NCBI GenBank assembly: GCA_028282505.1
Contig: JANQHV010000129.1
Coordinates: 1-62,506 of the forward strand
Source of the DNA: SAR324 cluster bacterium
GTDB taxonomy: Bacteria > SAR324 > NAC60-12
Reading direction: 5' to 3'
Length of the DNA: 62,506 nt
Position 1 is the stretch's first letter, and each line of letters starts with the position of its first letter. A program made the translations under genes and the position numbers. The notes under the pieces are model-generated. The model saw only the letters and a list, made by a program, of their open reading frames with translations, did not search any database and was not told where the DNA came from. This document shows positions 1-62,506 of this stretch, piece by piece.

Positions 1-116
1 TGAGCGTAGTCGAAGGGTCTCTGAGATGCTTCGACTACGCTCAGCATGACAGTTTTCGGGAGATTGTCTCATGGGCAAAGAGGAAGCCAAACAAAACCTA
101 ATTCACCGTACTATAG
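1..116 (+). repeat. Dispersed hairpin repeat, family 1, copy 1 (left end cut by window edge)
   Basis: Perfect 15-bp inverted repeat TGAGCGTAGTCGAAG (1-15) / CTTCGACTACGCTCA (29-43) followed by a conserved tail. Positions 1-116 align without gaps to 13150-13265 with about 5 mismatches. Confidence 0.85.
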
Positions 117-132
117 CTGTGTGATACAAACT

Positions 133-2502
133 ATGAAAAATTTTATTTTTTACTTTCGTCTGTTAATACGACTATTTTGTTTCCTCGGCTGCCTCCATCT
201 GCTGACATCCCTTGTTATGGCACAAGCCCCCCAGGTGATCCGCGTTGGGATATGTGAAAACAGACCCCTTGTTTTTCAAGATACTGCTGGGCGTCCTCAG
301 GGGATTTATGTCGATCTATTGCGGGAAATGGAAGGAAAAAATAATTGGAAATTAGAATTTGTGATGGGCAGTTGGAAGGAAGGATTGGAACGACTCAAAA
401 ACAGTGAAATTGATGTCATGACCACAATTGCGTATAGCAAAGAGCGGGATCAGTTTTTTGATTATTCGCAGGAGAATGTCATGACCGTATGGGGACAAGC
501 TTACGTTGCTCAAGATTCGACAATTCAAAATGTCCTGGATGTGGATAATAAAAAAGTTGCTATTTTGAAGAATGGAATCAATGGTCTCAATTTTAAAAAG
601 CTCTGTGAAAAATTTAATGTTTACAATCAATTCATTGTTCTGGACTCCTATGATCAGGTTCTCAAATCTGTAGAGACGGGTGACGTGGATGTGGGAATTG
701 TGAACAACATTTATGGGTATAATAATGAGGATCAATACAAGATTAAACGCAGTCCAATTATTTTTAGCCCTTTCAGCATGCTCTTTGCTGTACCAGAGGG
801 AAAACACGAGAATTTACTGAAAATACTGGATCAGGAGTTAGTTGCTTTAAAAGCAGATCCTGATTCCAGATACTACCAGATCATGGATAAGTGGTTTGGT
901 GGCAAGGTTGAGCAAGTATTACCACAATGGTTGATTGGAATTGCAGGAATGATTTCTATCCTGGCCATTCTTTTTCTATTTCATAATTTTATCCTCAGAA
1001 AACAGGTCCGTTTGAAAACAGCGGCATTGGAAGAGCAACAAAAAATATTAGAACAGCGTGTTGTAGAAAGAACAACAGACTTGGCGCTGGCTAAGGAGCA
1101 AGCTGAAACGGCTAATCAGGCTAAAAGTATATTTTTAGCAAACATGAGCCATGAAATCCGTACTCCCTTGAATGCCATTGTTGGATTCAGTCAAATTTTA
1201 TCCAAGCAGGCAAAGGGTTTATCCTTGCCTTATGAATTTCTGAGCCACCTTCAAACTGTCCAACATAGTGGAGAAAATTTATCGGAGTTGATCAATAACA
1301 TCTTGGATTTGTCAAAGATCGAAGCAAAGAAAATTGAGGTTGAGATGGAAACACTCAATCTTAAATTGTTGATACAGGGAATCTTCCATATCCACAAAGC
1401 AGAAGCCTCCAAAAAACAATTACAGTTTTCCTACCAACTGTCTCCTCAGTTACCAGAATATATTGTCTCTGACCGCAGCAAACTGAATCAAATCGTCATG
1501 AATTTGCTGGGAAATGCGATCAAGTTTACTCCTGAAAACAAGCAAATCACACTCAAATTGGAAAGGGATGAAAACTGGATTGTCTTACAAGTGGAAGATG
1601 AAGGGATTGGTATTCCTGAAGAAAAACAGGATATGATTTTTGAAGCTTTTGAACAGGCAGAAAAAACAACCACTCGCCAGTATGGTGGAACTGGCCTGGG
1701 ATTGGCAATAACCAAATCCATGACGGAGTTGCTGGAAGGCACCATTAGCATGAAAAGTGTTCCTGGAGAAGGTTCTACTTTTTCGGTGAGAATCCCTTTA
1801 GTTGAAGTGGGCGTCATGGATACAAAACAGGCTTCCATCAAATGGGATGATTATAGTTTTGCAAAAGATAATACCATCCTGGTTGTTGAGGATAATGCGG
1901 CTAACCAGGAAATGATCAAAACTCTGTTTAACGAACTAGAGTTAAACATAGAATTTGCTGAAAATGGGACAGATGGAATTAAGAAAACGTTGAGATTGAT
2001 TCCAGACCTTATCTTAATGGATATTCATATGCCAGGGATGAGCGGTTTGGAAGCCACTCAACAAATTCGCAATATGCCTGAGTGTAAAGATATCCCCATT
2101 GTCGCTTTTTCAGCAGATGCTTATAAGGAACAACAAAAGGAAGCTTTTCAAGCGGGGGTAAATGATTATCTCATCAAACCTCTTCAGTTTAATAAACTGC
2201 TGCTTGTCCTGGAAAAATACCTGCGACAGGATCAATCTGTCCAATCACAAGAAGTAGAACCTGCCACTCCGTTGCCAGAAGAACTCAGAGAAAAAATACT
2301 GAGTGAATTTGATGTGCTGTCCAAAATACCTTATTTCATGACAGGAAAAATTGATGATCAAATCCGGATGATGAATGAGCTTTGTGAGAGATATGAGTCG
2401 TTATTTCCAGATTTTTTAAAACAAATTGAGGAAGCATATTTTTCTAAGAATCCAGAAAAGGCTAAAGAATTGATTGAACAAGTGGTTCGTATGGAACAGT
2501 GA
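133..2502 (+). CDS. Hybrid sensor histidine kinase/response regulator with N-terminal periplasmic solute-binding (SBP_bac_3-like) domain
   Basis: Signal/TM segment, then an amino-acid-binding-protein-like region ([15 protein letters not shown]...), a second TM, H-box [11 protein letters not shown] boxes ([23 protein letters not shown]), a receiver ([13 protein letters not shown] ... KP) and a ~100-aa C-terminal tail. ATG at 133 is preferred because 46-132 lies inside repeat family 1. Confidence 0.9.
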
Positions 2503-2524
2503 GTAAACAATAAGAGAAAGTCAT

Positions 2525-2857
2525 ATGCCTATCATTCATGTCAATATCTGCAAACCTGTATTACCTGATATACATATCGATCCAGCCAAACGTTTTGCGG
2601 AACTCATGGATATTTCCTCTGAGCATGTGACGGTCCATGTCAGCCTGAACAATGCAGTGTATGGTAATCCATACGAATGCATTGTCCATCTCCACCTTCC
2701 TGACCTATGGAAAACTGAAGTGAGAGAACAGATGTTGAATGCGATTCAAACCGTCGTTCACGAAGCATGGTCGATTGCCCCTGGAGAAATGATTGCCATG
2801 ATACACCTTATCCATGCTGAGCAAGTGATAGATCGCGGAAAAATCGAAAAATGGTAA
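2525..2857 (+). CDS. Small protein, possibly tautomerase superfamily
   Basis: 110-aa ORF 22 nt after the kinase stop. The N-terminus MPIIHVNI resembles the Pro-1 start of 4-oxalocrotonate-tautomerase-like proteins. No other motif recognised. Confidence 0.35.
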   Translation: MPIIHVNICKPVLPDIHIDPAKRFAELMDISSEHVTVHVSLNNAVYGNPYECIVHLHLPDLWKTEVREQMLNAIQTVVHEAWSIAPGEMIAMIHLIHAEQVIDRGKIEKW

Positions 2858-3095
2858 CCTCAGAAGCTGGTGCATGCAGTATAATGATTTCAAACCATCT
2901 GTTGGTCTTTTCTTGAATTCCTGATTAAATCACTTTTTCATAATGATCCCCAAAGGGATTTTCTGCCCCTCTCAGAGAGTATTTTCCTATCCCGATTCTG
3001 TGAATTGCATCATAACATCATGAGCTTCAAAAATTGTTGCAATGCTGTACTCAGAATGATATATATCATTGATATATCTTAAAATGGAGTTGCAT

Positions 3096-3332
3096 ATGAC
3101 TAAAAGAGTGGCAAAGTTATTTATGAATGGTAGAAGCCAAGCAGTACGCTTACCAAAAGATTATAGGTTTGAAGGAGATGAGGTGTTTATTTGGAAAAAA
3201 GGGGATCAGGTGATTTTATCTCCAAAACCTAAATCGTGGAGAAATTTTTTTGAGAGTGTCCCCCTTCCTTCAAAGGATTTTATGGATGATCGAGAGGATC
3301 TTCCTCCTCAGGAAAGAGAAGGATTATTTTAA
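3096..3332 (+). CDS. vapB: VapB-type antitoxin (AbrB/SpoVT fold)
   Basis: [20 protein letters not shown] is the classic VapB/AbrB-like motif. GGAG lies 6 nt upstream of ATG 3096, and the stop overlaps the vapC start (TAATG). Confidence 0.85.
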
Positions 3333-3730
3333 TGTACATGCTCGATACCAACATTTGTAGTTACATCATCAAACAACGTCCTGTTGAAGTGCTTCAAAAA
3401 TTTGAGAAGATTCAAAAAGACCAAATTTGCATTTCTATTGTAACCTATGCGGAACTGGAGTATGGAGTGGAAAAAGCATCATCCAAACGAATTAACCAAC
3501 AGATTATTCAAGAATTTGTTGACCGTTTGAAGGTTCTTCCTTGGGATATTGATGCTGCTAAACACTATGCAACAATTCGTAACGATCTTGAGAAACAAGG
3601 AATTCCTATCGGCAATATGGATTTGATGATTGCTGCTCATGCACGGAGTCAAAAATGCACGTTGGTGACTAACAACTTACGTGAGTTTGACAGAGTTCCA
3701 GGTCTTAATCTAGAGAATTGGGCAAAGTAA
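3332..3730 (+). CDS. vapC: VapC PIN-domain ribonuclease toxin
   Basis: MLDTNICSYIIK (PIN Asp near the N-terminus) and TNNLREFDRVPGL near the C-terminus. Overlaps vapB by 1 nt. Confidence 0.9.
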   Translation: MYMLDTNICSYIIKQRPVEVLQKFEKIQKDQICISIVTYAELEYGVEKASSKRINQQIIQEFVDRLKVLPWDIDAAKHYATIRNDLEKQGIPIGNMDLMIAAHARSQKCTLVTNNLREFDRVPGLNLENWAK

Positions 3731-3858
3731 AAAACCAAGTCAATCCACCAGACCTTTTCCCTGCAAGAAGCGATTGGTGATTTCCAACATTGGTGCATAA
3801 GTTGAATATAAACCAATTACCTCTCAAAAATTTTGACACTGTTCATTGATCAGTCCTC

Positions 3859-4107
3859 CTATGTTGCCATTTTCAATGGTGCTCCTTCGTTTTTAACCTG
3901 ATCCAGGTCACGTTTTCTCACACTGTTTTCAAACATCCTTGTATAAAGATGGAGTTTAAAAGCATTTTGGATCGTGTGTTCCTTGTCTTCGTTTGTATCG
4001 GGTTTTCTGAAGCTCACATTGAGTGGGGTACATTGCAAAAATTTTGATTTATTGATTTTCTGCTTAAGTCCAGTATTTATAAGAGTTGGTAGGAAGCGGA
4101 TCTGCAT
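3859..4107 (-). CDS. Hypothetical small protein (weak call)
   Basis: The only ORF over 60 aa in the 487-bp vapC-mfd spacer. No recognisable motif or convincing RBS. Confidence 0.15.
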   Translation of the reverse strand: MQIRFLPTLINTGLKQKINKSKFLQCTPLNVSFRKPDTNEDKEHTIQNAFKLHLYTRMFENSVRKRDLDQVKNEGAPLKMAT

Positions 4108-4217
4108 GCAAGAAAATTATAATAATAGGTATTGCAGGCGTAAACGGTAATAATCCTTTTGATCACAAGCGATCCTCCAGAGGAGAAAATACTTTTGCAA
4201 AAATTGCTCACCTAACA

Positions 4218-7200
4218 TCAGTTAATGATGAATAGTTTTTCAAAGCGACGCAGATTTTCCAGAATTTTATCCATCGAATTGGGAACATGAGTCAACATCA
4301 ATGTATTTTCAGGAACAAAGCGCAGGGTGGTTTCCTTATTTTGCAGCCACGCTACCAATTCCTGGGTATTGAGCTTTTCCCCATGAACAATTTCTATCCG
4401 TAGTTCATGTTTTCGGTGTTCAATGGTTTTCAGGCCGTAACGTTGTCCCAACAAACGGGCTTGAGTGCATTTAAAAAGGTTGAGCAAGGGATCTGGTAAG
4501 TGTCCATAGCGATTTTCGGTATCGTCACGGAGTTTCCACAATTCTTCTTCCGTATGAACGGTAGCCAATTTTTTATAAAGGGAAAGTCGTTGATTTGAAC
4601 TGGAGACATATTCTTCGGGAATGCCAGTGATGATTTGAAAATTGATTTTGATATCACCAGGTTCCAATCGATCTTTTTGCTGTTGTTGTATTCTTTTAAC
4701 AGCATCTTCAATCATTTGTGTATAGAGTTCCATCCCGACACTGGAAATGTGACCAGATTGTTCAGATCCTAAAAGATTGCCAGCCCCCCTCAATTCCAGA
4801 TCACGTGTCGCAATTTTAAAACCACCTCCCAGGTCATTAAGTTCTTGCAGAATTTTTAAGCGCTCTTCAGCCACAGTGGTTAAGATTTTGTCCGGGGGAA
4901 CCAGCAAGTAGGCATACGCTTGAAGATTGCTCCTGCCAACTCGGCCACGCAGTTGATACAATTGGGATAATCCCATTTGATGTGCATTGTTCACAATGAT
5001 GGTGTTGGCCCTGGGAATATCCAATCCTGATTCAATGATAGTTGTTGAGACCAAGACATCATACTCTCCACTAATAAAGTTCATCATGATGTTTTCCAGC
5101 TCATGCTCTCCCATTTGCCCATGTCCTATGGCAATTCTGACTTGAGGCAGAATTTGCTTTAAATAAGATGCATATTCAAAAATAGTTTCTACCCGATTGT
5201 GGACGATAAACACCTGCCCATTTCTGCGGATTTCCCGGCTGACAGCTTCTTGAATGATATGAGCACTGGATTTGAGGAAACGGGTTCGAATGGCCAATCG
5301 GTCAGGAGGAGGAGAATTGATGATACTCAGGTCACGGATGCCAAGCATGGACATGTGCAATGTGCGTGGGATGGGAGTTGCTGATAGGGTCAGCACATCA
5401 ATTTCAGTACGGAATTTTTTAATCTTTTCTTTATGCCGGACGCCAAACCGTTGCTCCTCATCGACCACCAGTAATCCTAAATTTTTGAATTTGACATCGG
5501 CAGACAAAACACGGTGTGTTCCAATCAGAATATCCACTTCTCCAGCTTCCAGACGCTTGATGGTTTTGCGCTGTTCTGCTGGTGTGCGAAATCGACTGAT
5601 CAAATCAATAGTAACGGGCATCCCTTCCATCCGATTCTGGAAAGAAACCAGGTGTTGTTGGGCCAGAATGGTGGTCGGTACCAAAACACAAACCTGCCGG
5701 CTGTCCAAAACGGCTTTGAACGCAGCACGTATTGCAATCTCCGTCTTGCCAAATCCAACGTCTCCACATACCAGCCGATCCATCGGGTTGGTCGATTCCA
5801 TATCTTTTTTCACAGCATCTATGACGACCAACTGATCTTCAGTTTCTTCATAAGGAAAAGTTAATTCAAACTCTGTCATCAAGTGACTGTCTGATGAATA
5901 TTGAAATCCTTTTTTGGCCTGACGTGCTGCATAGATTTCAATCAGCTCCTGGGACATGTCTTCCACAGCCTTGGCAACTCGATTCTTCGCCTTCTTCCAT
6001 GATTTCTCCCCCAGTTTGTTCAGACGTGGAGGACTCCCATCCGAATTAATGTATTTTTGTACCAGATGGAATTTGTCGACAGGGACATAGACTTTTTCAT
6101 CTCTGGCATAAATCAGCACCATAAAATCATTGCTGGCTCCCTGAACAGCAATCTTCTCCAATCCCTGGTATTTGCCAATTCCATAATCGAGATGGACGAC
6201 ATAATCGCCTTCCTCTAGATCGTCTAAATTGCCAATCAGTTGCTGAATTTTGTGTTGTTTGAGACGTCGCTTGCGGATTTTCTCACCAAAAATTTCTTCT
6301 TCCGTGAGCAGAGCAAATTGTATTTTCCCTTCTTCATTGACGACATGAAATCCTTCAGAAAGCGGACCAATTGCAATTGGAGAGACGGACAAGGTGTTTT
6401 TGCTGTCTGAAGAGGTTAGATGATGTTTGATCCATTCAGTCCAACTGGAATATTCCTGATCCTCCAGGGTCGTGGGGGACGCATCCACCATAAAATCGGC
6501 AAGTAGTTCTTTGAAATGATCTCCATGAGTTTGGTTTTTTGCAGTAAAAATAATGGTGGCACCTTCCTTGTGCCAATTCTTCACTGTATTGATGATACTG
6601 GCTACCGAAGAGTGCGGATTTTGATGGGCTTGTTTCTCGGTGGCACGTAAACCATGATTGGCTAAAAAAGGACAAATGGAAGAGGAACCAATGGTGTGAG
6701 AACTATTGGTTGATTCAAAACAGTGAATGGTCAGAAACTTTTTGAATAAAATCTGTAGATCATGGTCGCTGAGATACAATTGTTCTGGATTCAGGGCAAA
6801 ATTATCCTGCTCCTGACTCAGTTCAAATTCTGAAAAAATTTCGTCATAGACCAAGCGTGCTTTTTCTTCGATGCGGGAAGGTTCATCCAAGACAAATAAA
6901 CTGTTGGGATCGAGGTAGTCGAAAAGACTGTCTGGATTTTCATAAAACAAGCCCATGAGGGATTCAATGCCAGGAAAATGAACCCCTTGCTCCAATAAAG
7001 CACTGGTTTGCTGATAAAGATCCGGTTTGTTGGAGTTGATGGTTTGCTTTAAACGCGTTCTGGCAAATTGCAGTGTGTGGTCTGTCAACAGGATTTCCTG
7101 GGCTGGTAAAATCTCCAAAGTTTCGTAAGTGTTTCCTTCCGCCAGTTGTGTTTGTACATCGAACTCTTTGATTTGTGTCAGCAACTCACCTGCCCATTCC

Positions 7201-7754
7201 AAGCGAACCGGAGCATCTTGATTCAAGGGGAACAAATCGATGATTTCTTCCCGTATGCTGTATTCCCCTCCTTCCTCTACCATATCTACCAGGGTATAGC
7301 CTGCATCTTGACACTGTCCGATCAGTTCTTTTCGATGGTAAGTCTCTCCTTGTTGAAGCTGAAAACAGTTTTGTTCAAATAAGGATTGGGGAACCATGCG
7401 CTGCATGAGTGCCGTTGGTGTGGTGATCAAGATTTTGACTTGTTGAGCACAGAGTGCTTTGAGGGTGATGAAACGTTGCGCCACCACATCCCGGTGGGGA
7501 GAAAAATTATCATAGGGCAGGGTATCCCAATGAGGGAAAAAATAAATTCCCTCCGTGTTGCTAAAAAAGGAAAGATCATCTTGCAGTTGCTCTGCTTTCT
7601 CAAATGAATGGGTGACGACCACAACGGGAGGCGTATTCATTTGTTGCAAATGAGAAATCAGAAACGATCTGCTCGATCCTCGTAAATTATAAAGGTGAAG
7701 ATCATGTGCCGGCCTGGTCAATTTTCCTAAAACCGGAGCCAAGAGTTTATGCAT
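4218..7754 (-). CDS. mfd: Transcription-repair coupling factor
   Basis: 1178 aa. CarD-like GDYVVHLDYGIGKY, helicase motifs GDVGFGKTEIA and VVDEEQRFG, RGRVGRS, and a C-terminal TRCF domain. Confidence 0.95.
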   Translation of the reverse strand: MHKLLAPVLGKLTRPAHDLHLYNLRGSSRSFLISHLQQMNTPPVVVVTHSFEKAEQLQDDLSFFSNTEGIYFFPHWDTLPYDNFSPHRDVVAQRFITLKALCAQQVKILITTPTALMQRMVPQSLFEQNCFQLQQGETYHRKELIGQCQDAGYTLVDMVEEGGEYSIREEIIDLFPLNQDAPVRLEWAGELLTQIKEFDVQTQLAEGNTYETLEILPAQEILLTDHTLQFARTRLKQTINSNKPDLYQQTSALLEQGVHFPGIESLMGLFYENPDSLFDYLDPNSLFVLDEPSRIEEKARLVYDEIFSEFELSQEQDNFALNPEQLYLSDHDLQILFKKFLTIHCFESTNSSHTIGSSSICPFLANHGLRATEKQAHQNPHSSVASIINTVKNWHKEGATIIFTAKNQTHGDHFKELLADFMVDASPTTLEDQEYSSWTEWIKHHLTSSDSKNTLSVSPIAIGPLSEGFHVVNEEGKIQFALLTEEEIFGEKIRKRRLKQHKIQQLIGNLDDLEEGDYVVHLDYGIGKYQGLEKIAVQGASNDFMVLIYARDEKVYVPVDKFHLVQKYINSDGSPPRLNKLGEKSWKKAKNRVAKAVEDMSQELIEIYAARQAKKGFQYSSDSHLMTEFELTFPYEETEDQLVVIDAVKKDMESTNPMDRLVCGDVGFGKTEIAIRAAFKAVLDSRQVCVLVPTTILAQQHLVSFQNRMEGMPVTIDLISRFRTPAEQRKTIKRLEAGEVDILIGTHRVLSADVKFKNLGLLVVDEEQRFGVRHKEKIKKFRTEIDVLTLSATPIPRTLHMSMLGIRDLSIINSPPPDRLAIRTRFLKSSAHIIQEAVSREIRRNGQVFIVHNRVETIFEYASYLKQILPQVRIAIGHGQMGEHELENIMMNFISGEYDVLVSTTIIESGLDIPRANTIIVNNAHQMGLSQLYQLRGRVGRSNLQAYAYLLVPPDKILTTVAEERLKILQELNDLGGGFKIATRDLELRGAGNLLGSEQSGHISSVGMELYTQMIEDAVKRIQQQQKDRLEPGDIKINFQIITGIPEEYVSSSNQRLSLYKKLATVHTEEELWKLRDDTENRYGHLPDPLLNLFKCTQARLLGQRYGLKTIEHRKHELRIEIVHGEKLNTQELVAWLQNKETTLRFVPENTLMLTHVPNSMDKILENLRRFEKLFIIN

Positions 7755-8192
7755 GTTGGAATTGTGAGAAATGAGATACTTTTGGTATTATTTTAGGTTT
7801 GGAACAATTAATTCATGGGTTCGCTTATTTATTTCAATTCAGGAAGAAAATTCCTCATTTTGCCTGATGCGAAGACACAAATCAATGCCAATGTATATAG
7901 TTGCATGATTTTTGTTTGATTTGACATGATTCCAGAGCATGGATGCAGAGGCCAACTCCTTGACTCTCACGGTATTCAGAATCAGTAGAAATGTAAGTGA
8001 ATTAAAAACTACGTAGATTTACGGATAGATTTCCTGATTTGAATTAACTTATAATGCCGACGCTGAAAGCGACAACAGGTTATCTTGTTGCATCAGCTAA
8101 GGATTTTTGTTAAGAACTATCCAAGTGTTTCTGGTGAAAATCAGGAAATTTCCTGGTTTCCTTTAATCCCAACTTACTATGAAGGATCAACT

Positions 8193-8834
8193 ATGGGCTC
8201 AGATTTTCTCCTGCGTCGTATTCACAGTATTACAGGTATCGTTCCAGTAGGTCTGTTTTTGATTTATCACCTCTATGTACAGCTCTATTTGCATCAAGGA
8301 GCCGAGGTTTATAATCAACAGGTCAACAGCTATTATGACAGCCCTCTTGCCATTCTGGGTTTAGTCATTTTTGTTTACATTCCTCTTTTTTTTCACTCCA
8401 TTTATGGTCTTAAAATCTCCTCCAGTCTGGCCAATCCTGCAGAAATGAAAGCAACGCAGGAGTATAAGTATTTTTCCAATGTATTGTACTGGTTGCAAAG
8501 ACTCAGCGGAGTGGGAGTTTTCTTATTTATTATTGCTCATTTAGCCAATGCCAAGGTCATTCCATGGATGAATGGAGAATGGGGCACACATCATGAACAT
8601 TTGCGGAGTGGTTTCCTCGACCCCAGCACTGGTTGGTTGACACTATCTGTCTATATCCTGGGAATTACTGGCGCTGCATTTCATTTGGGCAATGGTATCA
8701 GTACTTTTTGTATGACATGGGGAATCGCATTGACTCCGTTGTCGCAAAAAATGGTTCGCTCCTGTGGCATTGGGGTTTTTCTTGTCCTGATACTCAGCGG
8801 TTATTATTCAATCAGTGTTTTCTGGCTTAACTAA
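8193..8834 (+). CDS. sdhC: Succinate dehydrogenase/fumarate reductase cytochrome b membrane subunit (type B, single anchor)
   Basis: About 5 predicted TM helices with conserved His residues, immediately upstream of sdhA/sdhB. ATG 8193 is preceded by GAAGGA, and the ORF-track TTG start at 8085 is less likely. Confidence 0.75.
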   Translation: MGSDFLLRRIHSITGIVPVGLFLIYHLYVQLYLHQGAEVYNQQVNSYYDSPLAILGLVIFVYIPLFFHSIYGLKISSSLANPAEMKATQEYKYFSNVLYWLQRLSGVGVFLFIIAHLANAKVIPWMNGEWGTHHEHLRSGFLDPSTGWLTLSVYILGITGAAFHLGNGISTFCMTWGIALTPLSQKMVRSCGIGVFLVLILSGYYSISVFWLN

Positions 8835-8849
8835 TTCGGAGAAGGGCTC

Positions 8850-10784
8850 ATGTCAAAGCAACGCGTAATTGTAATAGGCGGTGGTTTAGCAGGATTGGCT
8901 GCAACCATGAAAATTGCAGAGCAAGGAATGCCGGTGTTACTCGTTTCATTTTTGCCTGTGAAACGTTCGCATTCTGTATGTGCTCAAGGCGGCATCAACG
9001 GTGCTGTTAATATCAAAGGGGAAGGCGATTCTCCTGATATTCACTTTTATGACACAGTGAAAGGGGGCGATTTCCTCGCACATCAGCCTCTGTGTAAAGA
9101 TATGTGTTATCACGGTCCGTTTGTGATTCATTTGATGGACCGTCTAGGGGTGACCTTCAACAGGACACCAGAAGGAAATCTCGACTTTCGTCGTTTTGGA
9201 GGAACACTCCACCATCGTACTGCATTTGCTGGAGCAACAACCGGTCAGCAATTGCTATATGCACTCGATGAGCAAGTTCGTCGGTTGGAAGTTGAGGGAC
9301 TTGTGGAAAAAATGGAATGGCATGAATACTTGGGGGCGATCTTGAACGATGATGGCCGTTGTGTGGGTGCTGTCATTCACAATCTACGTAGCGGTGAAAT
9401 CGTATCCGAACGTGGAGATGCAGTGATTCTGGCGACCGGTGGTCCTGGTCTAGTTTATGGGCGTTCTACCAACTCTGCGGTTTGTACAGGAACCGCAACC
9501 ACGTCTGCTTATCTGCAAGGGGCTAAATATGGCAATGGAGAATTCATCCAGATCCATCCTTCTGCGATCCCAGGACACGACAAATTGCGTTTGATGAGTG
9601 AATCCGCTCGTGGTGAGGGGGGCCGTGTCTGGGTACCTCGCAAACCGGGAGACGATCGTCCTCCTAAGCAAATTCCAGAAAATGAACGGTATTACTTCCT
9701 GGAAGAGCGTTATCCTCTTTTTGGTAATCTGGTTCCTCGTGACGTGGGTTCCCGCGAAATCTATGACGTGTGTGTGAATGGTGGCCTCGGTGTTGGTGGA
9801 GAAAATAAAGTATACTTGGATTTAACGCATCACAGCCGTGAATTTTTGAACAGGCGCCTGGGGGGAATTTTAGAAATTTATGAAAAATTCACTGGTGTTG
9901 ACCCTCGCGAAGATCCAATGGAAATCTTTCCTGCCGTACACTATTCAATGGGAGGTATTTGGACGGATTATGAACGTACCGCAGATGGCTTAATTAATCA
10001 TGAATCACCTCGTAATCAAACCACCTCGATCAAAGGATTGTATGCAGCAGGAGAGGCCGATTATCAATATCATGGAGGCAACCGGCTGGGAGCCAATTCT
10101 TTGCTGAGTTGTATCTACACCGGATTGATGATGGGACCTGGAGTTGTGAACTACGTGAAAAATGTAGATCAAGCTGCGGAAGATATTCCCAGTAGCATAT
10201 TTGAAAAGGCTGCTCAGGAAAAGAAAGAACGCTTTGAACAGATCAAAGCCATGAAGGGAAAAGAAAATCCATATGCCCTTCATGCCGAACTTGGTGAATT
10301 GATGATTGCCAATGTATTGATTGTTCGGGAAAATACGAAGCTCGAAAAAACCTTGGAATTGATCAATGAATATGAAGAACGTTGGAAAAATATCGAATGT
10401 GTGGATACTCAAGTTTGGACCAATCCAGTCCCCAGTTACATCAATCAACTATACAATATGATCCAGCTCTCCAAAATCATCACGAAGGGTGCTCTATTGC
10501 GTAATGAATTCCGAGGTGCTCACTATAAGCCTGAGTTTGATCTGAAGCAACCCAAAGATTTTAAACCAGAAACTTATTTGGACTACGACGAGCAGAAGAA
10601 AAATGGAGGAGTTAACGAAGATGCATTTACTCCGGAACATTTGGAATATATGAAACGATTTGAAGTAAATAACGAGAAATGGCTGAAAACATCTGTTGCC
10701 CTTTATAAAAATGGACAGCCGGATATTACTTATGAAGAAGTGGATACATCTTTGGTCACCCCTCGTCCTCGTAAATACGATTGA
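8850..10784 (+). CDS. sdhA: Succinate dehydrogenase/fumarate reductase flavoprotein subunit
   Basis: VIVIGGGLAGLAA FAD fold, HPSAIPG, HYSMGG, RGAHYKPEF. The 644-aa length is typical of the type-B (Bacillus/Wolinella-like) enzyme. Confidence 0.95.
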   Translation: MSKQRVIVIGGGLAGLAATMKIAEQGMPVLLVSFLPVKRSHSVCAQGGINGAVNIKGEGDSPDIHFYDTVKGGDFLAHQPLCKDMCYHGPFVIHLMDRLGVTFNRTPEGNLDFRRFGGTLHHRTAFAGATTGQQLLYALDEQVRRLEVEGLVEKMEWHEYLGAILNDDGRCVGAVIHNLRSGEIVSERGDAVILATGGPGLVYGRSTNSAVCTGTATTSAYLQGAKYGNGEFIQIHPSAIPGHDKLRLMSESARGEGGRVWVPRKPGDDRPPKQIPENERYYFLEERYPLFGNLVPRDVGSREIYDVCVNGGLGVGGENKVYLDLTHHSREFLNRRLGGILEIYEKFTGVDPREDPMEIFPAVHYSMGGIWTDYERTADGLINHESPRNQTTSIKGLYAAGEADYQYHGGNRLGANSLLSCIYTGLMMGPGVVNYVKNVDQAAEDIPSSIFEKAAQEKKERFEQIKAMKGKENPYALHAELGELMIANVLIVRENTKLEKTLELINEYEERWKNIECVDTQVWTNPVPSYINQLYNMIQLSKIITKGALLRNEFRGAHYKPEFDLKQPKDFKPETYLDYDEQKKNGGVNEDAFTPEHLEYMKRFEVNNEKWLKTSVALYKNGQPDITYEEVDTSLVTPRPRKYD

Positions 10785-10799
10785 TTTATGGAGAAATAC

Positions 10800-11555
10800 A
10801 TGGCAGAAAAAACCATTACTATACAGATTAAACGCCAAGACAGCAGAGACAGTGCTCCCTACTGGCAAACCTTTGAAGTTCCGTATAAACCGAATTCCAA
10901 TGTCATTTCCTGCTTGATGGATATTCAAAGAAAACCGGTCACTAAAGATGGGCAGCATGTCGCCCCTGTGATTTGGGAGTGCAACTGTCTGGAAGAAGTG
11001 TGTGGAGCATGTACGATGGTCATCAATGGTCGTGTCCGACAATCGTGCAGTGCCTTGATTGATACCCTGACACAGCCGGTTCGTTTGCAACCAATGAGCA
11101 AATTTCCAGTTGTTCGGGATTTGGCAGTGGACCGCTCACGAATGTTTGAGGGCTTGAAGAAAGTCAAAGCCTGGATGCAAGTGGATGGATATCATGATTT
11201 GGGCTCGGGAGAGAGAATCTCAGAAAAGAATCAAGGCATCGCCTATAAGCTTTCTGAATGCATGACCTGTGGTTGTTGTATGGAAGCCTGTCCACAATTC
11301 ACATTAACCAATAATTTCATAGGAGCAGCTCCCATCAGTCAAGCTCGGCTGTTCAACATGAATCCTGTGGGCAAGTTTATTGCGGAACAACGGCTTGAAC
11401 CTCTAATGGATGCTGGTGGCATTGGAGATTGTGGAAATGCGCAAAATTGTGTAGAGGCTTGTCCCAAATCCATTCCTTTGACAGAGTCGATTGCAGAGAT
11501 GGGCAAACAGGCTTCTATTCAAATGTTCAAAAACATTTTCCAGAAGCGTTCATAG
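10800..11555 (+). CDS. sdhB: Succinate dehydrogenase/fumarate reductase iron-sulfur subunit
   Basis: Cys clusters CNCLEEVCGACTMVING, CMTCGCCMEACP and CGNAQNCVEACP. The start could also be 10788. Confidence 0.9.
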   Translation: MAEKTITIQIKRQDSRDSAPYWQTFEVPYKPNSNVISCLMDIQRKPVTKDGQHVAPVIWECNCLEEVCGACTMVINGRVRQSCSALIDTLTQPVRLQPMSKFPVVRDLAVDRSRMFEGLKKVKAWMQVDGYHDLGSGERISEKNQGIAYKLSECMTCGCCMEACPQFTLTNNFIGAAPISQARLFNMNPVGKFIAEQRLEPLMDAGGIGDCGNAQNCVEACPKSIPLTESIAEMGKQASIQMFKNIFQKRS

Positions 11556-11562
11556 CGAATAG

Positions 11563-13035
11563 TTAAAAGAGACCTCCTGCAAATCTTCCTTGTATGAGGT
11601 CTTGCAACTCATAGACAGTACGCAGGGAATCTCGCAAAAAACGTCCTTGGAGAGGATTCAAATCACGGAAACTGATCATGTTATCAGTCCTCACACTATC
11701 TACCTGCCTGGCAAAATCCTGCCGGATTCTTAATAATAAAATAAAATCATAGGCTTCTCTCACGGCTCCCACCACCTCAGGAGACAATAAACCTGCTTTC
11801 TCAATGACATCCAAGCGATCGAGGGAATGTGTGACAGGTGAACCACAGGTGAGGGCCAGAATCCGGATAGCTCTGACTAAGGGAGCCAGTGCTTCTCTTT
11901 TGATATCAATCGGAGGGGGAAACATTTCTATTATACGACGTAGTTTCCATTTCCAGTTCTTGACAGGAGGACGTCCGGCTTCCAACATGTTTTCCGTCAA
12001 AAACCGGAGAAAGCTTTTATTATTTCCAATGACTTGCAACAACCCTTCCCACAATTCATCAATAAATTTCTCTTGTCCATACAAAGCTCGAAAATCAAAA
12101 TAAGTGGAGGCTTTGAGAAGCGCTTCAGGTTCAGGGTTGAGCACTATGGAGTGAAAGAGTCGATGCCAGCGCTCTAAGGATAGACAAAGTTCCGGGTTAC
12201 TGGCCATGATGTTGCCATCACAACGAGGAAACCCACACATTTCTAAACCTCCCACTACTTTTTCAGCAAACTCCAAAAACCATTGCTGAACTTCTGTGAA
12301 CTGATCATCGGGAACGTTGGCAAAAACAATCCCATTATCCTGGTCTGTGCTCGAAGTCTGTTCTTTTCTGCCTTCACTCCCCATCGCCATCCAGGCGAAT
12401 TCGACAGGAGGGTCTCCTTTTCCTTCCTCCCGCATCTCCCTGATTGCATTTTCTATAATGGCTTCTGTAATGCGGTCATTGATTTCTGTCACAATCATGG
12501 TGAGTGACCGAGCGTCTCCTTCTTCTTCAAAGATGCTTTTAATGAGGACATGGGATTCTGTTTTTAATTCGGCAGCCGCAGAAATCGTAGAGGCTTCTTC
12601 AATAGCACGAAACAAATAGGCTGGATGACGTTCCTGGTATCGCACCCAGTCATGCTCTGAAATGATACCCACCATGGTTCCCTCCCCCATCACCAGAAGA
12701 TGGGTGATTTTATGGCGGAGCATCAACAGCAAGCCTTCAAAAATAGGCTGGTCGTACTCAATTGAAATGATCTGGGGACTCATTATTTCCTCAATCGGTA
12801 GACTGGTGTCTTTGCCAACAGCTAGGACACGTCTGACTAAATCGGTTTTAGTGACAATTCCAGAGGGCTGCCCTTTCTCCACAACAACTAAAGAACCGAT
12901 GGACTTTTTGGTCATTTTCTTGGCGGCCTCTTCAATGGAAGTTCCTTTACTGATGGTATGGACAGGCCCTTTGACCAGTTCATAGACAATACTGGAAAAA
13001 GGAGAAAAGGCTTTGGCGTGTACAGGAGTGCTCAT
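11563..13035 (-). CDS. CBS-pair plus DUF294-type putative nucleotidyltransferase
   Basis: N-terminal tandem CBS-like region, then the NTase signature GSEGRKEQTSSTDQDNGIVF (GS...DxD) and a helical C-terminal substrate-binding-like domain. Confidence 0.8.
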   Translation of the reverse strand: MSTPVHAKAFSPFSSIVYELVKGPVHTISKGTSIEEAAKKMTKKSIGSLVVVEKGQPSGIVTKTDLVRRVLAVGKDTSLPIEEIMSPQIISIEYDQPIFEGLLLMLRHKITHLLVMGEGTMVGIISEHDWVRYQERHPAYLFRAIEEASTISAAAELKTESHVLIKSIFEEEGDARSLTMIVTEINDRITEAIIENAIREMREEGKGDPPVEFAWMAMGSEGRKEQTSSTDQDNGIVFANVPDDQFTEVQQWFLEFAEKVVGGLEMCGFPRCDGNIMASNPELCLSLERWHRLFHSIVLNPEPEALLKASTYFDFRALYGQEKFIDELWEGLLQVIGNNKSFLRFLTENMLEAGRPPVKNWKWKLRRIIEMFPPPIDIKREALAPLVRAIRILALTCGSPVTHSLDRLDVIEKAGLLSPEVVGAVREAYDFILLLRIRQDFARQVDSVRTDNMISFRDLNPLQGRFLRDSLRTVYELQDLIQGRFAGGLF

Positions 13036-13140
13036 ATAATTCAGAATGAGAAATTCTAAAGGAAGAATCGAGTGAAGATGAATTACGAGGATTTCTTCTA
13101 TAGTAGTGAGATTTTGGTTTTGTTTGACACATTGAATGCC

Positions 13141-13265
13141 ATGTCACCCTGAGCGTAGTCGAAGGGTCTCTGAGATGCTTCGACTACGCTCAGCCTGACA
13201 GTTTTCGGGAGATTGTCTCATGGACAAAGAGGATGCCAAACAAAACCTAATTCACGGCACTATAT
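13141..13265 (+). repeat. Dispersed hairpin repeat, family 1, copy 2
   Basis: ATGTCACCC plus the same 15-bp-stem hairpin (13150-13192) and tail as positions 1-116. Outer TGTCA...TGACA symmetry. Confidence 0.85.
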
Positions 13266-13348
13266 ATACCTGTTATTTGGTATTTTCGATATATTTTTTT
13301 GAGGTTTTTACAATAAGATCTCCATGCCTGGTAACATTTCCGAAATGT

Positions 13349-13798
13349 TTATCCTTCCATTTCTCGATCTTTGATGCACATCATCGTAGCAACGATGGTG
13401 GCTATGGATTTTTCAGAATGCTCTTGTTGAGCGATAACTTCCCCAGAACACACCGTGATGTTTTGTCCTGGCTTAATGACATTTCCTTGGGCAATAAAGC
13501 GTGTCCCCGCAGCAGGAGAGAGTAAGTTGACTTTAAATTCTATCGTCAATACAGCAGCTGATGGCGGCATTAAGGACAACGCCGCATATCCGCACGCACT
13601 ATCGGCAATGGTGGCAATAACACCCGCATGAATGAATCCATGCTGTTGTCCTAGATTCTCCCGAAAGGGTAGAACTATTTCCACAAAGCCAGGCAACACT
13701 TGTGTCATTGTTGCACCCAATAAATCCATCACCTGTTGCCGCGCAAAACTGGCCCGTACCCGTGTTTCAAAATCGGGGTCTTTGGGTTCAAACTTCAT
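13349..13798 (-). CDS. PaaI-family hotdog-fold thioesterase
   Basis: 149 aa. GFIHAGVIATIADSACGYAA and the overall pattern are typical of PaaI/YigI-like thioesterases. Confidence 0.8.
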   Translation of the reverse strand: MKFEPKDPDFETRVRASFARQQVMDLLGATMTQVLPGFVEIVLPFRENLGQQHGFIHAGVIATIADSACGYAALSLMPPSAAVLTIEFKVNLLSPAAGTRFIAQGNVIKPGQNITVCSGEVIAQQEHSEKSIATIVATMMCIKDREMEG

Positions 13799-13936
13799 AA
13801 GATGAATTCCTCGACTCTGACAGTTTGTATAAAGGAGTTTTACATTACAGTATTCTTTTTGTAAGATACACAGGTTGCAAACTTATTTCTGTTTGTCTGT
13901 GAACAAAGATAAAAAAACCAAAATCAAAGGATTGCT

Positions 13937-14299
13937 ATGAAAAAAATTATCCTCCTTTTTGCCTTGGCGGCTATGGGTATTGCCGCACTGTTGGCAATTA
14001 ACCCTGAATTTCACTCTGAGGTGGAAGGCTTGTGGAGTAACCAGGAAGATGCTATCGAAAATCTTCAGAAAACACAAGAAACGGCATTGGAAAAAATGGA
14101 ACAACTGAAAGAGGTGAGTGGCGAAGTCTTCGAAAAAGGAAAGGAGGCATTGGAAGAAATGGAAAAATTGCAAGACGTCAGCCGAGAAGTTCTTGAAAAA
14201 GGACAGGAGGCCGTTGATCAGTTAAAAGGGATGGCTGAAGAGACGATGGAAAAAGCCAAAGATGCGACATCCGACGTCGAGAAACGCCTTAACAATTAG
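13937..14299 (+). CDS. Secreted Glu/Lys-rich coiled-coil protein
   Basis: Signal peptide MKKIILLFALAAMGIAALLA. Internal ~20-aa repeat (EKMEQLKEVSGEVFEKGKEA / LEEMEKLQDVSREVLEKGQEA). Ends 17 nt before the next gene. Confidence 0.5.
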   Translation: MKKIILLFALAAMGIAALLAINPEFHSEVEGLWSNQEDAIENLQKTQETALEKMEQLKEVSGEVFEKGKEALEEMEKLQDVSREVLEKGQEAVDQLKGMAEETMEKAKDATSDVEKRLNN

Positions 14300-14315
14300 T
14301 TCTATTGGAGAATTT

Positions 14316-16466
14316 ATGACGGAACTGTCCTCCATTACCGCATTGATCATCGATGATGAACCACAGATTTGTTACTTTTTTGTGGAAATATTAAAAAGGC
14401 AGGGAATTCAATCTTTCACAGCAGAAAATGGTCAACAAGCTCTAGAATTACTAGAACAGCAGAAAATCGATTTTATCATTACAGATGTCAAAATGCCTGT
14501 AATGGATGGCATTGAACTCACTAAAAAAGTGCGTCAGGATTATGAAGAACTTCCTATTGTGTTGATCAGTGGATATAGCAATGAAGATACGGTCATTATG
14601 GCTCTTCGGGCGGGAGCAAACAATTTCTTAAAAAAACCAATAGAGGCTCATGAGTTTTATAAAGTGGTTCTACCGATTGTACACACCATCGAACAAAAAA
14701 AATCCCAAGCCTTTGATTATAGCGTTGTCCGTCAATTATCCGATGAATTCTGTTTAACAAATGATATCACCTTGATTCCAGGATTGGTTGATTATTTATT
14801 ACAACACCTCAAAACAAGCCCTTACTCTTCACGATTACATGGGCTAAAAATTGCTCTTTATGAAATGATTGTCAACGCCATCGAGCATGGTAATTTGGAA
14901 ATTACGCAAGAAGACCAGGAAGAGGCTCTCGAAAAAGAGTGTTTTGAGGAATTGGTTCAGGAACGCCTTCAAGATCCAGATTACCAACACCGCCAAGTTT
15001 ATGTGCAATATGAATACAGCCCGATACAATTGTCCTGTACAATTGTCGATGAGGGCAAAGGTTTCGATTGGCGCCAATTCCCTAATGCACTCTCCGAAGA
15101 AACATTATTTTCAAAGAGAGGCCGTGGCATCATGATGGCCCAGATGTATTGTGATGAAGTACGCTATAATGAAAAGGGAAACCAGGTGACACTGATTATC
15201 AGGAATGAAAATGCCTCCCATGCTATACCAGAGAATATGTCATCATCTCTCAATAGCTGCCAAGCACACATTTTGGTTGTTGAGGATAATCCTCTCAACT
15301 TCGAGCACATCAAAGATGTGCTGGAGAAGTTGGGATATTCCTTTGGAGGACTCCCCCATCCTAACGATTTATTTATACTCCTAGAACATAAAGAACAAAA
15401 GAATAATCAATTTGATTTGATTTTAATGGACATCCACATGCCAGAAATCAACGGAATCATGCTGTTGAAACAACTCAAAGCACACTCTGTTTTCCAGAAA
15501 ATTCCAGTTATCATGCTAACGGGAGAAACGAATCACCAAACATTGGCTGAATGCTTTGAGCATGGCGCAGAGGATTTCATCAATAAACCAGTCAGTCCAT
15601 TAGTTCTAAAATCCCGGATTCAATCAGTGTTGAACAGGCAGAAATACATTCACCAAATCCAAAAAGTCAGTAGTGAACTGGCCACTCAATATGAACTCTT
15701 ATCTAAGACACAAATTGCTCTAGAAAAAAAACATCAACAAATTCAGGAAGATGTTTATCTGGCCGCCAACGTTCAAAAGGCAACTCTGCCTCCTCCACCA
15801 AACCTCCCATTCTTGAAAACATCCATTATTTTTCAACCGCGCAGTATTGTTTCTGGAGATATTTATTTCATGTCAGAAGATGATACGGGCAGTATGAGGA
15901 TTTTTTTAGGAGATGCAACCGGTCATGGGATCTCAGCAGCACTTTTAAGTATGTTGGTTCGTATGGGGTTGGAGCAAATTAAACTGGAGGATTCGTCTGA
16001 TAAAATTCTGAAACAACTGAATACACAACTCGCATCTTGTATTCCCAAAGATGACTACATTACTGGCATTTATTTAAAAATTACTCCACAAGGTGTTCTA
16101 AAAATCAGCAGTGCTGGCAACACACCTGGGGTTCTCCTATCTACTGCTCAGCAAGACATCACTTTTTTAACAGATGGAGGGCAGGCGCTTGGCATGTTTC
16201 CCCAAGAACGGATTCCTTATACAGAAGAAATCCATCATCTCAAACCAGGCGATAAAGTGCTGCTCTATACAGATGGTATTCTGGAATGGACAAACAAAGC
16301 CCATCAAGCATTTGGTATCGAACGCTTAGAAAACTATCTCATCCAACATAAAGAACAAGAAATCAATATCCTTTTAACAGGTTTGTTGGAATATTCACAG
16401 GAGTTTGCCCAACGGAACCCGTGCCAAGATGACCTGACACTATTGGGTTTCCAATTCCTCGGATAG
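14316..16466 (+). CDS. Partner-switching regulator: REC, RsbW-like Ser kinase (HATPase_c_2), REC, PP2C/SpoIIE phosphatase (HsbR/RsbU-like)
   Basis: REC1 (LIIDDEP ... ITDVKMPVMDG ... KKP). Kinase boxes EMIVNAIEHGN, DEGKGFD, GRGI. REC2 (ILVVEDNP ... LMDIHMPEING ... NKP). PP2C motifs VSGDIYF, GDATGHGISAAL, LYTDGI, QDDLTLL. GGAG lies upstream of ATG 14316. Confidence 0.85.
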   Translation: MTELSSITALIIDDEPQICYFFVEILKRQGIQSFTAENGQQALELLEQQKIDFIITDVKMPVMDGIELTKKVRQDYEELPIVLISGYSNEDTVIMALRAGANNFLKKPIEAHEFYKVVLPIVHTIEQKKSQAFDYSVVRQLSDEFCLTNDITLIPGLVDYLLQHLKTSPYSSRLHGLKIALYEMIVNAIEHGNLEITQEDQEEALEKECFEELVQERLQDPDYQHRQVYVQYEYSPIQLSCTIVDEGKGFDWRQFPNALSEETLFSKRGRGIMMAQMYCDEVRYNEKGNQVTLIIRNENASHAIPENMSSSLNSCQAHILVVEDNPLNFEHIKDVLEKLGYSFGGLPHPNDLFILLEHKEQKNNQFDLILMDIHMPEINGIMLLKQLKAHSVFQKIPVIMLTGETNHQTLAECFEHGAEDFINKPVSPLVLKSRIQSVLNRQKYIHQIQKVSSELATQYELLSKTQIALEKKHQQIQEDVYLAANVQKATLPPPPNLPFLKTSIIFQPRSIVSGDIYFMSEDDTGSMRIFLGDATGHGISAALLSMLVRMGLEQIKLEDSSDKILKQLNTQLASCIPKDDYITGIYLKITPQGVLKISSAGNTPGVLLSTAQQDITFLTDGGQALGMFPQERIPYTEEIHHLKPGDKVLLYTDGILEWTNKAHQAFGIERLENYLIQHKEQEINILLTGLLEYSQEFAQRNPCQDDLTLLGFQFLG

Positions 16467-16787
16467 TGCCTCTTCTTCGGTTTCATAAATCCGAATCATT
16501 CGATCCAGCCTCAGCGTTTTCAACACATTGAGACAATTGGAATTGACATTGGATATCACTAAGGCTTTTTGAAGCTCTTCGAGGGTTTGTAAAGTCGTAG
16601 CAATCACTCCCACTCCTTTAGAGTCAATGACCTCGATCTTATCCAAGTTCAGCAATAAGGTTTTGATATTGGAATCATTAATCAGAGGATTGAGGTATAT
16701 TTTAACCGCTTGATTTTCCTGCAATGCTAAATTGCCGATCAGGTTAACAACACACACATGCTTTTCGATACGATGGAACAGTTTCAT
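16440..16787 (-). CDS. STAS-domain anti-sigma-factor antagonist (HsbA/RsbV/SpoIIAA-like)
   Basis: 115 aa with the conserved phosphorylatable Ser context LDKIEVIDSKGVGVI. Lies 45 nt downstream of cheB on the same strand. Confidence 0.85.
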   Translation of the reverse strand: MKLFHRIEKHVCVVNLIGNLALQENQAVKIYLNPLINDSNIKTLLLNLDKIEVIDSKGVGVIATTLQTLEELQKALVISNVNSNCLNVLKTLRLDRMIRIYETEEEALSEELETQ

Positions 16788-16832
16788 GAATTCTCCTGAT
16801 TACTCGTCAATGTTTCGTTGTTTGAACTTATG

Positions 16833-17888
16833 TTAGCTTTTATTTTGGAGCAATTGTATCAAAGCAGCGGGAATGCCTCCCAGGGGCACCAAACGCTCTG
16901 CTCCCCCCCGGTGATAAGCTTCTTTAGGCATTCCAAACACAACACAACTTTGCTCATCCTGTGCCAGGGTGCGTGCTCCTGCCTGACGCATGGCCAACAT
17001 CCCATCAGCTCCATCACTGCCCATTCCAGTGAGCATGATACCAATGGCATTGGCCCCAGCGTACTTGGCGACTGATTGAAACAATACTTCAACGGAAGGA
17101 CAGTGTCCCATCACTTTTTCTCCAGGTTGACAACGTACCAGATAAATACCACCTGAGCGCTGGATGGTCATGTGTTGATCTCCCGGAGCCAGTAAAACAC
17201 GGCCCGGCAAAACACGGTCTCCACTTTGAGCTTCCTTGACATCCACAGCACATTGACTGTTAAGACGCTCTGCATAAGTCCTGGTAAATCCAGATGGCAT
17301 GTGCTGCACAATGACAACACCGGGGATAGTGGAGGGCAGTCGAGTCAGTACACGCACAAGTGCCTCCACCCCTCCAGTGGAGGCTCCAATAGCAATCACC
17401 TTATCCGTAGAAACGGCCAAAGCATGAGACTGAATTTTCTGGAGACTTTGTTCTTGCTGTTTACCCTTCCTTTTCCAGTGACTAACATCCACATTGGCTG
17501 CCATTTTGACTTTCGAACAAATCTCCTCCAGCATCATTTCCAAACCTCCAGCAACATTGACGCTGGGTTTGGTCACAAAATCAACCGCTCCCGCATCAAG
17601 AGCATCAAAGGTGAGGCGTTGTCCTTTCCCAGTTAATGCACTGACCATTACCACCGGCAGAGGAAATTGAGGCATCATGTGGCGCAGAAACTCCACTCCA
17701 TCCATTCGAGGCATTTCCACATCCAATGTCAGAACATCTGGTCGTAGCTTAAAAATTTTTTCCCTGGCAATATAAGGATCCATGGCCACCCCGACCACTT
17801 CAATCATCGGGTCTTTGTTCAACCCTTCACTTAAAATGCTTCGAACCAGTGCCGAATCATCAATGACCAGTACACGAACTTTTTTCAT
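16833..17888 (-). CDS. cheB: Chemotaxis response regulator protein-glutamate methylesterase
   Basis: N-terminal REC (VLVIDDS ... LTLDVEMPRMDG) plus the CheB catalytic domain (IGASTGG, GMGSDGA). Confidence 0.95.
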   Translation of the reverse strand: MKKVRVLVIDDSALVRSILSEGLNKDPMIEVVGVAMDPYIAREKIFKLRPDVLTLDVEMPRMDGVEFLRHMMPQFPLPVVMVSALTGKGQRLTFDALDAGAVDFVTKPSVNVAGGLEMMLEEICSKVKMAANVDVSHWKRKGKQQEQSLQKIQSHALAVSTDKVIAIGASTGGVEALVRVLTRLPSTIPGVVIVQHMPSGFTRTYAERLNSQCAVDVKEAQSGDRVLPGRVLLAPGDQHMTIQRSGGIYLVRCQPGEKVMGHCPSVEVLFQSVAKYAGANAIGIMLTGMGSDGADGMLAMRQAGARTLAQDEQSCVVFGMPKEAYHRGGAERLVPLGGIPAALIQLLQNKS

Positions 17889-17942
17889 TCTATCTATAGT
17901 TCTATAGAAAATTGCATTTATTTTGCTCTCTGTAGCAACTGG

Positions 17943-18126
17943 TATCTAGTATGGTGTGATTTTCTATTTTTGTCATTCTGGCGGCCCTCCGAAGCGGCTC
18001 GACCCGGAATCTAGGAGTATGCATCATTTTTCATTATCTGGATACCGGATCAAGTCCGGCATGACAAGTTATTGAAATTATTATATTTATTAAAGTAAAA
18101 TAGAGAAAATCACAAGATACTATCTA
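17943..18126. mobile_element. MITE-like nested inverted-repeat element with GC-rich core
   Basis: Imperfect ~28-bp terminal inverted repeats (17943-17970 vs 18097-18126, shared core GTGATTTTCT) enclose TTGTCATTCTGGCGG...CCGGCATGACAA and CCGG-rich hairpins. GC content contrasts with the AT-rich flanks. Confidence 0.5.
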
Positions 18127-18183
18127 AATTTGGGTATGATCATATTTTCGTCTGATAAACACTTTTCATATATTTGGCAGAAC

Positions 18184-18264
18184 TGCTCTCTGAGCTTGTC
18201 GCAGAGCAAACGCTGGTTTTGCTTTGGCAAGCTCAACAGGCAGAATGGCCAAAAATATGATCAA
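18184..18264 (+). repeat. Dispersed hairpin repeat, family 2, copy A (degenerate stem)
   Basis: TGCTCTCTGAGCTTGTCG...CAAGCTCAACAGGCAGAATGGCCAAAAATATGATCAA aligns to 27936-28033. Sits immediately after the cheR stop. Confidence 0.75.
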
Positions 18265-18268
18265 GCCC

Positions 18269-19090
18269 CTAAATTTTTTGATAAACGGAAGGAGCAATAT
18301 AGCGATAAGGGCAATCGGTTTTATCCAAAGATTCTGTCATTCCAATGAAAAGGTATCCTCCATCTTCTGTAACATCATAAAATTTTCGAATGAGCTGTTT
18401 AATAGTTTCACGATTAAAATAGATCATCACATTGCGACAAAAGATGGCAAAAAATTTTCCTTTAAATGGAAAGCTCGACTGAATCAGGTTACAGTAACTA
18501 AAATGTACCATCGCTCTGATCTCCGGTTTCACTTCCCATATTCCTTGTTTTTTTGGATTAAAATAATTCATGCGTATTATGGGAGGAACTTTTTTTAGTC
18601 GATCTGCTGGGTAATTTCCCCGGTAGGCTTCATTGAGCTTATTGCTATCAATATCGGTCGCCAATACAGCTGTATTCCACTGAGACGAAGAATCTTTAAA
18701 GAATTCCTGCAAAAGCATGCAAATGGAATACGCTTCTTCTCCCGCAGAACAACCCGCTGACCAGATATTAAGATTGGAGTCTTGATAAGTAAAAGGTCGG
18801 GCGGTTTTTTGGGGCAAAGCATGTCGCTGCAAAAAGTCAAAATGGTCTTCTTCCCGGAAAAAGTAACTGTAGTTGGTAGTAATCCGGTTGGCCAGTGTAG
18901 CTAATGCCTGACCCGTGGTATCTCCTTGCAGATAATAATAGTATTCACTGAAATTCTTAAATCCATGCTCATTGATTAACGGCTGCAAGCGGTTTAATAC
19001 CAATGCTTGTTTGTCGGGCCCCAGAGCGATTCCCAACTTGTTTTGAATCAGTTGAATCAGTTTTTGATATTCCCAATTTGAAATAGCCAC
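18269..19090 (-). CDS. cheR: Chemotaxis protein methyltransferase
   Basis: CheR N-terminal helical domain plus SAM-dependent methyltransferase (IWSAGCSAGEEAYS, FCRNVMIYF). Apparent GTG start 15 nt after the upstream MCP stop. Confidence 0.9.
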   Translation of the reverse strand: MAISNWEYQKLIQLIQNKLGIALGPDKQALVLNRLQPLINEHGFKNFSEYYYYLQGDTTGQALATLANRITTNYSYFFREEDHFDFLQRHALPQKTARPFTYQDSNLNIWSAGCSAGEEAYSICMLLQEFFKDSSSQWNTAVLATDIDSNKLNEAYRGNYPADRLKKVPPIIRMNYFNPKKQGIWEVKPEIRAMVHFSYCNLIQSSFPFKGKFFAIFCRNVMIYFNRETIKQLIRKFYDVTEDGGYLFIGMTESLDKTDCPYRYIAPSVYQKI

Positions 19091-19105
19091 ATTTAATTTT
19101 TGTTA

Positions 19106-21451
19106 TTACTTGTGAAAATGAAACGAAGTATAAAGGTCCTCTGTCAGTTGATCAGGCGGTGTTAATTGAGGTTCCATCCCAAAAATCTGCCGACGGAGCT
19201 TAAAACGCGCCACTAATTGTTTCAGATTCTGAGCCTGCCCGGTGAGTTCCTCACTGGCCGAAGAGGCTTCTTCAGAGATTTGAGCATTTTGCTGAGTGAT
19301 CTGGTTGAGCTGGCTCAACCCATCATTGATTCCCAGGATGCCACGGGCCTGTTCATTACTGGCAGTCGCAATTTCACTAACCAAGTCTGTCACTTGGACA
19401 GAACCTTCGACAATCTTTTTCAAGGAGACCGCCGTTTCATCTGCGATTTCGGCACCTGCCTCCACTTTTTTAATAGACTCATTGATATTAGCTGCAGTTT
19501 CTCGGACAGCTTCCGCACTATTTTGTGCCAGATTACGAACTTCTTCCGCGACCACCGCAAAGCCTTTTCCATGAACACCGGCTCGTGCAGCTTCCACTGC
19601 AGCATTAATAGCCAATACATTGGTTTGAAACGCAATCACTTCAATGGTTTTGATGATTTTAGAAATATCTTTGGACGATTCATTGATCTCCTGCATGGAT
19701 TGAACCATGCGCTTCATGAGAGCGTTGCCGTCTTCTGCCTGCTGACGTGCGACACTGGCCAATTGATTGGCCTGAGTTGCGTTATCCGCATTAGAACGAG
19801 TTTGGGCTCCCATTTGCTCCATAGAAGCCGAAATTTCTTCCAGAGCAGACGCCTGGTTGGTTGCTCCATTCGAAATTGTCAGGCTGGCACTCGATAACTG
19901 TTCGGCACCACTGTTCAGCTGATTGGCAGAAGCAGCAACCTGATGCAGCACTTCATTCAAACTATCCATCATGGTTTGCTGAGCTTGTCCCAGCGTATCC
20001 TGTGTAGAGACCAAACTTGCTTCAACAGAAAGATTGCCTTCCGCAATTTCCTGCGCTAATCCTACTTTTTCTTTTAAGGATTGGAGCATTTGTTGGAGAG
20101 CTATGCCCAAAATATCTTGTCTAGAAGCTAAACTTACCTGAACATCGAGATTTCCTTTCGCAATTTCTTGAGCAAGTTCCGCTTTCATGTTCAACGCTTC
20201 CACCATTTTTTGCAGTGCATGGTAGATCCCTGTCGCTTCTCTCCCGGTGGATTTGAACTCGAGATCAGTATTGCCTTGAGCCACTTGATCGGCTACCTCT
20301 GCGATAAAGCTCGGTTCTCCTCCGATCTGTTTCATGAGTGACCGTGCGCCCAATAATCCCATCAAAATGACCAGAGTGATGATTACTCCAGAAAACATCA
20401 ACGTATATTTAATGTTTTCCTGATTTTTATTGGCAATTGCCGTGTACAGTTGCACGAGATCATTACTTAACTTTCGCAGGACATTGGATTGGATTAATAT
20501 ATTGCTGCGTGCCTGGCGGTATGGTTCTGATCCGACTTCTTCTTCCAAAAGGATTTGTACGGTTTTGGTAAGTTGAGCAAAAACCCCCTCAATTTCCACA
20601 ATCTTTGCCAGAGAAGCTTCGTCTTTAATGCCTGTTGAGGATCTTGCCTTTGACATAGCCAAGTCCACAGGATATTCTCCTCCAGATTTCATGGCAGTCA
20701 GTGTCTGAGAAAAAATAGTTTTTGCTGTATTGTACTCTCCCAGACTGGGATTCAATTCTGCTCGTCCCAAGGCAATATCTTTAGAAAAAGGAATATCAAA
20801 TCGTCGAATTCCCAACATGTCTCCCACTTCAAAAGGAGTTCCTTTGATGGCAGCATGACAGGTAGCACAGGCCTGTACAGTAGCAATATCAGCTGTATAA
20901 AATCGAACAAACAGTTCTCCATTGTTTTCAGCAGGCTCCATAAAGATTGCCTGTGGATCCTGGCTTAAAAATTTTCCTGCTTTTCTATCAGTATCATCCT
21001 GAAATCCTTTGTTGGGGTTGACAGGTGACTCTGCAAGAATATCTATCTGAAAATTGGCAAATTGCTCATTCACATTTCTGGTGAAAGTAGCAGGAAATGG
21101 AATCGCCGGACCTGTTTCCTGGTGGGGATTCATCGATACTTGAAGGCCAGCTTCTTGTGATGGACCTACGACCATACTGGTATAGGTGGCACGCATCTTG
21201 GTAATATACTCATCCATGCTGGCAATCTTCTTTTCAAGCAACTTGAATTCACTTTTAGCCATAGCATATCCCAGCGCAGACTTTCCCATAGCTTGTGATA
21301 ACATGCGCTGCCTTCCCAACACATCAATGATATCAGCATCATTTTCAGCCACCTCCATAATGCGCATCACATTGGCAAAGGCAACAAGCAATACAACAAA
21401 AATCAGGCCAAGCATGCCATAAACTTTGGACTGCAATGATAAGTTTTTCAT
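19106..21451 (-). CDS. Methyl-accepting chemotaxis protein with PilJ-like and heme-c (DUF3365-like, CxxCH) periplasmic sensor
   Basis: GRQRMLSQ (PilJ/NarX-like P-box), IPFPATF, NPNKGF, CATCH at aa 195-199, TM2, two tandem ~38-aa AQEIAxGNL modules, and the conserved MCP signalling domain ([20 protein letters not shown]). Confidence 0.9.
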   Translation of the reverse strand: MKNLSLQSKVYGMLGLIFVVLLVAFANVMRIMEVAENDADIIDVLGRQRMLSQAMGKSALGYAMAKSEFKLLEKKIASMDEYITKMRATYTSMVVGPSQEAGLQVSMNPHQETGPAIPFPATFTRNVNEQFANFQIDILAESPVNPNKGFQDDTDRKAGKFLSQDPQAIFMEPAENNGELFVRFYTADIATVQACATCHAAIKGTPFEVGDMLGIRRFDIPFSKDIALGRAELNPSLGEYNTAKTIFSQTLTAMKSGGEYPVDLAMSKARSSTGIKDEASLAKIVEIEGVFAQLTKTVQILLEEEVGSEPYRQARSNILIQSNVLRKLSNDLVQLYTAIANKNQENIKYTLMFSGVIITLVILMGLLGARSLMKQIGGEPSFIAEVADQVAQGNTDLEFKSTGREATGIYHALQKMVEALNMKAELAQEIAKGNLDVQVSLASRQDILGIALQQMLQSLKEKVGLAQEIAEGNLSVEASLVSTQDTLGQAQQTMMDSLNEVLHQVAASANQLNSGAEQLSSASLTISNGATNQASALEEISASMEQMGAQTRSNADNATQANQLASVARQQAEDGNALMKRMVQSMQEINESSKDISKIIKTIEVIAFQTNVLAINAAVEAARAGVHGKGFAVVAEEVRNLAQNSAEAVRETAANINESIKKVEAGAEIADETAVSLKKIVEGSVQVTDLVSEIATASNEQARGILGINDGLSQLNQITQQNAQISEEASSASEELTGQAQNLKQLVARFKLRRQIFGMEPQLTPPDQLTEDLYTSFHFHK

Positions 21452-21586
21452 TTTCCCCCCTGCTTAGATTAAGTAAGGTTAGCCCCACTCCCTTGAAAAG
21501 GAAGGGAAACCGTTTTTTCACAATTGGCCGAAAATATGTCCAACCCCACACAAAAACTCACGACTTTTGAGTAACAAACAACTTTC

Positions 21587-23974
21587 CTAAAAATTCCCCA
21601 TATCCTCTTTATTAAAAGAAATCAATTCTTGGGGAGTTGATGCAGCTTTTGTGTTTTCCTCCAAGGCTGCTTCCATTTCGCCATGAGGCAGCTCCGCTGT
21701 AGGCTGATAGGGCAATGTAGCCTGGTGCATGCCAAAGACTTGTTGACGAAGTTTAAAGCGTGACACCAATTGCCTGAGATTCTGAGATTGCCCCTGGAGT
21801 TCCTCACTGGCTGAGGAAGCCTCCTCAGCAATCTGAGCGTTTTGCTGGGTGATCTGATTGAGTTGAGACAATCCATCATTGATCCCTTTGATGCCCTGAG
21901 CCTGCTCATTACTGGCTGTGGCGATTTCACTGACCAAATCAGTTACTTTCACAGATCCCTCCACAATTTCTTTTAGGGCGAGAGCGGTCTCATCTGCAAT
22001 TTTAGCACCTGCTTCTACTTTTTTAATGGACTCATTGATATTGGCTGCGGTTTCCTGGGCTGCTTCCGCACTGTTTTGAGCCAGATTACGAACTTCTTCA
22101 GCGACCACGGCAAAGCCTTTTCCATGCACACCAGCTCGTGCTGCTTCCACCGCAGCATTGATGGCCAGTACATTGGTTTGAAACGCAATCACTTCAATGG
22201 TTTTGATGATTTTGGAAATATTTTCTGAGGATTCATTGATCTCTTTCATGGATTCAACCATGCGTTGCATTTGGGCATTGCCATCTTCTGCCTGTTGACG
22301 TGCAGAAACTGCCAATTGATTGGCCTGGGTTGCGTTATCAGCATTAGAGCGGGTTTGAGCACCCATCTGCTCCATGGAAGAAGCAATTTCCTCCAGAGCA
22401 GAGGCCTGATTCGTGGCTCCATTGGCAATTGTCTGACTGGACCCAGACAATTGTTCCGCACCACTGGTCAATTGATTAGCAGAAGCTGCCACCTGATGCA
22501 GTACCTCATTCAAACTATTGATCATCGACTTTTGTGCTTCTCCCAAAGTGTCCTGTGAAGAAACCAGATTCGCTTCAAGAGAAAGATTCCCTGCCGCGAT
22601 TTCCTGAGCCAATTTCACTTTTTCTTTCAGAGAATGCAGCATCTCTTGCAGAGCAATGCCCAACGTATCATCTTTAGAAGCCAATTGTACCTGGACATCG
22701 AGATTTCCTTTGGCAATCTCCTGAGCAAGTTCTATTTTGAGGTTCAAAGCCTCAACCATCTTTTGCAGTGCATTGTAAATACCCGTTGTTGATGTTTTTG
22801 AGTCCATCTGCAGGTTTGTATTGCCCAAAGCCACTTGTTGCGCAATAGCTTCGATTTTGTCAGGCTCCCCTCCAATCTGTTTCATAATGGAACGCGTGAT
22901 CAAGATAGCGATTGTTCCACCGAGCACCAAGGCTAACAAAGTCCCAAAAATAATAATATAAATAGTCCTGGATGCTGTAGTCTCCGCGGCTTGTTCTCTT
23001 TCTACCATCAAGCCTCTTTCGATGCCAACGAATTCATTCAGCTTCACACGCAGTGCATCCATGCTTGCTTTGCCGATTCCTTTTTCAATCAAAGCAGTGA
23101 TATCATCAATGGTGGTCGTATTTTGATTCATTTCTCGGCGCAGTTCAATTTCAGGAATAGCCGCTTGCTGGAGCCAGTCACTCACCAGTCCTTCAATCTT
23201 TTCCAGCCGGGCCACCTGTGGCGGATTATCACTAACTTTTTGTTTCATTTCTACGATCAATTCCTCAAATCCTTTCTTCCCTTTATGGTAGGGCTCTAGA
23301 TATTCTTCTTGGCCAGTAATCAGAAAACCCCTTTCTCCGGTTTCCATATCAACGATATGAGCCAACAAGTTTTCTGCCTGTAACAATACTTGATATGTAT
23401 GTTCCACCCAACCTACAGCCTCAGCATCCAACGTTGTAGTCTTAGCTTTTCGTTCTTCTAACAATTTTAATTCTATATTAATAAATGTTTCAAAAACCCC
23501 TCGAATGGTATCCATGATGCGTTTACCAGTTCCTTTATCGAGTAAAGCAATGATATCGGTGATGGTGACAGTATTCTTATTCATTTCTCGACGCAACTCT
23601 ATTTCGGGAATAGCTGCTTTTTGGTTCCACTCATTGGACATTTCTTCAATTTTTTCCAATCGGGCCACCTGGGCCGGATTGTCACTGACCAGCTGCTTGG
23701 TTGCCGCCATCAATTCTGCAAATTCGGTAAGTCCATTGTTATACGGTTCTAGATACTCTTCTTGGCCAGCAATTAGAAATCCGCGCTCTCCAGTTTCTTT
23801 ATCCACCATCAACGCCATCAGCCGATTGCCATTAGCCATGACCTTCTGGGTGTGATTAACCCAGCTTGCTGTATCAATCAACGAGTTAATGCTGTTATAG
23901 ACGATGCCCCCAATGACAACCATCAATCCTAATACGATTGCGTTTCCTAAAATCATTTTTGTTCCAAATTTCAT
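21587..23974 (-). CDS. Methyl-accepting chemotaxis protein with tandem CHASE3 sensor domains
   Basis: Two copies of W(V)xHTxxV...ETGERGFLI(A/T)GQEEYLEPY...VSDNPxQVARLEKIE, then TM2, two AQEIAxGNL modules and the MCP signalling domain. ATG 23974 is preceded by GAGG. Confidence 0.9.
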   Translation of the reverse strand: MKFGTKMILGNAIVLGLMVVIGGIVYNSINSLIDTASWVNHTQKVMANGNRLMALMVDKETGERGFLIAGQEEYLEPYNNGLTEFAELMAATKQLVSDNPAQVARLEKIEEMSNEWNQKAAIPEIELRREMNKNTVTITDIIALLDKGTGKRIMDTIRGVFETFINIELKLLEERKAKTTTLDAEAVGWVEHTYQVLLQAENLLAHIVDMETGERGFLITGQEEYLEPYHKGKKGFEELIVEMKQKVSDNPPQVARLEKIEGLVSDWLQQAAIPEIELRREMNQNTTTIDDITALIEKGIGKASMDALRVKLNEFVGIERGLMVEREQAAETTASRTIYIIIFGTLLALVLGGTIAILITRSIMKQIGGEPDKIEAIAQQVALGNTNLQMDSKTSTTGIYNALQKMVEALNLKIELAQEIAKGNLDVQVQLASKDDTLGIALQEMLHSLKEKVKLAQEIAAGNLSLEANLVSSQDTLGEAQKSMINSLNEVLHQVAASANQLTSGAEQLSGSSQTIANGATNQASALEEIASSMEQMGAQTRSNADNATQANQLAVSARQQAEDGNAQMQRMVESMKEINESSENISKIIKTIEVIAFQTNVLAINAAVEAARAGVHGKGFAVVAEEVRNLAQNSAEAAQETAANINESIKKVEAGAKIADETALALKEIVEGSVKVTDLVSEIATASNEQAQGIKGINDGLSQLNQITQQNAQIAEEASSASEELQGQSQNLRQLVSRFKLRQQVFGMHQATLPYQPTAELPHGEMEAALEENTKAASTPQELISFNKEDMGNF

Positions 23975-24050
23975 TTCTACCTCTAACAAATAAATTCAAC
24001 AATAATGCAGTGTCTCTCGACTCAATGCAGTCATCAACATTTTATTTTTA

Positions 24051-24578
24051 TCAGGATGACGTTTGCCGCAACAAATCCAATTCTTTTTTCTGCAGCAATT
24101 CTTCAATATTGAGCAGAATGTAAACCTTATTTTTGGTCTTTCCCATTCCGGCAATAAATTGGTTTTCTGTCGAGTCATCTAATTCCGGAGAGGGGTCAAT
24201 ATCGGTCTTCGGAATACTAACTACTCCAGAAACGGTATCAACGATCAGTCCAGTAGTCACTCCCTGAATATTGACCACCACAAAACAAGAGAACTCATCG
24301 TATTCAATTTCTGGCAAAAGAAATCTTGCACGAAGATCAATGACTGGAATGATCTTGCCACGCAGGTTGATAACCCCTTTCGTATAAGCAGGCATGTGTG
24401 GAACTTCGGTAATTTCGCTGGTTGAATCGCGAATAACGACTTCCACCACAAAACGAATCTCAATTCCATAAAGGGATTTATGGAGAGGAAAGGTTAAAAA
24501 TTTTCCCTCCTGCTCATCTACTTCTTCCTCAACAAGAGAAGCATTTGAAGATGCATTTTCCACTACCTCTTCTGTCAT
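24051..24578 (-). CDS. cheW: Chemotaxis coupling protein CheW
   Basis: FLTFPL..SLYGIEI, VPHMPAYTKGVINLRGKIIPVIDLRARF, GLIVDTV. Confidence 0.9.
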   Translation of the reverse strand: MTEEVVENASSNASLVEEEVDEQEGKFLTFPLHKSLYGIEIRFVVEVVIRDSTSEITEVPHMPAYTKGVINLRGKIIPVIDLRARFLLPEIEYDEFSCFVVVNIQGVTTGLIVDTVSGVVSIPKTDIDPSPELDDSTENQFIAGMGKTKNKVYILLNIEELLQKKELDLLRQTSS

Positions 24579-24658
24579 AATCAACCCCTTTCTTTAATTT
24601 GAGTTTAGTGATAAGTTGAAATGATTTGTTTCCAAATGGTGTGCTTGCTTTTCCTGTT

Positions 24659-27199
24659 TCAATTAACCCTCTGCTCTCTATTTTGTTTTTCCTGCTTATA
24701 TGTAATCTTTTTTGCTAAACTTGCCGCATCCAGAATCAATCCAACTTTTCCACTGCCTAAAATGGTACACCCTGCCAAATGCTCCACATGGGTCATGGTT
24801 TCTGGCACACTTTTCACGACAACCTGCTGTTGACCAATCACTTCGTCTACCAAGAGACAAAATCGACGATTGGCTTGGTCGATCACTAAAACCATTCCTT
24901 CCGACAACCCATTGATATGGGATTGTAGCTGATATACCTTATCAAGACGCATGATCGGCAACAATTTTTCACGAATACGCAACATTTCTTTACCATCCAT
25001 AGTTTCTGTGATCTTTTCTGGTTCGGGTTGCAGGGTTTCCTGAATAGTGGTCGTGGGCAACACATAAAACCCCCGGCCCACCTTAACCAGCAATCCATCA
25101 ATGATGCTCAGTGTCAGAGGTATCCGCAATGTAAATGTACTGCCCTTTCCCATTGTGGAACGAACATCAACACTCCCTCGTAGTTTTTCAATGTTCTTTT
25201 TGACAACATCCATGCCAACACCACGGCCAGAAAAATCAGTAACCACTTGTGCTGTAGAAAATCCGGGTTCCAGAATCAGTTTCCAGACTTCCTCATCGGC
25301 AGGAGAAGCATCTTCGGAAATCAAGCCCCGTTCAATCGCTTTGTTGAGAATAACTTCTCGATTCATTCCTTTGCCATCATCCTGGATGATGATCCAGACT
25401 TCATTGCCAACATGTTGGGCTTCTAGTACAATTTTTCCTCCAGGAGGCTTTCCCGCACTCTGACGCTCTTCAGGAGTTTCCAAGCCATGATCCACTGCAT
25501 TGCGAATGATGTGCAGCAAAGGATCTGCAATCTGCTCTACTAATGTTTTGTCCACTTCACTTTTTTCACCAACCAGCTCCAGTTCTACCTGCTTCCCCAA
25601 TTTTTTTGAAGTGTCGTGTACCACCCGAACCATCTTACGAAACACCGAAGAAACAGGAACCATCCTCATTGACATGGCAATTTCCTGAAGCTCCCGCATG
25701 TTCCTATGAAGCTGACCGGATACTTTTTTCAAACTCTTCAATTCAGTCATCTTCATTTTCAAGGCAGGGTGCTGGGAAACCATGGTCTCTGAGATAACCA
25801 ACTCCCCTACTAGGTTGATCAATTGGTCCAATTTATCAAGGCTCACCCGGATGTCCTGTGTTTTTGGAGCAATGGCGGTTGATGCCGATTTTCTTCCTGT
25901 CTTTTTCTTCTCACTCTGTTTTTGCAGGGCTTGTTCGACATCAGAGGGTGAGGCTTTTCCCATCTGAACCAGGATATCTCCAAGGGGACTTTGCTGCTGT
26001 TGCACAGCCTCCTCGATGTCTCCAGATGTGACAGACCCCATTTCTATCAGGATATCACCCAGCTTTGTCTTTTCCGGATCCGAAGTCAATGTTGTCAATC
26101 GCCGCAAAGCTTGCTCAAAACGTTCAAGATTGAGTGATTTTTGATTAGAAAGGGCTACGACCCCTTCCCGGAGGGTATCAACTACTTCTAAAATACTCTG
26201 GATATTTGAAGCATCTAGTGGAATCTCCTCTGCCTGCATTCCTTCCAAAACTGCCTCAGCCTTGTGACTCAAATTTTCCATTGGACCTACAGCAAGGAAG
26301 CCTGAATTACCTTTGATGCTGTGGAAATTACGAAAGGCGGAATCCAGATAATCTTTGGTATCCATCTCTCCTCCCAGTTTATCCAACACCAAAAAAATGT
26401 CTTCGATTTTTTCCAACTGCTCTAGAGTGTCTGTGATAAATTGCTTCAACCGCTCTGAAGCATTGAGGATTTCTACCATCTCTCCAGAATCATTTGCTGA
26501 GGATGTGGTTTTATCAGAAGAAGCAGTTTTATCGGGCAGCGGAAACAAATCTTCCGGGGTCTGAGGTTCTGACCCTACACACTCAGTATAGTGCCGTTCT
26601 AATTCATGAACCAGAATTCCCATTTCCTGATAGAAAATCCCTTCTGCAAATGTATCCTTCGAATACTTGATCAAATTGCGCAGCAGAGCAGCACTTCGAG
26701 ACAACACCTCTGACAGTGGTATAGATCCCACTTCCTGTTCTAATGAAGAAGTAGAGAGCTCGGACTCTAGTTCTTCTGTTTGTGCCAGTTCGTCCAGGCA
26801 GTCTTCCAGTTGCCTAATAAGTTCATCTGCATCTTCTTCAAATCCCTCTTCGTGAAACTCTTCTTCTACTTGATTGAGCATTTCACTCAACAAATCACAA
26901 CTCTGAATCAATACTTCGGAATACTTGGACTCCCATCTAGTTGCATCACTGCGAAAAACCTGTAAGAGATTTTCAGCGCTATGGGTGACTTTTTGGATGG
27001 TGGTGAAATTCAAAAATCCTGCTCCCCCTTTCAAACTATGAAAAGGGCGAAACAACAAATCCATGGTTTCTTTGATTTCTTCTATATCAGACACTTCTCC
27101 CAAGTGGATCAAAGTTGGTTCCACTGACTCCAGGGTTTCCATGCTTTCTGCAACAAAATCCAGAATCACCTGCTGTTGCTCTTCACCAATTGGTTCCAT
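24659..27199 (-). CDS. cheA: Chemotaxis histidine kinase CheA with two Hpt domains and no recognisable P2
   Basis: Hpt1 FHSLKGGAGFL, Hpt2 FHSIKGNSGFL, tandem LGDIL motif (aa 379-428), P3 IRVSLDKLDQLINLVGELVI, P4 HIIRNAVDHG / DDGKGM / GRGVGMD, P5 CheW-like. Confidence 0.95.
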   Translation of the reverse strand: MEPIGEEQQQVILDFVAESMETLESVEPTLIHLGEVSDIEEIKETMDLLFRPFHSLKGGAGFLNFTTIQKVTHSAENLLQVFRSDATRWESKYSEVLIQSCDLLSEMLNQVEEEFHEEGFEEDADELIRQLEDCLDELAQTEELESELSTSSLEQEVGSIPLSEVLSRSAALLRNLIKYSKDTFAEGIFYQEMGILVHELERHYTECVGSEPQTPEDLFPLPDKTASSDKTTSSANDSGEMVEILNASERLKQFITDTLEQLEKIEDIFLVLDKLGGEMDTKDYLDSAFRNFHSIKGNSGFLAVGPMENLSHKAEAVLEGMQAEEIPLDASNIQSILEVVDTLREGVVALSNQKSLNLERFEQALRRLTTLTSDPEKTKLGDILIEMGSVTSGDIEEAVQQQQSPLGDILVQMGKASPSDVEQALQKQSEKKKTGRKSASTAIAPKTQDIRVSLDKLDQLINLVGELVISETMVSQHPALKMKMTELKSLKKVSGQLHRNMRELQEIAMSMRMVPVSSVFRKMVRVVHDTSKKLGKQVELELVGEKSEVDKTLVEQIADPLLHIIRNAVDHGLETPEERQSAGKPPGGKIVLEAQHVGNEVWIIIQDDGKGMNREVILNKAIERGLISEDASPADEEVWKLILEPGFSTAQVVTDFSGRGVGMDVVKKNIEKLRGSVDVRSTMGKGSTFTLRIPLTLSIIDGLLVKVGRGFYVLPTTTIQETLQPEPEKITETMDGKEMLRIREKLLPIMRLDKVYQLQSHINGLSEGMVLVIDQANRRFCLLVDEVIGQQQVVVKSVPETMTHVEHLAGCTILGSGKVGLILDAASLAKKITYKQEKQNREQRVN

Positions 27200-27217
27200 C
27201 TTGTCTCCAAAATTCTT

Positions 27218-27772
27218 CTATGTTCCTTGCTTTTTTTTATAATCAGCTACTTTTTTTGATAAAGAGCGAAGACTTTCTTCTCTGCTTTTTCCTGTATATC
27301 GATTCATTAATTGTTCTACCTTCTCTTGAAGCCTCTCTGCTAATTCTTCTAAGGTTATTAAATGCAAATCAGCCACACTTGTTAGAAAATAACTGATCAT
27401 TACTGTCAGAATAATCCCAACCTGTTCTGCTATTTCCTGGCTCAAATAAGATTCTGTTAGCTGCTGTTCTCGCATGAGATCCTGAATTTCTCCACAAACA
27501 AAGCGGATGATAGGAGGACCTTTGTTTTCCTTAAGAAATCGATCAATTTCTTCCAGGCGAAAGCAAATCCTTTCCAAAAGCCGCTGATATTTGATTTCTT
27601 CTTTAAAAGAATGAAATTCCTGCCATTTCCTGAGTTTCACCCAATGTTCTTCCAGGTTTTGTAATTGATAGTTCAACTCATGAGGAAGACGCTCTCCAAA
27701 CGATTTTTTTTCTAATTTTCCAAAAGCATAAGCATCTTTAGAAAAAAACATGTGTTCCGTGAATTTGCTCAT
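27218..27772 (-). CDS. Hypothetical helical protein, first gene of chemosensory cluster 1
   Basis: ORF ends 18 nt before cheA on the same strand. ATG 27772 is preceded by AGAGG. No motif recognised. The ORF-track start (27829) is a TTG. Confidence 0.5.
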   Translation of the reverse strand: MSKFTEHMFFSKDAYAFGKLEKKSFGERLPHELNYQLQNLEEHWVKLRKWQEFHSFKEEIKYQRLLERICFRLEEIDRFLKENKGPPIIRFVCGEIQDLMREQQLTESYLSQEIAEQVGIILTVMISYFLTSVADLHLITLEELAERLQEKVEQLMNRYTGKSREESLRSLSKKVADYKKKQGT

Positions 27773-27935
27773 CTCTCTGCCTCTTTCATCTCTCACCTTA
27801 TTATACAACTCAATCCTACTAAACCCCAAAATTCTAGATTTACTCTAATTCACACTGCTTATCTTACCAGACCAAACAAAAATTACTCCAAGATAATCAA
27901 TGGGCATGAGCATCTTTTCATCTATTTGATTGCAA

Positions 27936-28033
27936 TGCTCTCCGAGCTTGTCGAAGAGGACACACTGGTTTTGCTTCGACAAGCTCAACAGGCAGACAAG
28001 CTCAGCAAACAGAATGGCTGAAAATATGATCAA
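27936..28033 (+). repeat. Dispersed hairpin repeat, family 2, copy B
   Basis: Perfect 13-bp stem GAGCTTGTCGAAG / CTTCGACAAGCTC plus the tail AACAGGCAGA...ATGGCTGAAAATATGATCAA. Has a 17-nt internal duplication relative to copy A. Confidence 0.75.
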
Positions 28034-28570
28034 ATCCTAATCAATGTCGATTAATCTATGATATTTCAAAACTTGTCAATTCAGAATGTTCTACAAGTTA
28101 GGGGCTTACTCAAAAATGTTTAAATATTAACAATATTTCTCAAAAACAAGATCAAAAAAACAAAATATCAGGAATAATAAAAAATGTTTGCCAAATTGTG
28201 CCAGTGAAAACCATTTATGTACTTTAAATAGCACTGGTTTTATACTAAAGTGTACCTGCTTAAACGATAACCATCGTTGGCTATACACTCAACTCAGGGC
28301 ATAAAATTAATGTCCCTATTAAAAATCAAAACCAGACAATTGTCTAGCAATAAGAATTGTTATATAAGATTCACCTGAAAAATACTCTTAAAATAAAATC
28401 CTAAGGAGTTTTAAGCCGGGTTATGCAATTGCAGTCGGATATAAAACTGCTGATAATCAAATACAAAATCAATCCAGAAAATAAGAAAAAGCAGGAAAAA
28501 ACAGGAAAATTTTCATTTACCAACCATAGACTCCTCTTCTTGGGTTAAAGAGCTCATGCGGTTAATTTTA

Positions 28571-28610
28571 AAAAATGGGAAAAAATGGGAAAAAATGGGA
28601 AAAAATGGAG
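28571..28610 (+). repeat. Tandem 10-bp repeat (AAAAATGGGA x4, last imperfect), phased A-tracts
   Basis: Read directly: four consecutive 10-bp units about 120 bp upstream of the kinase start at 28732. Confidence 0.9.
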
Positions 28611-28731
28611 AGGAGAGGGCGGGTCACGGTCGCAACTATACTTAAGCGAAAGGATTGCTGATTATCTAATTTTCTGGTATCTTTTTAGGAATAAAAACCT
28701 TCACTGTTAATCCAGTGTTTTGGAAAACACG

Positions 28732-31533
28732 ATGGCTCAAAACACTTTATCCAAAACAGTTTTTTTGTTCTTTGGAATTCTGGTATACGCTACTCCTCTT
28801 CAGGCAAACTACCAGAATGTTTTGGTGGTTAATTCCTATCATGAAGGAATGCCCTGGAACGACAGTTTGATTGCAAGTATCAAGCAAACGTTCAAAGATC
28901 AAAAAGAACCTGTCAATCTGTATATTGAGTATCTGGATAGCAAGCGCATTCATGGTACGATATTCGACTATGAGACTTTGCAAGTTTATGGAATCAGCCC
29001 AAATAAACTTTCAACTGATAGTCGGCTGATCAATCAGTCGGAAACGTTTTTTCAACGTCACCAATCCCTGATTATTGCCTGTGGTATCATTTTTACAGGA
29101 TATGTGATTATACTGATTATTTTACTCTCAAATGTGAAACGGCGCAAAAACGCTGAAAGCACACTACGCTTGCACCAAGAACAATTAGGGGCGTTAGTAG
29201 AACAAAAAACCATTGAGTTAAAGAACAGTGAAGAACGCTATCGTCTATTATACAATGATACACCAGCAATGCTTCATTCTATTGATAAAGACGGTAACCT
29301 CATCAGTGTTAGTGATTATTGGCTGGAAACAATGGGATATGACCGTTCAGAAGTGATTGGCTCCAGTGTATTGACTTACCTGACAAAAGCTTGCCAGCAA
29401 CAAGTAAAAGAAGAGGCCATTCCGCGCTTGGTACAAGAGGGAAAGGTACAAAATTTTGCATACCAATTTGTGAAAAAAAGCGGAGAAATCATTGATATTG
29501 AATGGTCGGCGATTGCCCAACTTGACGCAAACGGAACATTTCGTCATTCCGTGGCTGTCTCATTTGATGTTACCAATCGTAAACAAGCCGAAAAAGCACT
29601 TCAGGAAAGCGTTGGGAAATTACAGGAAAGCGAAGAACGGCACCGCATGTTACTACAAAATGCAGGTATGGGAATTGGTTATTATACACCTCAAGGAGAG
29701 GCAGTCCTGTTTAATGAGCGGGCAATACAAAACCTGGAGGACATTTTCGGCCAAAACAACTATAAAGGCAAATCCGTTTATGAACTATTTGGCCAGGAAT
29801 TGGGGTCTTTCATCATGGAAAGGATCAAAACAACAATCAACAGTACAACACCTCAATACTTTGAAGACGAGTTTAACTTTCTAAACAGAAAAGTTTGGTT
29901 CTATTCTGTATTTAGTAAGTTGATCAATGAAACTGGAAAAGTGCTTGGTGTGCAAATCATATCTGATGATATAACACAACGTAAGCAGATGGAGGAGGAG
30001 TTGCGCATTGCCAAAGAACAGGCTGAGATTGCCAATCAAGCGAAAAGTGTGTATTTAGCCAATATGAGCCATGAAATCCGTACCCCGTTGAACTCCATTG
30101 TTGGTTTTGCTCAGATTTTATCAAATCAAGCACAAAAGCTCCCAGTATCCGATGATTTTAAGGCTTACCTACAACTCATACAAACCAGTGGTAATGATTT
30201 ATCAGAGCTGATTAATAATATACTGGATTTATCCAAAATTGAGGCAGGAAAAATTGATATTCAAAAAGAAACACTCAATCTCAGGCTTTTGATTCAGAGT
30301 ATTTTTCAAATCAACAAAGCTGAGGCCGCCAAACATGATATCTCATTACATTATGAATTTTCTTCACAATTACCAGAATTTGTGATTTCAGACCGCACCA
30401 AAATCAATCAGATTTTGATGAATCTTCTCAGCAATGCGATTAAATTCACTGCAGTGGCACAGCAAGCAAACCACACTGGTGAATCCACCACTCTTCCTGA
30501 AAATAAAAAGATTATACTCCGGGTCACACAAGAAAAGTTCCAGAGGGAATCCTGGCTTGTTTTTGAAGTAGAAGATGCGGGTATTGGTATTTCAAAGGAA
30601 GACCAGAAAACCATTTTTGAGCCTTTCCAACAGGCTGATAGAAACATAAACCGAAGGGTTAGAGGAAGTGGATTGGGGTTGGCCATCGTGAAAAGCATGG
30701 TCGACTTGCTGGGCGGAAAAATAAACCTGAAGAGTCATAAAGAAATGGACCAGTCTTCAGGGGGATCTTGTTTTACTGTGCATATCCCCTTGATGTCAGC
30801 TGAAGACAAAGAAACAGGACCGGGGCATTTGAATTGGGAAGATAATCACTTTTCAGAAAAAAACCGCATCCTGGTTGTGGAAGACAATCCAACCAATCAG
30901 AAGATGATTCAGGCATTATTTCGAGAATTGGGCTTGGAAATCGAGCTTGCTGCCAGTGGAGAGGAAGGCGTTGAAAAAACATTGGCTGCCAGTGAGAAAA
31001 ACCAACCGTTTGATTTGATCCTGATGGATATTCACATGCCTGAAGTGGATGGTATCGCGGCTAGTCAAAAAATTCAGTTATCCCCAGCATGTCACAAAAT
31101 TCCTATCATTGCTCTATCCGCTGAAGTATTTGACTTTCAACAACAAACGGCTCTGTCGGCAGGAATTTCTGACTATCTGCTCAAGCCGATTCAAGTCAAT
31201 GAGCTGGTAGCGATCTTAGTCAAATATTTAAAGCAGGATCAAACGGCTTCGACAGTTGAACAGATCCCCCGAAAGCCATTGCCCGATGATCTGAAGGTGC
31301 AACTACTCGATGAGTTCAAGACACTCGCTGAAATCCCTCATTTCTATAATAGACGTATTCGTATCCAAATTGATAAAATGACTGAACTGTGCAGGGCTCC
31401 GGACGGTAACCTCTATGAGTCACCTTATCTGGCAATTATGAGAAACATTCAGTACATGTCTGATTCTGGAAATTCTGAAGAGATATCAACATTAATCAAT
31501 GAGGCTCTCAATGTCCAATATTCTCGTTCTTGA
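28732..31533 (+). CDS. Hybrid sensor histidine kinase (short periplasmic region, 2 PAS, HisKA, HATPase, REC, C-terminal tail)
   Basis: VLVVNSYHEGMPWND...YIEYLDSKR (ABC_sub_bind-like N-terminus), TM, PAS regions, [33 protein letters not shown] ([13 protein letters not shown]). The tail is homologous to the tail of the 133-2502 protein. Confidence 0.9.
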   Translation: MAQNTLSKTVFLFFGILVYATPLQANYQNVLVVNSYHEGMPWNDSLIASIKQTFKDQKEPVNLYIEYLDSKRIHGTIFDYETLQVYGISPNKLSTDSRLINQSETFFQRHQSLIIACGIIFTGYVIILIILLSNVKRRKNAESTLRLHQEQLGALVEQKTIELKNSEERYRLLYNDTPAMLHSIDKDGNLISVSDYWLETMGYDRSEVIGSSVLTYLTKACQQQVKEEAIPRLVQEGKVQNFAYQFVKKSGEIIDIEWSAIAQLDANGTFRHSVAVSFDVTNRKQAEKALQESVGKLQESEERHRMLLQNAGMGIGYYTPQGEAVLFNERAIQNLEDIFGQNNYKGKSVYELFGQELGSFIMERIKTTINSTTPQYFEDEFNFLNRKVWFYSVFSKLINETGKVLGVQIISDDITQRKQMEEELRIAKEQAEIANQAKSVYLANMSHEIRTPLNSIVGFAQILSNQAQKLPVSDDFKAYLQLIQTSGNDLSELINNILDLSKIEAGKIDIQKETLNLRLLIQSIFQINKAEAAKHDISLHYEFSSQLPEFVISDRTKINQILMNLLSNAIKFTAVAQQANHTGESTTLPENKKIILRVTQEKFQRESWLVFEVEDAGIGISKEDQKTIFEPFQQADRNINRRVRGSGLGLAIVKSMVDLLGGKINLKSHKEMDQSSGGSCFTVHIPLMSAEDKETGPGHLNWEDNHFSEKNRILVVEDNPTNQKMIQALFRELGLEIELAASGEEGVEKTLAASEKNQPFDLILMDIHMPEVDGIAASQKIQLSPACHKIPIIALSAEVFDFQQQTALSAGISDYLLKPIQVNELVAILVKYLKQDQTASTVEQIPRKPLPDDLKVQLLDEFKTLAEIPHFYNRRIRIQIDKMTELCRAPDGNLYESPYLAIMRNIQYMSDSGNSEEISTLINEALNVQYSRS

Positions 31534-33139
31534 TGATGACCGTTATTTTCTCCAACGAATGACAATCTGTCTGGAATCCTTCGGATACTCCGTTGAAACT
31601 CTGATTGAACCCCAGTATTTATTTCAACTCCTGGAAGTCCATCTATCAGATCTAATCCTGTTAGATATCCATATGCCCGGAACAGATGGAGTGGCAGTGC
31701 TGCAACAATTAAAAACGCATGCAGAATATCAATCCATTCCAGTGATCATGTTAACGGCTGATATAGACAACCAGACACTATCAAAGTGCTTCGAGGCAGG
31801 AGCCATCGATTTCATCAATAAAGGCATTGACGAAAGCATCCTGAAAGCCCGAGTGAAGTCTGCATTGAAGACACGGGAATATTTCAAACAATTACAACAA
31901 GAAATCACTGAGCGTAAAAAAATAGAAGAGACGTTAAAGCTGGCTAAAGAACAGGCTGAATCCAGTAATCAGGCAAAATCACAGTTTCTGGCCAATATGA
32001 GCCATGAAATGCGAAACCCTTTGAACAACATTTTGCCACTCTCCGAATTTTTATTAAAAAACTCGGATGGCAATCTTACTTCTGGAGATCTGGATTGCAT
32101 TCAAGCCATCTATGATGCGGGAAAGGAACTCCATCTGCTGATTAAAGATCTCCTGGATTTTTCAAGCATAGAAGCAGGCAGAGTCGAAGTATTGAAAGAA
32201 GAAGTGGTATTGAATGCTTTAAGCCAGAACCTCACCCGCGACTTTCAACACCTGGTCGAGGAAAAAGGACTGACCTGGCATGTTCAAATTGCCCCTGATC
32301 TCTCTCCAACAATTATCTCTGATGAACAAAAAATCCGTCAAATTCTCAAAAATTTTGTTTCAAATGCTCTAAAATTCACTCATCAGGGAAGCATTCAAGT
32401 CCATTTTTATCCCATTCATGCAAAGGCAGGCGGAATAAAAAAAAGGGTCGCCTTGGAGATTTCTGATACAGGCATTGGGATTCCTCTGGAAAAACAAACC
32501 TCCATCTTTGATGTTTTTCAGCAGGGGGATGTCACCATACAAAAAAAATACGGAGGTTTTGGCCTGGGATTGGCCATTGTAAAAAACCTGACTTTTTTAC
32601 TGAAAGGCAAAATCCAATTACAGAGTGAAGAAGGCAAAGGAAGTACCTTCACTTTGCTGTTGCCAGAAACACTGCTAGACAAAAGTACAGACAGAGAAAA
32701 AATCCAAAAACAACTGCCCAGGAGTCAACGAGACAAAGACCTCTATTCAGATCCACAAATTTCTGAAGTCCTGGCAGATAAGAAAATATTGATTGTAGAT
32801 GATGAGATACGCAATATATTTACCTTGAAATCCATCCTTCAACAACACAAGGCTTCCATTTTGATAGGTAGAAATGGCAGAGAGGCCTTAGAACAATTGG
32901 AGCAACATCCAAATATCCAATTGATCATCATGGATATTGTGATGCCGGAAATGGATGGTTTTGAGGCCATACAAAACATCCGCCGTCAAAAAAATACTCA
33001 CCATATTCCAATCATTATCCTCTCGGCCAGAACACAGCCATTGGAGTGCAGCAAATGTCTGAATATGGGAGCTAATGAATTCTTAACAAAACCCTTAGAT
33101 GTTAAAAAATTGTTTAAAATATTGAGGAAGTATCTATAG
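31511..33139 (+). CDS. Hybrid histidine kinase REC-HisKA-HATPase-REC
   Basis: REC1 (ILVLDDD ... LLDIHMPGTDG), SHEMRNPLN, NFVSNALKF, DTGIGI, GGFGLGL, REC2 (IMDIVMPEMDG). The start overlaps the upstream kinase by 23 nt. Confidence 0.9.
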   Translation: MSNILVLDDDRYFLQRMTICLESFGYSVETLIEPQYLFQLLEVHLSDLILLDIHMPGTDGVAVLQQLKTHAEYQSIPVIMLTADIDNQTLSKCFEAGAIDFINKGIDESILKARVKSALKTREYFKQLQQEITERKKIEETLKLAKEQAESSNQAKSQFLANMSHEMRNPLNNILPLSEFLLKNSDGNLTSGDLDCIQAIYDAGKELHLLIKDLLDFSSIEAGRVEVLKEEVVLNALSQNLTRDFQHLVEEKGLTWHVQIAPDLSPTIISDEQKIRQILKNFVSNALKFTHQGSIQVHFYPIHAKAGGIKKRVALEISDTGIGIPLEKQTSIFDVFQQGDVTIQKKYGGFGLGLAIVKNLTFLLKGKIQLQSEEGKGSTFTLLLPETLLDKSTDREKIQKQLPRSQRDKDLYSDPQISEVLADKKILIVDDEIRNIFTLKSILQQHKASILIGRNGREALEQLEQHPNIQLIIMDIVMPEMDGFEAIQNIRRQKNTHHIPIIILSARTQPLECSKCLNMGANEFLTKPLDVKKLFKILRKYL

Positions 33140-33280
33140 ACTTTCAGATAATAAACTTGTAGTATAGGCATTGGAAGCCCACATGCCTCTACCTGTGATT
33201 GATGGGCACAGACATGTGGGCTTCCGAGGTCCCGGTCCGGCGTTCCGGTGCTACCAAATTATTTATCTGAAAGTCTATAG
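33134..33280. mobile_element. 147-bp nested palindromic (MITE-like) element filling the kinase-regulator spacer
   Basis: Outer arms CTATAGACTTTCAGATAA (33134-33151) and TTATCTGAAAGTCTATAG (33263-33280). Inner perfect 13-bp stem GGAAGCCCACATG (33173-33185) / CATGTGGGCTTCC (33213-33225). GC-rich core. Confidence 0.55.
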
Positions 33281-33298
33281 CAGCAGGAGGGAACAATC

Positions 33299-33967
33299 AT
33301 GCAAGCAATCAAAATTTTGCTGGTGGATGATGAACCACGAAACCGATTAACTTTGAAAAAATGGCTGGACTCTCCGGATCTTTTGTTATTGGAAGCAGAC
33401 TCTGGAGAAGAGGCATTGGAACTTGTTCTACAGCATGAATTTGCACTAATATTGTTAGATATCGAAATGTCCGAAATGGACGGTTTTGAAACAGCTGAAT
33501 TTATACGGAATAACCCAGATAGTCAAACAATTCCCATCATGTTTGTTACAGGAGTTTATACTGGCAAAGAGTCTGTCTTCAAAGGGTATGAAGTGGGAGC
33601 TGTCGACTATCTGTTGAAACCGATTGATCCGCACATTTTAAAAAGCAAAGTTAATTTTTTTGTGGAGGCCTATCAAGAAAAAACTCAATTAGAGAATGAG
33701 ATTACTGATCTGAGAAAACAAAGTGGCACGCATGTTAATGCAGTCCATCCCTCCCTTGATCATCTTTTAAGTCCACGGGAAACACAAGTATTAGAATTGA
33801 TTGTTGCCGGTAAGAGTTCAAAAATTATTGCTTTTGATTTGGGAGTCAGTGAACACACGGTCAATGCCCACCGGCGAAATATCATGGCAAAACTCGATGT
33901 CCACGACCTGGCTTCTTTGGTCAGCTTTGCCTTAATCCATCAACTCGTCAATCCCAAAACCGTGTAA
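33299..33967 (+). CDS. LuxR/FixJ-family response regulator (REC plus HTH)
   Basis: ILLVDDEP ... LLDIEMSEMDG ... LKP, and the C-terminal LSPRETQVLELIVAGKSSKIIAFDLGVSEHTVNAHRRNIMAKL. AGGAGG lies 8 nt upstream. Confidence 0.9.
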   Translation: MQAIKILLVDDEPRNRLTLKKWLDSPDLLLLEADSGEEALELVLQHEFALILLDIEMSEMDGFETAEFIRNNPDSQTIPIMFVTGVYTGKESVFKGYEVGAVDYLLKPIDPHILKSKVNFFVEAYQEKTQLENEITDLRKQSGTHVNAVHPSLDHLLSPRETQVLELIVAGKSSKIIAFDLGVSEHTVNAHRRNIMAKLDVHDLASLVSFALIHQLVNPKTV

Positions 33968-34035
33968 TGGTTGGTCGGTTTGCATTCCATTCATGAAAAT
34001 GTCATTCCAAGCACATGTGAAGAATCTCCGTGCAA

Positions 34036-34151
34036 CTAGTCACATTTAACTATTCTTTTTTACTTTCTCCTATCTTCTCATATCTACCTCCCTTCTTTTT
34101 TTTCATAAAATAACTATATCTGGCAATAGGTTTTTTCAGGAAAAGTAGATA
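34036..34151 (+). repeat. 116-bp pyrimidine-rich repeat, family 3, copy upstream of cheA2
   Basis: CTAGTCACAT(T/C)TAACTATTCTT...ATCTACCTCCCTTCT...CATAAAATA(A/G)CTATATCTGGC(A/G)ATAGGTTTTTTCAGG.AAAGTAGATA aligns with 36675-36790. Confidence 0.8.
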
Positions 34152-34219
34152 CTCTGCCAAATATACGGCAGACGGTAAAGTTTGCAGGTAGAGACCGTAA
34201 TATACGACAAAAAATCACT

Positions 34220-36568
34220 ATGATACAAATCCATGAAGATCAACAAGAACAAATCCTGGAATTTGTTTCCGAAATTACAGACATGCTGGATACCGTGGAA
34301 CCCACGTTGATTAACCTGGAGTCAACGGATGATCCTACAGAAATCGCCAGTACAGTGAATGATGTTTTTCGTTTGTTTCACAGTATGAAAGGTGGTGCTG
34401 GTTTTTTACAATTGAAGAATATTGAAAAGGTAACGCATTCGGCAGAAAACTTATTGCAGCATTTCCGTAAAGATCCAAACACATGGCATTCCGATTACCT
34501 GGAAGTATTAATACAGAGTGGTGATTTGATTCGTCAGATGCTGAACCAGGCAAAAGAAGATTTCAATGATAACTATTTTGAGGAGGAAGCTATGAGTCTA
34601 CTTGATCTGTTAGCAGAAAATCTAGACAGCTTGAACAAAGACCCTGATGCCGTTTCTGCAAAGCAAGAACCGACAAATCCACTTGTTCCAAATGCTGCAG
34701 AAACTTTCTCACCGCTTGATCTTCCAGGGCAGACTACTTCTCCTCACTTCCCTGATGAGGTTGAAATGAAAGAAAATATGTCTCAAACTTCTGTCAATAC
34801 CAAGGAGGTCTTTGTAAACAGTACAGAAGAGCATCTGGAAACAGCGGAAGGTGCTATTTTAGTATTGGAGCGGCTTGGAGAAGAAGTAGACCATCAGGAG
34901 TATCTTCATTCTATTCTTCGCAGTTTTCATACCATTAAAGGAAATGCGGGTTTTCTAGATCTCCCTTTGATTGAACGTTTGAGTCATAACGCAGAGACAG
35001 TTCTGGAAGAGGTAAAAGTTGGTAAACTGACCCTGGATGGGCAAAGTAGACAACTGATCCTGGAAGTGATTGATGTCTTGCGTGAAGGGACGGCTGCTCT
35101 TGCCCAGGGACAGCAATGTGATACAAAACGATTTGAGGAAATGGAAAACAAATTGGCGGCCTTTTCTTCCAATCCAACGCTGCTGGGAAATATTATGGTT
35201 GAGATGGGCACTGTCAAGCCGGGTGATGTGGAAGAGGCTCTCCAACATCAACGCTCTTCTTTGGGAAATATCCTGGTCAAGATGGGAAAAGCTGAACCCA
35301 AGGATGTGGAAAAAGCCCTAGTGACACAAAATATCCGGCAGAAAAAAACTCCTGTGGCCAAACCTTCAGTCATCAAAGCACAAGACATCCGTGTCAGTCT
35401 GGACAAATTGGATAAATTGATCGATTTAGTTGGAGAATTGGTCATTTCTGAAACCATGATTGCTCACCACCCTGCCCTGGAAAGTAACGAACTGGAAGAT
35501 TTACGAAATATGTCTCGCCAGTTGGCCCGCTATATTCGCGACCTTCAGGAAACAGCCATGTCCATGCGGATGGTACCTGTTTCTTCCGTTTTTCAGAAGA
35601 TGGTCCGGGTGGTCCACGACACTTCCAAAAAACTGGAAAAGAAAGTGAATCTGAAGATGGTCGGAGAAAAAACAGAAGTTGACAAAACTTTGGTAGAACA
35701 AGTGGCTGATCCATTGTTACATCTTATCCGCAATGCAGTCGATCATGGTATAGAAATGCCAGGTGACCGAGAGGCCTTAGGTAAACCAGCAACAGGCACC
35801 ATTCGACTGGAAGCACAGCATGTTGGCAATGAAGTCTGGATCATCATCGATGATGATGGAAAAGGGCTGAGTCGGGATATCATCTTGAATAAGGCCAAAG
35901 AAAAAGGATTGGTGACTGACAATGGAGAATCACTGACGGATGGAGAAGTTTGGAAACTGCTCTTAGAACCTGGTTTTTCGACTAAAGAAAAGGTGACAGA
36001 CCTCTCTGGACGTGGTGTGGGCATGGATGTGGTCAAACAGAATATCGAAAAACTGCGTGGCAGTATCAGCATCGAATCTCAGTTAGGAGCAGGCTCTATT
36101 TTTACCCTGAAAATTCCACTTACCTTGACCATCATTGATGGTTTACTCATTCGTGTGGCGAATACTTCTTATGCCTTGCCAACCAATACCATTAAAGAAA
36201 CACTCCGTCCTCAGGATTCCCAAATTACTAAAACGATGAATGGCTCCGAAATGCTGCGTCTTCGTGAAAAGATGCTTCCGATTTTACGACTTCATGACCT
36301 GTATCAGCTTGACACAGACATTACTCGGCTTTCGAAAGGAATGATTCTGGTGATTGAGCAGGCTGATAAAATGTTTTGTGTTTTTGTAGATTCGATCTTG
36401 GGGCAGCAACAAATCGTAGTGAAGGGACTGCCAGAATCCATGTCAAGGATACCTCATCTCTCTGGCTGCACTATTTTAGGGGATGGCCAGGTTGGTTTGA
36501 TCCTGGATGCAACCAGCTTATCGAAGATAACTCTCCATCTCAGAGCGAAGATGTCTAAAAACTTTTGA
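34220..36568 (+). CDS. cheA: Chemotaxis histidine kinase CheA, second paralogue (two Hpt domains, no recognisable P2)
   Basis: Hpt1 FHSMKGGAGFL, Hpt2 FHTIKGNAGFL, tandem LGNI(M/L)V motif (35180-35329). The P3-P5 region is highly similar to the 24659-27199 protein. Confidence 0.95.
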   Translation: MIQIHEDQQEQILEFVSEITDMLDTVEPTLINLESTDDPTEIASTVNDVFRLFHSMKGGAGFLQLKNIEKVTHSAENLLQHFRKDPNTWHSDYLEVLIQSGDLIRQMLNQAKEDFNDNYFEEEAMSLLDLLAENLDSLNKDPDAVSAKQEPTNPLVPNAAETFSPLDLPGQTTSPHFPDEVEMKENMSQTSVNTKEVFVNSTEEHLETAEGAILVLERLGEEVDHQEYLHSILRSFHTIKGNAGFLDLPLIERLSHNAETVLEEVKVGKLTLDGQSRQLILEVIDVLREGTAALAQGQQCDTKRFEEMENKLAAFSSNPTLLGNIMVEMGTVKPGDVEEALQHQRSSLGNILVKMGKAEPKDVEKALVTQNIRQKKTPVAKPSVIKAQDIRVSLDKLDKLIDLVGELVISETMIAHHPALESNELEDLRNMSRQLARYIRDLQETAMSMRMVPVSSVFQKMVRVVHDTSKKLEKKVNLKMVGEKTEVDKTLVEQVADPLLHLIRNAVDHGIEMPGDREALGKPATGTIRLEAQHVGNEVWIIIDDDGKGLSRDIILNKAKEKGLVTDNGESLTDGEVWKLLLEPGFSTKEKVTDLSGRGVGMDVVKQNIEKLRGSISIESQLGAGSIFTLKIPLTLTIIDGLLIRVANTSYALPTNTIKETLRPQDSQITKTMNGSEMLRLREKMLPILRLHDLYQLDTDITRLSKGMILVIEQADKMFCVFVDSILGQQQIVVKGLPESMSRIPHLSGCTILGDGQVGLILDATSLSKITLHLRAKMSKNF

Positions 36569-36674
36569 CTCAATGTAATTAGGGCCTGTCAATAATTTTG
36601 AAAGCATAAATCAAACCAAGATTATTTGAATATAACTAAGACCCTGGTTCTAAATTTAAATTAATTGACAATCG

Positions 36675-36790
36675 CTAGTCACATCTAACTATTCTTCTTT
36701 ACATTCTCCTATTTTTTTACATCTACCTCCCTTCTCTTTCTCCATAAAATAGCTATATCTGGCGATAGGTTTTTTCAGGCAAAGTAGATA
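36675..36790 (+). repeat. 116-bp pyrimidine-rich repeat, family 3, copy downstream of cheA2
   Basis: See 34036-34151. Same orientation and same length. Confidence 0.8.
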
Positions 36791-36961
36791 TACTTTCAAA
36801 AAATCAGCAATCACCCACATGCTGGATGCTAAGGCAGCGTCGTTTAAAACAAATACAAGTTTTTTAGGGCTGGCATCCATTGAGCATTTGAGTCATCAAG
36901 CAGCAACGGTTGTGGAAACAAATGAAAGATGGCAAACGGCCCCTGGATGAGCAATGTTCTG

Positions 36962-37171
36962 TTGTTTTTTGAAACTCTCAACAAAGGATTAACTATGACT
37001 GATGAGGTATTAGAAATTCCACGTCCCCCACAGGCTTTATATACCAAGGGAAGCATCAATTTGCGTGGTCAAGTTCTTCAGGTCATTGATCTGTGGGCAA
37101 GATTTATATTCAAAACTAGTCTTAAGGTGATTTGCAAAAAAGGAAATACCATATCCCTTAAATTTCCCTAG
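36962..37171 (+). pseudogene. cheW: cheW remnant (internal deletion and 3' truncation)
   Basis: 36962-37105 matches the 5' leader and start of cheW at 39516 onward (TTGTTTTTTGAAACT.TCAACAAAGGA.TAA.TATG.CTGATGA). It then jumps to the YTKG.INLRGQV..VIDL.ARF segment, skipping about 135 nt, and homology ends after AGATTT. The residual ORF encodes 59 aa. Confidence 0.75.
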
Positions 37172-37305
37172 CCTCTTTTGACAAAGGGGGAACACTTAAC
37201 TTGATTTCTATGAACAAGTAAAAATAGTGGGCTGTATACAGAGATTTCCCCCTTGAACCAATTTCATTGGGGTCACCTTTTTCACAAATTACCTGAGGAG
37301 ATAAT

Positions 37306-39468
37306 ATGCTTAAAAACATGAAAGTCAGTATAAAACTAACAATGGCCTTTTTCTCAATCATCTTGTTACTACTGGTGGTCGCGGGAGTTGGCTATTTTGG
37401 AATGTCTTCGGCACAAGATGGATTTGTCACTTATCGAGGATTGGCACGGGACACCAACCTAAGTGGACGCGTGCAGGCCAACATGCTGGAAGCTCGTTTG
37501 GCAGTAAAAAACTTCATCATCAGTAGAGACAAAAAAGATGTGACGATCTACGAAGCCCGCTGGAAAACAATGTTGAATCTGATGGAAGAGGCAAAGCAAG
37601 AAATTCAAAAACCTGAACGTGCCCAAAAAGTATCATTTATTGACCAGTCACTCGGTCAATACCAAACAGCTTTCTACGAGGTCGTTGATTTTATGGCAGA
37701 ACGGGATAAAGTTGTCAGCACACAATTGGATCCCAACGGACTGCGCATGAGAAAGCTTCTAACCGATTTGATGACAAGTGCCTATCAGGATCAAGACTCA
37801 ACTGCAGCCTATTATGCAGGAAGGGTTCAGGAGCATCTGTTACTGGGAAGGCTGTACATGGTGAAATACCTCAACACAAATAATCAGGCTGATATTGATC
37901 GTGCCAAAAAAGAGTTTCATGAACAAATGAAAGAACCCCTGAAGATTTTAGATCAGGAAGTTGAAAATCCAACTCAACGAAAATTACTTGGAGAAATCCT
38001 GGCATCTAAAAAAATATATACAGATTCTATTGAGGAGATAAATACGATTATCACCAAACGAAACAAACTCATAAACGAGGTTCTGGATACGGTTGGTCCA
38101 AAAGTCGCTGGTGCGGTGGAAGAGGTCAAGCTTTCTGTCAAAGGTGAACAAGATCAACTGGGCCCGGCCCTTCAAGCCAAAATACGTCAATCAGATATAA
38201 TCATCGTTGTGGCTGTCGGAGTTTCACTATTGTTAGGAATTATCATTTCTGTTTTGTTCAGCAAAGCAATCACCAGTTCTCTGGTTAAAATCAAAGATGC
38301 TGCTGTTGATATTTCCAGAGGCAAACTGGATATTCAGATAGAAGCTAAGAGTCAGGATGAGTTTGGTGACTTGGCCCGGGCTTTTCAAGAAATGACCAAG
38401 ATGTTATCGGATAAATCGAAGCTGTCTGAACAGATGGCTCAGGGTAATTTGGATGTTGAGGTTAAACTCGTCTCTCAGGAGGATGTTCTTGGAAAATCCT
38501 TGCAAGAAATGGTGGGTAGTTTGGAAAGTACCATCAGACAAGTTTCTGTTTCAGCGGATCGAGTCACCTCTGGTGCACAGCAATTGGCACAATCCAGTAT
38601 CTCTCTCTCCCAAGGTTCAACAGAACAAGCCGCCTCTCTCGAACAAATTTCTTCTTCTATGGAAGAATTGAGCGCTCAAACCAGAACCAATGCAGAAAAT
38701 GCGAACCAGGCTAATCAATTGGCTACCTCGGCCAGAAACCAGGCCGAAGATGGCAATGCGCAAATGAAAACAATGCTCAGTTCAATGCAGGAGATCAATG
38801 CTTCTTCACAGAATATTTCTAATATCATCAAGACGATTGATGAAATTGCGTTTCAAACGAATGTCCTGGCAATCAATGCAGCCGTTGAAGCAGCAAGAGC
38901 CGGTACTCATGGTAAAGGATTTGCTGTGGTAGCTGAAGAAGTGAGAAATCTGGCTCAACGCAGTGCTGAAGCCGCCAAAGAAACCACGAATCTGATTGGT
39001 GATTCCATTAAAAAGGTCGAGTCAGGTGCTAAGATTGCTGATGAAACAGCGGTTGCCTTGAAAGAAATTGTAAACGGAGTGACAAAGGTGACCGATTTGG
39101 TCAATGAAATCACCACATCCAGCAATGAACAAGCCCGTGGGATGGCCGAAGTTAACAGTGGCTTGACCCAACTGAACCAGGTAGTCCAAAAAAATGCCCA
39201 AATGGCAGAAGAATCATCGACGGGGAGTGATGAGTTGAGTTCACAGGCAAACATGTTAAAGCAGGTCGTTGAACGTTTTAAACTCCGGCAACAACTCTCG
39301 GGTTCTTTTAATTACCATAGTCCAATGCCACATTTACCTGTAACGACCTCTCCAGCATTCGATCCTCAACCAGTGACTCAGGCAGTTGCTGCACAAACGG
39401 ATACTTCCTCTGTCGTTTCCGGGAAAAATCTAATTTCCTTTGATGAGGAGGATACAGGTAAATTTTAA
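37306..39468 (+). CDS. Methyl-accepting chemotaxis protein (helical-bundle periplasmic sensor)
   Basis: TM1, a ~270-aa helical periplasmic region, TM2, HAMP, one AQGNLDVEV module and the conserved signalling domain. GAGGAG lies upstream. Confidence 0.9.
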
Positions 39469-39546
39469 TATTAGACCATGAACGTAGGCTGGTTCACTTA
39501 AATTAATTTTCCATTGTTTTTTGAAACTTTCAACAAAGGAGTAATT

Positions 39547-40065
39547 ATGGCTGATGAAGCATTAGCAATTCCTCACTCTTCTGAAGAAGAGGACGAGACA
39601 CAAGAAGGCAAATTTCTGACATTTCCACTGGAAGGCTCGCTATATGGGATTGAAATCCAATATGTACTGGAAGTGGTAATCCGAAGCAGCAAAATCCAAA
39701 TCACCGAAGTCCCTCACATGCCCTCGTATACCAAGGGAGTCATCAATTTGCGTGGTCAAGTTATTCCGATCATTGATCTGCGAGCAAGATTTCAGCTGTC
39801 GGAAAGGGAATATGACGACCGTACCTGTGTTGTGGTCGTTAATATCCAGGGAACAACCACCGGCTTGCTTGTAGATACAGTTACTGGAGTTGCCACAATT
39901 CCCAAAAATGCTATTGATCCCCCTCCGCAGCTTGATACGTCGGCACAAAGCCGCTTCATCGCGGGAATGGGAAAAACAAAGGAGACTGTATACATTTTAC
40001 TTGATGTCAACCAACTCTTAGGCAAAGAGGAAATCAAAGAAGTTCAGAAAATGGAGGCTGCTTAA
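39547..40065 (+). CDS. cheW: Chemotaxis coupling protein CheW
   Basis: Close paralogue of the 24051-24578 protein. AAGGAG lies upstream of ATG 39547. Confidence 0.9.
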   Translation: MADEALAIPHSSEEEDETQEGKFLTFPLEGSLYGIEIQYVLEVVIRSSKIQITEVPHMPSYTKGVINLRGQVIPIIDLRARFQLSEREYDDRTCVVVVNIQGTTTGLLVDTVTGVATIPKNAIDPPPQLDTSAQSRFIAGMGKTKETVYILLDVNQLLGKEEIKEVQKMEAA

Positions 40066-40153
40066 CAATGCATGGAAAAAGACGTTTGATTTTTGTTTTT
40101 TGTGAACTATTGAATGGTACTTTGTATAGCAACCCAGAATTCAGGAGAAAAAT

Positions 40154-42301
40154 ATGTTTAAATTCACACTATCTAAAAAAATATCTTTAGTTTCAGCCAT
40201 ACTAATAATTTTCATCTTGATACTATCAGGTATTTCGATTTGGGGAATGAGTTTGATTGACAAAGTCCTCAATAATGTAACTGATGTTACGGCACCCACC
40301 GTTGAAACAGGAGATGATTTGATCATGGCTTTATGGGAAGCCAATAAAGTGGCAGAAGAATACTTAATTGAAGAAGATATTACGAAGCTGGCACCATTAG
40401 AAGAAGAATTTTTTTCATTAGTCGAATCTTATAAGGAGGCTGATGCAGAATTGGACACGTTGGTAGGGACAGACCAGGAATTTGCAGATGAACTGACTGG
40501 AGCCGATATAGAATTCCAAGAATTTGTAAAAAATGCTAAAGAGATGTTTGAACTTCACAAGATAGAACTTGAAAAAGAGATCAATGTAAAAAATCTAGTG
40601 CAGCATTTTGAACAGTTAGCTGATGACTTAGGAAAAATTCTGGGAGAGGCTGCTCAAAAAAATGAAAATGAGTTCAAAGAATCCCAGAATATCCAGGACT
40701 ATGATGCTGTGGAAGCCGCTATGAAACTGGATATCCTGGTTGGAGATGCCTTGGAAACCGCACGGGAATATCTATCAGAAGAAGATCCACAAAAACTACC
40801 TGCAATTAGAGCGGAATTTGAAGCAATTACAGAAGGATCAAATATTTATGAGCAGCAATTATTGAATTCAGTAACATTAGCAGAAGAGACAACTCAAGTA
40901 CAAGAAATTATCAACCTGATTAAATCCTTTGAGGAATCAACCACAGAAGAAGATGAACTCTTTGATGAATATCAAGAACAGCTCGAAGCAGAATATAATG
41001 CAAAAGACAAGATCGAACAACTGGAGACGGATGTGGATCGAGCAGTCGAGTATCTAGACAATTTGGTTTCTTTAGCAGATAAAGTCTCCGATGACACTGA
41101 TGAACAAGCTGCTGCAACTATTGGTAATATACGCATGTTATTAATCGGCGTAGCTCTCATGGCTACACTTATAGGATGTAGTGCAAGTTTTGTGATTGCA
41201 CGTAAAATTACTGTTCCAACGCAAGAATTAGTGAGGATCCTCAATGAGATGGCAAAAGGGAATTTTGATCATCATGTCGTTATCAAGGGATCTGATGAGA
41301 TTGCGACATTAGGAACTAGTTTTAATTTAATGATACAGAATCTAAAGAAACAAATTGAATTAACCACTCAAATTGCAAACGGAAATCTTTCGCAGCAAGT
41401 ACAGCTTGCTTCTGACCAAGATGACTTGGGATTAGCGTTACAACGAATGACAGAGAGTTTGAATCAAACAATTGCTCATGTCTCGCTCATGTCCTCTCAA
41501 GTTACCGAAAAATCACAAGAATTGTCCCATTCTAGTGAACGGTTTTCACAGGGAGCCACTCAACAAGCAACTGCATTGGAAGAAATTTCCTCATCAATGG
41601 AGGAAATCAATTCTCAAACTCAGGGAAATGCAAAAAATGCAATAGAAGCCAATACGCTTGCGAGAACTGCTCAAGAGAAAGCAGAAACCGGAAATCAACA
41701 AATGCAAAATTTATTGGCAGCAATGAAAGAAATTCAAGATGCTTCCCAGAGTATTTCGGCCATTATTAAAACGATTGATGAAATTGCCTTTCAAACAAAT
41801 GTGTTAGCAATCAATGCGGCGGTTGAGGCTGCTCGTGCTGGTGTTCATGGGAAAGGGTTTGCCGTCGTTGCAGAGGAAGTACGTAGCTTAGCGCAACGTA
41901 GTGCCGATGCTGCTAAGGAAACTGCCAGTATCATTACCAATTCTGTACAAAAAACGGAAGAAGGATCACGCAGTATGGAAGCAAGTGCGGTTTCTTTGCA
42001 AGAAATCGTAAGTGGTGTCAAGCAAGTCACATCACTCGTTCAGGAGATTTCTACATCTAGTGAACATCAAGCAAAGGGGGTCGTGGAAATCAACACAGGG
42101 CTCCAACGATTGAATGATGTCACTCAACAGAATGCATCTTTGTCCACAGAAGTTTCCCGTGCAAGTGAAGAATTAACCGGACAAGCGACAGAACTGAAAC
42201 ACCAAATCGCCAATTTTCAGCTTCAGGAACAGATTGGGCAGACTCTCAAAACTTCCTTAAACACACATCAGATTACTTTTGTACCAGATTCGAATGGATA
42301 A
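40154..42301 (+). CDS. Methyl-accepting chemotaxis protein with acidic helical sensor region
   Basis: TM1, a ~300-aa Glu/Asp-rich helical region, TM2, HAMP (MAKGNFDHHV), one IANGNLSQQV module and the signalling domain. Confidence 0.9.
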   Translation: MFKFTLSKKISLVSAILIIFILILSGISIWGMSLIDKVLNNVTDVTAPTVETGDDLIMALWEANKVAEEYLIEEDITKLAPLEEEFFSLVESYKEADAELDTLVGTDQEFADELTGADIEFQEFVKNAKEMFELHKIELEKEINVKNLVQHFEQLADDLGKILGEAAQKNENEFKESQNIQDYDAVEAAMKLDILVGDALETAREYLSEEDPQKLPAIRAEFEAITEGSNIYEQQLLNSVTLAEETTQVQEIINLIKSFEESTTEEDELFDEYQEQLEAEYNAKDKIEQLETDVDRAVEYLDNLVSLADKVSDDTDEQAAATIGNIRMLLIGVALMATLIGCSASFVIARKITVPTQELVRILNEMAKGNFDHHVVIKGSDEIATLGTSFNLMIQNLKKQIELTTQIANGNLSQQVQLASDQDDLGLALQRMTESLNQTIAHVSLMSSQVTEKSQELSHSSERFSQGATQQATALEEISSSMEEINSQTQGNAKNAIEANTLARTAQEKAETGNQQMQNLLAAMKEIQDASQSISAIIKTIDEIAFQTNVLAINAAVEAARAGVHGKGFAVVAEEVRSLAQRSADAAKETASIITNSVQKTEEGSRSMEASAVSLQEIVSGVKQVTSLVQEISTSSEHQAKGVVEINTGLQRLNDVTQQNASLSTEVSRASEELTGQATELKHQIANFQLQEQIGQTLKTSLNTHQITFVPDSNG

Positions 42302-42471
42302 AAGATTTTGTATGAAGTTGATATATAAATCCGCTCAACAAGATTGATTTTTCGCAATAAACCATCTTTTCAAAATAGGCTCTTAAAGTTATCCTAAAAA
42401 AGTATAGCAATTCTAACAATAAACATAAGGAGGTTGTTGTCATAGAAAAAAATTTTATCGATCCATTAGTC

Positions 42472-42774
42472 ATGAGTAAGTTAAATTCTACTTTGAGGAA
42501 TCAACTAATTCAGCTTTTCAAAGAACAATCTCCAACACTGATTGAAGCAATTAAAAATGCTTCCCTTGAGAGTGATGCCTAAACATTAAAGGAAAGAGCT
42601 CACTCCTTGAAAGGCAGTGCTTTAACCTTTGGTGCTACCGCTTTAGTAAGGATTTGTGCTTTACTGCAAAAAAGAGCAGAGACAAATGATTTGGAAGGAG
42701 TGGATTCTGATGTCATTCAGTTGCAGACGATATATGTTCAAACTGTTCAAACATTAAAGGAACAGGTACACTAA
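42472..42774 (+). pseudogene. Hpt-domain gene fragment interrupted by an in-frame TAA
   Basis: Translation is MSKLNSTLRNQLIQLFKEQSPTLIEAIKNASLESDA*TLKERAHSLKGSALTFGATALVRICALLQKRAETNDLEG...QVH*. It is collinear with the last ~95 aa of the 46437-50594 protein. The TAA at 42580-42582 replaces the TAC (Tyr) of the paralogue. Absent from the ORF track because both pieces are too short. Confidence 0.75.
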
Positions 42775-42855
42775 TAAAGAAAGTTTGGGTAATGAATTCA
42801 GGCATCGTCGAATTGTGGTTGCAGACTCCAGAAAACTAAAACGTAAAGAGAGATT

Positions 42856-43767
42856 ATGAATAAAATTGCACTGTCTTTTGTCATGTTGGTACTGATATGG
42901 ACTCCAAATGCTTTGGGCCAAACCACACCTGAGAAAACGATATTAACCATGGGAAAAGCCACCGATGATGTGATCAAGGCTCAAAAAAGGTTAGGCCCTA
43001 TTGTGGACTATTTAGCATCTCAACTAAATGATGTTGGAATCAGGGAAGGTGAACTTGTGCTAGCAGGCGATAACAAAGTCTCCACCCTGATCCGTTATAT
43101 CAATGAAGGACAACTGGATATTGCCTTTGATTCTGTATTTCCGACCTTGAGAATTATCGACGAAACTAATGCCATTCCCATCCTCAATGTCTGGAGAAAT
43201 GGGAAAGAAACATACAGAAGCTTAATCATTGTTAAAAAAAATAAAGGAATTAATCAACTAGAAGATTTGAAAGGCAAATTGATTGCCTTTGAACATCCTG
43301 AATCCACACCGTCCTATTTTCTGCCAAAATTTACTTTGCAAACTTCTGGATTTGATTTAGTGAATCTTCCTGCAGTAACAGCACCCATTGATCATGACAA
43401 AATAGGCTATGTTTTTGCAAAATCAGAAATTAATATGTCCGCCTGGGTATTTTATGAAAAAGTGGATGCTGCAGCATTTAGTTCATTAGACTGGAATAAT
43501 CCTGAAGATGTCCCTGAATCTTATAAAAAAGAATTCAAAATTCTTTACCAAACTCAAAAAGTCCCCACACTTGTTGTGATGCTCAATCAAAACCTGGATA
43601 ACAAATTAAAAATAAGAATCAAGGACGAACTCCTCAAAATGCACACAACCTCTGAAGGAAAAAAAGCACTTCAGAATTCAAAATACAAAATCGCTAGATT
43701 TACAGAATTAACCCGGGATACGTTATTGCCTAAAATGGGAAACTTTTTAACTCAAAAACTTCATTAA
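42856..43767 (+). CDS. Periplasmic PhnD-like (phosphonate-type ABC) substrate-binding protein
   Basis: Signal peptide. The overall pattern (TMGKATDD.., FDSVFPT, AFEHPESTPSYFLP) recalls PhnD-family binding proteins. The stop lies 2 nt before the next kinase gene. Confidence 0.7.
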   Translation: MNKIALSFVMLVLIWTPNALGQTTPEKTILTMGKATDDVIKAQKRLGPIVDYLASQLNDVGIREGELVLAGDNKVSTLIRYINEGQLDIAFDSVFPTLRIIDETNAIPILNVWRNGKETYRSLIIVKKNKGINQLEDLKGKLIAFEHPESTPSYFLPKFTLQTSGFDLVNLPAVTAPIDHDKIGYVFAKSEINMSAWVFYEKVDAAAFSSLDWNNPEDVPESYKKEFKILYQTQKVPTLVVMLNQNLDNKLKIRIKDELLKMHTTSEGKKALQNSKYKIARFTELTRDTLLPKMGNFLTQKLH

Positions 43768-43769
43768 CC

Positions 43770-46430
43770 ATGTCGTTATTTAAAAGTATTCAATCCAAAT
43801 TTATAGGTTTTACCATATTCATAATAATTATTATTGCAGGGTTGTTTTTGATTTCTGAAATCTATTTTCATCATCAAGTTCATGAAGCCAGTGATGTGAT
43901 TTATGATAATCTGTTATCTCAAGCCATCGAAGAGCAGAGTGTACGAGAAATGCGATTATTAGCAACATTATTGTCCAAGACCTTGATTCAACCTATTTTT
44001 GAGTTAGATGTTTTTCAAGTTCGACGCCTGATCCACATCGTTGCAGATAGCCAGGATATTAATTACGTTTATGTTTATGATCAACAGGGCAGAATATTAG
44101 CCGATACCCATGGAGAATCATCTCTCATGGGAAAATTGCCAACAACATCAATACACCAACAAATCAGCAAAACTGAAACATTACTGATTCAAAAAGAAGG
44201 GAATCTCACCCATGTTGCCGCTCCTGTTCTCTTTGAAAACAAAAGATTAGGTGTAATTGAAATTGGTTATTCCACTCAAAGTATCACGGAGCAGATCGAG
44301 AAACTACTTCAAGAACTCGAATCGATCAGAACTCAAATCGAATTGGGCCAAGTCCAAGTCGTCTTCCTTATATTTTTAACAATCTCCCTGGTGACTGTGA
44401 TTCTGGGAGCGCTATTCATCAAAAAACTATTTTCACCAATCCAACAATTGGTCATTGGAACTGAAAAGATTGCCAAAGGGGATTTGAATTTCAGGATAGA
44501 GATTTTCTCAAAAGATGAGATAGGAATTCTGGCTTTAGCCTTCAATCAAATGACGGAAGAATTGCAAACAACTACTGTTTCCAAAAGGTATGTCGATAAC
44601 ATCCTGGCCTCCATGATCGACACCTTGATTGTTCTCAAACCAGATGGAACCATTATTACCTCAAATCCAGCAACTTCAAAATTATTGGGATATGCGCAAA
44701 CAGATCTGGAAAAACAGCCGATATCAATTATCCTACCCAAAGAAGAGGAAAAAATATTCATGAAAAAAGGATTTGATACATTGGTCAAAGAGAATTTTGT
44801 TCGAGGAGTTGAAACTACTTACCAAACCAAAGATGGTGAAAAGATTCCCATGCTCTTCTCTGGTTCTGTGATGTATGATAACATGAATCAGATTCAAGGT
44901 TTTGTTTGTGTGGCACAAGACCTTTCTGAACACAGGCGACAGGAAGATCGTATCGATGCCATTATGACCGCCTTGCCGGACATGATTTTTATTTTTGATG
45001 AAGATGGCAAATATATTGAAATTTTAACAGGAAGGCACCATCTTCTGTATAAAAAATTTAATCAATTCAAAGGAAAGGTGATTCATGAAGTGATTCCTCA
45101 ACCAAATGCTGATTTATTTTTAGCCACAATCTATAAAACCCTGGAAACTGAAAAACCTCAGACGTTAGAATACCAACTTGAATTCCCTACGGGAAACATC
45201 TGGTTTGAAGGGAGGACTTCTCCCATGATGCAAACCTTCAACAACAAACGGGCCATTGTTTGGATTGCTCTCGATATCACCGAACGCAAGCAATTAGAAG
45301 CACAGCTCTACCAATCTCAAAAAATGAAAGCCCTGGGGACGTTAGCAGGAGGAATCGCTCATGAATTTAACAACATTTTGGCAAGTACACTCGGCTATAC
45401 TCAATTACTTCTTGACAAGGTACCGAAAGACAGTAAAACCTGGAAGTATCTTAAATTGATTGAAAAAGGAGACAAACGGGCAACAGAACTGGTCCAACAA
45501 ATTCTCACCTTTTCACGGATGGAGGTCCGACAATTTGAGTTGTTTGATATCACTTCTGTTGTCAAAGAAGCCTTTCAGATGATGCAAACTACAATCCCGA
45601 CCAGCATCGAAATTCATCACTCTTTTCAAGAGGATTGTGGTAAGATCTTCGCCAGCGTAACCCAAATTCATCAAGTCATTATTAACCTCTGTAATAATGC
45701 AGTTCATGCAATGGAAGAAACTGGAGGTATTCTAAAAATCAGTCTAAAAACCCTCAGTTCTAACGAATTTCCCCTGCCAGACACAACACAGGGAGGTATA
45801 GAACTCAGGGTTGAAGATAGTGGCCAAGGGATTTCTGCAGAACATCTGACAAAAATATTTGATCCTTTTTTTACGACTAAGGAAGTCGGGAAAGGAACTG
45901 GCTTAGGATTAGCCGTAGTACATGGGATTGTGGAAGAGCATCATGGGAAAATTACAGTAGAAAGCACTCCTGGTCAAGGAACTTGCTTTCGTGTCTACTT
46001 GCCATTGGCAACGAGTACTCATGTCCATCTTGCAACACGCCAGGAGGAATGTAAGATCAAGTCAGGAAGTGGACACCTGCTCATCGTTGAGGATGAGATA
46101 GAAGTTTCGAGCTTGTATGAAATTTTCTTAGAAGGTCTGGGCTATACAGTGACAATTTGTAATAATGGTTTAGAAGCTTTAGAAACTATTCAACGAAATC
46201 CACAACAATTTGACTTAATCTTAACTGATATGGCAATGCCTCAGATGAACGGAAAACAGCTGATTCAAGAACTCCACAAAATTCAATCGAATTTTCCCAT
46301 CATTCTTACAACCGGCTACAGCCGTATTATTTCTGAAGAAGAAGCCAATGCTCTGGGGGTAAAATACTATTTAACCAAACCCATCTTAATAGAAAAACTG
46401 GCACAAACGATCGAGGATTGTTTGGCGTAG
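43770..46430 (+). CDS. Sensor hybrid histidine kinase (TM, sensor, TM, HAMP, 2 PAS, HisKA, HATPase, REC)
   Basis: HAMP ([11 protein letters not shown]), PAS regions, H-box [33 protein letters not shown] ([13 protein letters not shown]). Confidence 0.9.
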
Positions 46431-46436
46431 AAGCAG

Positions 46437-49400
46437 ATGAAGATGATGAAAAACGACACCTCTCCTCTCCCATCCCCCCTTCTCGGTTCCCGTCTTCTCA
46501 TTGTAGAAGATAATATGGATGTACGTGGATTGCTCTGTGCAATTCTGGAAGACACCCCTCATCATATCGAAGTAGCAGCAGATGGACAAGAAGCTCTGGA
46601 AAAATGGAAAAAATCCTTTTCCAATCAACCTTATGATCTGATGACCATAGACCTCAACATGCCACGCATGGATGGCAAAACCCTCATTCATGAAATTCGT
46701 AAAATCGACAACGAGATCGCCATGATCGTTTTCACTGGGTATGGCGAACTCCCCGATGCGTTGACACTACTACAGAATTATCAAATCTTTGACTTTCTCC
46801 ACAAGCCACTGAAGCACCCGTCTCAACTCCTGTTTTCTGTAGCGAACGCCCTGGAAAAAAGACGACTGAGCCTCGAATTGAAGGAAGAAAACGCTCATCT
46901 AAAGCAATATGTTGAAGAACGCACTGCCGATTTGCAAATACCCCAACTTCCAGCAGAATCCACTCAGAAATCCAAAATGAATTTCTTGACAAACATGCAC
47001 CATGAAATTCACACTCCCCTCAATGCGATCATTGGGTTTAGTAAACTTATCACAAGGCAAGCCCCAACCTTGAATTTACCTCAAGAAACTCAACGCTATT
47101 TAGAAAACATTACAACGGAAGGGAAACGCTTAAACGAGTTACTGGATAATATGTTAACCCTCTCTAAGCTGGAGACAGGGACACTGACAGTTCAATATGA
47201 AGATTTAAATTTAAAGCAATTGATTGAAGGTATCTTTCATATGAGCAAATCAAAAGCTGCTGACAAACAATTGGATTTTACTTATCACTGGGATCCTCTG
47301 TTACCAGAAAAAATTAGTTGCGACCGAACTTTTCTCAATAAGCTCCTCATGAACCTTGTGGACAACGCAATCAAATTTACAAACCCAGGGAAGATGATCA
47401 GTTTAGAAGCCTGGAAACAGAAAGACCAACTCCTTTTACGGGTTATTGATGAAGGCATTGGAATACCTCAGGATAAGTTGGATGTCATTTTTCAAAATTT
47501 TGAAAGAATTGATAAGAGTAACTCATGTAGTGGGACGGGAATTGGCTTAAGTGTGTCACAAAAAATAGGAGTGCTATTAGGAGGAAACCTTAAGGTCGAA
47601 AGTCATTTAGGAGAAGGTTCCATGTTCTCTTTCAGTTTACCATTAAAATCGCTCGTTTCTCAGCAAAGTCCAGAACAATCGGCCCCTCATCATAAAAACT
47701 TTGCCAAAGACAACATAATTGTTCTTGTTGAAGACAACAAAGTCAATCAAATGCTGGTCAAAGCGTTGTTTAAAGAATTGGGATTAACGATTCAAATTGC
47801 TGAAAATGGCAAAATTGGCGTAGAGATGATTCAAACGCTTTGTGAGGAAAAACGAGTTCCTGATTTAGTCTTAATGGATCTTAATATGCCTGAGATGGAT
47901 GGACTGACCGCAATCAAAATTCTTCAACAACAGAAAAAACTTAAAGACATGCCCATTGTCATCTTGTCTGCCGACAAGCAACACGAAAAAGAAGATTTAG
48001 CTAAAGAAGCAGGAGCATCAGATTATTTAGCTAAACCATTGGATTTTAATAAATTTTTTCCCTTGCTTGTCCAATACTTGAGAAGTGAGCATGAAGACAC
48101 GGCTTCATCTACTACTGTTCCATCCCCATCAGGAAAACACAATATTAATGCAGATGATGCCAAAAAAACAACAAATTTAGAACAAATTCTATATTCAGAA
48201 AATCAAAATATTCTTTCTTATCTCCAACAATCACGTATCTTCGACGAACTTCCTCAAGAAATCATTCAGAAACTGATTCCTCTCTCAAAGATCCAGGATT
48301 TTTCTGCGGGTGAAGTGATCTTAGAACAAGGAACAACAAATGACCAAATTTATATTCTATTGAGAGGTATAGTTGGTGTTTACGTCGATAGTAACAAAAT
48401 TCTACAATTACGACGAGTGGGAGATATTTTTGGAGAAATGAGTATTATCAACGAACAACCTTGTTCATCTTCAATTTTAGCAGAAAATCATGTTCGTTTG
48501 CTTAGCCTCAAATCCCAATTTATTGGACGCTATTCGGAAATGACATCCGAAAAACTTCAAAATCTATTGTACCGATTGTTTGCTAAGATCCTATCCGATA
48601 AACTGGCACTCACTACCAACAAAGCAAAACAATATGAATCCGCTCATCAGCAACTTCTGAAAGAAATTGACTCACATAGACAACTGGCCAATAAATTCAA
48701 AGAGAGTGAAGAGCAATACCGCGCTTTCTATCATAAGACTCCGGCAATGTTGCATTCGATCGACAAACAAGGAAAGCTGCTCAGTGTTAGTCAGTATTGG
48801 TTAGAAAAGATGGGGTATCAGTTACAGGAAGTTATTGGTACGAACATATCTGCATACTTAACTGAAGAATCACAGGTTATTGCAAAAGAAGATACAATTC
48901 CTCGCTTAATTCAGGAAGGTAATGTGAAAGAGGTTGCATACCAGTTTGTGAAAAAAAATGGAGAAATCATTGATATTGAATTGTCAGCAATTGCTAAATA
49001 CAACTCAGATGGAGAATTTGAAAGCTCCTGGTCCACTCTTTATGATGTGACTGATAGAAAAAAAACAGAACATGATTTAATCCTTGCCAAAGAAGAAGCG
49101 GTACGAGCAACCCGTGCCAAATCCTATTTTCTGGCAACCATGAGCCATGAAATCCGCACCCCTATGAACGGGGTACTGGGTACCACTCAACTCCTTTCAA
49201 AAACACAGCTCAATGCAGACCAACAAAAATATGTACACGCTCTCTTAACCAGTGGTCAACAATTGCTTTGTACCATCAATGATATCCTCGACTATTCTAA
49301 GTTGGAAGCCAACAAGCTCACATTAATCGAAGAACCTTTCAATCCCAGTGTTTGTGTGAAAGAGGTGATTGAAATGATGAAAAGCCATGCCAAAGAAAAG

Positions 49401-50594
49401 AAAGTCAGGCTATACTCTGTTGTAGATTCTGGTGTTTCTCGACTCGTTTTAGGAGACCCCATTCGTTTGAAACAAATCTTGAATAATCTAGTTAATAACG
49501 CCATCAAGTTCACAAAAAAAGGAGAAATCTCTCTCACGGTCAACATGGTATTGAAGGATTCTCCTTATGTGAATCTTTTATTCAAAGTACGGGATACTGG
49601 TATTGGGATACCTCCAGATCAAATCCAATCTCTATTTGAAGAATTTTCTCAAATTGATTCTTCCCTCATTCGTCAAACTGGTGGAACTGGATTAGGGCTC
49701 CCCATTTGTCAAAAGTTACTTCGCTTAATGGATAGTGAATTATTGGTTGAAAGTCAGGAAGGAGTGGGTAGTGAATTTTACTTTACTCTTCCATTTTTTC
49801 AAACTCCTGAAGTAAATGTGGTTACTGATATTAGCGATACATCATCTCATGCCCTTAAAACGATTGAGCAAACATCAAAGAATGAGATTCTATTAGCCGA
49901 AGACAATCAAATCAACCAAATGGTTGCTAAAGACATGCTACAAACCTTAGGCTATTCGGTAGATACCGTTTCTAACGGACAGGAAGCTCTCACTCAACTG
50001 AAAAAGAAAAATTACGGTTTGATTTTGATGGATATTCATATGCCAGTCATGGATGGAATCACTGCAACTAAACATATTATCCAAAATTATCCTGAAGAAA
50101 ATCGTCCTGTTATCATAGCCTTGACTGCTGATGCATTGCCTGAAGAGAAAAAAAGGTATCTTCAGGAAGGGGTAGATCATTACCTGAGTAAGCCACTTGA
50201 CTTGAATGCACTTAAGGCTCTGCTACAAAATTACAGCGTATCTAACGGTATGATTAAGAAGGATTTAACTATGAAACATTCTTTAATCGATTCATCCACC
50301 CTCAATAAATTAGATCCTAATTTGAGGAATCAGCTGATTGAGGTATTTGAAGAACAATCCCCAGCATTGATTGAAGCTATTAAACAAGCTGCTGTTGAGC
50401 ATGATAGTTACACAATAAAAGAAAAAGCTCACTCCTTGAAGGGTAGTGCTTTAGCCTTCGGGGCCACAAATTTAATACAGATTTGTGCTTCTCTGCAAAA
50501 AAGAGGAGAAACAAACAACTTAGAAGGGATGGAGTCCGAATTGATTCAATTGCAGAAAATTTATGAGCAAACCCTGCAAACTTTGCAAAAATAA
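46437..50594 (+). CDS. Giant multi-domain kinase: REC, HisKA-HATPase, REC, cNMP-binding, PAS, HisKA-HATPase, REC, Hpt
   Basis: H-box 1 HHEIHTPLN (His codon 47001-47003) with NLVDNAIKF / DEGIGI / GTGIGL. H-box 2 SHEIRTPMN (His codon 49146-49148) with NLVNNAIKF / DTGIGI / GGTGLGL. Three receivers each have MD(L/I)xMPxMDG. cNMP-like GDIFGEMSIIN. Hpt AHSLKGSA (His codon 50430-50432). Confidence 0.9.
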   Translation: MKMMKNDTSPLPSPLLGSRLLIVEDNMDVRGLLCAILEDTPHHIEVAADGQEALEKWKKSFSNQPYDLMTIDLNMPRMDGKTLIHEIRKIDNEIAMIVFTGYGELPDALTLLQNYQIFDFLHKPLKHPSQLLFSVANALEKRRLSLELKEENAHLKQYVEERTADLQIPQLPAESTQKSKMNFLTNMHHEIHTPLNAIIGFSKLITRQAPTLNLPQETQRYLENITTEGKRLNELLDNMLTLSKLETGTLTVQYEDLNLKQLIEGIFHMSKSKAADKQLDFTYHWDPLLPEKISCDRTFLNKLLMNLVDNAIKFTNPGKMISLEAWKQKDQLLLRVIDEGIGIPQDKLDVIFQNFERIDKSNSCSGTGIGLSVSQKIGVLLGGNLKVESHLGEGSMFSFSLPLKSLVSQQSPEQSAPHHKNFAKDNIIVLVEDNKVNQMLVKALFKELGLTIQIAENGKIGVEMIQTLCEEKRVPDLVLMDLNMPEMDGLTAIKILQQQKKLKDMPIVILSADKQHEKEDLAKEAGASDYLAKPLDFNKFFPLLVQYLRSEHEDTASSTTVPSPSGKHNINADDAKKTTNLEQILYSENQNILSYLQQSRIFDELPQEIIQKLIPLSKIQDFSAGEVILEQGTTNDQIYILLRGIVGVYVDSNKILQLRRVGDIFGEMSIINEQPCSSSILAENHVRLLSLKSQFIGRYSEMTSEKLQNLLYRLFAKILSDKLALTTNKAKQYESAHQQLLKEIDSHRQLANKFKESEEQYRAFYHKTPAMLHSIDKQGKLLSVSQYWLEKMGYQLQEVIGTNISAYLTEESQVIAKEDTIPRLIQEGNVKEVAYQFVKKNGEIIDIELSAIAKYNSDGEFESSWSTLYDVTDRKKTEHDLILAKEEAVRATRAKSYFLATMSHEIRTPMNGVLGTTQLLSKTQLNADQQKYVHALLTSGQQLLCTINDILDYSKLEANKLTLIEEPFNPSVCVKEVIEMMKSHAKEKKVRLYSVVDSGVSRLVLGDPIRLKQILNNLVNNAIKFTKKGEISLTVNMVLKDSPYVNLLFKVRDTGIGIPPDQIQSLFEEFSQIDSSLIRQTGGTGLGLPICQKLLRLMDSELLVESQEGVGSEFYFTLPFFQTPEVNVVTDISDTSSHALKTIEQTSKNEILLAEDNQINQMVAKDMLQTLGYSVDTVSNGQEALTQLKKKNYGLILMDIHMPVMDGITATKHIIQNYPEENRPVIIALTADALPEEKKRYLQEGVDHYLSKPLDLNALKALLQNYSVSNGMIKKDLTMKHSLIDSSTLNKLDPNLRNQLIEVFEEQSPALIEAIKQAAVEHDSYTIKEKAHSLKGSALAFGATNLIQICASLQKRGETNNLEGMESELIQLQKIYEQTLQTLQK

Positions 50595-50717
50595 GTTCAA
50601 TATATGAATAGCATTGAGTAATTTTGTTTGTAAATAATAAGAATGAGAAACTATGGATATTCTTTTGGCTTTTGACGAGGTTGACAAATCTTTAGAAAAG
50701 AAGTAGGCTTTTTAAAA

Positions 50718-50793
50718 GCCCATGTAGCTCAGCTGGTAGAGCAGCTCATTCGTAATGAGCAGGTCGCAGGTTCAAGTCCCGTCGTGGGCTCCA
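50718..50793 (+). tRNA. tRNA-Thr (anticodon CGT), CCA encoded
   Basis: GCCCATG acceptor stem pairs with CGTGGGC. D-arm AGCTCAGCTGGTAGAGC, anticodon stem-loop GCTCA-TTCGTAA-TGAGC, T-arm GCAGGTTCAAGTCCCGT. Closely resembles canonical bacterial tRNA-Thr(CGU). Confidence 0.9.
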
Positions 50794-50854
50794 TGATCCT
50801 TGCCTTGGGCATTAGCCGCCTTTCATTCATTCACCCAATTCATGCTTAATTCCA

Positions 50855-51319
50855 ATGCTCACATTTCTACGCAAAATGATGAAATCACTTTTTGTTTCCA
50901 AAGGAGAAGAAATCAAAATATACAAATATGCCTGTGACGAGCTGGTCAACAAATATGAAGTCTTGCTCAAACAAATTTCGGAATATATGCAAGAAAATCA
51001 ACTGCCCCTTCGGGCTTTTGAGCAAAATGGTCAAATTCCAGAGCATGACTTCCCTGAAGACTTTCACTTGAATACATTTTCCCTGTTAACCATCAAAGAT
51101 CAGCTGATTGAAATCACCCACGAATGTGAAGAATTGCTCAATCAAGGCAGCACCCGTTTATCGAACTATTCTTCACATGAACAAACCATCAAGGCTTTAC
51201 TAACTCAACTGAGGGAACTCCGCAAATATTCAGAACAGATTGAGGGAGCTCTGGGAGAATTTGAAGATAAGCTGTTAAAAATGGAAGAAGTATTAGCAGA
51301 AAATTCTTTATGCAACTAG
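50855..51319 (+). CDS. Hypothetical helical protein
   Basis: 154-aa ORF downstream of the tRNA. No motif recognised. Confidence 0.45.
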   Translation: MLTFLRKMMKSLFVSKGEEIKIYKYACDELVNKYEVLLKQISEYMQENQLPLRAFEQNGQIPEHDFPEDFHLNTFSLLTIKDQLIEITHECEELLNQGSTRLSNYSSHEQTIKALLTQLRELRKYSEQIEGALGEFEDKLLKMEEVLAENSLCN

Positions 51320-51463
51320 CACAGGCAATGTTTATTTACTGAATTCTTTGGAAACATCCTGCCATACATTGAAAATATTCAGGCCTCAGCCAGAGTCTGC
51401 ATATCTTTCTAGCTTTTCATGAAATGACAAGCAGTCCGGTTCAACAAAACCTGATTCACATCA

Positions 51464-51724
51464 CTACAGGTGTTTATTCCTCTGAAAAAGTAGCCTGTCT
51501 CGCACCCTTGTATAAGACTTACTGACCATGTTCGTGTAGGGTTGCGTGATTTGTATCATATTGGACACTAAATTTTTGTTCGATAAATTCCAATTTTTTG
51601 GTATATCTTCACGATACAATTTAGCTAAATCTTTTTGAAATTTTTTACACTCTTTTGCAAAATAGTCCGAAACCTGTATAGTGGCCAAACTCATCCAGTT
51701 TTGAGGTTTTGATGAATGTTTCAT
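51464..51724 (-). CDS. Hypothetical small protein
   Basis: ORF with an internal ATG at 51724 preceded by GAGAGGA. No motif recognised. Confidence 0.3.
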   Translation of the reverse strand: MKHSSKPQNWMSLATIQVSDYFAKECKKFQKDLAKLYREDIPKNWNLSNKNLVSNMIQITQPYTNMVSKSYTRVRDRLLFQRNKHL

Positions 51725-52057
51725 ATCGTTCCTCTCTGTGCAAAAAGTATAGTATCGCAACAAAGGTATGTCTTGATGTCTTCTTTTAATCATAATCTTA
51801 GCAAAGGTTGCCCCCTCTAATCTTACTCAAAAATAAGGATTAAGAGTTAAGATTAAGAGAACTTATAAACAGAGCAAAGATAATCCCAAAACAAACCAAA
51901 GTCACACCATTATACAACAAAATTAGAGTACATCCTTCTAATCAGGATAATGTGTCTATCCATCTTTAGCAAGGAATAATTGATTTGTTTGAAATGATGC
52001 GCTACATCATTAACAGAGAGTATTCGATTGATAACTTTGGTTCAGTAGGAAAAGAAA

Positions 52058-52810
52058 ATGGAGAAAGAAACAACCCCACAAAATTTATTTGAAAGAGAAG
52101 TCCGCAACATGTCTTTTATCATCATTGAAAACAATGCTGTACTTCGACGCACAATGATTCGCCTCCTCAAAGAGGCTGGAGTGACTCAAATTGTAGAAGC
52201 GGACACTGGCAAAGAGGGAATGATGGCATTGAAAGCGAATCGAAATATTGGTGTGATCATTCACTCTGATCAATTACCCGATTTAGACAGCCATAAATTT
52301 TTGCAAAGTCTGGGACAAGATAAAAAATTTGAATCCACAACATTGGTCTTAGTCTCTTCCAACAGCGAAAAAGGAAACATTCAAAAATCTATTGCCTGGG
52401 GAGTAGACGGTTACATTGTCAAACCATTTCCCCTGCCTGAATTAAAAAATAAAATCGAAGCTGCCATTGCAATGCGCCAGAAAAGATTGGCCCTGAAAGA
52501 TTTACATGTCAAATTGGAGGTAGGCGTTAAATTGAATATCGGAGGAAACCAGGTAGAAGGCACATGCATTGAACTCGCCCGTCAAGAATGCCAGATTGTG
52601 GTTGAAGAAGATCCCGGTATTGGTACTCGTCTTCAATTGCAACTCCCGCATTTGAAAGAAGCATCAGCCTGGTATGACCCCATTCCTGGTGCGGTGGCTT
52701 CAGGCAAACGAGTCCCGCAAGGACATCTACTCAAAATGCGCTTTCGAGGAAAGCCCGCAAAATCTCAGGGCATTCTTGCATGCATCAACCATTATGCTAA
52801 TTCACAATAG
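52058..52810 (+). CDS. Response-regulator receiver protein with uncharacterised beta-rich C-terminal domain
   Basis: Receiver features are present (IHSD acceptor context, VSSNS, VKPF), but the N-terminal acidic pair is EN (IIIENN). The ~100-aa C-terminal part lacks clear PilZ motifs. Confidence 0.65.
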   Translation: MEKETTPQNLFEREVRNMSFIIIENNAVLRRTMIRLLKEAGVTQIVEADTGKEGMMALKANRNIGVIIHSDQLPDLDSHKFLQSLGQDKKFESTTLVLVSSNSEKGNIQKSIAWGVDGYIVKPFPLPELKNKIEAAIAMRQKRLALKDLHVKLEVGVKLNIGGNQVEGTCIELARQECQIVVEEDPGIGTRLQLQLPHLKEASAWYDPIPGAVASGKRVPQGHLLKMRFRGKPAKSQGILACINHYANSQ

Positions 52811-52813
52811 GGC

Positions 52814-53947
52814 TTAAAATCGAGCACTTGCGCCAAAATTCAACCGATATTCAGAAAAAGTATTCGTTTGATCGGTTTCTTCTTTGTACGCAAAAAAGGC
52901 GTGCAGCCGGTAATTCTGGTTACCATCTTTGGGAAAGTATTCCGTTCCCAGTTCAATTTCATTGCCGCCAGTGTCTTTCTCTGTCGTCGTGACAGGTCTG
53001 GTCGAATCATAAATCCATTTGATAAAAGGACTGAACTGCTCACCTTCTCGTTTTCCATGTATGATGATAGAAGTGTTATCTTCTGCCTTATGTTTCGTTG
53101 AGCCAGAGGTATGGGCATCCTGGTATTGGTTGAGAGCATCCATTTCTATGAGATAGTTATCCAAATTGACGAGGACTCCCAGTGAAAAGAAAATTTCCTG
53201 ATAAGACGTTTGACTGACCTCCCGTTGGCCTGTTGTTTCATCCTGCGTTCGTTCTTGGGCATGAGGAAAAATGCCATATTGGACAATGGGTTCAATCAGT
53301 CCATCAGCAAAACTGCCATACCAGGCAAAATTGTAGACCAGCATATATTGATTTTCACTACTGCCCTGTGTCTGATTAAAAACTTGCCCAACAATGGTCT
53401 GTCCTTGCATGGCCGGCCCAAATTTTCCCAAATCATAAAACGTGCTGACTCCCACTTCATAAAAATCCTGGATACGTTCCCCCAATTGTGAGTACTGAAA
53501 AACATCAATAGGATTGTGTACCCCCTCTCGTCCTCCCTGCAAGATACGATGTTTGCCTATACGAAACTGTAGTGCGGGACTCGATTGATATTTGAGGTAC
53601 CAATACTCCAGCCCCATCCCAGTATTGTCATCCTGTGGTTCAAAGCTTTGATTCCAGCGAACCCGTAAGCGATACCCCAACTGATCATCCATCTTGCCTG
53701 TCATATTTAAATGCGCCCTTTTTACAAGAAAGCGGAATGTTGGCCGAGAAAGGTTGACATCATCTTCATCATCACTGTCTTGCCACTGAAGATCAGTACG
53801 AAATTCTGCTCCAATCTTCGGCAGTTGTTGAGCCCATAAGACGGTACTGCTGAGAGCAAACATCATTATGCTACAGAGGAAACATTGGAAAGGTTGGATT
53901 TTGACACAGAAAGTAACCATGTTTTGGTTGTTGTTCAACAAATACAT
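52814..53947 (-). CDS. Putative outer-membrane beta-barrel/porin-like protein
   Basis: Hydrophobic signal-like N-terminus (..MMFALSSTVLWAQQ), alternating aromatic/polar strand pattern, C-terminal ...GASARF. The start codon is uncertain. Confidence 0.45.
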   Translation of the reverse strand: MYLLNNNQNMVTFCVKIQPFQCFLCSIMMFALSSTVLWAQQLPKIGAEFRTDLQWQDSDDEDDVNLSRPTFRFLVKRAHLNMTGKMDDQLGYRLRVRWNQSFEPQDDNTGMGLEYWYLKYQSSPALQFRIGKHRILQGGREGVHNPIDVFQYSQLGERIQDFYEVGVSTFYDLGKFGPAMQGQTIVGQVFNQTQGSSENQYMLVYNFAWYGSFADGLIEPIVQYGIFPHAQERTQDETTGQREVSQTSYQEIFFSLGVLVNLDNYLIEMDALNQYQDAHTSGSTKHKAEDNTSIIIHGKREGEQFSPFIKWIYDSTRPVTTTEKDTGGNEIELGTEYFPKDGNQNYRLHAFFAYKEETDQTNTFSEYRLNFGASARF

Positions 53948-53958
53948 AATTCCTCATA

Positions 53959-54474
53959 TTAAGATGATGCTAATGTCTTCAGATAACATTGGTACACGGG
54001 TTCCCCAAAACATACAAAAATGACTCTTTCCAGCAAAGAGCTTTTTTGAAGAAAATTCATGGCTTCCCTGATAGCAATCTGTGTGGCGTTTTCAATTGGA
54101 TAACCATACACTCCCGTGCTAATAGCGGGAAATGCGATTGTCTTAACTTGATGAGCTTCTGACAAAGCAAAACAATTCTGATAACAAGATGCCAATTGCT
54201 CAGCTTCACCTTGTGTTCCTCCATGCCAGACAGGCCCCACGGTATGAATCACATACTCGGTTGGCAAACGATAACCTTTCGTTATTTTGGCCTCTCCTGT
54301 CAAACATCCATTGAGCTGGCGGCATTCTTCCAATAAATCAGGACCAGCAGCACGATGAATTGCACCATCCACCCCTCCTCCGCCTAACAAAGAATTATTA
54401 GCAGCATTGACAATGGCTTCAACCTCTAGTTTTGTGATATCCCCCTGGATGATCTGAATTTTTTCTTTCCCCAT
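53959..54474 (-). CDS. Macro-domain protein (O-acetyl-ADP-ribose deacetylase, YmdB-like)
   Basis: [37 protein letters not shown] and ISTGVYGYP. Confidence 0.9.
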
Positions 54475-54669
54475 ATTCTTCCTTTATCTTGCTGGTTGAT
54501 TCATAAAAATGATATGAGAAATACTCTACCTACTTATGAAAGAGAGCATTGAGCAGGAGCATTATATGCATGATAATATCCATATAAAGTATAGCAAAGG
54601 ATATACCCATAAAGATCCGTTGTTAGGAAATTCTATAAATTCACTGTGTTAAATTATTAAGGATGAGCA

Positions 54670-55257
54670 ATGAAGCCTCTTATACAAACCATTTGCCTAT
54701 TATTCATGTTTGGTATCTTAACAACCATCCAGGTCTTTGCTGGAGAAAAAGAAAACCAGTTCATTCAGGCAGTAACAGCTGGTGACATGGCTCAAATAGA
54801 AAAGCTTTTAGAGCAAAAAGTAAAAATCGATGCCAAAGATGATCACAATAGAACCGCTTTGGTTTCAGCACTACAGAAAAAACATTCTGCTGTGGCCAAG
54901 TTATTGATCGACAAAGGAGCATCCGTTAACTTATCCAGCAACTCCGTCACGCCCCTCATTGCGGCTGCCTGGACTGGTAATCTGGAACTGACCAAAATTT
55001 TGCTGGAAAAAGGAGCCCACGTGAACGCTTCAAATGCACATGGTCTCACTCCGTTACTGGCTGCTGCGGGTAAAGGTCACACGGCTCTTGTAAAAATGCT
55101 ACTCACTCATGGTGCCAAAGTGAACGTTATCAATACTTACGGGCTCACCCCCTTGAAAGCTGCTCGCAATGGAGGATTCACTCCTATTGTGAAACTCCTG
55201 GAAGAAAAAATCGCAACAAACGCAACGACTGGTCAAAAAAAAGACAAAAAACAATAA
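54670..55257 (+). CDS. Secreted ankyrin-repeat protein
   Basis: Signal peptide, then about four ankyrin repeats (TPLIAAAWTGNLELTKILLEKGAHVN, TPLLAAAGKGHTALVKMLLTHGAKVN, and others). Confidence 0.85.
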   Translation: MKPLIQTICLLFMFGILTTIQVFAGEKENQFIQAVTAGDMAQIEKLLEQKVKIDAKDDHNRTALVSALQKKHSAVAKLLIDKGASVNLSSNSVTPLIAAAWTGNLELTKILLEKGAHVNASNAHGLTPLLAAAGKGHTALVKMLLTHGAKVNVINTYGLTPLKAARNGGFTPIVKLLEEKIATNATTGQKKDKKQ

Positions 55258-55262
55258 GACTC

Positions 55263-55718
55263 ATGAAAGAACCTTTTAGTTATTTTGCCCCTGATGTAGA
55301 AATTGAAGGAAAAATTGTCAGTGAAGGACCGGTACGATTTGATGGAATATGTTGGGGAACCATCGAGGGAAAGGCCCGTGTCATCATTGGTACATCGGCA
55401 CAGATCTATGGTGAAATTCAAGCACAGTCCATGATCATCAATGGCATCATTGAAGGAGACCTGACTTCATCACAATCAATTGCAATCCTCTCCCAGGGAA
55501 AAATTGTAGGGGAAATCACTGCACCCCCAGGAGGAATATCTATTTCCAAAGGAGGAAACTTCCAGGGAGCTTTACGATCTCATTCCACTTCAGAATTACC
55601 AAAACTGGAAGATTTAAGAACCAGTCAGCAGTCAATGAATCCAACAGAAAATACAAACTCCTCCGCCGATACCAGTCCACAGCACCAAGACTCCAAAGAC
55701 ATTTCTGAAAAAAAATAA
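55263..55718 (+). CDS. Bactofilin-family polymer-forming protein
   Basis: Repetitive beta-helix pattern (VEIEGKIVSEGPVRFDGICWGTIEGKARVIIGTSAQIYGEIQAQSMIINGIIEGDL...) with a disordered polar tail. Lies 5 nt after the ankyrin gene. Confidence 0.8.
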   Translation: MKEPFSYFAPDVEIEGKIVSEGPVRFDGICWGTIEGKARVIIGTSAQIYGEIQAQSMIINGIIEGDLTSSQSIAILSQGKIVGEITAPPGGISISKGGNFQGALRSHSTSELPKLEDLRTSQQSMNPTENTNSSADTSPQHQDSKDISEKK

Positions 55719-55719
55719 A

Positions 55720-56376
55720 TCATGCAGCAGCAATTGCTTTTTTAGCCGTTGAGGCAATTGCGTTACTAGAATTTTGCGCTGCCTTTATGGCTGCAATCGC
55801 TTGTTTGTTATTGAGGGCTGTTTCCACTTTCTGGCTGGCAGCAAGCTCTTTGGCAGGATCGGCTTGATTGTCTTTTGTGACAACTCCTTGCTGTTTTCCA
55901 TCAGGACCATAAGTCTTTGACGACTGTTCGTTCTTCTTTTCCATCAGTTCAACAAATTTCGGATGCTTTAACAAAGCAAAAACTTTTGTAGCAGTTTCTT
56001 TATCTTCCAGACCTTCCTGAATTTTTTCAGGAATTTCAGATGCTGTTTTTACTTCAAAAGCTTTTGCTTCTGCCAGTCCTGCTATCAATTTTCGATCACT
56101 CTCTTTTGCTTCTTCGAGACGAACAGCAATGGCTTTTGTAAAACCTTCCAGTGCTTTTTCAGGCAGTTCCTCTTTTTTTATCATATTTTCCAGACGGGAC
56201 AACACCTTCAAATACATAGATGTTTGCTCTGCTGTCTTTTGTTCCGTTGATGCTGCTACTTTTTCTATGCTTTTTTTCTGTTGTTCAGCCTGGTCCACTT
56301 TTCCTGTTTTGACTTCCTTATTGTGTGAAGCATTTGCCTGATCCTTTGTGGACACTACGGTATTTTGAACCTGCAT
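55720..56376 (-). CDS. Hypothetical Ala/Lys/Glu/Gln-rich protein
   Basis: 218-aa ORF 81 nt downstream of the FGE-domain gene on the same strand. No TM segment or known motif. Confidence 0.5.
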   Translation of the reverse strand: MQVQNTVVSTKDQANASHNKEVKTGKVDQAEQQKKSIEKVAASTEQKTAEQTSMYLKVLSRLENMIKKEELPEKALEGFTKAIAVRLEEAKESDRKLIAGLAEAKAFEVKTASEIPEKIQEGLEDKETATKVFALLKHPKFVELMEKKNEQSSKTYGPDGKQQGVVTKDNQADPAKELAASQKVETALNNKQAIAAIKAAQNSSNAIASTAKKAIAAA

Positions 56377-56457
56377 ACGTACCTTTCATCACCAATTAAT
56401 TGTTCGAAGTAGCGATCATCTTCCAAGGAAGAAATACAATAATCAGGCCAAATTGAT

Positions 56458-57870
56458 TTAGTTTCGCAAACGTCCTCCTTCAGGATGAGTATAGGCCGCA
56501 CAGCGAAATCCAACATCAACACTCGTATTGATTGGTGAATCATCTCCTCTCATGGAAACACGCAAATGAGACGCAGGACTCCTCCAGGATCCTCCGCGCA
56601 GGACACGATATTTACCTCGTGTCGGCCCTTGTGGATTTTCTGACCGACCTTTCGGATAGCTGGCATACCAATCATAAATCCATTCCCAAACATTGCCCTG
56701 CATGTCATGAAGTTGAAACTTATTGGGCAATCTAGCAGCAACCAGATGTGCACTACTTTCTGCATTCGCATTATACCAGGCATAGGCTGTCAACTCTGCT
56801 GAAGCATCCAATGCATAATCTGTAAATGTTCCAGCACGCACGGCCTTTTCCCACTCGGCCTCTGAAGGCAGGCGTTTTCCAATGGATTGGCAATAATATC
56901 TGGCTGCAAACCAAGAAACATAAGTAACTGGATAATTGTCACGATTGACGGGAGGTTTTAAATCACTTCCCCAGTTTCTCAGATAATCCCCATCATGAAA
57001 TTGCCGGGGAAATGTACTTTTTCTCAGATGTGGATCTTTGGCAACATATCTCAAATAATCGATGTTAGTCACTTCACAGCGATCAATCCAAAATGGATCT
57101 AGGCTGACAGCACGTGCTTTTTTTTCATCTGGTCGGCCTTTGTCATTTCCCATGATAAACGCCCCACCAGGAATAAATACCATTCCATTGTCAATAAGGA
57201 TTCCTCCTATCTTCCCAGATGTTGAACATGGAGAATCGAGCACATTTTCGTCAAGAAACGCAATATCCGTTTCTTCAGGAAAAAGTTTTTTTCCCAGATT
57301 TTCCAACACATGTTTATATAATCGGATCAGATTGGGCTCCCAATCAGTAACACGCTCTATCATGCCTCGTTCATCTTTGCCACATTTTGCTTTTTCCTCA
57401 AAACATTTGATTTTTTGTTCAATCCATTTCTTCATAGGCTCCCGGGCGTCTTGAATTTCGATTTCCCGCAACAACAAAGGCTCTAATTTGAAATACATTT
57501 TTTCAAACACATCTCGATTTGCAACGCCATTTCTCGCCATATCAATGATTTCATCATAACGTTGGCAAAAATCCTGTTGATCAGCAGGAACGTTTTCTAC
57601 CTTTTTATTACGACGATTCGAACACAATTTGGTATCCCGTGGCTTTTTGATGCTAAGATACGCAACAAAAATCTTAAAACGCAATTGAGTGATCATATGC
57701 AGAAGTGGATAACGCTCTCCTTGCGCAACAAAACCTACAAAATCCTTCACGGATTGTTCCGCAAATTCTTCTGCCATCTTATGGAACAATTCATTGCCCA
57801 TCACTATTTGTGGCCATAATAACAATCCCAACAAACAAGAACCATAATACCATTTTATCCATCGCTTCAT
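56458..57870 (-). CDS. FGE-sulfatase (SUMF1/C-type-lectin-fold) domain protein with unknown N-terminal domain
   Basis: C-terminal half has FWIDRCEVTN, YVSWF.A..YC, LPSEAEWEKA, NVWEW, RVLRGGSW, GFRCA. ATG 57870 gives a signal-like MKRWIKWYYGSCLLGLLLW. Confidence 0.85.
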   Translation of the reverse strand: MKRWIKWYYGSCLLGLLLWPQIVMGNELFHKMAEEFAEQSVKDFVGFVAQGERYPLLHMITQLRFKIFVAYLSIKKPRDTKLCSNRRNKKVENVPADQQDFCQRYDEIIDMARNGVANRDVFEKMYFKLEPLLLREIEIQDAREPMKKWIEQKIKCFEEKAKCGKDERGMIERVTDWEPNLIRLYKHVLENLGKKLFPEETDIAFLDENVLDSPCSTSGKIGGILIDNGMVFIPGGAFIMGNDKGRPDEKKARAVSLDPFWIDRCEVTNIDYLRYVAKDPHLRKSTFPRQFHDGDYLRNWGSDLKPPVNRDNYPVTYVSWFAARYYCQSIGKRLPSEAEWEKAVRAGTFTDYALDASAELTAYAWYNANAESSAHLVAARLPNKFQLHDMQGNVWEWIYDWYASYPKGRSENPQGPTRGKYRVLRGGSWRSPASHLRVSMRGDDSPINTSVDVGFRCAAYTHPEGGRLRN

Positions 57871-58173
57871 AAAAATTTTCCTCAAAACTATCAGCAAGAA
57901 TATTTTTCTCTCAAGGAGAAATTTACAGTAACCCAGGGTCAACCAAGTGATATCCTGGGGTAAATAATAGTAAGGTATCATCCATGTGTCAATTCGTCAA
58001 AGCCCCCACAACACCCAGGCACATGACATGAATGAGAGGATTCACTTGAGTAATCGTTGAAAGCTCCGTAAAATCGTTGAAAAAATTGATAAATAGTCAA
58101 AAATTCAACAGGTTTTAAAAACCATCAAAAGGCATCAAAAAACCACACAACAACCACGATCACAAAGCAACAA

Positions 58174-59466
58174 ATGACTCAAGTTTGGCAAGTAATTTAC
58201 ACATGGATTGGGCTACCTCTCCTTTTGGGAATTTTTCATTTATTCTCATTGAAAGAAAAAAAAATCAGAGACAGTTTGGCAGGCAGAGAAGGATTATGGG
58301 CTCGCCTGGATGAACAAATCATCCAACGGAATATCCAGCGCCCTCTCATTTGGTTTCACGTTGTCAGTGCAGGAGAATATTTACAAGCAGAACCTGTGAT
58401 TGAACGTTGTTTAGAAAAAGGTTTTGACTGTGCGGTCACACTGAGTTCGATATCAGGATACAAGTGGGCCAAACGAAGTCCATTGAGTGATAACGACCAA
58501 CTGATTGTTATTGATTACCTGCCTTTTGATTTTCCTTTCAACATTCGTCGAATTTTAGCGATTTTTCAACCTTCCGTCATTGTTTATACAAAATTTGATT
58601 TATGGCCCAATTTAATTTGGATAGCCCATCAACAAGGAATTCCTCAATATTTAATTTCAGCCACTCTACAACCTCGTTCTTTGCGTCTGACTTCTGCACC
58701 AGCACGCTCTTTTTATGGTTCAATTTATGCTTGTCTTGATGGAATCTTGACAGTTTCTCGAGAAGATGAGCAACGATTTCGAATGACGAATCCAGATCAC
58801 CCAGATATTCAGGTTGTTGGTGATACACGCTTTGACAGTGTGCTTAACCGAAAAAACCGATTGCCACAGCCAAAACTTCCGAGCTATGTAAAAGAAAAAT
58901 TTATAATCATTATAGGCAGTAACTGGCCTCCTGATGAAGATTGTATCTTCCCAGCGTTAGCAGAAGCACTGCAAAAATTTCCGGATTTACTGTTAATCAT
59001 TGCACCTCATGAACCAACAGAAGAACATTTACGCAATAGTGAAACATTCTTTAAAGACTTCAAGATAGCACGATTCACCCAATTGGAAGAGAAGCCCCAA
59101 GAACAGCCTCGAATTATTCTAAACGACACCATTGGGGTGCTTGCTTCCATGTACCATATAGGTAAACTGGCTTATGTTGGAGGCGGTTTCACCACAGGAG
59201 TTCATAATGTCATGGAGCCTTGTGTAATGGGAATGCCTGTGATTTTTGGTCCCATTCATTACAACTCTCCAGAAGCAGTTGATCTCTTGCAAAAAGGGTT
59301 TGCCTTCACCGTCAAAGAACAAAAAGAATTTCATCAAATCTTGTTCCAGTTGCTGCAAGACCGTGAATCTTGTGTCACATTGGGAAAAAAAGCTGCACAA
59401 ACAATCGAAGCTCAATGTGGCGCTGCTCAACAATGTTTTCAAATGATCACGAAAAATATACAATGA
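58174..59466 (+). CDS. waaA: 3-deoxy-D-manno-octulosonic acid (Kdo) transferase
   Basis: WFHVVSAGEY in the N-terminal domain and GGGF..GVHNVMEP...G.PVIFGP in the C-terminal domain, typical of WaaA/KdtA. Confidence 0.85.
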   Translation: MTQVWQVIYTWIGLPLLLGIFHLFSLKEKKIRDSLAGREGLWARLDEQIIQRNIQRPLIWFHVVSAGEYLQAEPVIERCLEKGFDCAVTLSSISGYKWAKRSPLSDNDQLIVIDYLPFDFPFNIRRILAIFQPSVIVYTKFDLWPNLIWIAHQQGIPQYLISATLQPRSLRLTSAPARSFYGSIYACLDGILTVSREDEQRFRMTNPDHPDIQVVGDTRFDSVLNRKNRLPQPKLPSYVKEKFIIIIGSNWPPDEDCIFPALAEALQKFPDLLLIIAPHEPTEEHLRNSETFFKDFKIARFTQLEEKPQEQPRIILNDTIGVLASMYHIGKLAYVGGGFTTGVHNVMEPCVMGMPVIFGPIHYNSPEAVDLLQKGFAFTVKEQKEFHQILFQLLQDRESCVTLGKKAAQTIEAQCGAAQQCFQMITKNIQ

Positions 59467-60341
59467 GATTCAACTATCCCGAAACACCCAAATATATCCA
59501 AATAGAAACCACCATTTCCTGTAATGCAACGTGTTGGTTTTGTCCTCAAAAATTCGCAACACGCCGCCCCATGTTCATGGCAGATGAAGTGTGGAAAAAA
59601 ATTGTTGATGAAACTCGAGAACTGGGAGTCACTTATCGCCCCTTTATCCTCAACGAGCCTTTCATCGACAAAAGGATGGCACAAATTATTCGATATATTA
59701 AGGAAGATCCAACCGCATCGGTAGAGTTCAATACAAATGGGGAACCCCTGACCCCCAAAAGAACTGATGAAATTATCGAAGCAGGAGTAGACATAATTCG
59801 TTTTAGTGTGGATGGAATCAAACGGGAAACCTTCGATGAGGCAAGAGGTATCAGTTATGACAAAGTATATGCCAATGTTGCTTATTTTATCAAAGCAGCC
59901 AACGCTTCCGGGAAAAATATCACAACAGAAGTCCGCATGATTAAACTTCCAGGTACGGAAGAAGAACAAAAAGAATTTTATGAATACTGGCAGGCTCACC
60001 ATCCAACCAGTATTATTTTTACCGACCTGTATCGTTATCCCTGGGAAGGGCAAACAGAATCCTTAAATCTGCCATGCTTGAAAATCATTGATCAGATGTT
60101 TTTTTATGTGGATGGGAGAGCAACACTATGCTGTTGGGATTCAAAAGAGCGTCAAATTGTGGGGGATGTGACCAAAACCCATGTTTTGGATATTTGGAAT
60201 GGAGAAATATTAAAACATTGCCGGGAACTACTGGATGCAGGAAAACGAAGCGAAATTCTATTATGCAGCCGGTGTGATGCCTATAAGGACTATGATTTTG
60301 ATGAATTCTTCAAGCATGGAAAAACACAGACCCTACTGTGA
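59463..60341 (+). CDS. Radical SAM protein with Cys-rich (SPASM/twitch-like) C-terminus
   Basis: CNATCWFCPQ (CxxxCxxC), later LCCWD and LLCSRCDAY. The ATG overlaps the waaA stop (ATGA). Confidence 0.8.
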   Translation: MRFNYPETPKYIQIETTISCNATCWFCPQKFATRRPMFMADEVWKKIVDETRELGVTYRPFILNEPFIDKRMAQIIRYIKEDPTASVEFNTNGEPLTPKRTDEIIEAGVDIIRFSVDGIKRETFDEARGISYDKVYANVAYFIKAANASGKNITTEVRMIKLPGTEEEQKEFYEYWQAHHPTSIIFTDLYRYPWEGQTESLNLPCLKIIDQMFFYVDGRATLCCWDSKERQIVGDVTKTHVLDIWNGEILKHCRELLDAGKRSEILLCSRCDAYKDYDFDEFFKHGKTQTLL

Positions 60342-61760
60342 TGCTTCAGGAATTTCAGCATCTGCAACACAACGGAATCCCAACAGGAAAGAGCGCACCC
60401 ACGGAGCCACTGCAAAACGTTCTCCAGAACGTAGCTTTTGAGCCTCTCCTGTCTCAAAAGTACCACCCCAGGCTCCTCCTCGAACAACCCGCAACGGATA
60501 TTCCTGGTTGGTTGCCGACGAAGGTCCTTGAGGATTTCGTTCTTTTAATTTCTGATATTGTGTCGAATCATACCAATCTTGAACCCACTCCATCACATTG
60601 CCATGCATGTCATAAAGCCCCCATGCATTCGGTTTCTTTAAGCCAATCACATGAGCATAGGGTTCCTGCCTGGTATTTTCTTCATACCAGGCATACTCTC
60701 CAAGTTGTTCTACTGCTTCTCCAAAAGCATATTCTGTTTTGCTGCCTGCACGAGCACCTTTTTCCCATTCAGCTTCTGTTGGCAGCCGTTTTCCAACAAA
60801 TTGACAATATTTGTTTGCGTTTTCCCAATCTACATAAACCACTGGCTGATTCGGGGCTGTTGTATCAAATCCACCTTCACCCCGCACACAGTCTAAACAA
60901 AGTGCATATTTCGCATTGGTCACTTCATGACGATCAATGTAATAACTATCGAGGTATATAGAACGTAAAGGTTGTTCATCCTCTTCCCCTTGGAGACTCC
61001 CCATTTCAAATGGACCTGCTGGAATTAAAACCATCTCTGCTTTATCAACAATATTCTCGTCTCGCACAACCAATCCTGCCTGAGATGCAATTTCGCCTTT
61101 GTCATCTGACTCTGTAGTGCTAATGTTTGTATCCAAAGAAACTACATCTTCTGTTGTTTTTCCAAGACCTCCAACCACACGATTCTCTCCTGACACTGCT
61201 CTCTCTGCTTCTAAAACATTTGGCTCTGTGGTATCATTAGAGAGCCTTTGCGATTGCGGGTCCTGAAGAACAGCCTGGATTTGCCCACGCCAAATCACTT
61301 GCTGTGTCAATATTTCATAAAGTTGTAAGCGAAATTCAACAATTGGCTCTGCTTTTCTGAAAGAACCTGTCACAATCCAGTCAGCTCCAAGTATGTCTGC
61401 TAAGTCTGCCTGGAGTTGGTCTAATGGAGAATCAGGAAATGCGGCTATCCATTCCTGGCGAGTTGTTTCAACCTGAGGATTTTCAACAATGGAATATTCT
61501 TCTTTATCTGCAAGAATCCTGGAAAATAAAGATTCTACTTGCTGACTCAAAGAATCCCGCTGCTTTGTTTGATCATTGAGAATGTCCAAGACCACCATCA
61601 ATGGCGACGTACGATTCTGCTTTTTCGATTCTGTGATTAGTTCATCAGCAAGAGTATTCAAAGCAGTTGGTAAACTTTCCACAACTTGTGCATGTACAAA
61701 ATTGTTAAAGACAAATAGTCCAATTATGAAGAAAAATAAGCGAAAAACACAGGTCATCAT
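60333..61760 (-). CDS. FGE-sulfatase domain protein with signal peptide and CsgG/LpoB-like N-terminal region
   Basis: YYIDRHEVTN, YVDWENANKYC, LPTEAEWEKGA, NVMEW, VVRGGAW, GFRCV. The N-terminal signal is followed by a GADWIVTGSF-type module. Confidence 0.85.
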   Translation of the reverse strand: MMTCVFRLFFFIIGLFVFNNFVHAQVVESLPTALNTLADELITESKKQNRTSPLMVVLDILNDQTKQRDSLSQQVESLFSRILADKEEYSIVENPQVETTRQEWIAAFPDSPLDQLQADLADILGADWIVTGSFRKAEPIVEFRLQLYEILTQQVIWRGQIQAVLQDPQSQRLSNDTTEPNVLEAERAVSGENRVVGGLGKTTEDVVSLDTNISTTESDDKGEIASQAGLVVRDENIVDKAEMVLIPAGPFEMGSLQGEEDEQPLRSIYLDSYYIDRHEVTNAKYALCLDCVRGEGGFDTTAPNQPVVYVDWENANKYCQFVGKRLPTEAEWEKGARAGSKTEYAFGEAVEQLGEYAWYEENTRQEPYAHVIGLKKPNAWGLYDMHGNVMEWVQDWYDSTQYQKLKERNPQGPSSATNQEYPLRVVRGGAWGGTFETGEAQKLRSGERFAVAPWVRSFLLGFRCVADAEIPEASQ

Positions 61761-61798
61761 AGAAAAAATTATTAAAAAATCAGCAAGGAGTTGAATTT

Positions 61799-61843
61799 TT
61801 TGTAAAAAAAAGTATAAAAATCTTTGTAAAAAAAAGTATAAAA
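61799..61843 (+). repeat. Two 21-bp direct repeats (TTTGTAAAAAAAAGTATAAAA) spaced 24 bp apart
   Basis: Read directly at 61799-61819 and 61823-61843, in the divergent spacer between 61760 (-) and 61974 (+). Confidence 0.8.
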
Positions 61844-61973
61844 TATTCTATTATTTAAATTTAATGAAAAATATAGTAGGAATTGACTTTACTAATATCT
61901 CGTTATGATAAAAAGTTTTATAGTTAAATGCAAATTTGTTTATCTTGATAACTCTTTTATTGAAAAATAATTT

Positions 61974-62366
61974 ATGGCCAAATTCAAAGCAGAAATAGAT
62001 GATAATTTAAAAGAACAGTTGGATACACTTTTAGAATCTAACAACCTGACAAAAGATGATTTTTTGAAACTTGCCATTCATTCAGGAAATCTCATTGTCA
62101 GGAAAAAGTCCGCACTCAACAAAGCGAAGAGAGCACAAAATAGAAGAAAACCCCCCAACACACTTGATACAATTTTAGAAACCAATCAAAAGTTATATCA
62201 GGTGTTTGTCAGCCAGGCAGAAGAACACAAAATGAGTCTGGCAAAATATGCAAGAAAATTGGGATTTGCTCTTAAAGAAGTCGAAAAGATCAAAACAGAT
62301 AAATGTATTCTGTTTGTTCCCAGACTCAAAGCGGCTTTACTGGAAGATAAAGAAATTATAGCTTGA
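61974..62366 (+). CDS. Hypothetical protein, possibly ribbon-helix-helix-like N-terminus
   Basis: 130-aa ORF. The N-terminal pattern KAEIDDNLKEQLDTLLESNNLTKDDFLKLAI is weakly CopG/RHH-like. Confidence 0.4.
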   Translation: MAKFKAEIDDNLKEQLDTLLESNNLTKDDFLKLAIHSGNLIVRKKSALNKAKRAQNRRKPPNTLDTILETNQKLYQVFVSQAEEHKMSLAKYARKLGFALKEVEKIKTDKCILFVPRLKAALLEDKEIIA

Positions 62367-62506
62367 GTGCCTGCTCAATCATGCGGAGGCACTTTTCTTT
62401 GCCAAATACTCCAGCAACTAATGGCAAGTCAGGACCGTCTTTTTCTAAAGTAAGGGCAAATCGCATGGGATGCCAGAGATTTTTGCCCTTGATTCCTGTT
62501 CCTTTT
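62356..62506 (-). CDS. gltX: Glutamate--tRNA ligase, C-terminal fragment (continues beyond window)
   Basis: The reverse-strand translation ...GIKGKNLWHPMRFALTLEKDGPDLPLVAGVFGKEKCLRMIEQALKL* resembles the conserved GltX C-terminus (PLRvAlTG...GPdL...LGKe..l.Ri..Al). Confidence 0.55.
   Translation of the reverse strand, partial: KGTGIKGKNLWHPMRFALTLEKDGPDLPLVAGVFGKEKCLRMIEQALKL

Follow-up and report, generated by a model that had tools for sequence, protein, structure and literature searches.

Response regulators that carry a kinase and a phosphatase for a STAS protein in one chain, such as HsbR, CrsR and SypE, govern biofilm formation and motility as well as the stress response. In SypE of Vibrio fischeri, which belongs to the polysaccharide (syp) locus and receives its input from hybrid kinases, one central receiver separates the kinase from the PP2C phosphatase, and the target is SypA, a small STAS protein with its serine at position 56 and with no sigma factor known as its downstream target (PMC10120452). 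HsbR of Pseudomonas aeruginosa and CrsR of Shewanella oneidensis are also receiver-controlled bifunctional kinase/phosphatases, with the STAS partner (HsbA and CrsA, respectively) encoded alongside; they have a single receiver in the order REC-PP2C-kinase, their kinase domains bind RpoS, and the systems control RpoS or FlgM/HsbD. The unphosphorylated forms of HsbR and SypE act as kinases. The crsR and crsA genes lie inside the che1 (F7) locus, and Che1 has been proposed as an input that "could be involved" (PMC9855816, PMC6482189). Ancestral F7 (stage 1/2) clusters likewise include genes for a STAS protein and a serine phosphatase (PMC7184735). Both the linkage of che clusters to partner switches and the single-receiver fusions (HsbR, CrsR and SypE) are thus already published, so that the former, as suggested in an earlier interpretation of the present DNA (hereafter, the sequence-only reading), has precedents.

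Simpler relatives are also known for each of the two activities. LvrC of Leptospira interrogans and TciR of Vogesella indigofera are stand-alone proteins of ~300 aa that combine a receiver with an RsbW-like Bergerat-fold domain and have no fused phosphatase. The receiver of LvrC is phosphorylated by its cognate kinase LvrB, and the protein binds ADP-Mg (PMC13269768); TciR retains the kinase residues, and V. indigofera has no RsbV homologue (PMC12826045). Kinase action on a STAS substrate has not been demonstrated in this subfamily, and both proteins are thought to be anti-sigma factors. RssB of P. aeruginosa (3F7A/3EQ2) and RsbY of Bacillus cereus stand alone as well, and consist of a receiver, a helical linker and a PP2C domain. 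Crossing helical linkers have been described for RsbU and RssB, and a crossing coiled-coil linker has been presented as the general route by which PP2C dimers are activated (PMC12143880).

The window analysed here is the whole 62,506-nucleotide stretch of DNA from an uncultured marine SAR324 cluster bacterium. It encodes a REC-kinase-REC-PP2C regulator, which we named RKRP (Table 1). A Pfam profile search bore out the proposed order of receiver, RsbW-like kinase, receiver and PP2C phosphatase, with two stretches matching Response_reg (E 2e-56), HATPase_c_2 at residues 173-294 (53.5 bits; cut-off, 27.4) and SpoIIE at residues 524-713 (118.8 bits); an AF2 model placed the domain borders and a single long helix as given in Table 1. 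The domain matches of RKRP and of the neighbouring STAS protein are strong and beyond chance. The reading frame is open from 14262, and we place the start at the ATG at 14316, because a GGAG ribosome-binding site lies 8 nt upstream of it, the preceding ORF ends at 14299 and so is not overlapped, and the alignment of the orthologues begins at this Met; the longer ORF starting at 14262 was dropped in its favour. A promoter and terminator scan of 13800-18400 yielded matches no more frequent than those in shuffled sequence.

Table 1. Positions in the window of RKRP, its domains, the convergent STAS gene and the chemosensory cluster.
Feature	Position	Strand	Basis
RKRP gene (716-aa REC-kinase-REC-PP2C response regulator)	14316..16466	+	Pfam, orthologue alignment A1, AF2 model
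REC1 (aa 8-130)	14337..14705	+	Pfam, motif reading, AF2 model
RsbW/SpoIIAB-type GHKL (Bergerat-fold) serine kinase or anti-sigma-like domain (aa 141-296)	14736..15203	+	HATPase_c_2, motifs
Inter-module linker, 15 residues, disordered (aa 301-315)	15216..15260	+	AF2 model, alignment A1
REC2 (aa 318-427)	15267..15596	+	Pfam, motif reading, AF2 model
63-residue single helix between REC2 and PP2C (aa 428-490)	15597..15785	+	AF2 model
PP2C (SpoIIE/RsbU-type) serine phosphatase domain (aa 500-714)	15813..16457	+	SpoIIE 118.8 bits
STAS protein (115 aa, anti-sigma-factor-antagonist type), presumed RKRP substrate	16440..16787	-	PF01740, TIGR00377
cheB (REC + methylesterase)	16833..17888	-	Pfam; NCBIfam CheB 438 bits
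cheR	18269..19090	-	Pfam CheR, CheR_N
Chemoreceptor, PilJ/Tll0287-like sensor + HAMP + MCPsignal	19106..21451	-	Pfam
Chemoreceptor with two CHASE3 domains	21587..23989	-	Pfam
cheW	24051..24584	-	Domain search
cheA1	24659..27199	-	Pfam, NCBIfam
184-aa helical protein, conserved, first gene of the che cluster	27218..27772	-	Orthologues precede cheA at three further loci

The catalytic motifs of RKRP are complete, and both receivers have the acceptor aspartate that had been read from the motifs: D57 within TDVKMP in REC1 (with the acidic pair D13-D14, S85, F104 and K107) and D372 within MDIHMP in REC2 (with E323-D324, T402, F421 and K424). In alignment A1, the kinase N-box residues (E183, N187 and H191-G192-N193), the G1 (D245xG247xG249) and G2 (G269xG271) boxes and the metal-binding aspartates of the phosphatase (D515, D533, D653, D705 and D706) are invariant in 10 orthologues. 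The two receivers are only ~24% identical to each other and are not equally conserved. D57 is present in all 10 orthologues, and it is kept even where REC2 is non-phosphorylatable yet the che genes persist (e.g., in locus L002); the REC2 acceptor is an aspartate in seven of the 10, with N, N and E in the other three. No receptor-like C-terminal docking pentapeptide was seen on RKRP, the orthologues of which stop at the last PP2C strand.

How does this layout compare with the described proteins? By domain order alone, residues 141-714 correspond exactly to SypE, to which RKRP adds a receiver (8-130) ahead of the kinase; moreover, RKRP is encoded at a che operon, unlike SypE at its polysaccharide locus. 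The order REC-HATPase_c_2-REC-SpoIIE does not fit HsbR and CrsR; proteins of the HsbR type among the matches (P0016 and P0023, REC-SpoIIE-HATPase_c_2) are 23-24% identical to RKRP over about half of the query. What RKRP does share with that type is the adjoining STAS gene with a conserved serine, and the che clusters associated with HsbR and CrsR carry cheY, whereas the cluster at RKRP does not. The sequence-only reading had cited HsbR as the known precedent; it is one for a single-receiver kinase/phosphatase, but SypE, LvrC/TciR and P. aeruginosa RssB are closer.

Residues 7-293 of RKRP align with residues 4-290 of LvrC (9QIH_A; phmmer against the PDB, E 2.3e-25; Foldseek probability 1.0), so that full-length homology to the LvrC/TciR type is found for the N-terminal half and not for the whole protein. 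The molecule name of 9QIH in the PDB sequence file is "SenB", whereas the Foldseek title identifies LvrC; a literature search for "SenB" as the name of this structure found nothing. The C-terminal half has the receiver, helical linker and intact PP2C domain of the RssB/RsbY type, here joined to the opposing kinase. The best Foldseek matches of the RKRP model are the RssB structures 3F7A/3EQ2 (E 2.6e-22 over ~406 columns), and the PP2C domain of SiaA is also among the top matches (TM 0.81). On the model, helix 428-490 is probably a coiled-coil signalling linker; REC2 and this helix together share 36% identity across 207 aa with the N-terminus of a REC-HisKA kinase in the window (31499-33139).

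These comparisons show RKRP to be a fusion: its halves are ordinary signalling proteins, one a serine kinase and the other a phosphatase, each under receiver control. The same genome encodes 14 REC-kinases of the LvrC/TciR type, 28 REC-PP2C proteins of the P. aeruginosa RssB type and one RKRP. The N-terminal half (residues 10-294) aligns end to end, at 30-33% identity, with at least eight free REC-kinase genes of ~300 aa in this genome, and the C-terminal half does so, at 32-45% identity, with free REC-PP2C genes; the proposal that each of the opposing enzymes has its own receiver is thereby supported. Linker 301-315, with a pLDDT of about 31 in the AF2 model and a variable, gapped alignment among the orthologues, marks the place where the halves are fused. 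Most of the free REC-kinase genes in this genome do not adjoin STAS genes. With about 120 STAS genes, 51 PP2C matches and at least 11 CheA genes in the host genome, SAR324 bacteria of this type appear to make very heavy use of serine-phosphorylation switches. Receivers are found in about 365 of its ORFs, and hybrid kinases and Hpt proteins are numerous, which makes other phosphodonors for RKRP possible.

The STAS gene is convergent with RKRP, the 3′ ends of the two sharing 27 nt. Its product matches PF01740 (51.8 bits) and, over the cut-off, the anti-sigma factor antagonist family TIGR00377 (57.7 bits), and Ser56 in the motif IDSKGVG is the phosphorylatable serine. The gene begins 45 nt past the cheB stop, behind an AGGAG ribosome-binding site; the placement and the conserved serine had both been read correctly before. 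The five aligned orthologues all have the motif IDS[KR]G[VI]G; the sixth locus (L020), in which the STAS gene was found as a tblastn match only (52% over 110 aa), lies outside this comparison. Upstream, CheA1 contains two Hpt (P1) domains, an MshEN-like c-di-GMP motif, and dimerisation, HATPase and CheW domains, and has no receiver domain in the Pfam and NCBIfam searches. The 184-aa protein at the head of the cluster had no match in Pfam or NCBIfam, a word-based homologue search found nothing but itself, and its AF2 model is poor (pLDDT 59). Compared with the F7 stage 1/2 gene set, which includes an aer2-like and an mcpA-like receptor, cheA, cheW, cheR, cheB, a STAS gene and a phosphatase gene are present, and cheY and cheD are missing from this cluster; the receptors are of the CHASE3 and PilJ/Tll0287 types. 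Two hybrid kinases lie just outside the che cluster (28720-33139), the second of which is the REC-controlled HisKA kinase mentioned above, 4.3 kb from the cluster, and an Hpt-bearing kinase lies at 46437-50594.

RKRP proved to be rare, as a survey of the architecture showed: six of the phylum's 88 species genomes carry it, and a search of 1.84 billion proteins gave only two representatives that match it over the full length. The orthologues in the six genomes, which belong to two families, are 41-54% identical, and G041, of the same genus, is without RKRP. In all six, the convergent STAS gene directly follows RKRP, a CheA with two Hpt domains lies beside the pair, and both Hpt histidines are kept. 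The STAS gene closes the che operon in five; in the remaining one (G071), a CheA-like gene precedes it and che genes lie nearby. None of the six adjoining che clusters contains cheY, and the genes flanking the far side of RKRP are unrelated between genomes. The che linkage noticed earlier is therefore real. Some histidine kinase is found near the che cluster in every locus, but between loci they share only generic identity (28-31%) and are not orthologues, and a conserved second kinase donor was rejected on this ground; CheA is the only kinase syntenic across the loci. No sigma or anti-sigma gene is linked to RKRP in the loci examined.

Other fused and split forms were also found. A family in Rhodocyclaceae (P0204) has the same order, REC-K-REC-PP2C; it scores 254 bits against the RKRP profile, where the RKRP orthologues score 1140. 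P0204 is an independent and recent fusion, since its C-terminal half shares 82-84% identity with free REC-PP2C proteins. It lies beside genes for an ANTAR regulator and a nitrate ABC transporter, and neither STAS nor che genes are nearby. A permuted protein with two receivers, REC-PP2C-REC-K, is encoded by Paramagnetospirillum magnetotacticum (WP_082036566). In G043, REC-PP2C, REC-K and STAS are separate genes of one split operon, and the closest split relatives, in G044, do not adjoin che genes. RKRP is thus a rare new layout, and the kind of switch itself is already known.

What might this protein do? We consider it somewhat better than an even bet (a probability of roughly 0.55) that RKRP is the output of a CheY-less chemosensory pathway of the alternative-function type and determines whether the adjacent STAS protein is phosphorylated on its serine. 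The pathway would consist of the 184-aa protein, CheA1, CheW, the two chemoreceptors, CheR and CheB, and would act through RKRP on STAS. As the synteny suggests, phosphorylated CheA1 would pass its phosphoryl group, via one or both Hpt domains, to REC1 and, where its aspartate is present as it is here, to REC2. By analogy with RsbU and RssB, phosphorylation of REC2 would order the long helix and thereby dimerise and activate the PP2C domain. Following the proposal for LvrC, phosphorylation of REC1 might release the receiver from the kinase dimer or re-pose it there, most likely lowering kinase activity, a direction that we guessed from HsbR and SypE. The outcome would be a reciprocal push-pull switch at Ser56, and the two forms of the STAS protein would bind different partners, which may include the kinase domain in an anti-sigma role like that of CrsR, or other proteins, as for SypA and HsbA. 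A stricter version, in which the two Hpt domains of the CheY-less array serve the two receivers, turning the STAS kinase off and the phosphatase on together and so converting graded CheA activity into a sharp switch that is the sole output of the pathway, seems to us quite unlikely.

An alternative of which we are doubtful, but which fares best among those considered, is that the GHKL domain is mainly a receiver-gated anti-sigma factor and the STAS protein its antagonist, so that the output is transcriptional and the kinase activity merely resets STAS. The RpoS binding of the CrsR and HsbR kinase domains and the TIGR00377 match of the STAS protein agree with this, whereas the loci examined contain no linked sigma factor gene, LvrC itself has no known sigma partner, and SypA and HsbA show that the STAS proteins of fused regulators can have non-sigma targets. 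It also overlaps with the main reading and is not strictly exclusive of it. Of the suggestion that the chemosensory cluster feeds a sigma or anti-sigma output, the che linkage stands, and the sigma output becomes one possibility among others because of the missing linked gene.

Rather unlikely, in our view, is the integration of two independent inputs, in which CheA1 would phosphorylate one receiver and another kinase or Hpt protein (candidates are the LvrA/LvrB-like pair at 28720-33139 and the Hpt-bearing kinase at 46437-50594) the other, the two signals merging on one STAS serine. Each half of RKRP is homologous to free single-receiver regulators, which presumably have their own kinases, and the low identity between REC1 and REC2 means that their specificities could differ. 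In addition, the N-terminal half is LvrC-like, the donor of LvrC is a REC-controlled HisKA kinase, and one such kinase is found 4.3 kb away; a histidine kinase of some sort also accompanies the cluster in every orthologous locus. However, these neighbouring kinases are not orthologous, and synteny is conserved for CheA alone; CheA could thus serve both receivers by itself, for which its two Hpt domains could suffice. The loss of the REC2 aspartate in three of 10 orthologues further means that integration cannot be the conserved function. The two independent inputs of the sequence-only reading were therefore an assumption.

That RKRP and the STAS protein are a self-contained switch merely located beside the che genes, with orphan kinases feeding the receivers and the che pathway acting through CheB and an unlinked CheY, is improbable: the opposite strand of RKRP, the easier chance adjacency in a genome with so many STAS genes, PP2C matches and hundreds of receivers, and the Rhodocyclaceae protein and the split relatives in G044 lying away from che genes would suit it, but the STAS gene is the last of the che operon, the RKRP/STAS/CheA layout is kept in six genomes of two families in which all other flanks differ, CheY is encoded by none of these clusters, and several other che clusters of the genome (C457, C86 and C302) carry partner-switch genes.

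With one receiver per enzyme, and with halves that can be taken apart as modules and have free relatives, RKRP is a natural dissected version of the one-receiver, two-enzyme switch, in which the gating of the kinase and that of the phosphatase can be mutated separately. There is no CheY in the cluster, which leaves RKRP and CheB as its only candidate outputs; the locus thus offers a clean test case for the published question of whether chemosensory arrays signal into partner-switch modules.

How is RKRP, the 716-aa protein encoded convergently with the STAS gene, put together? The order REC, RsbW-like kinase, REC, PP2C proposed in the sequence-only reading was borne out both by Pfam profiles, which match two Response_reg stretches (E 2e-56), HATPase_c_2 at residues 173-294 (53.5 bits, cut-off 27.4) and SpoIIE/PP2C at residues 524-713 (118.8 bits), and by the segments of an AlphaFold2 model (mean pLDDT 80, pTM 0.40). 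The acceptor aspartates of the first and second receivers (REC1 and REC2) are intact, as had been claimed, and their phosphorylation residues are complete (D13-D14, D57, S85, F104 and K107; E323-D324, D372, T402, F421 and K424). The STAS gene opens 45 nt past the cheB stop behind an AGGAG ribosome-binding site, and its product carries the conserved serine (Ser56) in the motif IDSKGVG; the initial observation was upheld in every detail. The two genes share the start context GGAGAATT[T/C]ATG. Their 3′ ends overlap by 27 nt in the window (16440-16466) and by 24 nt in 'Deltaproteobacteria bacterium TL4' (L001 12119-12142); there is no such overlap in the RKRP loci L002 and L003. Although the RKRP reading frame is open back to 14262, we discarded a longer start, because a GGAG site lies 8 nt upstream of the ATG at 14316, the orthologues align from the same methionine and the upstream ORF, which ends at 14299, is then not overlapped. 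That ORF encodes a helical protein ending 16 nt before RKRP, with weak perilipin/apolipoprotein-like matches, and is absent from this position in the orthologous loci.

Features of the window and of RKRP (nucleotide positions in the window; "aa" marks RKRP residues in the AlphaFold2 model)
Feature	Position	Strand	Remarks
Helical protein, 120 aa	13937-14299	+	
RKRP gene, 716 aa	14316-16466	+	start ATG 14316
REC1	aa 8-130		
GHKL domain	aa 141-296		
Disordered stretch	aa 301-315		
REC2	aa 318-427		
One continuous 63-residue helix	aa 428-490		
PP2C	aa 500-714		
STAS gene, 115 aa	16440-16787	-	PF01740 and TIGR00377 (anti-sigma-factor-antagonist family) above its cut-off
cheA1	24659-27199	-	
Helical protein, 184 aa	27218-27772	-	opens che cluster; further host copies on contigs C440:4378-4836 and C398:10393-10809
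Two hybrid histidine kinases	28720-33139	+	beyond che cluster
Second che-like cluster	33299-42301	+	NarL-type regulator, CheA2 (two Hpt), MCP, CheW, MCP

RKRP fuses two common types of regulator, a REC-kinase and a REC-PP2C. First, at least eight free proteins of ~300 aa in the host genome align end to end with its N-terminal half (residues 10-294; 30-33% identity). Second, free REC-PP2C proteins of ~380 aa align likewise with its C-terminal half (32-45% identity). Third, the model has no long disordered segment other than the junction of the halves. The nearest solved structures agree: Leptospira LvrC (PDB 9QIH), a REC plus RsbW-like Bergerat-fold regulator, matches residues 7-293 (E 2.3e-25), and P. 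aeruginosa RssB (3F7A/3EQ2; REC-linker-PP2C) is the best overall fold match. Each half is therefore a complete single-receiver regulator by itself, which gives a firm basis to the proposal of a separate receiver for each enzyme. Both half-module types are already characterised elsewhere. LvrC receives its phosphoryl group from the cognate kinase LvrB, and its crystals contained ADP-Mg (PMC13269768); genetic study of this architecture began with TciR of Vogesella (PMC12826045). A general mechanism has been proposed for PP2C enzymes with N-terminal sensor domains, receivers included, in which a crossing coiled-coil linker activates the phosphatase (PMC12143880), and the helix predicted between REC2 and PP2C fits it.

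A survey of how common the architecture is, suggested at the outset, found it to be rare. Of 1.84 billion representative proteins, no more than two matched a ten-orthologue profile over the full length (1140 bits), the next match (443 bits) being a REC-PP2C protein. Six of the 88 species genomes of the phylum carry the full-length fusion, spread over two families, and one same-genus genome lacks it; the nearest relatives are in SAR324-cluster MAGs and TL4. The domain order of RKRP recurs in a small family from Rhodocyclaceae (L022:3721-5802, in a MAG). There the fusion clearly arose independently and recently, since its C-terminal half shares 82-84% identity with free REC-PP2C proteins. Its neighbours are an ANTAR (NasT-like) regulator and a nitrate/NMT1-type ABC transporter; neither STAS nor che genes lie nearby. 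Elsewhere we found a permuted REC-PP2C-REC-K protein (Paramagnetospirillum magnetotacticum WP_082036566), single proteins each of the REC-K-PP2C, K-PP2C and REC-PP2C-K-STAS layouts and, in two further genomes, a split REC-PP2C, REC-K, STAS operon (G043) and a REC-X-PP2C gene translationally coupled to a following REC-K gene whose product is 48% identical to the RKRP N-terminal half (G044). Given these layouts and counts, the two-receiver logic recurs, but rarely; a literature search found no paper on it.

The host assembly (7.57 Mb, 88% complete) has a very large partner-switching repertoire, with 123 STAS, 51 SpoIIE-type PP2C and 26 HATPase_c_2 matches above cut-off. HMMs made from the RKRP domains, scanned over all its ORFs, found 14 free REC-kinase, 28 free REC-PP2C, 19 other PP2C and ~118 single STAS genes, and REC-K-REC-PP2C just once; there are also at least 11 CheA paralogues and ~365 receiver-containing ORFs. 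Several further che clusters on its other contigs include partner-switch genes: a REC-PP2C, a kinase-STAS fusion and a CheA-REC in succession (C457:15130-20207); a che cluster flanked by four STAS genes and one REC-PP2C (C86:165-12815); a STAS gene starting 68 nt past cheA (C302:14103-15705); and a REC-kinase gene upstream of a CheA (C346:4379-11543).

In the window, the minus-strand genes upstream of STAS are cheB, cheR, two chemoreceptor genes (one product with tandem CHASE3, the other with a PilJ/Tll0287-like sensor), cheW, cheA1 and the gene for the 184-aa protein; domain annotation found no cheY among them. CheA1 has two Hpt domains, no receiver and an MshEN-like c-di-GMP motif (residues 379-428; NF053729, MshE-type c-di-GMP-binding, 45.5 bits, cut-off 38). 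The 184-aa protein matches no Pfam or NCBIfam family and is poorly modelled by AlphaFold2 (pLDDT 59); its small family occurs in 10 of the 88 genomes, all six RKRP carriers among them. The C440 copy is immediately upstream of a CheA paralogue. The protein is probably an accessory of this CheA subfamily. Of the hybrid kinases beyond, PAS-HisKA-HATPase-REC and then REC-HisKA-HATPase-REC, which resemble the Leptospira LvrA/LvrB pair, the second has an N-terminal receiver and helix 36% identical over 207 aa to REC2 and its linker. The second che-like cluster, in which CheY, CheB and CheR are all absent, may be a chemosensory system with transcriptional output.

Which kinase might feed RKRP? The STAS gene lies tail-to-tail with RKRP in all six carrier genomes and closes the che operon in five, in the order 184-aa gene-cheA-(cheW)-(MCPs)-cheR-cheB-STAS in four and as cheA-STAS in TL4; in G071 it follows a CheA-like gene, with cheA, cheW, MCP and cheR adjoining. 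None of the six clusters has a cheY, and every linked CheA keeps two Hpt (P1) histidine motifs. Because the histidine kinases near RKRP are not orthologous between loci, CheA is the sole kinase conserved alongside it. Ten full-length orthologues (41-54% identity) show no variation in the N, G1 and G2 boxes of the kinase, in any PP2C metal-binding aspartate or in REC1 D57. In REC2, just seven keep Asp as acceptor (P0007 and P0011 have Asn, P0012 has Glu), and six have Asn or His at the second acidic pocket position; family-wide, REC1 is the only universally phosphorylatable input. L002 has all the che genes while its REC2 has Asn at the acceptor position; should CheA indeed be the donor, this suggests that its conserved target is REC1.

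Motifs and gene order thus show both opposing enzymes intact, each behind its own receiver, with the STAS serine and the CheY-less CheA neighbourhood conserved. We favour, at a little better than even (about 0.55), a route from CheA1 through the RKRP receivers to the STAS phosphorylation state. Phosphorylated CheA1 would phosphorylate REC1 and, in the window, probably REC2 as well; phospho-REC2 would switch on PP2C via the helical linker, and phospho-REC1 would change the kinase, most likely lowering its activity by analogy with HsbR and SypE, in which the unphosphorylated protein is the kinase. The state of STAS would then select its binding partners. An anti-sigma output, compatible with any of the readings considered here, is rather doubtful: the STAS protein does belong to an antagonist family, but no locus examined has a linked sigma or anti-sigma gene. 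Two independent inputs, as first proposed, seem unlikely. Both receivers are canonical within the window's own subclade, and REC2 varies as described beyond it. That RKRP and STAS merely neighbour the che cluster is quite improbable, the far-side flanks of RKRP differing in every carrier genome while the che side recurs.

The association itself has published precedents: ancestral F7 clusters include genes for STAS proteins and serine phosphatases (PMC7184735), and in Shewanella che1 comes with crsR/crsA (PMC9855816). HsbR, CrsR and SypE are characterised fused kinase/phosphatases with a single receiver, whereas RKRP has one per enzyme. What is new is a four-domain layout in which each enzyme has a receiver of its own, kept at a conserved position where it seems to be the only output of a CheY-less array. 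RKRP is thus a variation on a known theme; it is useful as a naturally dissected switch, rather than as a new kind of system.

Follow-up and report, generated by a model that had tools for sequence, protein, structure and literature searches.

A predicted c-di-GMP-binding MshEN_N module in the tether between the last Hpt and P3 domains of two CheA kinases from a SAR324 cluster bacterium

The window, i.e., the whole 62.5-kb stretch of DNA that was analysed, encodes two CheA proteins, here called CheA1 and CheA2. CheA1 is encoded together with CheW, MCP, CheR and CheB genes, which were assigned using Pfam. The genes that the analysis draws on are as follows.

24659-27199, minus strand: CheA1 gene, 846 aa (open reading frame call, Pfam, NCBIfam CheA models and AlphaFold2 (AF2) model)
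27218-27829, minus strand: conserved protein of 203 aa directly upstream of CheA1, 46% identical to the protein at the same position in the orthologous locus L036
16440-24584, minus strand: rest of the CheA1 cluster (Pfam), with the six genes listed next
24051-24584, minus strand: CheW (Pfam)
21587-23989, minus strand: MCP with two CHASE3 domains (Pfam)
19106-21451, minus strand: PilJ-like MCP (Pfam)
18269-19090, minus strand: CheR (Pfam)
16833-17888, minus strand: CheB (Pfam)
16440-16787, minus strand: STAS protein (Pfam)
14262-16466, plus strand: convergent gene for a REC - RsbW-like kinase (HATPase_c_2) - REC - PP2C (SpoIIE) protein (Pfam)
34220-36568, plus strand: CheA2 gene (P0010), 782 aa, with the architecture of CheA1 and 52% identical to it

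No Pfam or NCBIfam family matched the 203-aa upstream protein. The product of the convergent gene at 14262-16466 has an equivalent at the same position in L036 (44% identity) and is a candidate for the phospho-acceptor and output of the pathway.

The domains of CheA1 were delimited using Pfam, NCBIfam and AF2, with the following result.

26750-27184, minus strand: Hpt1 (P1), aa 6-150 (Pfam Hpt at 12-113; AF2 helices at 6-150)
26084-26488, minus strand: Hpt2, a second P1-like domain, aa 238-372 (second Pfam Hpt stretch; AF2 helices at 238-372)
25916-26065, minus strand: MshEN_N module, aa 379-428 (NF053729, PDB sequence matches, AF2 fragment model)
25994-26065, minus strand: motif I of the module, aa 379-402, KLGDILIEMGSVTSGDIEEAVQQQ (sequence; residue roles per Wang 2016)
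25988-25993, minus strand: spacer of two residues, Q403-S404 (sequence; in HMMER alignments, 3 residues are deleted at this point)
25916-25987, minus strand: motif II of the module, aa 405-428, PLGDILVQMGKASPSDVEQALQKQ (sequence)
25853-25915, minus strand: Lys/Ser/Thr/Ala-rich tether to P3, aa 429-449 (AF2, comparison with CheA2)
25667-25852, minus strand: P3 dimerisation domain, aa 450-511 (Pfam H-kinase_dim at 448-511; AF2 helices at 454-510)
24695-25666, minus strand: P4 (HATPase_c) and P5 (CheW-like), aa 512-835 (Pfam, AF2)

The order is thus Hpt - Hpt - MshEN_N - P3 - P4 - P5, and P2 is absent. Pfam matched two Hpt domains, H-kinase_dim, HATPase_c and CheW in CheA1; that is, the protein has the Hpt with its histidine, P3, P4 and P5 of a CheA histidine kinase. 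The phospho-acceptor His54 of Hpt1 lies within FRPFHSLKGGAG, and H54 and K57 are invariant among 35 homologues; in Hpt2, His293 lies within FRNFHSIKGNSG, and H293 is nearly invariant and K296 invariant in the same homologues. The full-length AF2 model had a mean pLDDT of 83.5. P2 (PF07194) gave no Pfam match in CheA1, and the model is all-helical up to residue 434, with its first strand at residue 513, the region of P2 being taken by the second Hpt.

The module in CheA1 was first pointed out in an earlier note on this DNA, which placed a tandem motif at aa 379-428 (25916-26065) between Hpt2 and the dimerisation domain. The translated open reading frame and the Pfam matches (second Hpt; H-kinase_dim at 448-511) bear out both the coordinates and the position. 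The module reads KLGDILIEMGSVTSGDIEEAVQQQ-QS-PLGDILVQMGKASPSDVEQALQKQ between the second Hpt and H-kinase_dim, and its two halves fit the spacing of the 24-residue motif as claimed. The NCBIfam model NF053729 ('c-di-GMP motif, MshE-related'), whose curated cutoff is 38 bits, matched the whole CheA1 protein at 45.5 bits (E = 4.8e-12) and the module fragment at 67-68 bits (E = 9e-19), and the match covers model positions 1-53 of 53. In a phmmer search of PDB sequences, the fragment matched Thermus PilF at E = 1.4e-13 and MshE (5HTL) at E = 0.0076. A loose tandem regular expression matched 6 of 20,000 shuffles of CheA1 and gave no match in 35 unrelated CheA loci, read in three forward frames on the strand of the CheA match. 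These results indicate that CheA1 aa 379-428 is a real MshEN_N domain.

The check that the earlier note had proposed, a search with the T2SSE_N profile, did not find the domain; NF053729 was decisive instead. Pfam T2SSE_N (PF05157) gave no match in CheA1 at E up to 10, and 33 homologues with the module gave none at E up to 0.01. The PF05157 profile describes the whole of MshEN, with N and C subdomains (about 145 aa in MshE), and CheA1 has only the N subdomain, which is the likely reason for the lack of a match. Pfam DUF4388 matched weakly (E = 0.002-0.1), under its cutoff. Separately, an exhaustive representative search with the module fragment returned 883 matches (E ≤ 0.001); most of the top ranks are taken by proteins in which MshEN_N-like repeats are numerous, and the list is therefore of little use for judging CheA.

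Structure prediction, another proposed check, had a positive outcome. The AF2 model of the CheA1 fragment consists of four helices with a core pLDDT of 85-91 and superposes on the c-di-GMP-bound MshE and PilF structures 5HTL, 8PDK and 9GLG with an rmsd of 1.3-1.4 Å over 52-55 columns (Foldseek probability 1.00). All of the top seven Foldseek matches are c-di-GMP-bound MshE or PilF GSPII-B structures; the E-values were weak (0.05-0.2) because the domain is small. Weaker matches at ranks 8-13 include Xanthomonas PilB-N with PilZ, and XpsE-N. In the full-length model, the module is contiguous with Hpt2, and its helix 4 (418-434) runs on into the tether up to aa 434. Helix 4 is followed by a disordered tether and no C subdomain: residues 435-449, through which the module is joined to P3, are predicted to be disordered (pLDDT <50).

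A second module, absent from the earlier note, was found in CheA2.

35180-35329, plus strand: MshEN_N module of CheA2, aa 321-370, LLGNIMVEMGTVKPGDVEEALQHQ-RS-SLGNILVKMGKAEPKDVEKALVTQ (NF053729; 62% identity to the CheA1 module)

For CheA2, NF053729 scored 33.2 bits on the whole protein, under the cutoff, and 38.6 bits on the fragment, at the cutoff. The residues at motif position 1 are L and S, i.e., not Arg. Identity between CheA1 and CheA2 is 62% in the module and 66% in P3, as compared with 16-24% in the flanking linkers (24% for 429-449). The sequence comparison indicates that the module is conserved between the CheA paralogues like a folded domain.

The proposed survey of CheA proteins showed that 53 of 120 homologues retrieved carry the module, placed between the phosphotransfer region and H-kinase_dim. 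Among 40 distinct CheA-borne modules, Gln24 is present in 38 copies of motif I and in all 40 copies of motif II, in a survey whose regular expression allowed ten residues at that position; positions 5, 12 and 20 are strongly conserved as well, though unconstrained by the search pattern. The 2-residue spacer is common to the nine closest module-bearing homologues (P0003-P0006, P0008-P0011; P0010 is CheA2). One close relative, P0002, has Gly changed to Glu in motif II and scores 25 bits with NF053729, below the cutoff. Close relatives in the double-Hpt clade that do not carry the module also have no P2, and have only an unconserved low-complexity linker at this site.

Residues of the module were then set against those of the Vibrio cholerae ATPase MshE, the protein in which this c-di-GMP receptor module of four helices and two motifs was originally defined. 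The equivalents of MshE R9/L10/G11/L25/L29/Q32 in motif I are K379/L380/G381/I395/V399/Q402, and those of R38/L39/G40/L54/L58/Q61 in motif II are P405/L406/G407/V421/L425/Q428. CheA1 keeps Gly3, the hydrophobic residues at positions 2, 17 and 21, and Gln24 in both motifs; mutating the equivalents of these residues abolishes or greatly weakens binding by MshEN_N (Wang et al. 2016, PMC5013675). In alignment A1, G381 is invariant and Q402 nearly so, and G407, L410 and Q428 are invariant.

The departures from MshE concern motif positions 1 and 11 and the spacer. The Arg at position 1, which stacks on guanine in MshE (Wang et al. 2016, PMC5013675), is missing from both CheA1 motifs (K379, P405). 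The earlier note had raised this loss as a caveat; K and P are indeed present, but the caveat weighs little. The relaxed motif used for the published census permits [RKPN] at this position, mutation of MshE Arg9 shifted the affinity at most about fivefold (both Wang et al. 2016, PMC5013675), and the A. veronii CheA described below has Met. Among the 40 distinct CheA-borne modules, Arg occupies position 1 in 16 (motif I) and 14 (motif II). Position 11 is polar in CheA1 (S389, K415), outside the relaxed motif, and belongs to the hydrophobic bundle core in MshE; it is commonly A, T, S or K among the 40 modules. Position 12 is V390 and A416, acceptable for a bundle core, and AF2 predicts the bundle despite the polar position 11. 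For XpsE, which does not bind c-di-GMP, the published list of changes includes I19R, at the equivalent of position 11 (Wang et al. 2016, PMC5013675).

The spacer has 2 residues in CheA1, giving a unit of 50 residues, and 5 in MshE, giving a unit of 53 (Wang et al. 2016, PMC5013675), as the earlier note had it. Its caveat about the short spacer is correct in the count but likewise weighs little, as spacers range from 1 to 11 residues among CheA-borne modules; with this range and a proven binder at about 9, spacer length is not strictly defining for MshEN_N. The two proven binders whose spacers were read have longer ones (MshE, 5; A. veronii CheA, about 9), and neither has a 2-residue spacer.

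The earlier note was not aware of any described CheA that senses c-di-GMP through such a module; the view that none had been described does not hold. The CheA-MshEN_N architecture was catalogued in Supplementary Table 4 of Wang et al. 2016 (Nat Commun 7:12481, PMC5013675), and a fragment of Aeromonas veronii CheA (residues 261-390) was found in the same study to bind c-di-GMP in vitro with a Kd of 2.6 µM. Isolated VcMshEN_N (residues 1-62 according to the main text, 1-65 according to Supplementary Table 6) binds c-di-GMP with a Kd of 0.35 µM (PMC5013675), indicating that MshEN_C is not needed for binding. Ranked by NF053729, VcMshE scores 82 bits, CheA1 67-68, A. veronii CheA 45, CheA2 38.6 and P0002 25.

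A. veronii CheA resembles CheA1 in having the module directly upstream of P3, in keeping the Gly and Gln contacts and in having no Arg at position 1 of motif I (Met, as compared with Lys in CheA1). However, it keeps P2, its Hpt is single and its spacer is about 9 residues long, whereas CheA1 and CheA2 lack P2, carry Hpt twice, have a spacer of only 2 residues and belong to a SAR324-like lineage. V. cholerae MshE (MshEN, 5HTL) shares with CheA1 the two 24-residue motifs and the four-helix bundle, predicted for CheA1, and the hydrophobic, Gly and Gln ligand-contact positions are all conserved between the two. Unlike CheA1, MshE has MshEN_C and an ATPase domain of the secretion/pilus type, begins both motifs with Arg and has a 5-residue spacer; CheA1 has the MshEN_N subdomain alone, embedded in a kinase. 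By sequence, the fragment matches Thermus thermophilus PilF best (E = 1.4e-13, PilF residues 299-359); structures of the PilF GSPII domains are available (6F8L, 6EJF, 8PDK, 9GLG), and c-di-GMP-bound GSPII-B is among the top fold matches. PilF differs in that it is an ATPase of type IV pili, has three GSPII domains in a row, all of which include a C subdomain, and has a longer spacer.

The second messenger is also linked to chemosensory pathways or histidine kinases elsewhere. YcgR acts at the flagellar motor, Azospirillum Tlp1 adds to the PilZ chemoreceptors, and the c-di-GMP-activated hybrid histidine kinase cited below is reportedly named ShkA. Azorhizobium Cbp1 is reported to be a PilZ-domain chemoreceptor (PMC6454048), PlzC to be another c-di-GMP link to a chemosensory pathway (PMC12799141), and a hybrid histidine kinase to be activated by c-di-GMP (PMC6969517). 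Reviews describe MapZ-CheR as a c-di-GMP route into the chemosensory pathway, and CckA as binding c-di-GMP at its CA domain. In Cbp1, Tlp1, PlzC, MapZ, YcgR, CckA and ShkA, c-di-GMP is linked to such a pathway or kinase, as is predicted for CheA1; however, they act through receptor, methyltransferase, motor, or catalytic or REC domains, whereas the CheA1 module lies in the P1-P3 tether. In the literature searched, we found no study on the effect of c-di-GMP on any CheA.

Taken together, c-di-GMP input into CheA1, as the earlier note had suggested, is a reasonable prediction because the segment is a module of the MshEN_N type in which the residues that contact the ligand are retained. We consider it probable that CheA1 379-428 and CheA2 321-370 are MshEN_N modules in the tether between the last Hpt and P3 through which c-di-GMP would bind and affect the kinase. 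The domain identity, the predicted fold, the conservation, the absence of P2 and the conserved synteny belong to the observed part of this reading; we infer that the protein binds the ligand, and the allosteric step from c-di-GMP to the CheA kinase is a purely inferred one.

Each CheA protomer would bind one c-di-GMP, with roughly micromolar affinity. Two hydrophobic clusters, L380/V421/L425 and L406/I395/V399, would sandwich the two guanines, which would also receive hydrogen bonds from Q402, Q428 and the backbone amides of G381/D382 and G407/D408. According to the model, the first helix of the module is almost continuous with the last helix of Hpt2, and about 15 residues predicted to be disordered lead on to P3. 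In MshE, the first helix has to break for the ligand to bind. Binding in CheA1 would therefore be expected to turn Hpt2 (His293) with respect to the kinase core or to change how freely it moves. This may tune autophosphorylation, or the transfer of phosphoryl groups to CheB and the REC-RsbW-REC-PP2C protein, in a direction that the data do not allow to be inferred.

The alternative that survives best is that the MshEN_N fold is kept and c-di-GMP binding is lost, so that the module would serve the tether structurally or offer another protein a surface to dock on. We regard this as unlikely. It has precedents in Xanthomonas, where the N-terminal domain of XpsE no longer binds c-di-GMP, and that of PilB, a reported non-binder, docks a PilZ protein; both XpsE-N and the PilB-N/PilZ complex appeared among the weaker fold matches. 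Each departure from MshE could be read in the same way: Arg missing at position 1 of both motifs, a spacer 3 residues under the MshE length, and the polar S389 and K415 at the core position of XpsE I19R. P0002 shows that degeneration occurs in the clade. In addition, no c-di-GMP enzymes were found in the window: GGDEF, EAL, HD-GYP and PilZ domains were found neither in the scanned open reading frames, a set that left out 59370-60341 and most open reading frames below 150 aa, nor in the Pfam lists of called genes of four orthologous loci. The 62.5-kb window yielded no c-di-GMP riboswitch, and a literature search on SAR324 and c-di-GMP returned nothing useful. However, CheA1 has no disruptive change of the XpsE type at its Gly, Leu or Gln contacts. 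Wang et al. 2016 (PMC5013675) describe no structural role for Gln24 beside its bond to the ligand, yet nearly all CheA-borne modules have this residue. CheA1 outscores on NF053729 the A. veronii CheA, a binder that is itself without the motif I Arg, and its best fold matches are ligand-bound forms.

It is very improbable that the module binds another cyclic dinucleotide, e.g., 3'3'-cGAMP, in place of c-di-GMP. VcMshEN_N binds cGAMP, but weakly (Kd 330 µM), roughly 700-fold more weakly than c-di-GMP, and its binding of c-di-AMP is not detectable (Wang et al. 2016, PMC5013675). Specificity might in principle be altered by the change at position 1 and the reduced spacer length; however, MshE recognises guanine via the backbone amides of Gly3 and of the residue after it in both motifs, which are kept here, and the window gives no hint of cGAMP signalling.

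The earlier note had also proposed that the module replaces P2. P2 is absent from CheA1, and the module sits before P3, where P2 would be; however, the module is better described as a linker insertion. The idea that it serves as a functional substitute, at which the cognate response regulator would dock, was rejected as scarcely probable, since P2 and MshEN_N occur together in A. veronii CheA, and those clade relatives that do not carry the module have no P2 either, only an unconserved linker. The P2 fold is alpha/beta, whereas the module is predicted to be a four-helix bundle. From the Aeromonas CheA and the clade relatives, it therefore follows that the module is an optional insertion before P3, independent of P2. 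Finally, a plain flexible linker with a fortuitous resemblance to the motif was rejected almost outright: many CheA proteins have a disordered tether in this region, and relatives carry low-complexity sequence at the site, but the profile E-values (1e-12 to 1e-19), the confidently predicted helical bundle, the paralogue identity (62% as compared with 16-24% in true linkers) and the shuffle control (6 in 20,000) all argue against it.

That a CheA senses c-di-GMP through an embedded MshEN_N is thus a known idea, catalogued in 2016, with the binding of one fragment measured. Specific to the present case are the 2-residue spacer, the double Hpt without P2 and the conserved partner-switching neighbourhood. 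Three modest points may be added. The module is common in P2-less CheA proteins across several lineages (53 of 120 retrieved), with spacers down to 1-2 residues; its predicted rigid placement next to the last Hpt and its loose link to P3 suggest at which site any allosteric effect would be exerted; and it lies within a chemosensory cluster with a conserved partner-switching neighbourhood in a SAR324-like lineage. These points aid the choice of an experimental system and do not alter existing knowledge. More tentatively, and somewhat against the balance of our expectation, the two P2-less, double-Hpt CheA proteins may each read c-di-GMP directly, by way of a compact MshEN_N module that has a short spacer and is fused to the second Hpt, with CheA1, at least, feeding a conserved STAS/RsbW-like/PP2C output and not a flagellar motor. 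If this were true, it would provide a direct route from the second messenger through the chemosensory array to partner switching, an output type that usually controls a sigma factor.

We confirmed that the segment at aa 379-428 of CheA1, a CheA-type kinase, is a bona fide MshEN_N module, a four-helix c-di-GMP receptor type with two motifs. The tandem-motif peptide lay at exactly the coordinates reported in the earlier note:

24659-27199, minus strand: CheA1, an 846-aa ORF
25916-26065, minus strand: MshEN_N module of CheA1, aa 379-428

A Pfam search of CheA1 returned two Hpt stretches, H-kinase_dim (448-511), HATPase_c (559-696) and CheW-like (702-830) domains, with no match to P2 (PF07194) or T2SSE_N (PF05157). 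This domain order places the segment between the second Hpt domain (Hpt2) and the dimerisation domain (P3). The full-length model (mean pLDDT 83.5) was all-helical to residue 434, with its first beta-strand at 513, in P4, leaving no alpha/beta P2 fold anywhere. The inter-Hpt region (aa 151-237; window 26489-26749, minus strand), which has no family assignment, was modelled as two helices (162-179 and 188-209, pLDDT ~70-88) forming a hairpin, after which residues 219-243 were disordered and rich in Ser/Thr/Asp.

The NCBIfam profile NF053729 ('cyclic di-GMP-binding domain-containing protein, MshE-related'; 53 positions, curated cutoff 38 bits) aligned over positions 1-53 to aa 379-428, scoring 45.5 bits when the whole protein was searched and 67-68 bits for the isolated fragment. 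On the same profile, VcMshE scored 82 bits, the CheA of Aeromonas veronii, a proven binder, 45, the paralogue CheA2 38.6 as a fragment and P0002, the closest CheA1 homologue, 25. The CheA1 fragment also matched, as secondary hits, NfrB and EpsG in their MshEN-type regions. At the sequence level alone, a 73-aa CheA1 fragment matched Thermus thermophilus PilF in its GSPII domains (6F8L, E 1.4e-13; 6EJF, E 2e-6) as well as V. cholerae MshE (5HTL, E 0.0076), the sole irregularity in each alignment being a 3-residue deletion in the inter-motif spacer of the fragment. A loose tandem-motif regex was positive in 6 of 20000 composition-preserving CheA1 shuffles and in none of 35 unrelated CheA loci (three forward frames each, on the strand of the CheA match).

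For aa 368-440, an AlphaFold2 model based on 33 homologues formed four helices (mean pLDDT 79, core 85-91). Its seven best PDB matches in Foldseek were all c-di-GMP-bound MshE (5HTL) or PilF GSPII-B (8PDK, 9GLG, 8PFA, 9GL5, 8PE0), superposing at an rmsd of 1.3-1.4 Å over 52-55 columns with a probability of 1.00; the E-values were weak (0.05-0.2) because the domain is very small. Non-binding XpsE-N and Xanthomonas PilB-N/PilZ complexes ranked next, with worse scores.

The window encodes a second copy of the module:

34220-36568, plus strand: CheA2, 782 aa, 52% identical to CheA1, layout Hpt-Hpt-module-P3-P4-P5
35180-35329, plus strand: MshEN_N module of CheA2, aa 321-370, LLGNIMVEMGTVKPGDVEEALQHQ-RS-SLGNILVKMGKAEPKDVEKALVTQ, with a 2-residue spacer as in CheA1

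The CheA2 module reached 33.2 bits on NF053729 in the whole protein and was only at the cutoff as a fragment; its position 1 residues were Leu (motif I) and Ser (motif II). Identity between the paralogues was 62% in the module, 66% in P3, 73% in P4 and 43-50% in the two Hpt domains, compared with 24% in the tether after the module and 16% in the inter-Hpt region, indicating that the module evolves as a folded domain and not as a linker. Upstream of CheA2 lies a REC-GerE regulator, and downstream come an MCP, CheW and another MCP; for the CheA2 orthologue P0005, the preceding gene encodes a single-domain REC protein.

We then assessed the 120 best CheA homologues retrieved, a set biased in that candidates were chosen by words shared with the query. 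The tandem motif lay directly upstream of P3 in 53 of them, giving 55 pairs (P0080 alone gave three) with spacers of 1 (11 pairs), 2 (16), 3 (1), 5 (2), 6 (9), 7 (12), 8 (2), 9 (1) and 11 (1) residues. All 33 aligned module-bearing homologues matched NF053729, and none of the 33 matched Pfam P2 or T2SSE_N. Available source names of module-bearing proteins include the SAR324 cluster, Acidobacteria and Pseudomonadota; the closest named relatives of CheA1 and CheA2 were proteins of SAR324 cluster MAGs (~54% identity), which suggests a SAR324-like bacterium as the probable source of the window. The module is distributed patchily across the double-Hpt clade. It is present in P0003-P0006, P0008-P0011, P0015 and P0020 (P0010 being CheA2); P0007, P0013, P0014, P0016-P0019 and others, also without P2, have at that position a linker of similar length that is unconserved and rich in Pro/Ser/Ala/Glu. 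The earlier note held that the module replaces P2; since it occurs with or without P2, this description is wrong: the tether preceding P3 accommodates the module as an optional insertion.

In MshE, each motif contacts the ligand through Arg1, which stacks on guanine; through hydrophobic clusters of Leu2, Leu17 and Leu21 that pack against the bases; through the Gly3 backbone amide and that of the next residue, which bond the guanine Hoogsteen edge; and through Gln24, which bonds to both ribose and phosphate (Wang et al. 2016, PMC5013675). In the same study, G11L or G40I abolished binding, mutation of any conserved hydrophobic residue lowered affinity >10-fold, and changes at Arg9, Asp12 and Gln32 lowered it at most ~5-fold. 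The corresponding CheA1 residues are K379/L380/G381/I395/V399/Q402 in motif I and P405/L406/G407/V421/L425/Q428 in motif II; that is, all contact positions are conserved except Arg1. The Lys and Pro at position 1 both fall within the relaxed census motif of Wang et al., which permits [RKPN] there, and Arg occupied this position in just 16/40 (motif I) and 14/40 (motif II) distinct CheA-borne modules. The Gly, Leu and Gln positions of the CheA1 module carry none of the changes that go with loss of binding in XpsE. Gln24 was found in 38/40 and 40/40 modules, although the search pattern permitted ten residues there; because only a ligand-bonding role is described for it (PMC5013675), this is the best argument from sequence for retained binding. 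Motif I Gly10 was found in 39/40, and strong conservation extended to positions 5 (Ile), 12 (Val/Leu/Ile) and 20 (Ala), which the pattern left unconstrained. One caveat is position 11, a bundle-core hydrophobic in MshE and polar in both CheA1 motifs (S389, K415); I19R, at this position, is listed among the XpsE changes (PMC5013675). P0002, which is 55% identical to CheA1 and encoded outside the window, fell under the NF053729 cutoff, with Gly3 to Glu and Gln24 to Lys in motif II and Gly10 to Asp in motif I. Its module looks degenerate and resembles a loss-of-binding variant that arose naturally in the clade; P0002 could serve as a comparison protein.

The earlier note knew of no CheA that senses c-di-GMP in this way; however, the architecture was published in 2016. 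Wang et al. list 'chemotaxis protein kinase CheA' among MshEN partner domains in their main text, and residues 261-390 of the A. veronii CheA (EKB11881) bound c-di-GMP with a Kd of 2.6 uM (Supplementary Table 6, PMC5013675). Isolated VcMshEN_N (1-62 in the main text, 1-65 in Supplementary Table 6) bound with a Kd of 0.35 uM (PMC5013675), indicating that the four-helix subdomain alone is sufficient. In the Aeromonas module the first residue is Met in motif I and Lys in motif II, and the spacer has ~9 residues; CheA1 has Lys, Pro and 2 residues, respectively. We found no later study of the effect of c-di-GMP on a module-bearing CheA in the open-access literature, an absence that is no proof.

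We consider it fairly likely that the CheA1 module binds c-di-GMP, probably one molecule per protomer in the fashion of MshE, where ligand fit requires a break of the first helix (Wang et al. 2016, PMC5013675). In the full-length model, the last Hpt2 helix (358-372) is followed after a 2-residue break by the module helices (375-386, 392-400, 406-412 and 418-434), the first being near-continuous with it; residues 435-449 form a floppy, disordered 15-residue tether (pLDDT <50) leading to P3 (454-510). This predicted geometry suggests that the ligand would most likely act on Hpt2, altering the position or mobility of this domain (His293) and thereby the access of His293 to the P4 ATP site or REC partners. 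Direct action on the P3/P4 core is unlikely. The specific route via Hpt2, with either sign of effect, is considerably more doubtful than binding itself.

The gene neighbourhood of CheA1, in minus-strand order, with the convergent gene last, was as follows:

27218-27829, minus strand: 203-aa protein unassigned in both Pfam and NCBIfam, 18 bp upstream of CheA1
24051-24584, minus strand: CheW
21587-23989, minus strand: MCP with two CHASE3 domains
19106-21451, minus strand: PilJ-like MCP
18269-19090, minus strand: CheR
16833-17888, minus strand: CheB
16440-16787, minus strand: STAS protein, 115 aa, last gene of the CheA1 operon
14262-16466, plus strand: REC-HATPase_c_2 (RsbW-like)-REC-SpoIIE/PP2C protein, convergent with the cluster and abutting the STAS gene

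CheA1 itself lies between the 203-aa protein and CheW. No stand-alone CheY was found among the scanned ORFs of at least 90 aa in and downstream of the cluster. The locus of the homologue P0003 (L036, GCA_028280735.1) keeps the order unknown-CheA-CheR-CheB-STAS and the convergent REC-RsbW-REC-PP2C gene, with 46% identity for the 203-aa protein and 44% for the PP2C protein. At the same place in L036 and a second orthologous locus (L037), and overlapping the start of CheA, lies a protein with 46% identity to the 203-aa protein; the 203-aa protein may belong to this chemosensory system as a conserved, as yet uncharacterised part.

We assumed that c-di-GMP signalling is present in the source organism. 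The scanned window ORFs (all but ORF 59370-60341 and most ORFs <150 aa) contained no GGDEF, EAL, HD-GYP or PilZ domain, and the window contained no c-di-GMP riboswitch; the sole Rfam match at the gathering threshold was a tRNA gene (50718-50790, plus strand). The window has an unusually high density of hybrid histidine kinases (46-2502, 28720-33139 and 43770-50594): SBP_bac_3-HK-REC, PAS-HK-REC, HK with two REC domains, sCache-HAMP-PAS-HK-REC, and a 1385-aa protein that combines two HK cores with a cNMP-binding domain, three REC domains and one Hpt. None of the following genes appears connected with the CheA module:

53959-54474: macro-domain protein
54670-55257: ankyrin-repeat protein
55263-55718: bactofilin
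56458-57981 and 60333-61760: two FGE-sulfatase-domain proteins
58174-59466: Kdo transferase

CheA-borne MshEN_N modules are of an already known kind. Specific to the locus are the 2-residue spacer (common to the clade), the double-Hpt, P2-less layout, the module in two paralogues and the conserved partner-switching neighbourhood. The STAS gene and convergent REC-RsbW-REC-PP2C gene, kept together in the P0003 locus, suggest that the output of the CheA1 pathway is a partner-switching module rather than a flagellar motor.
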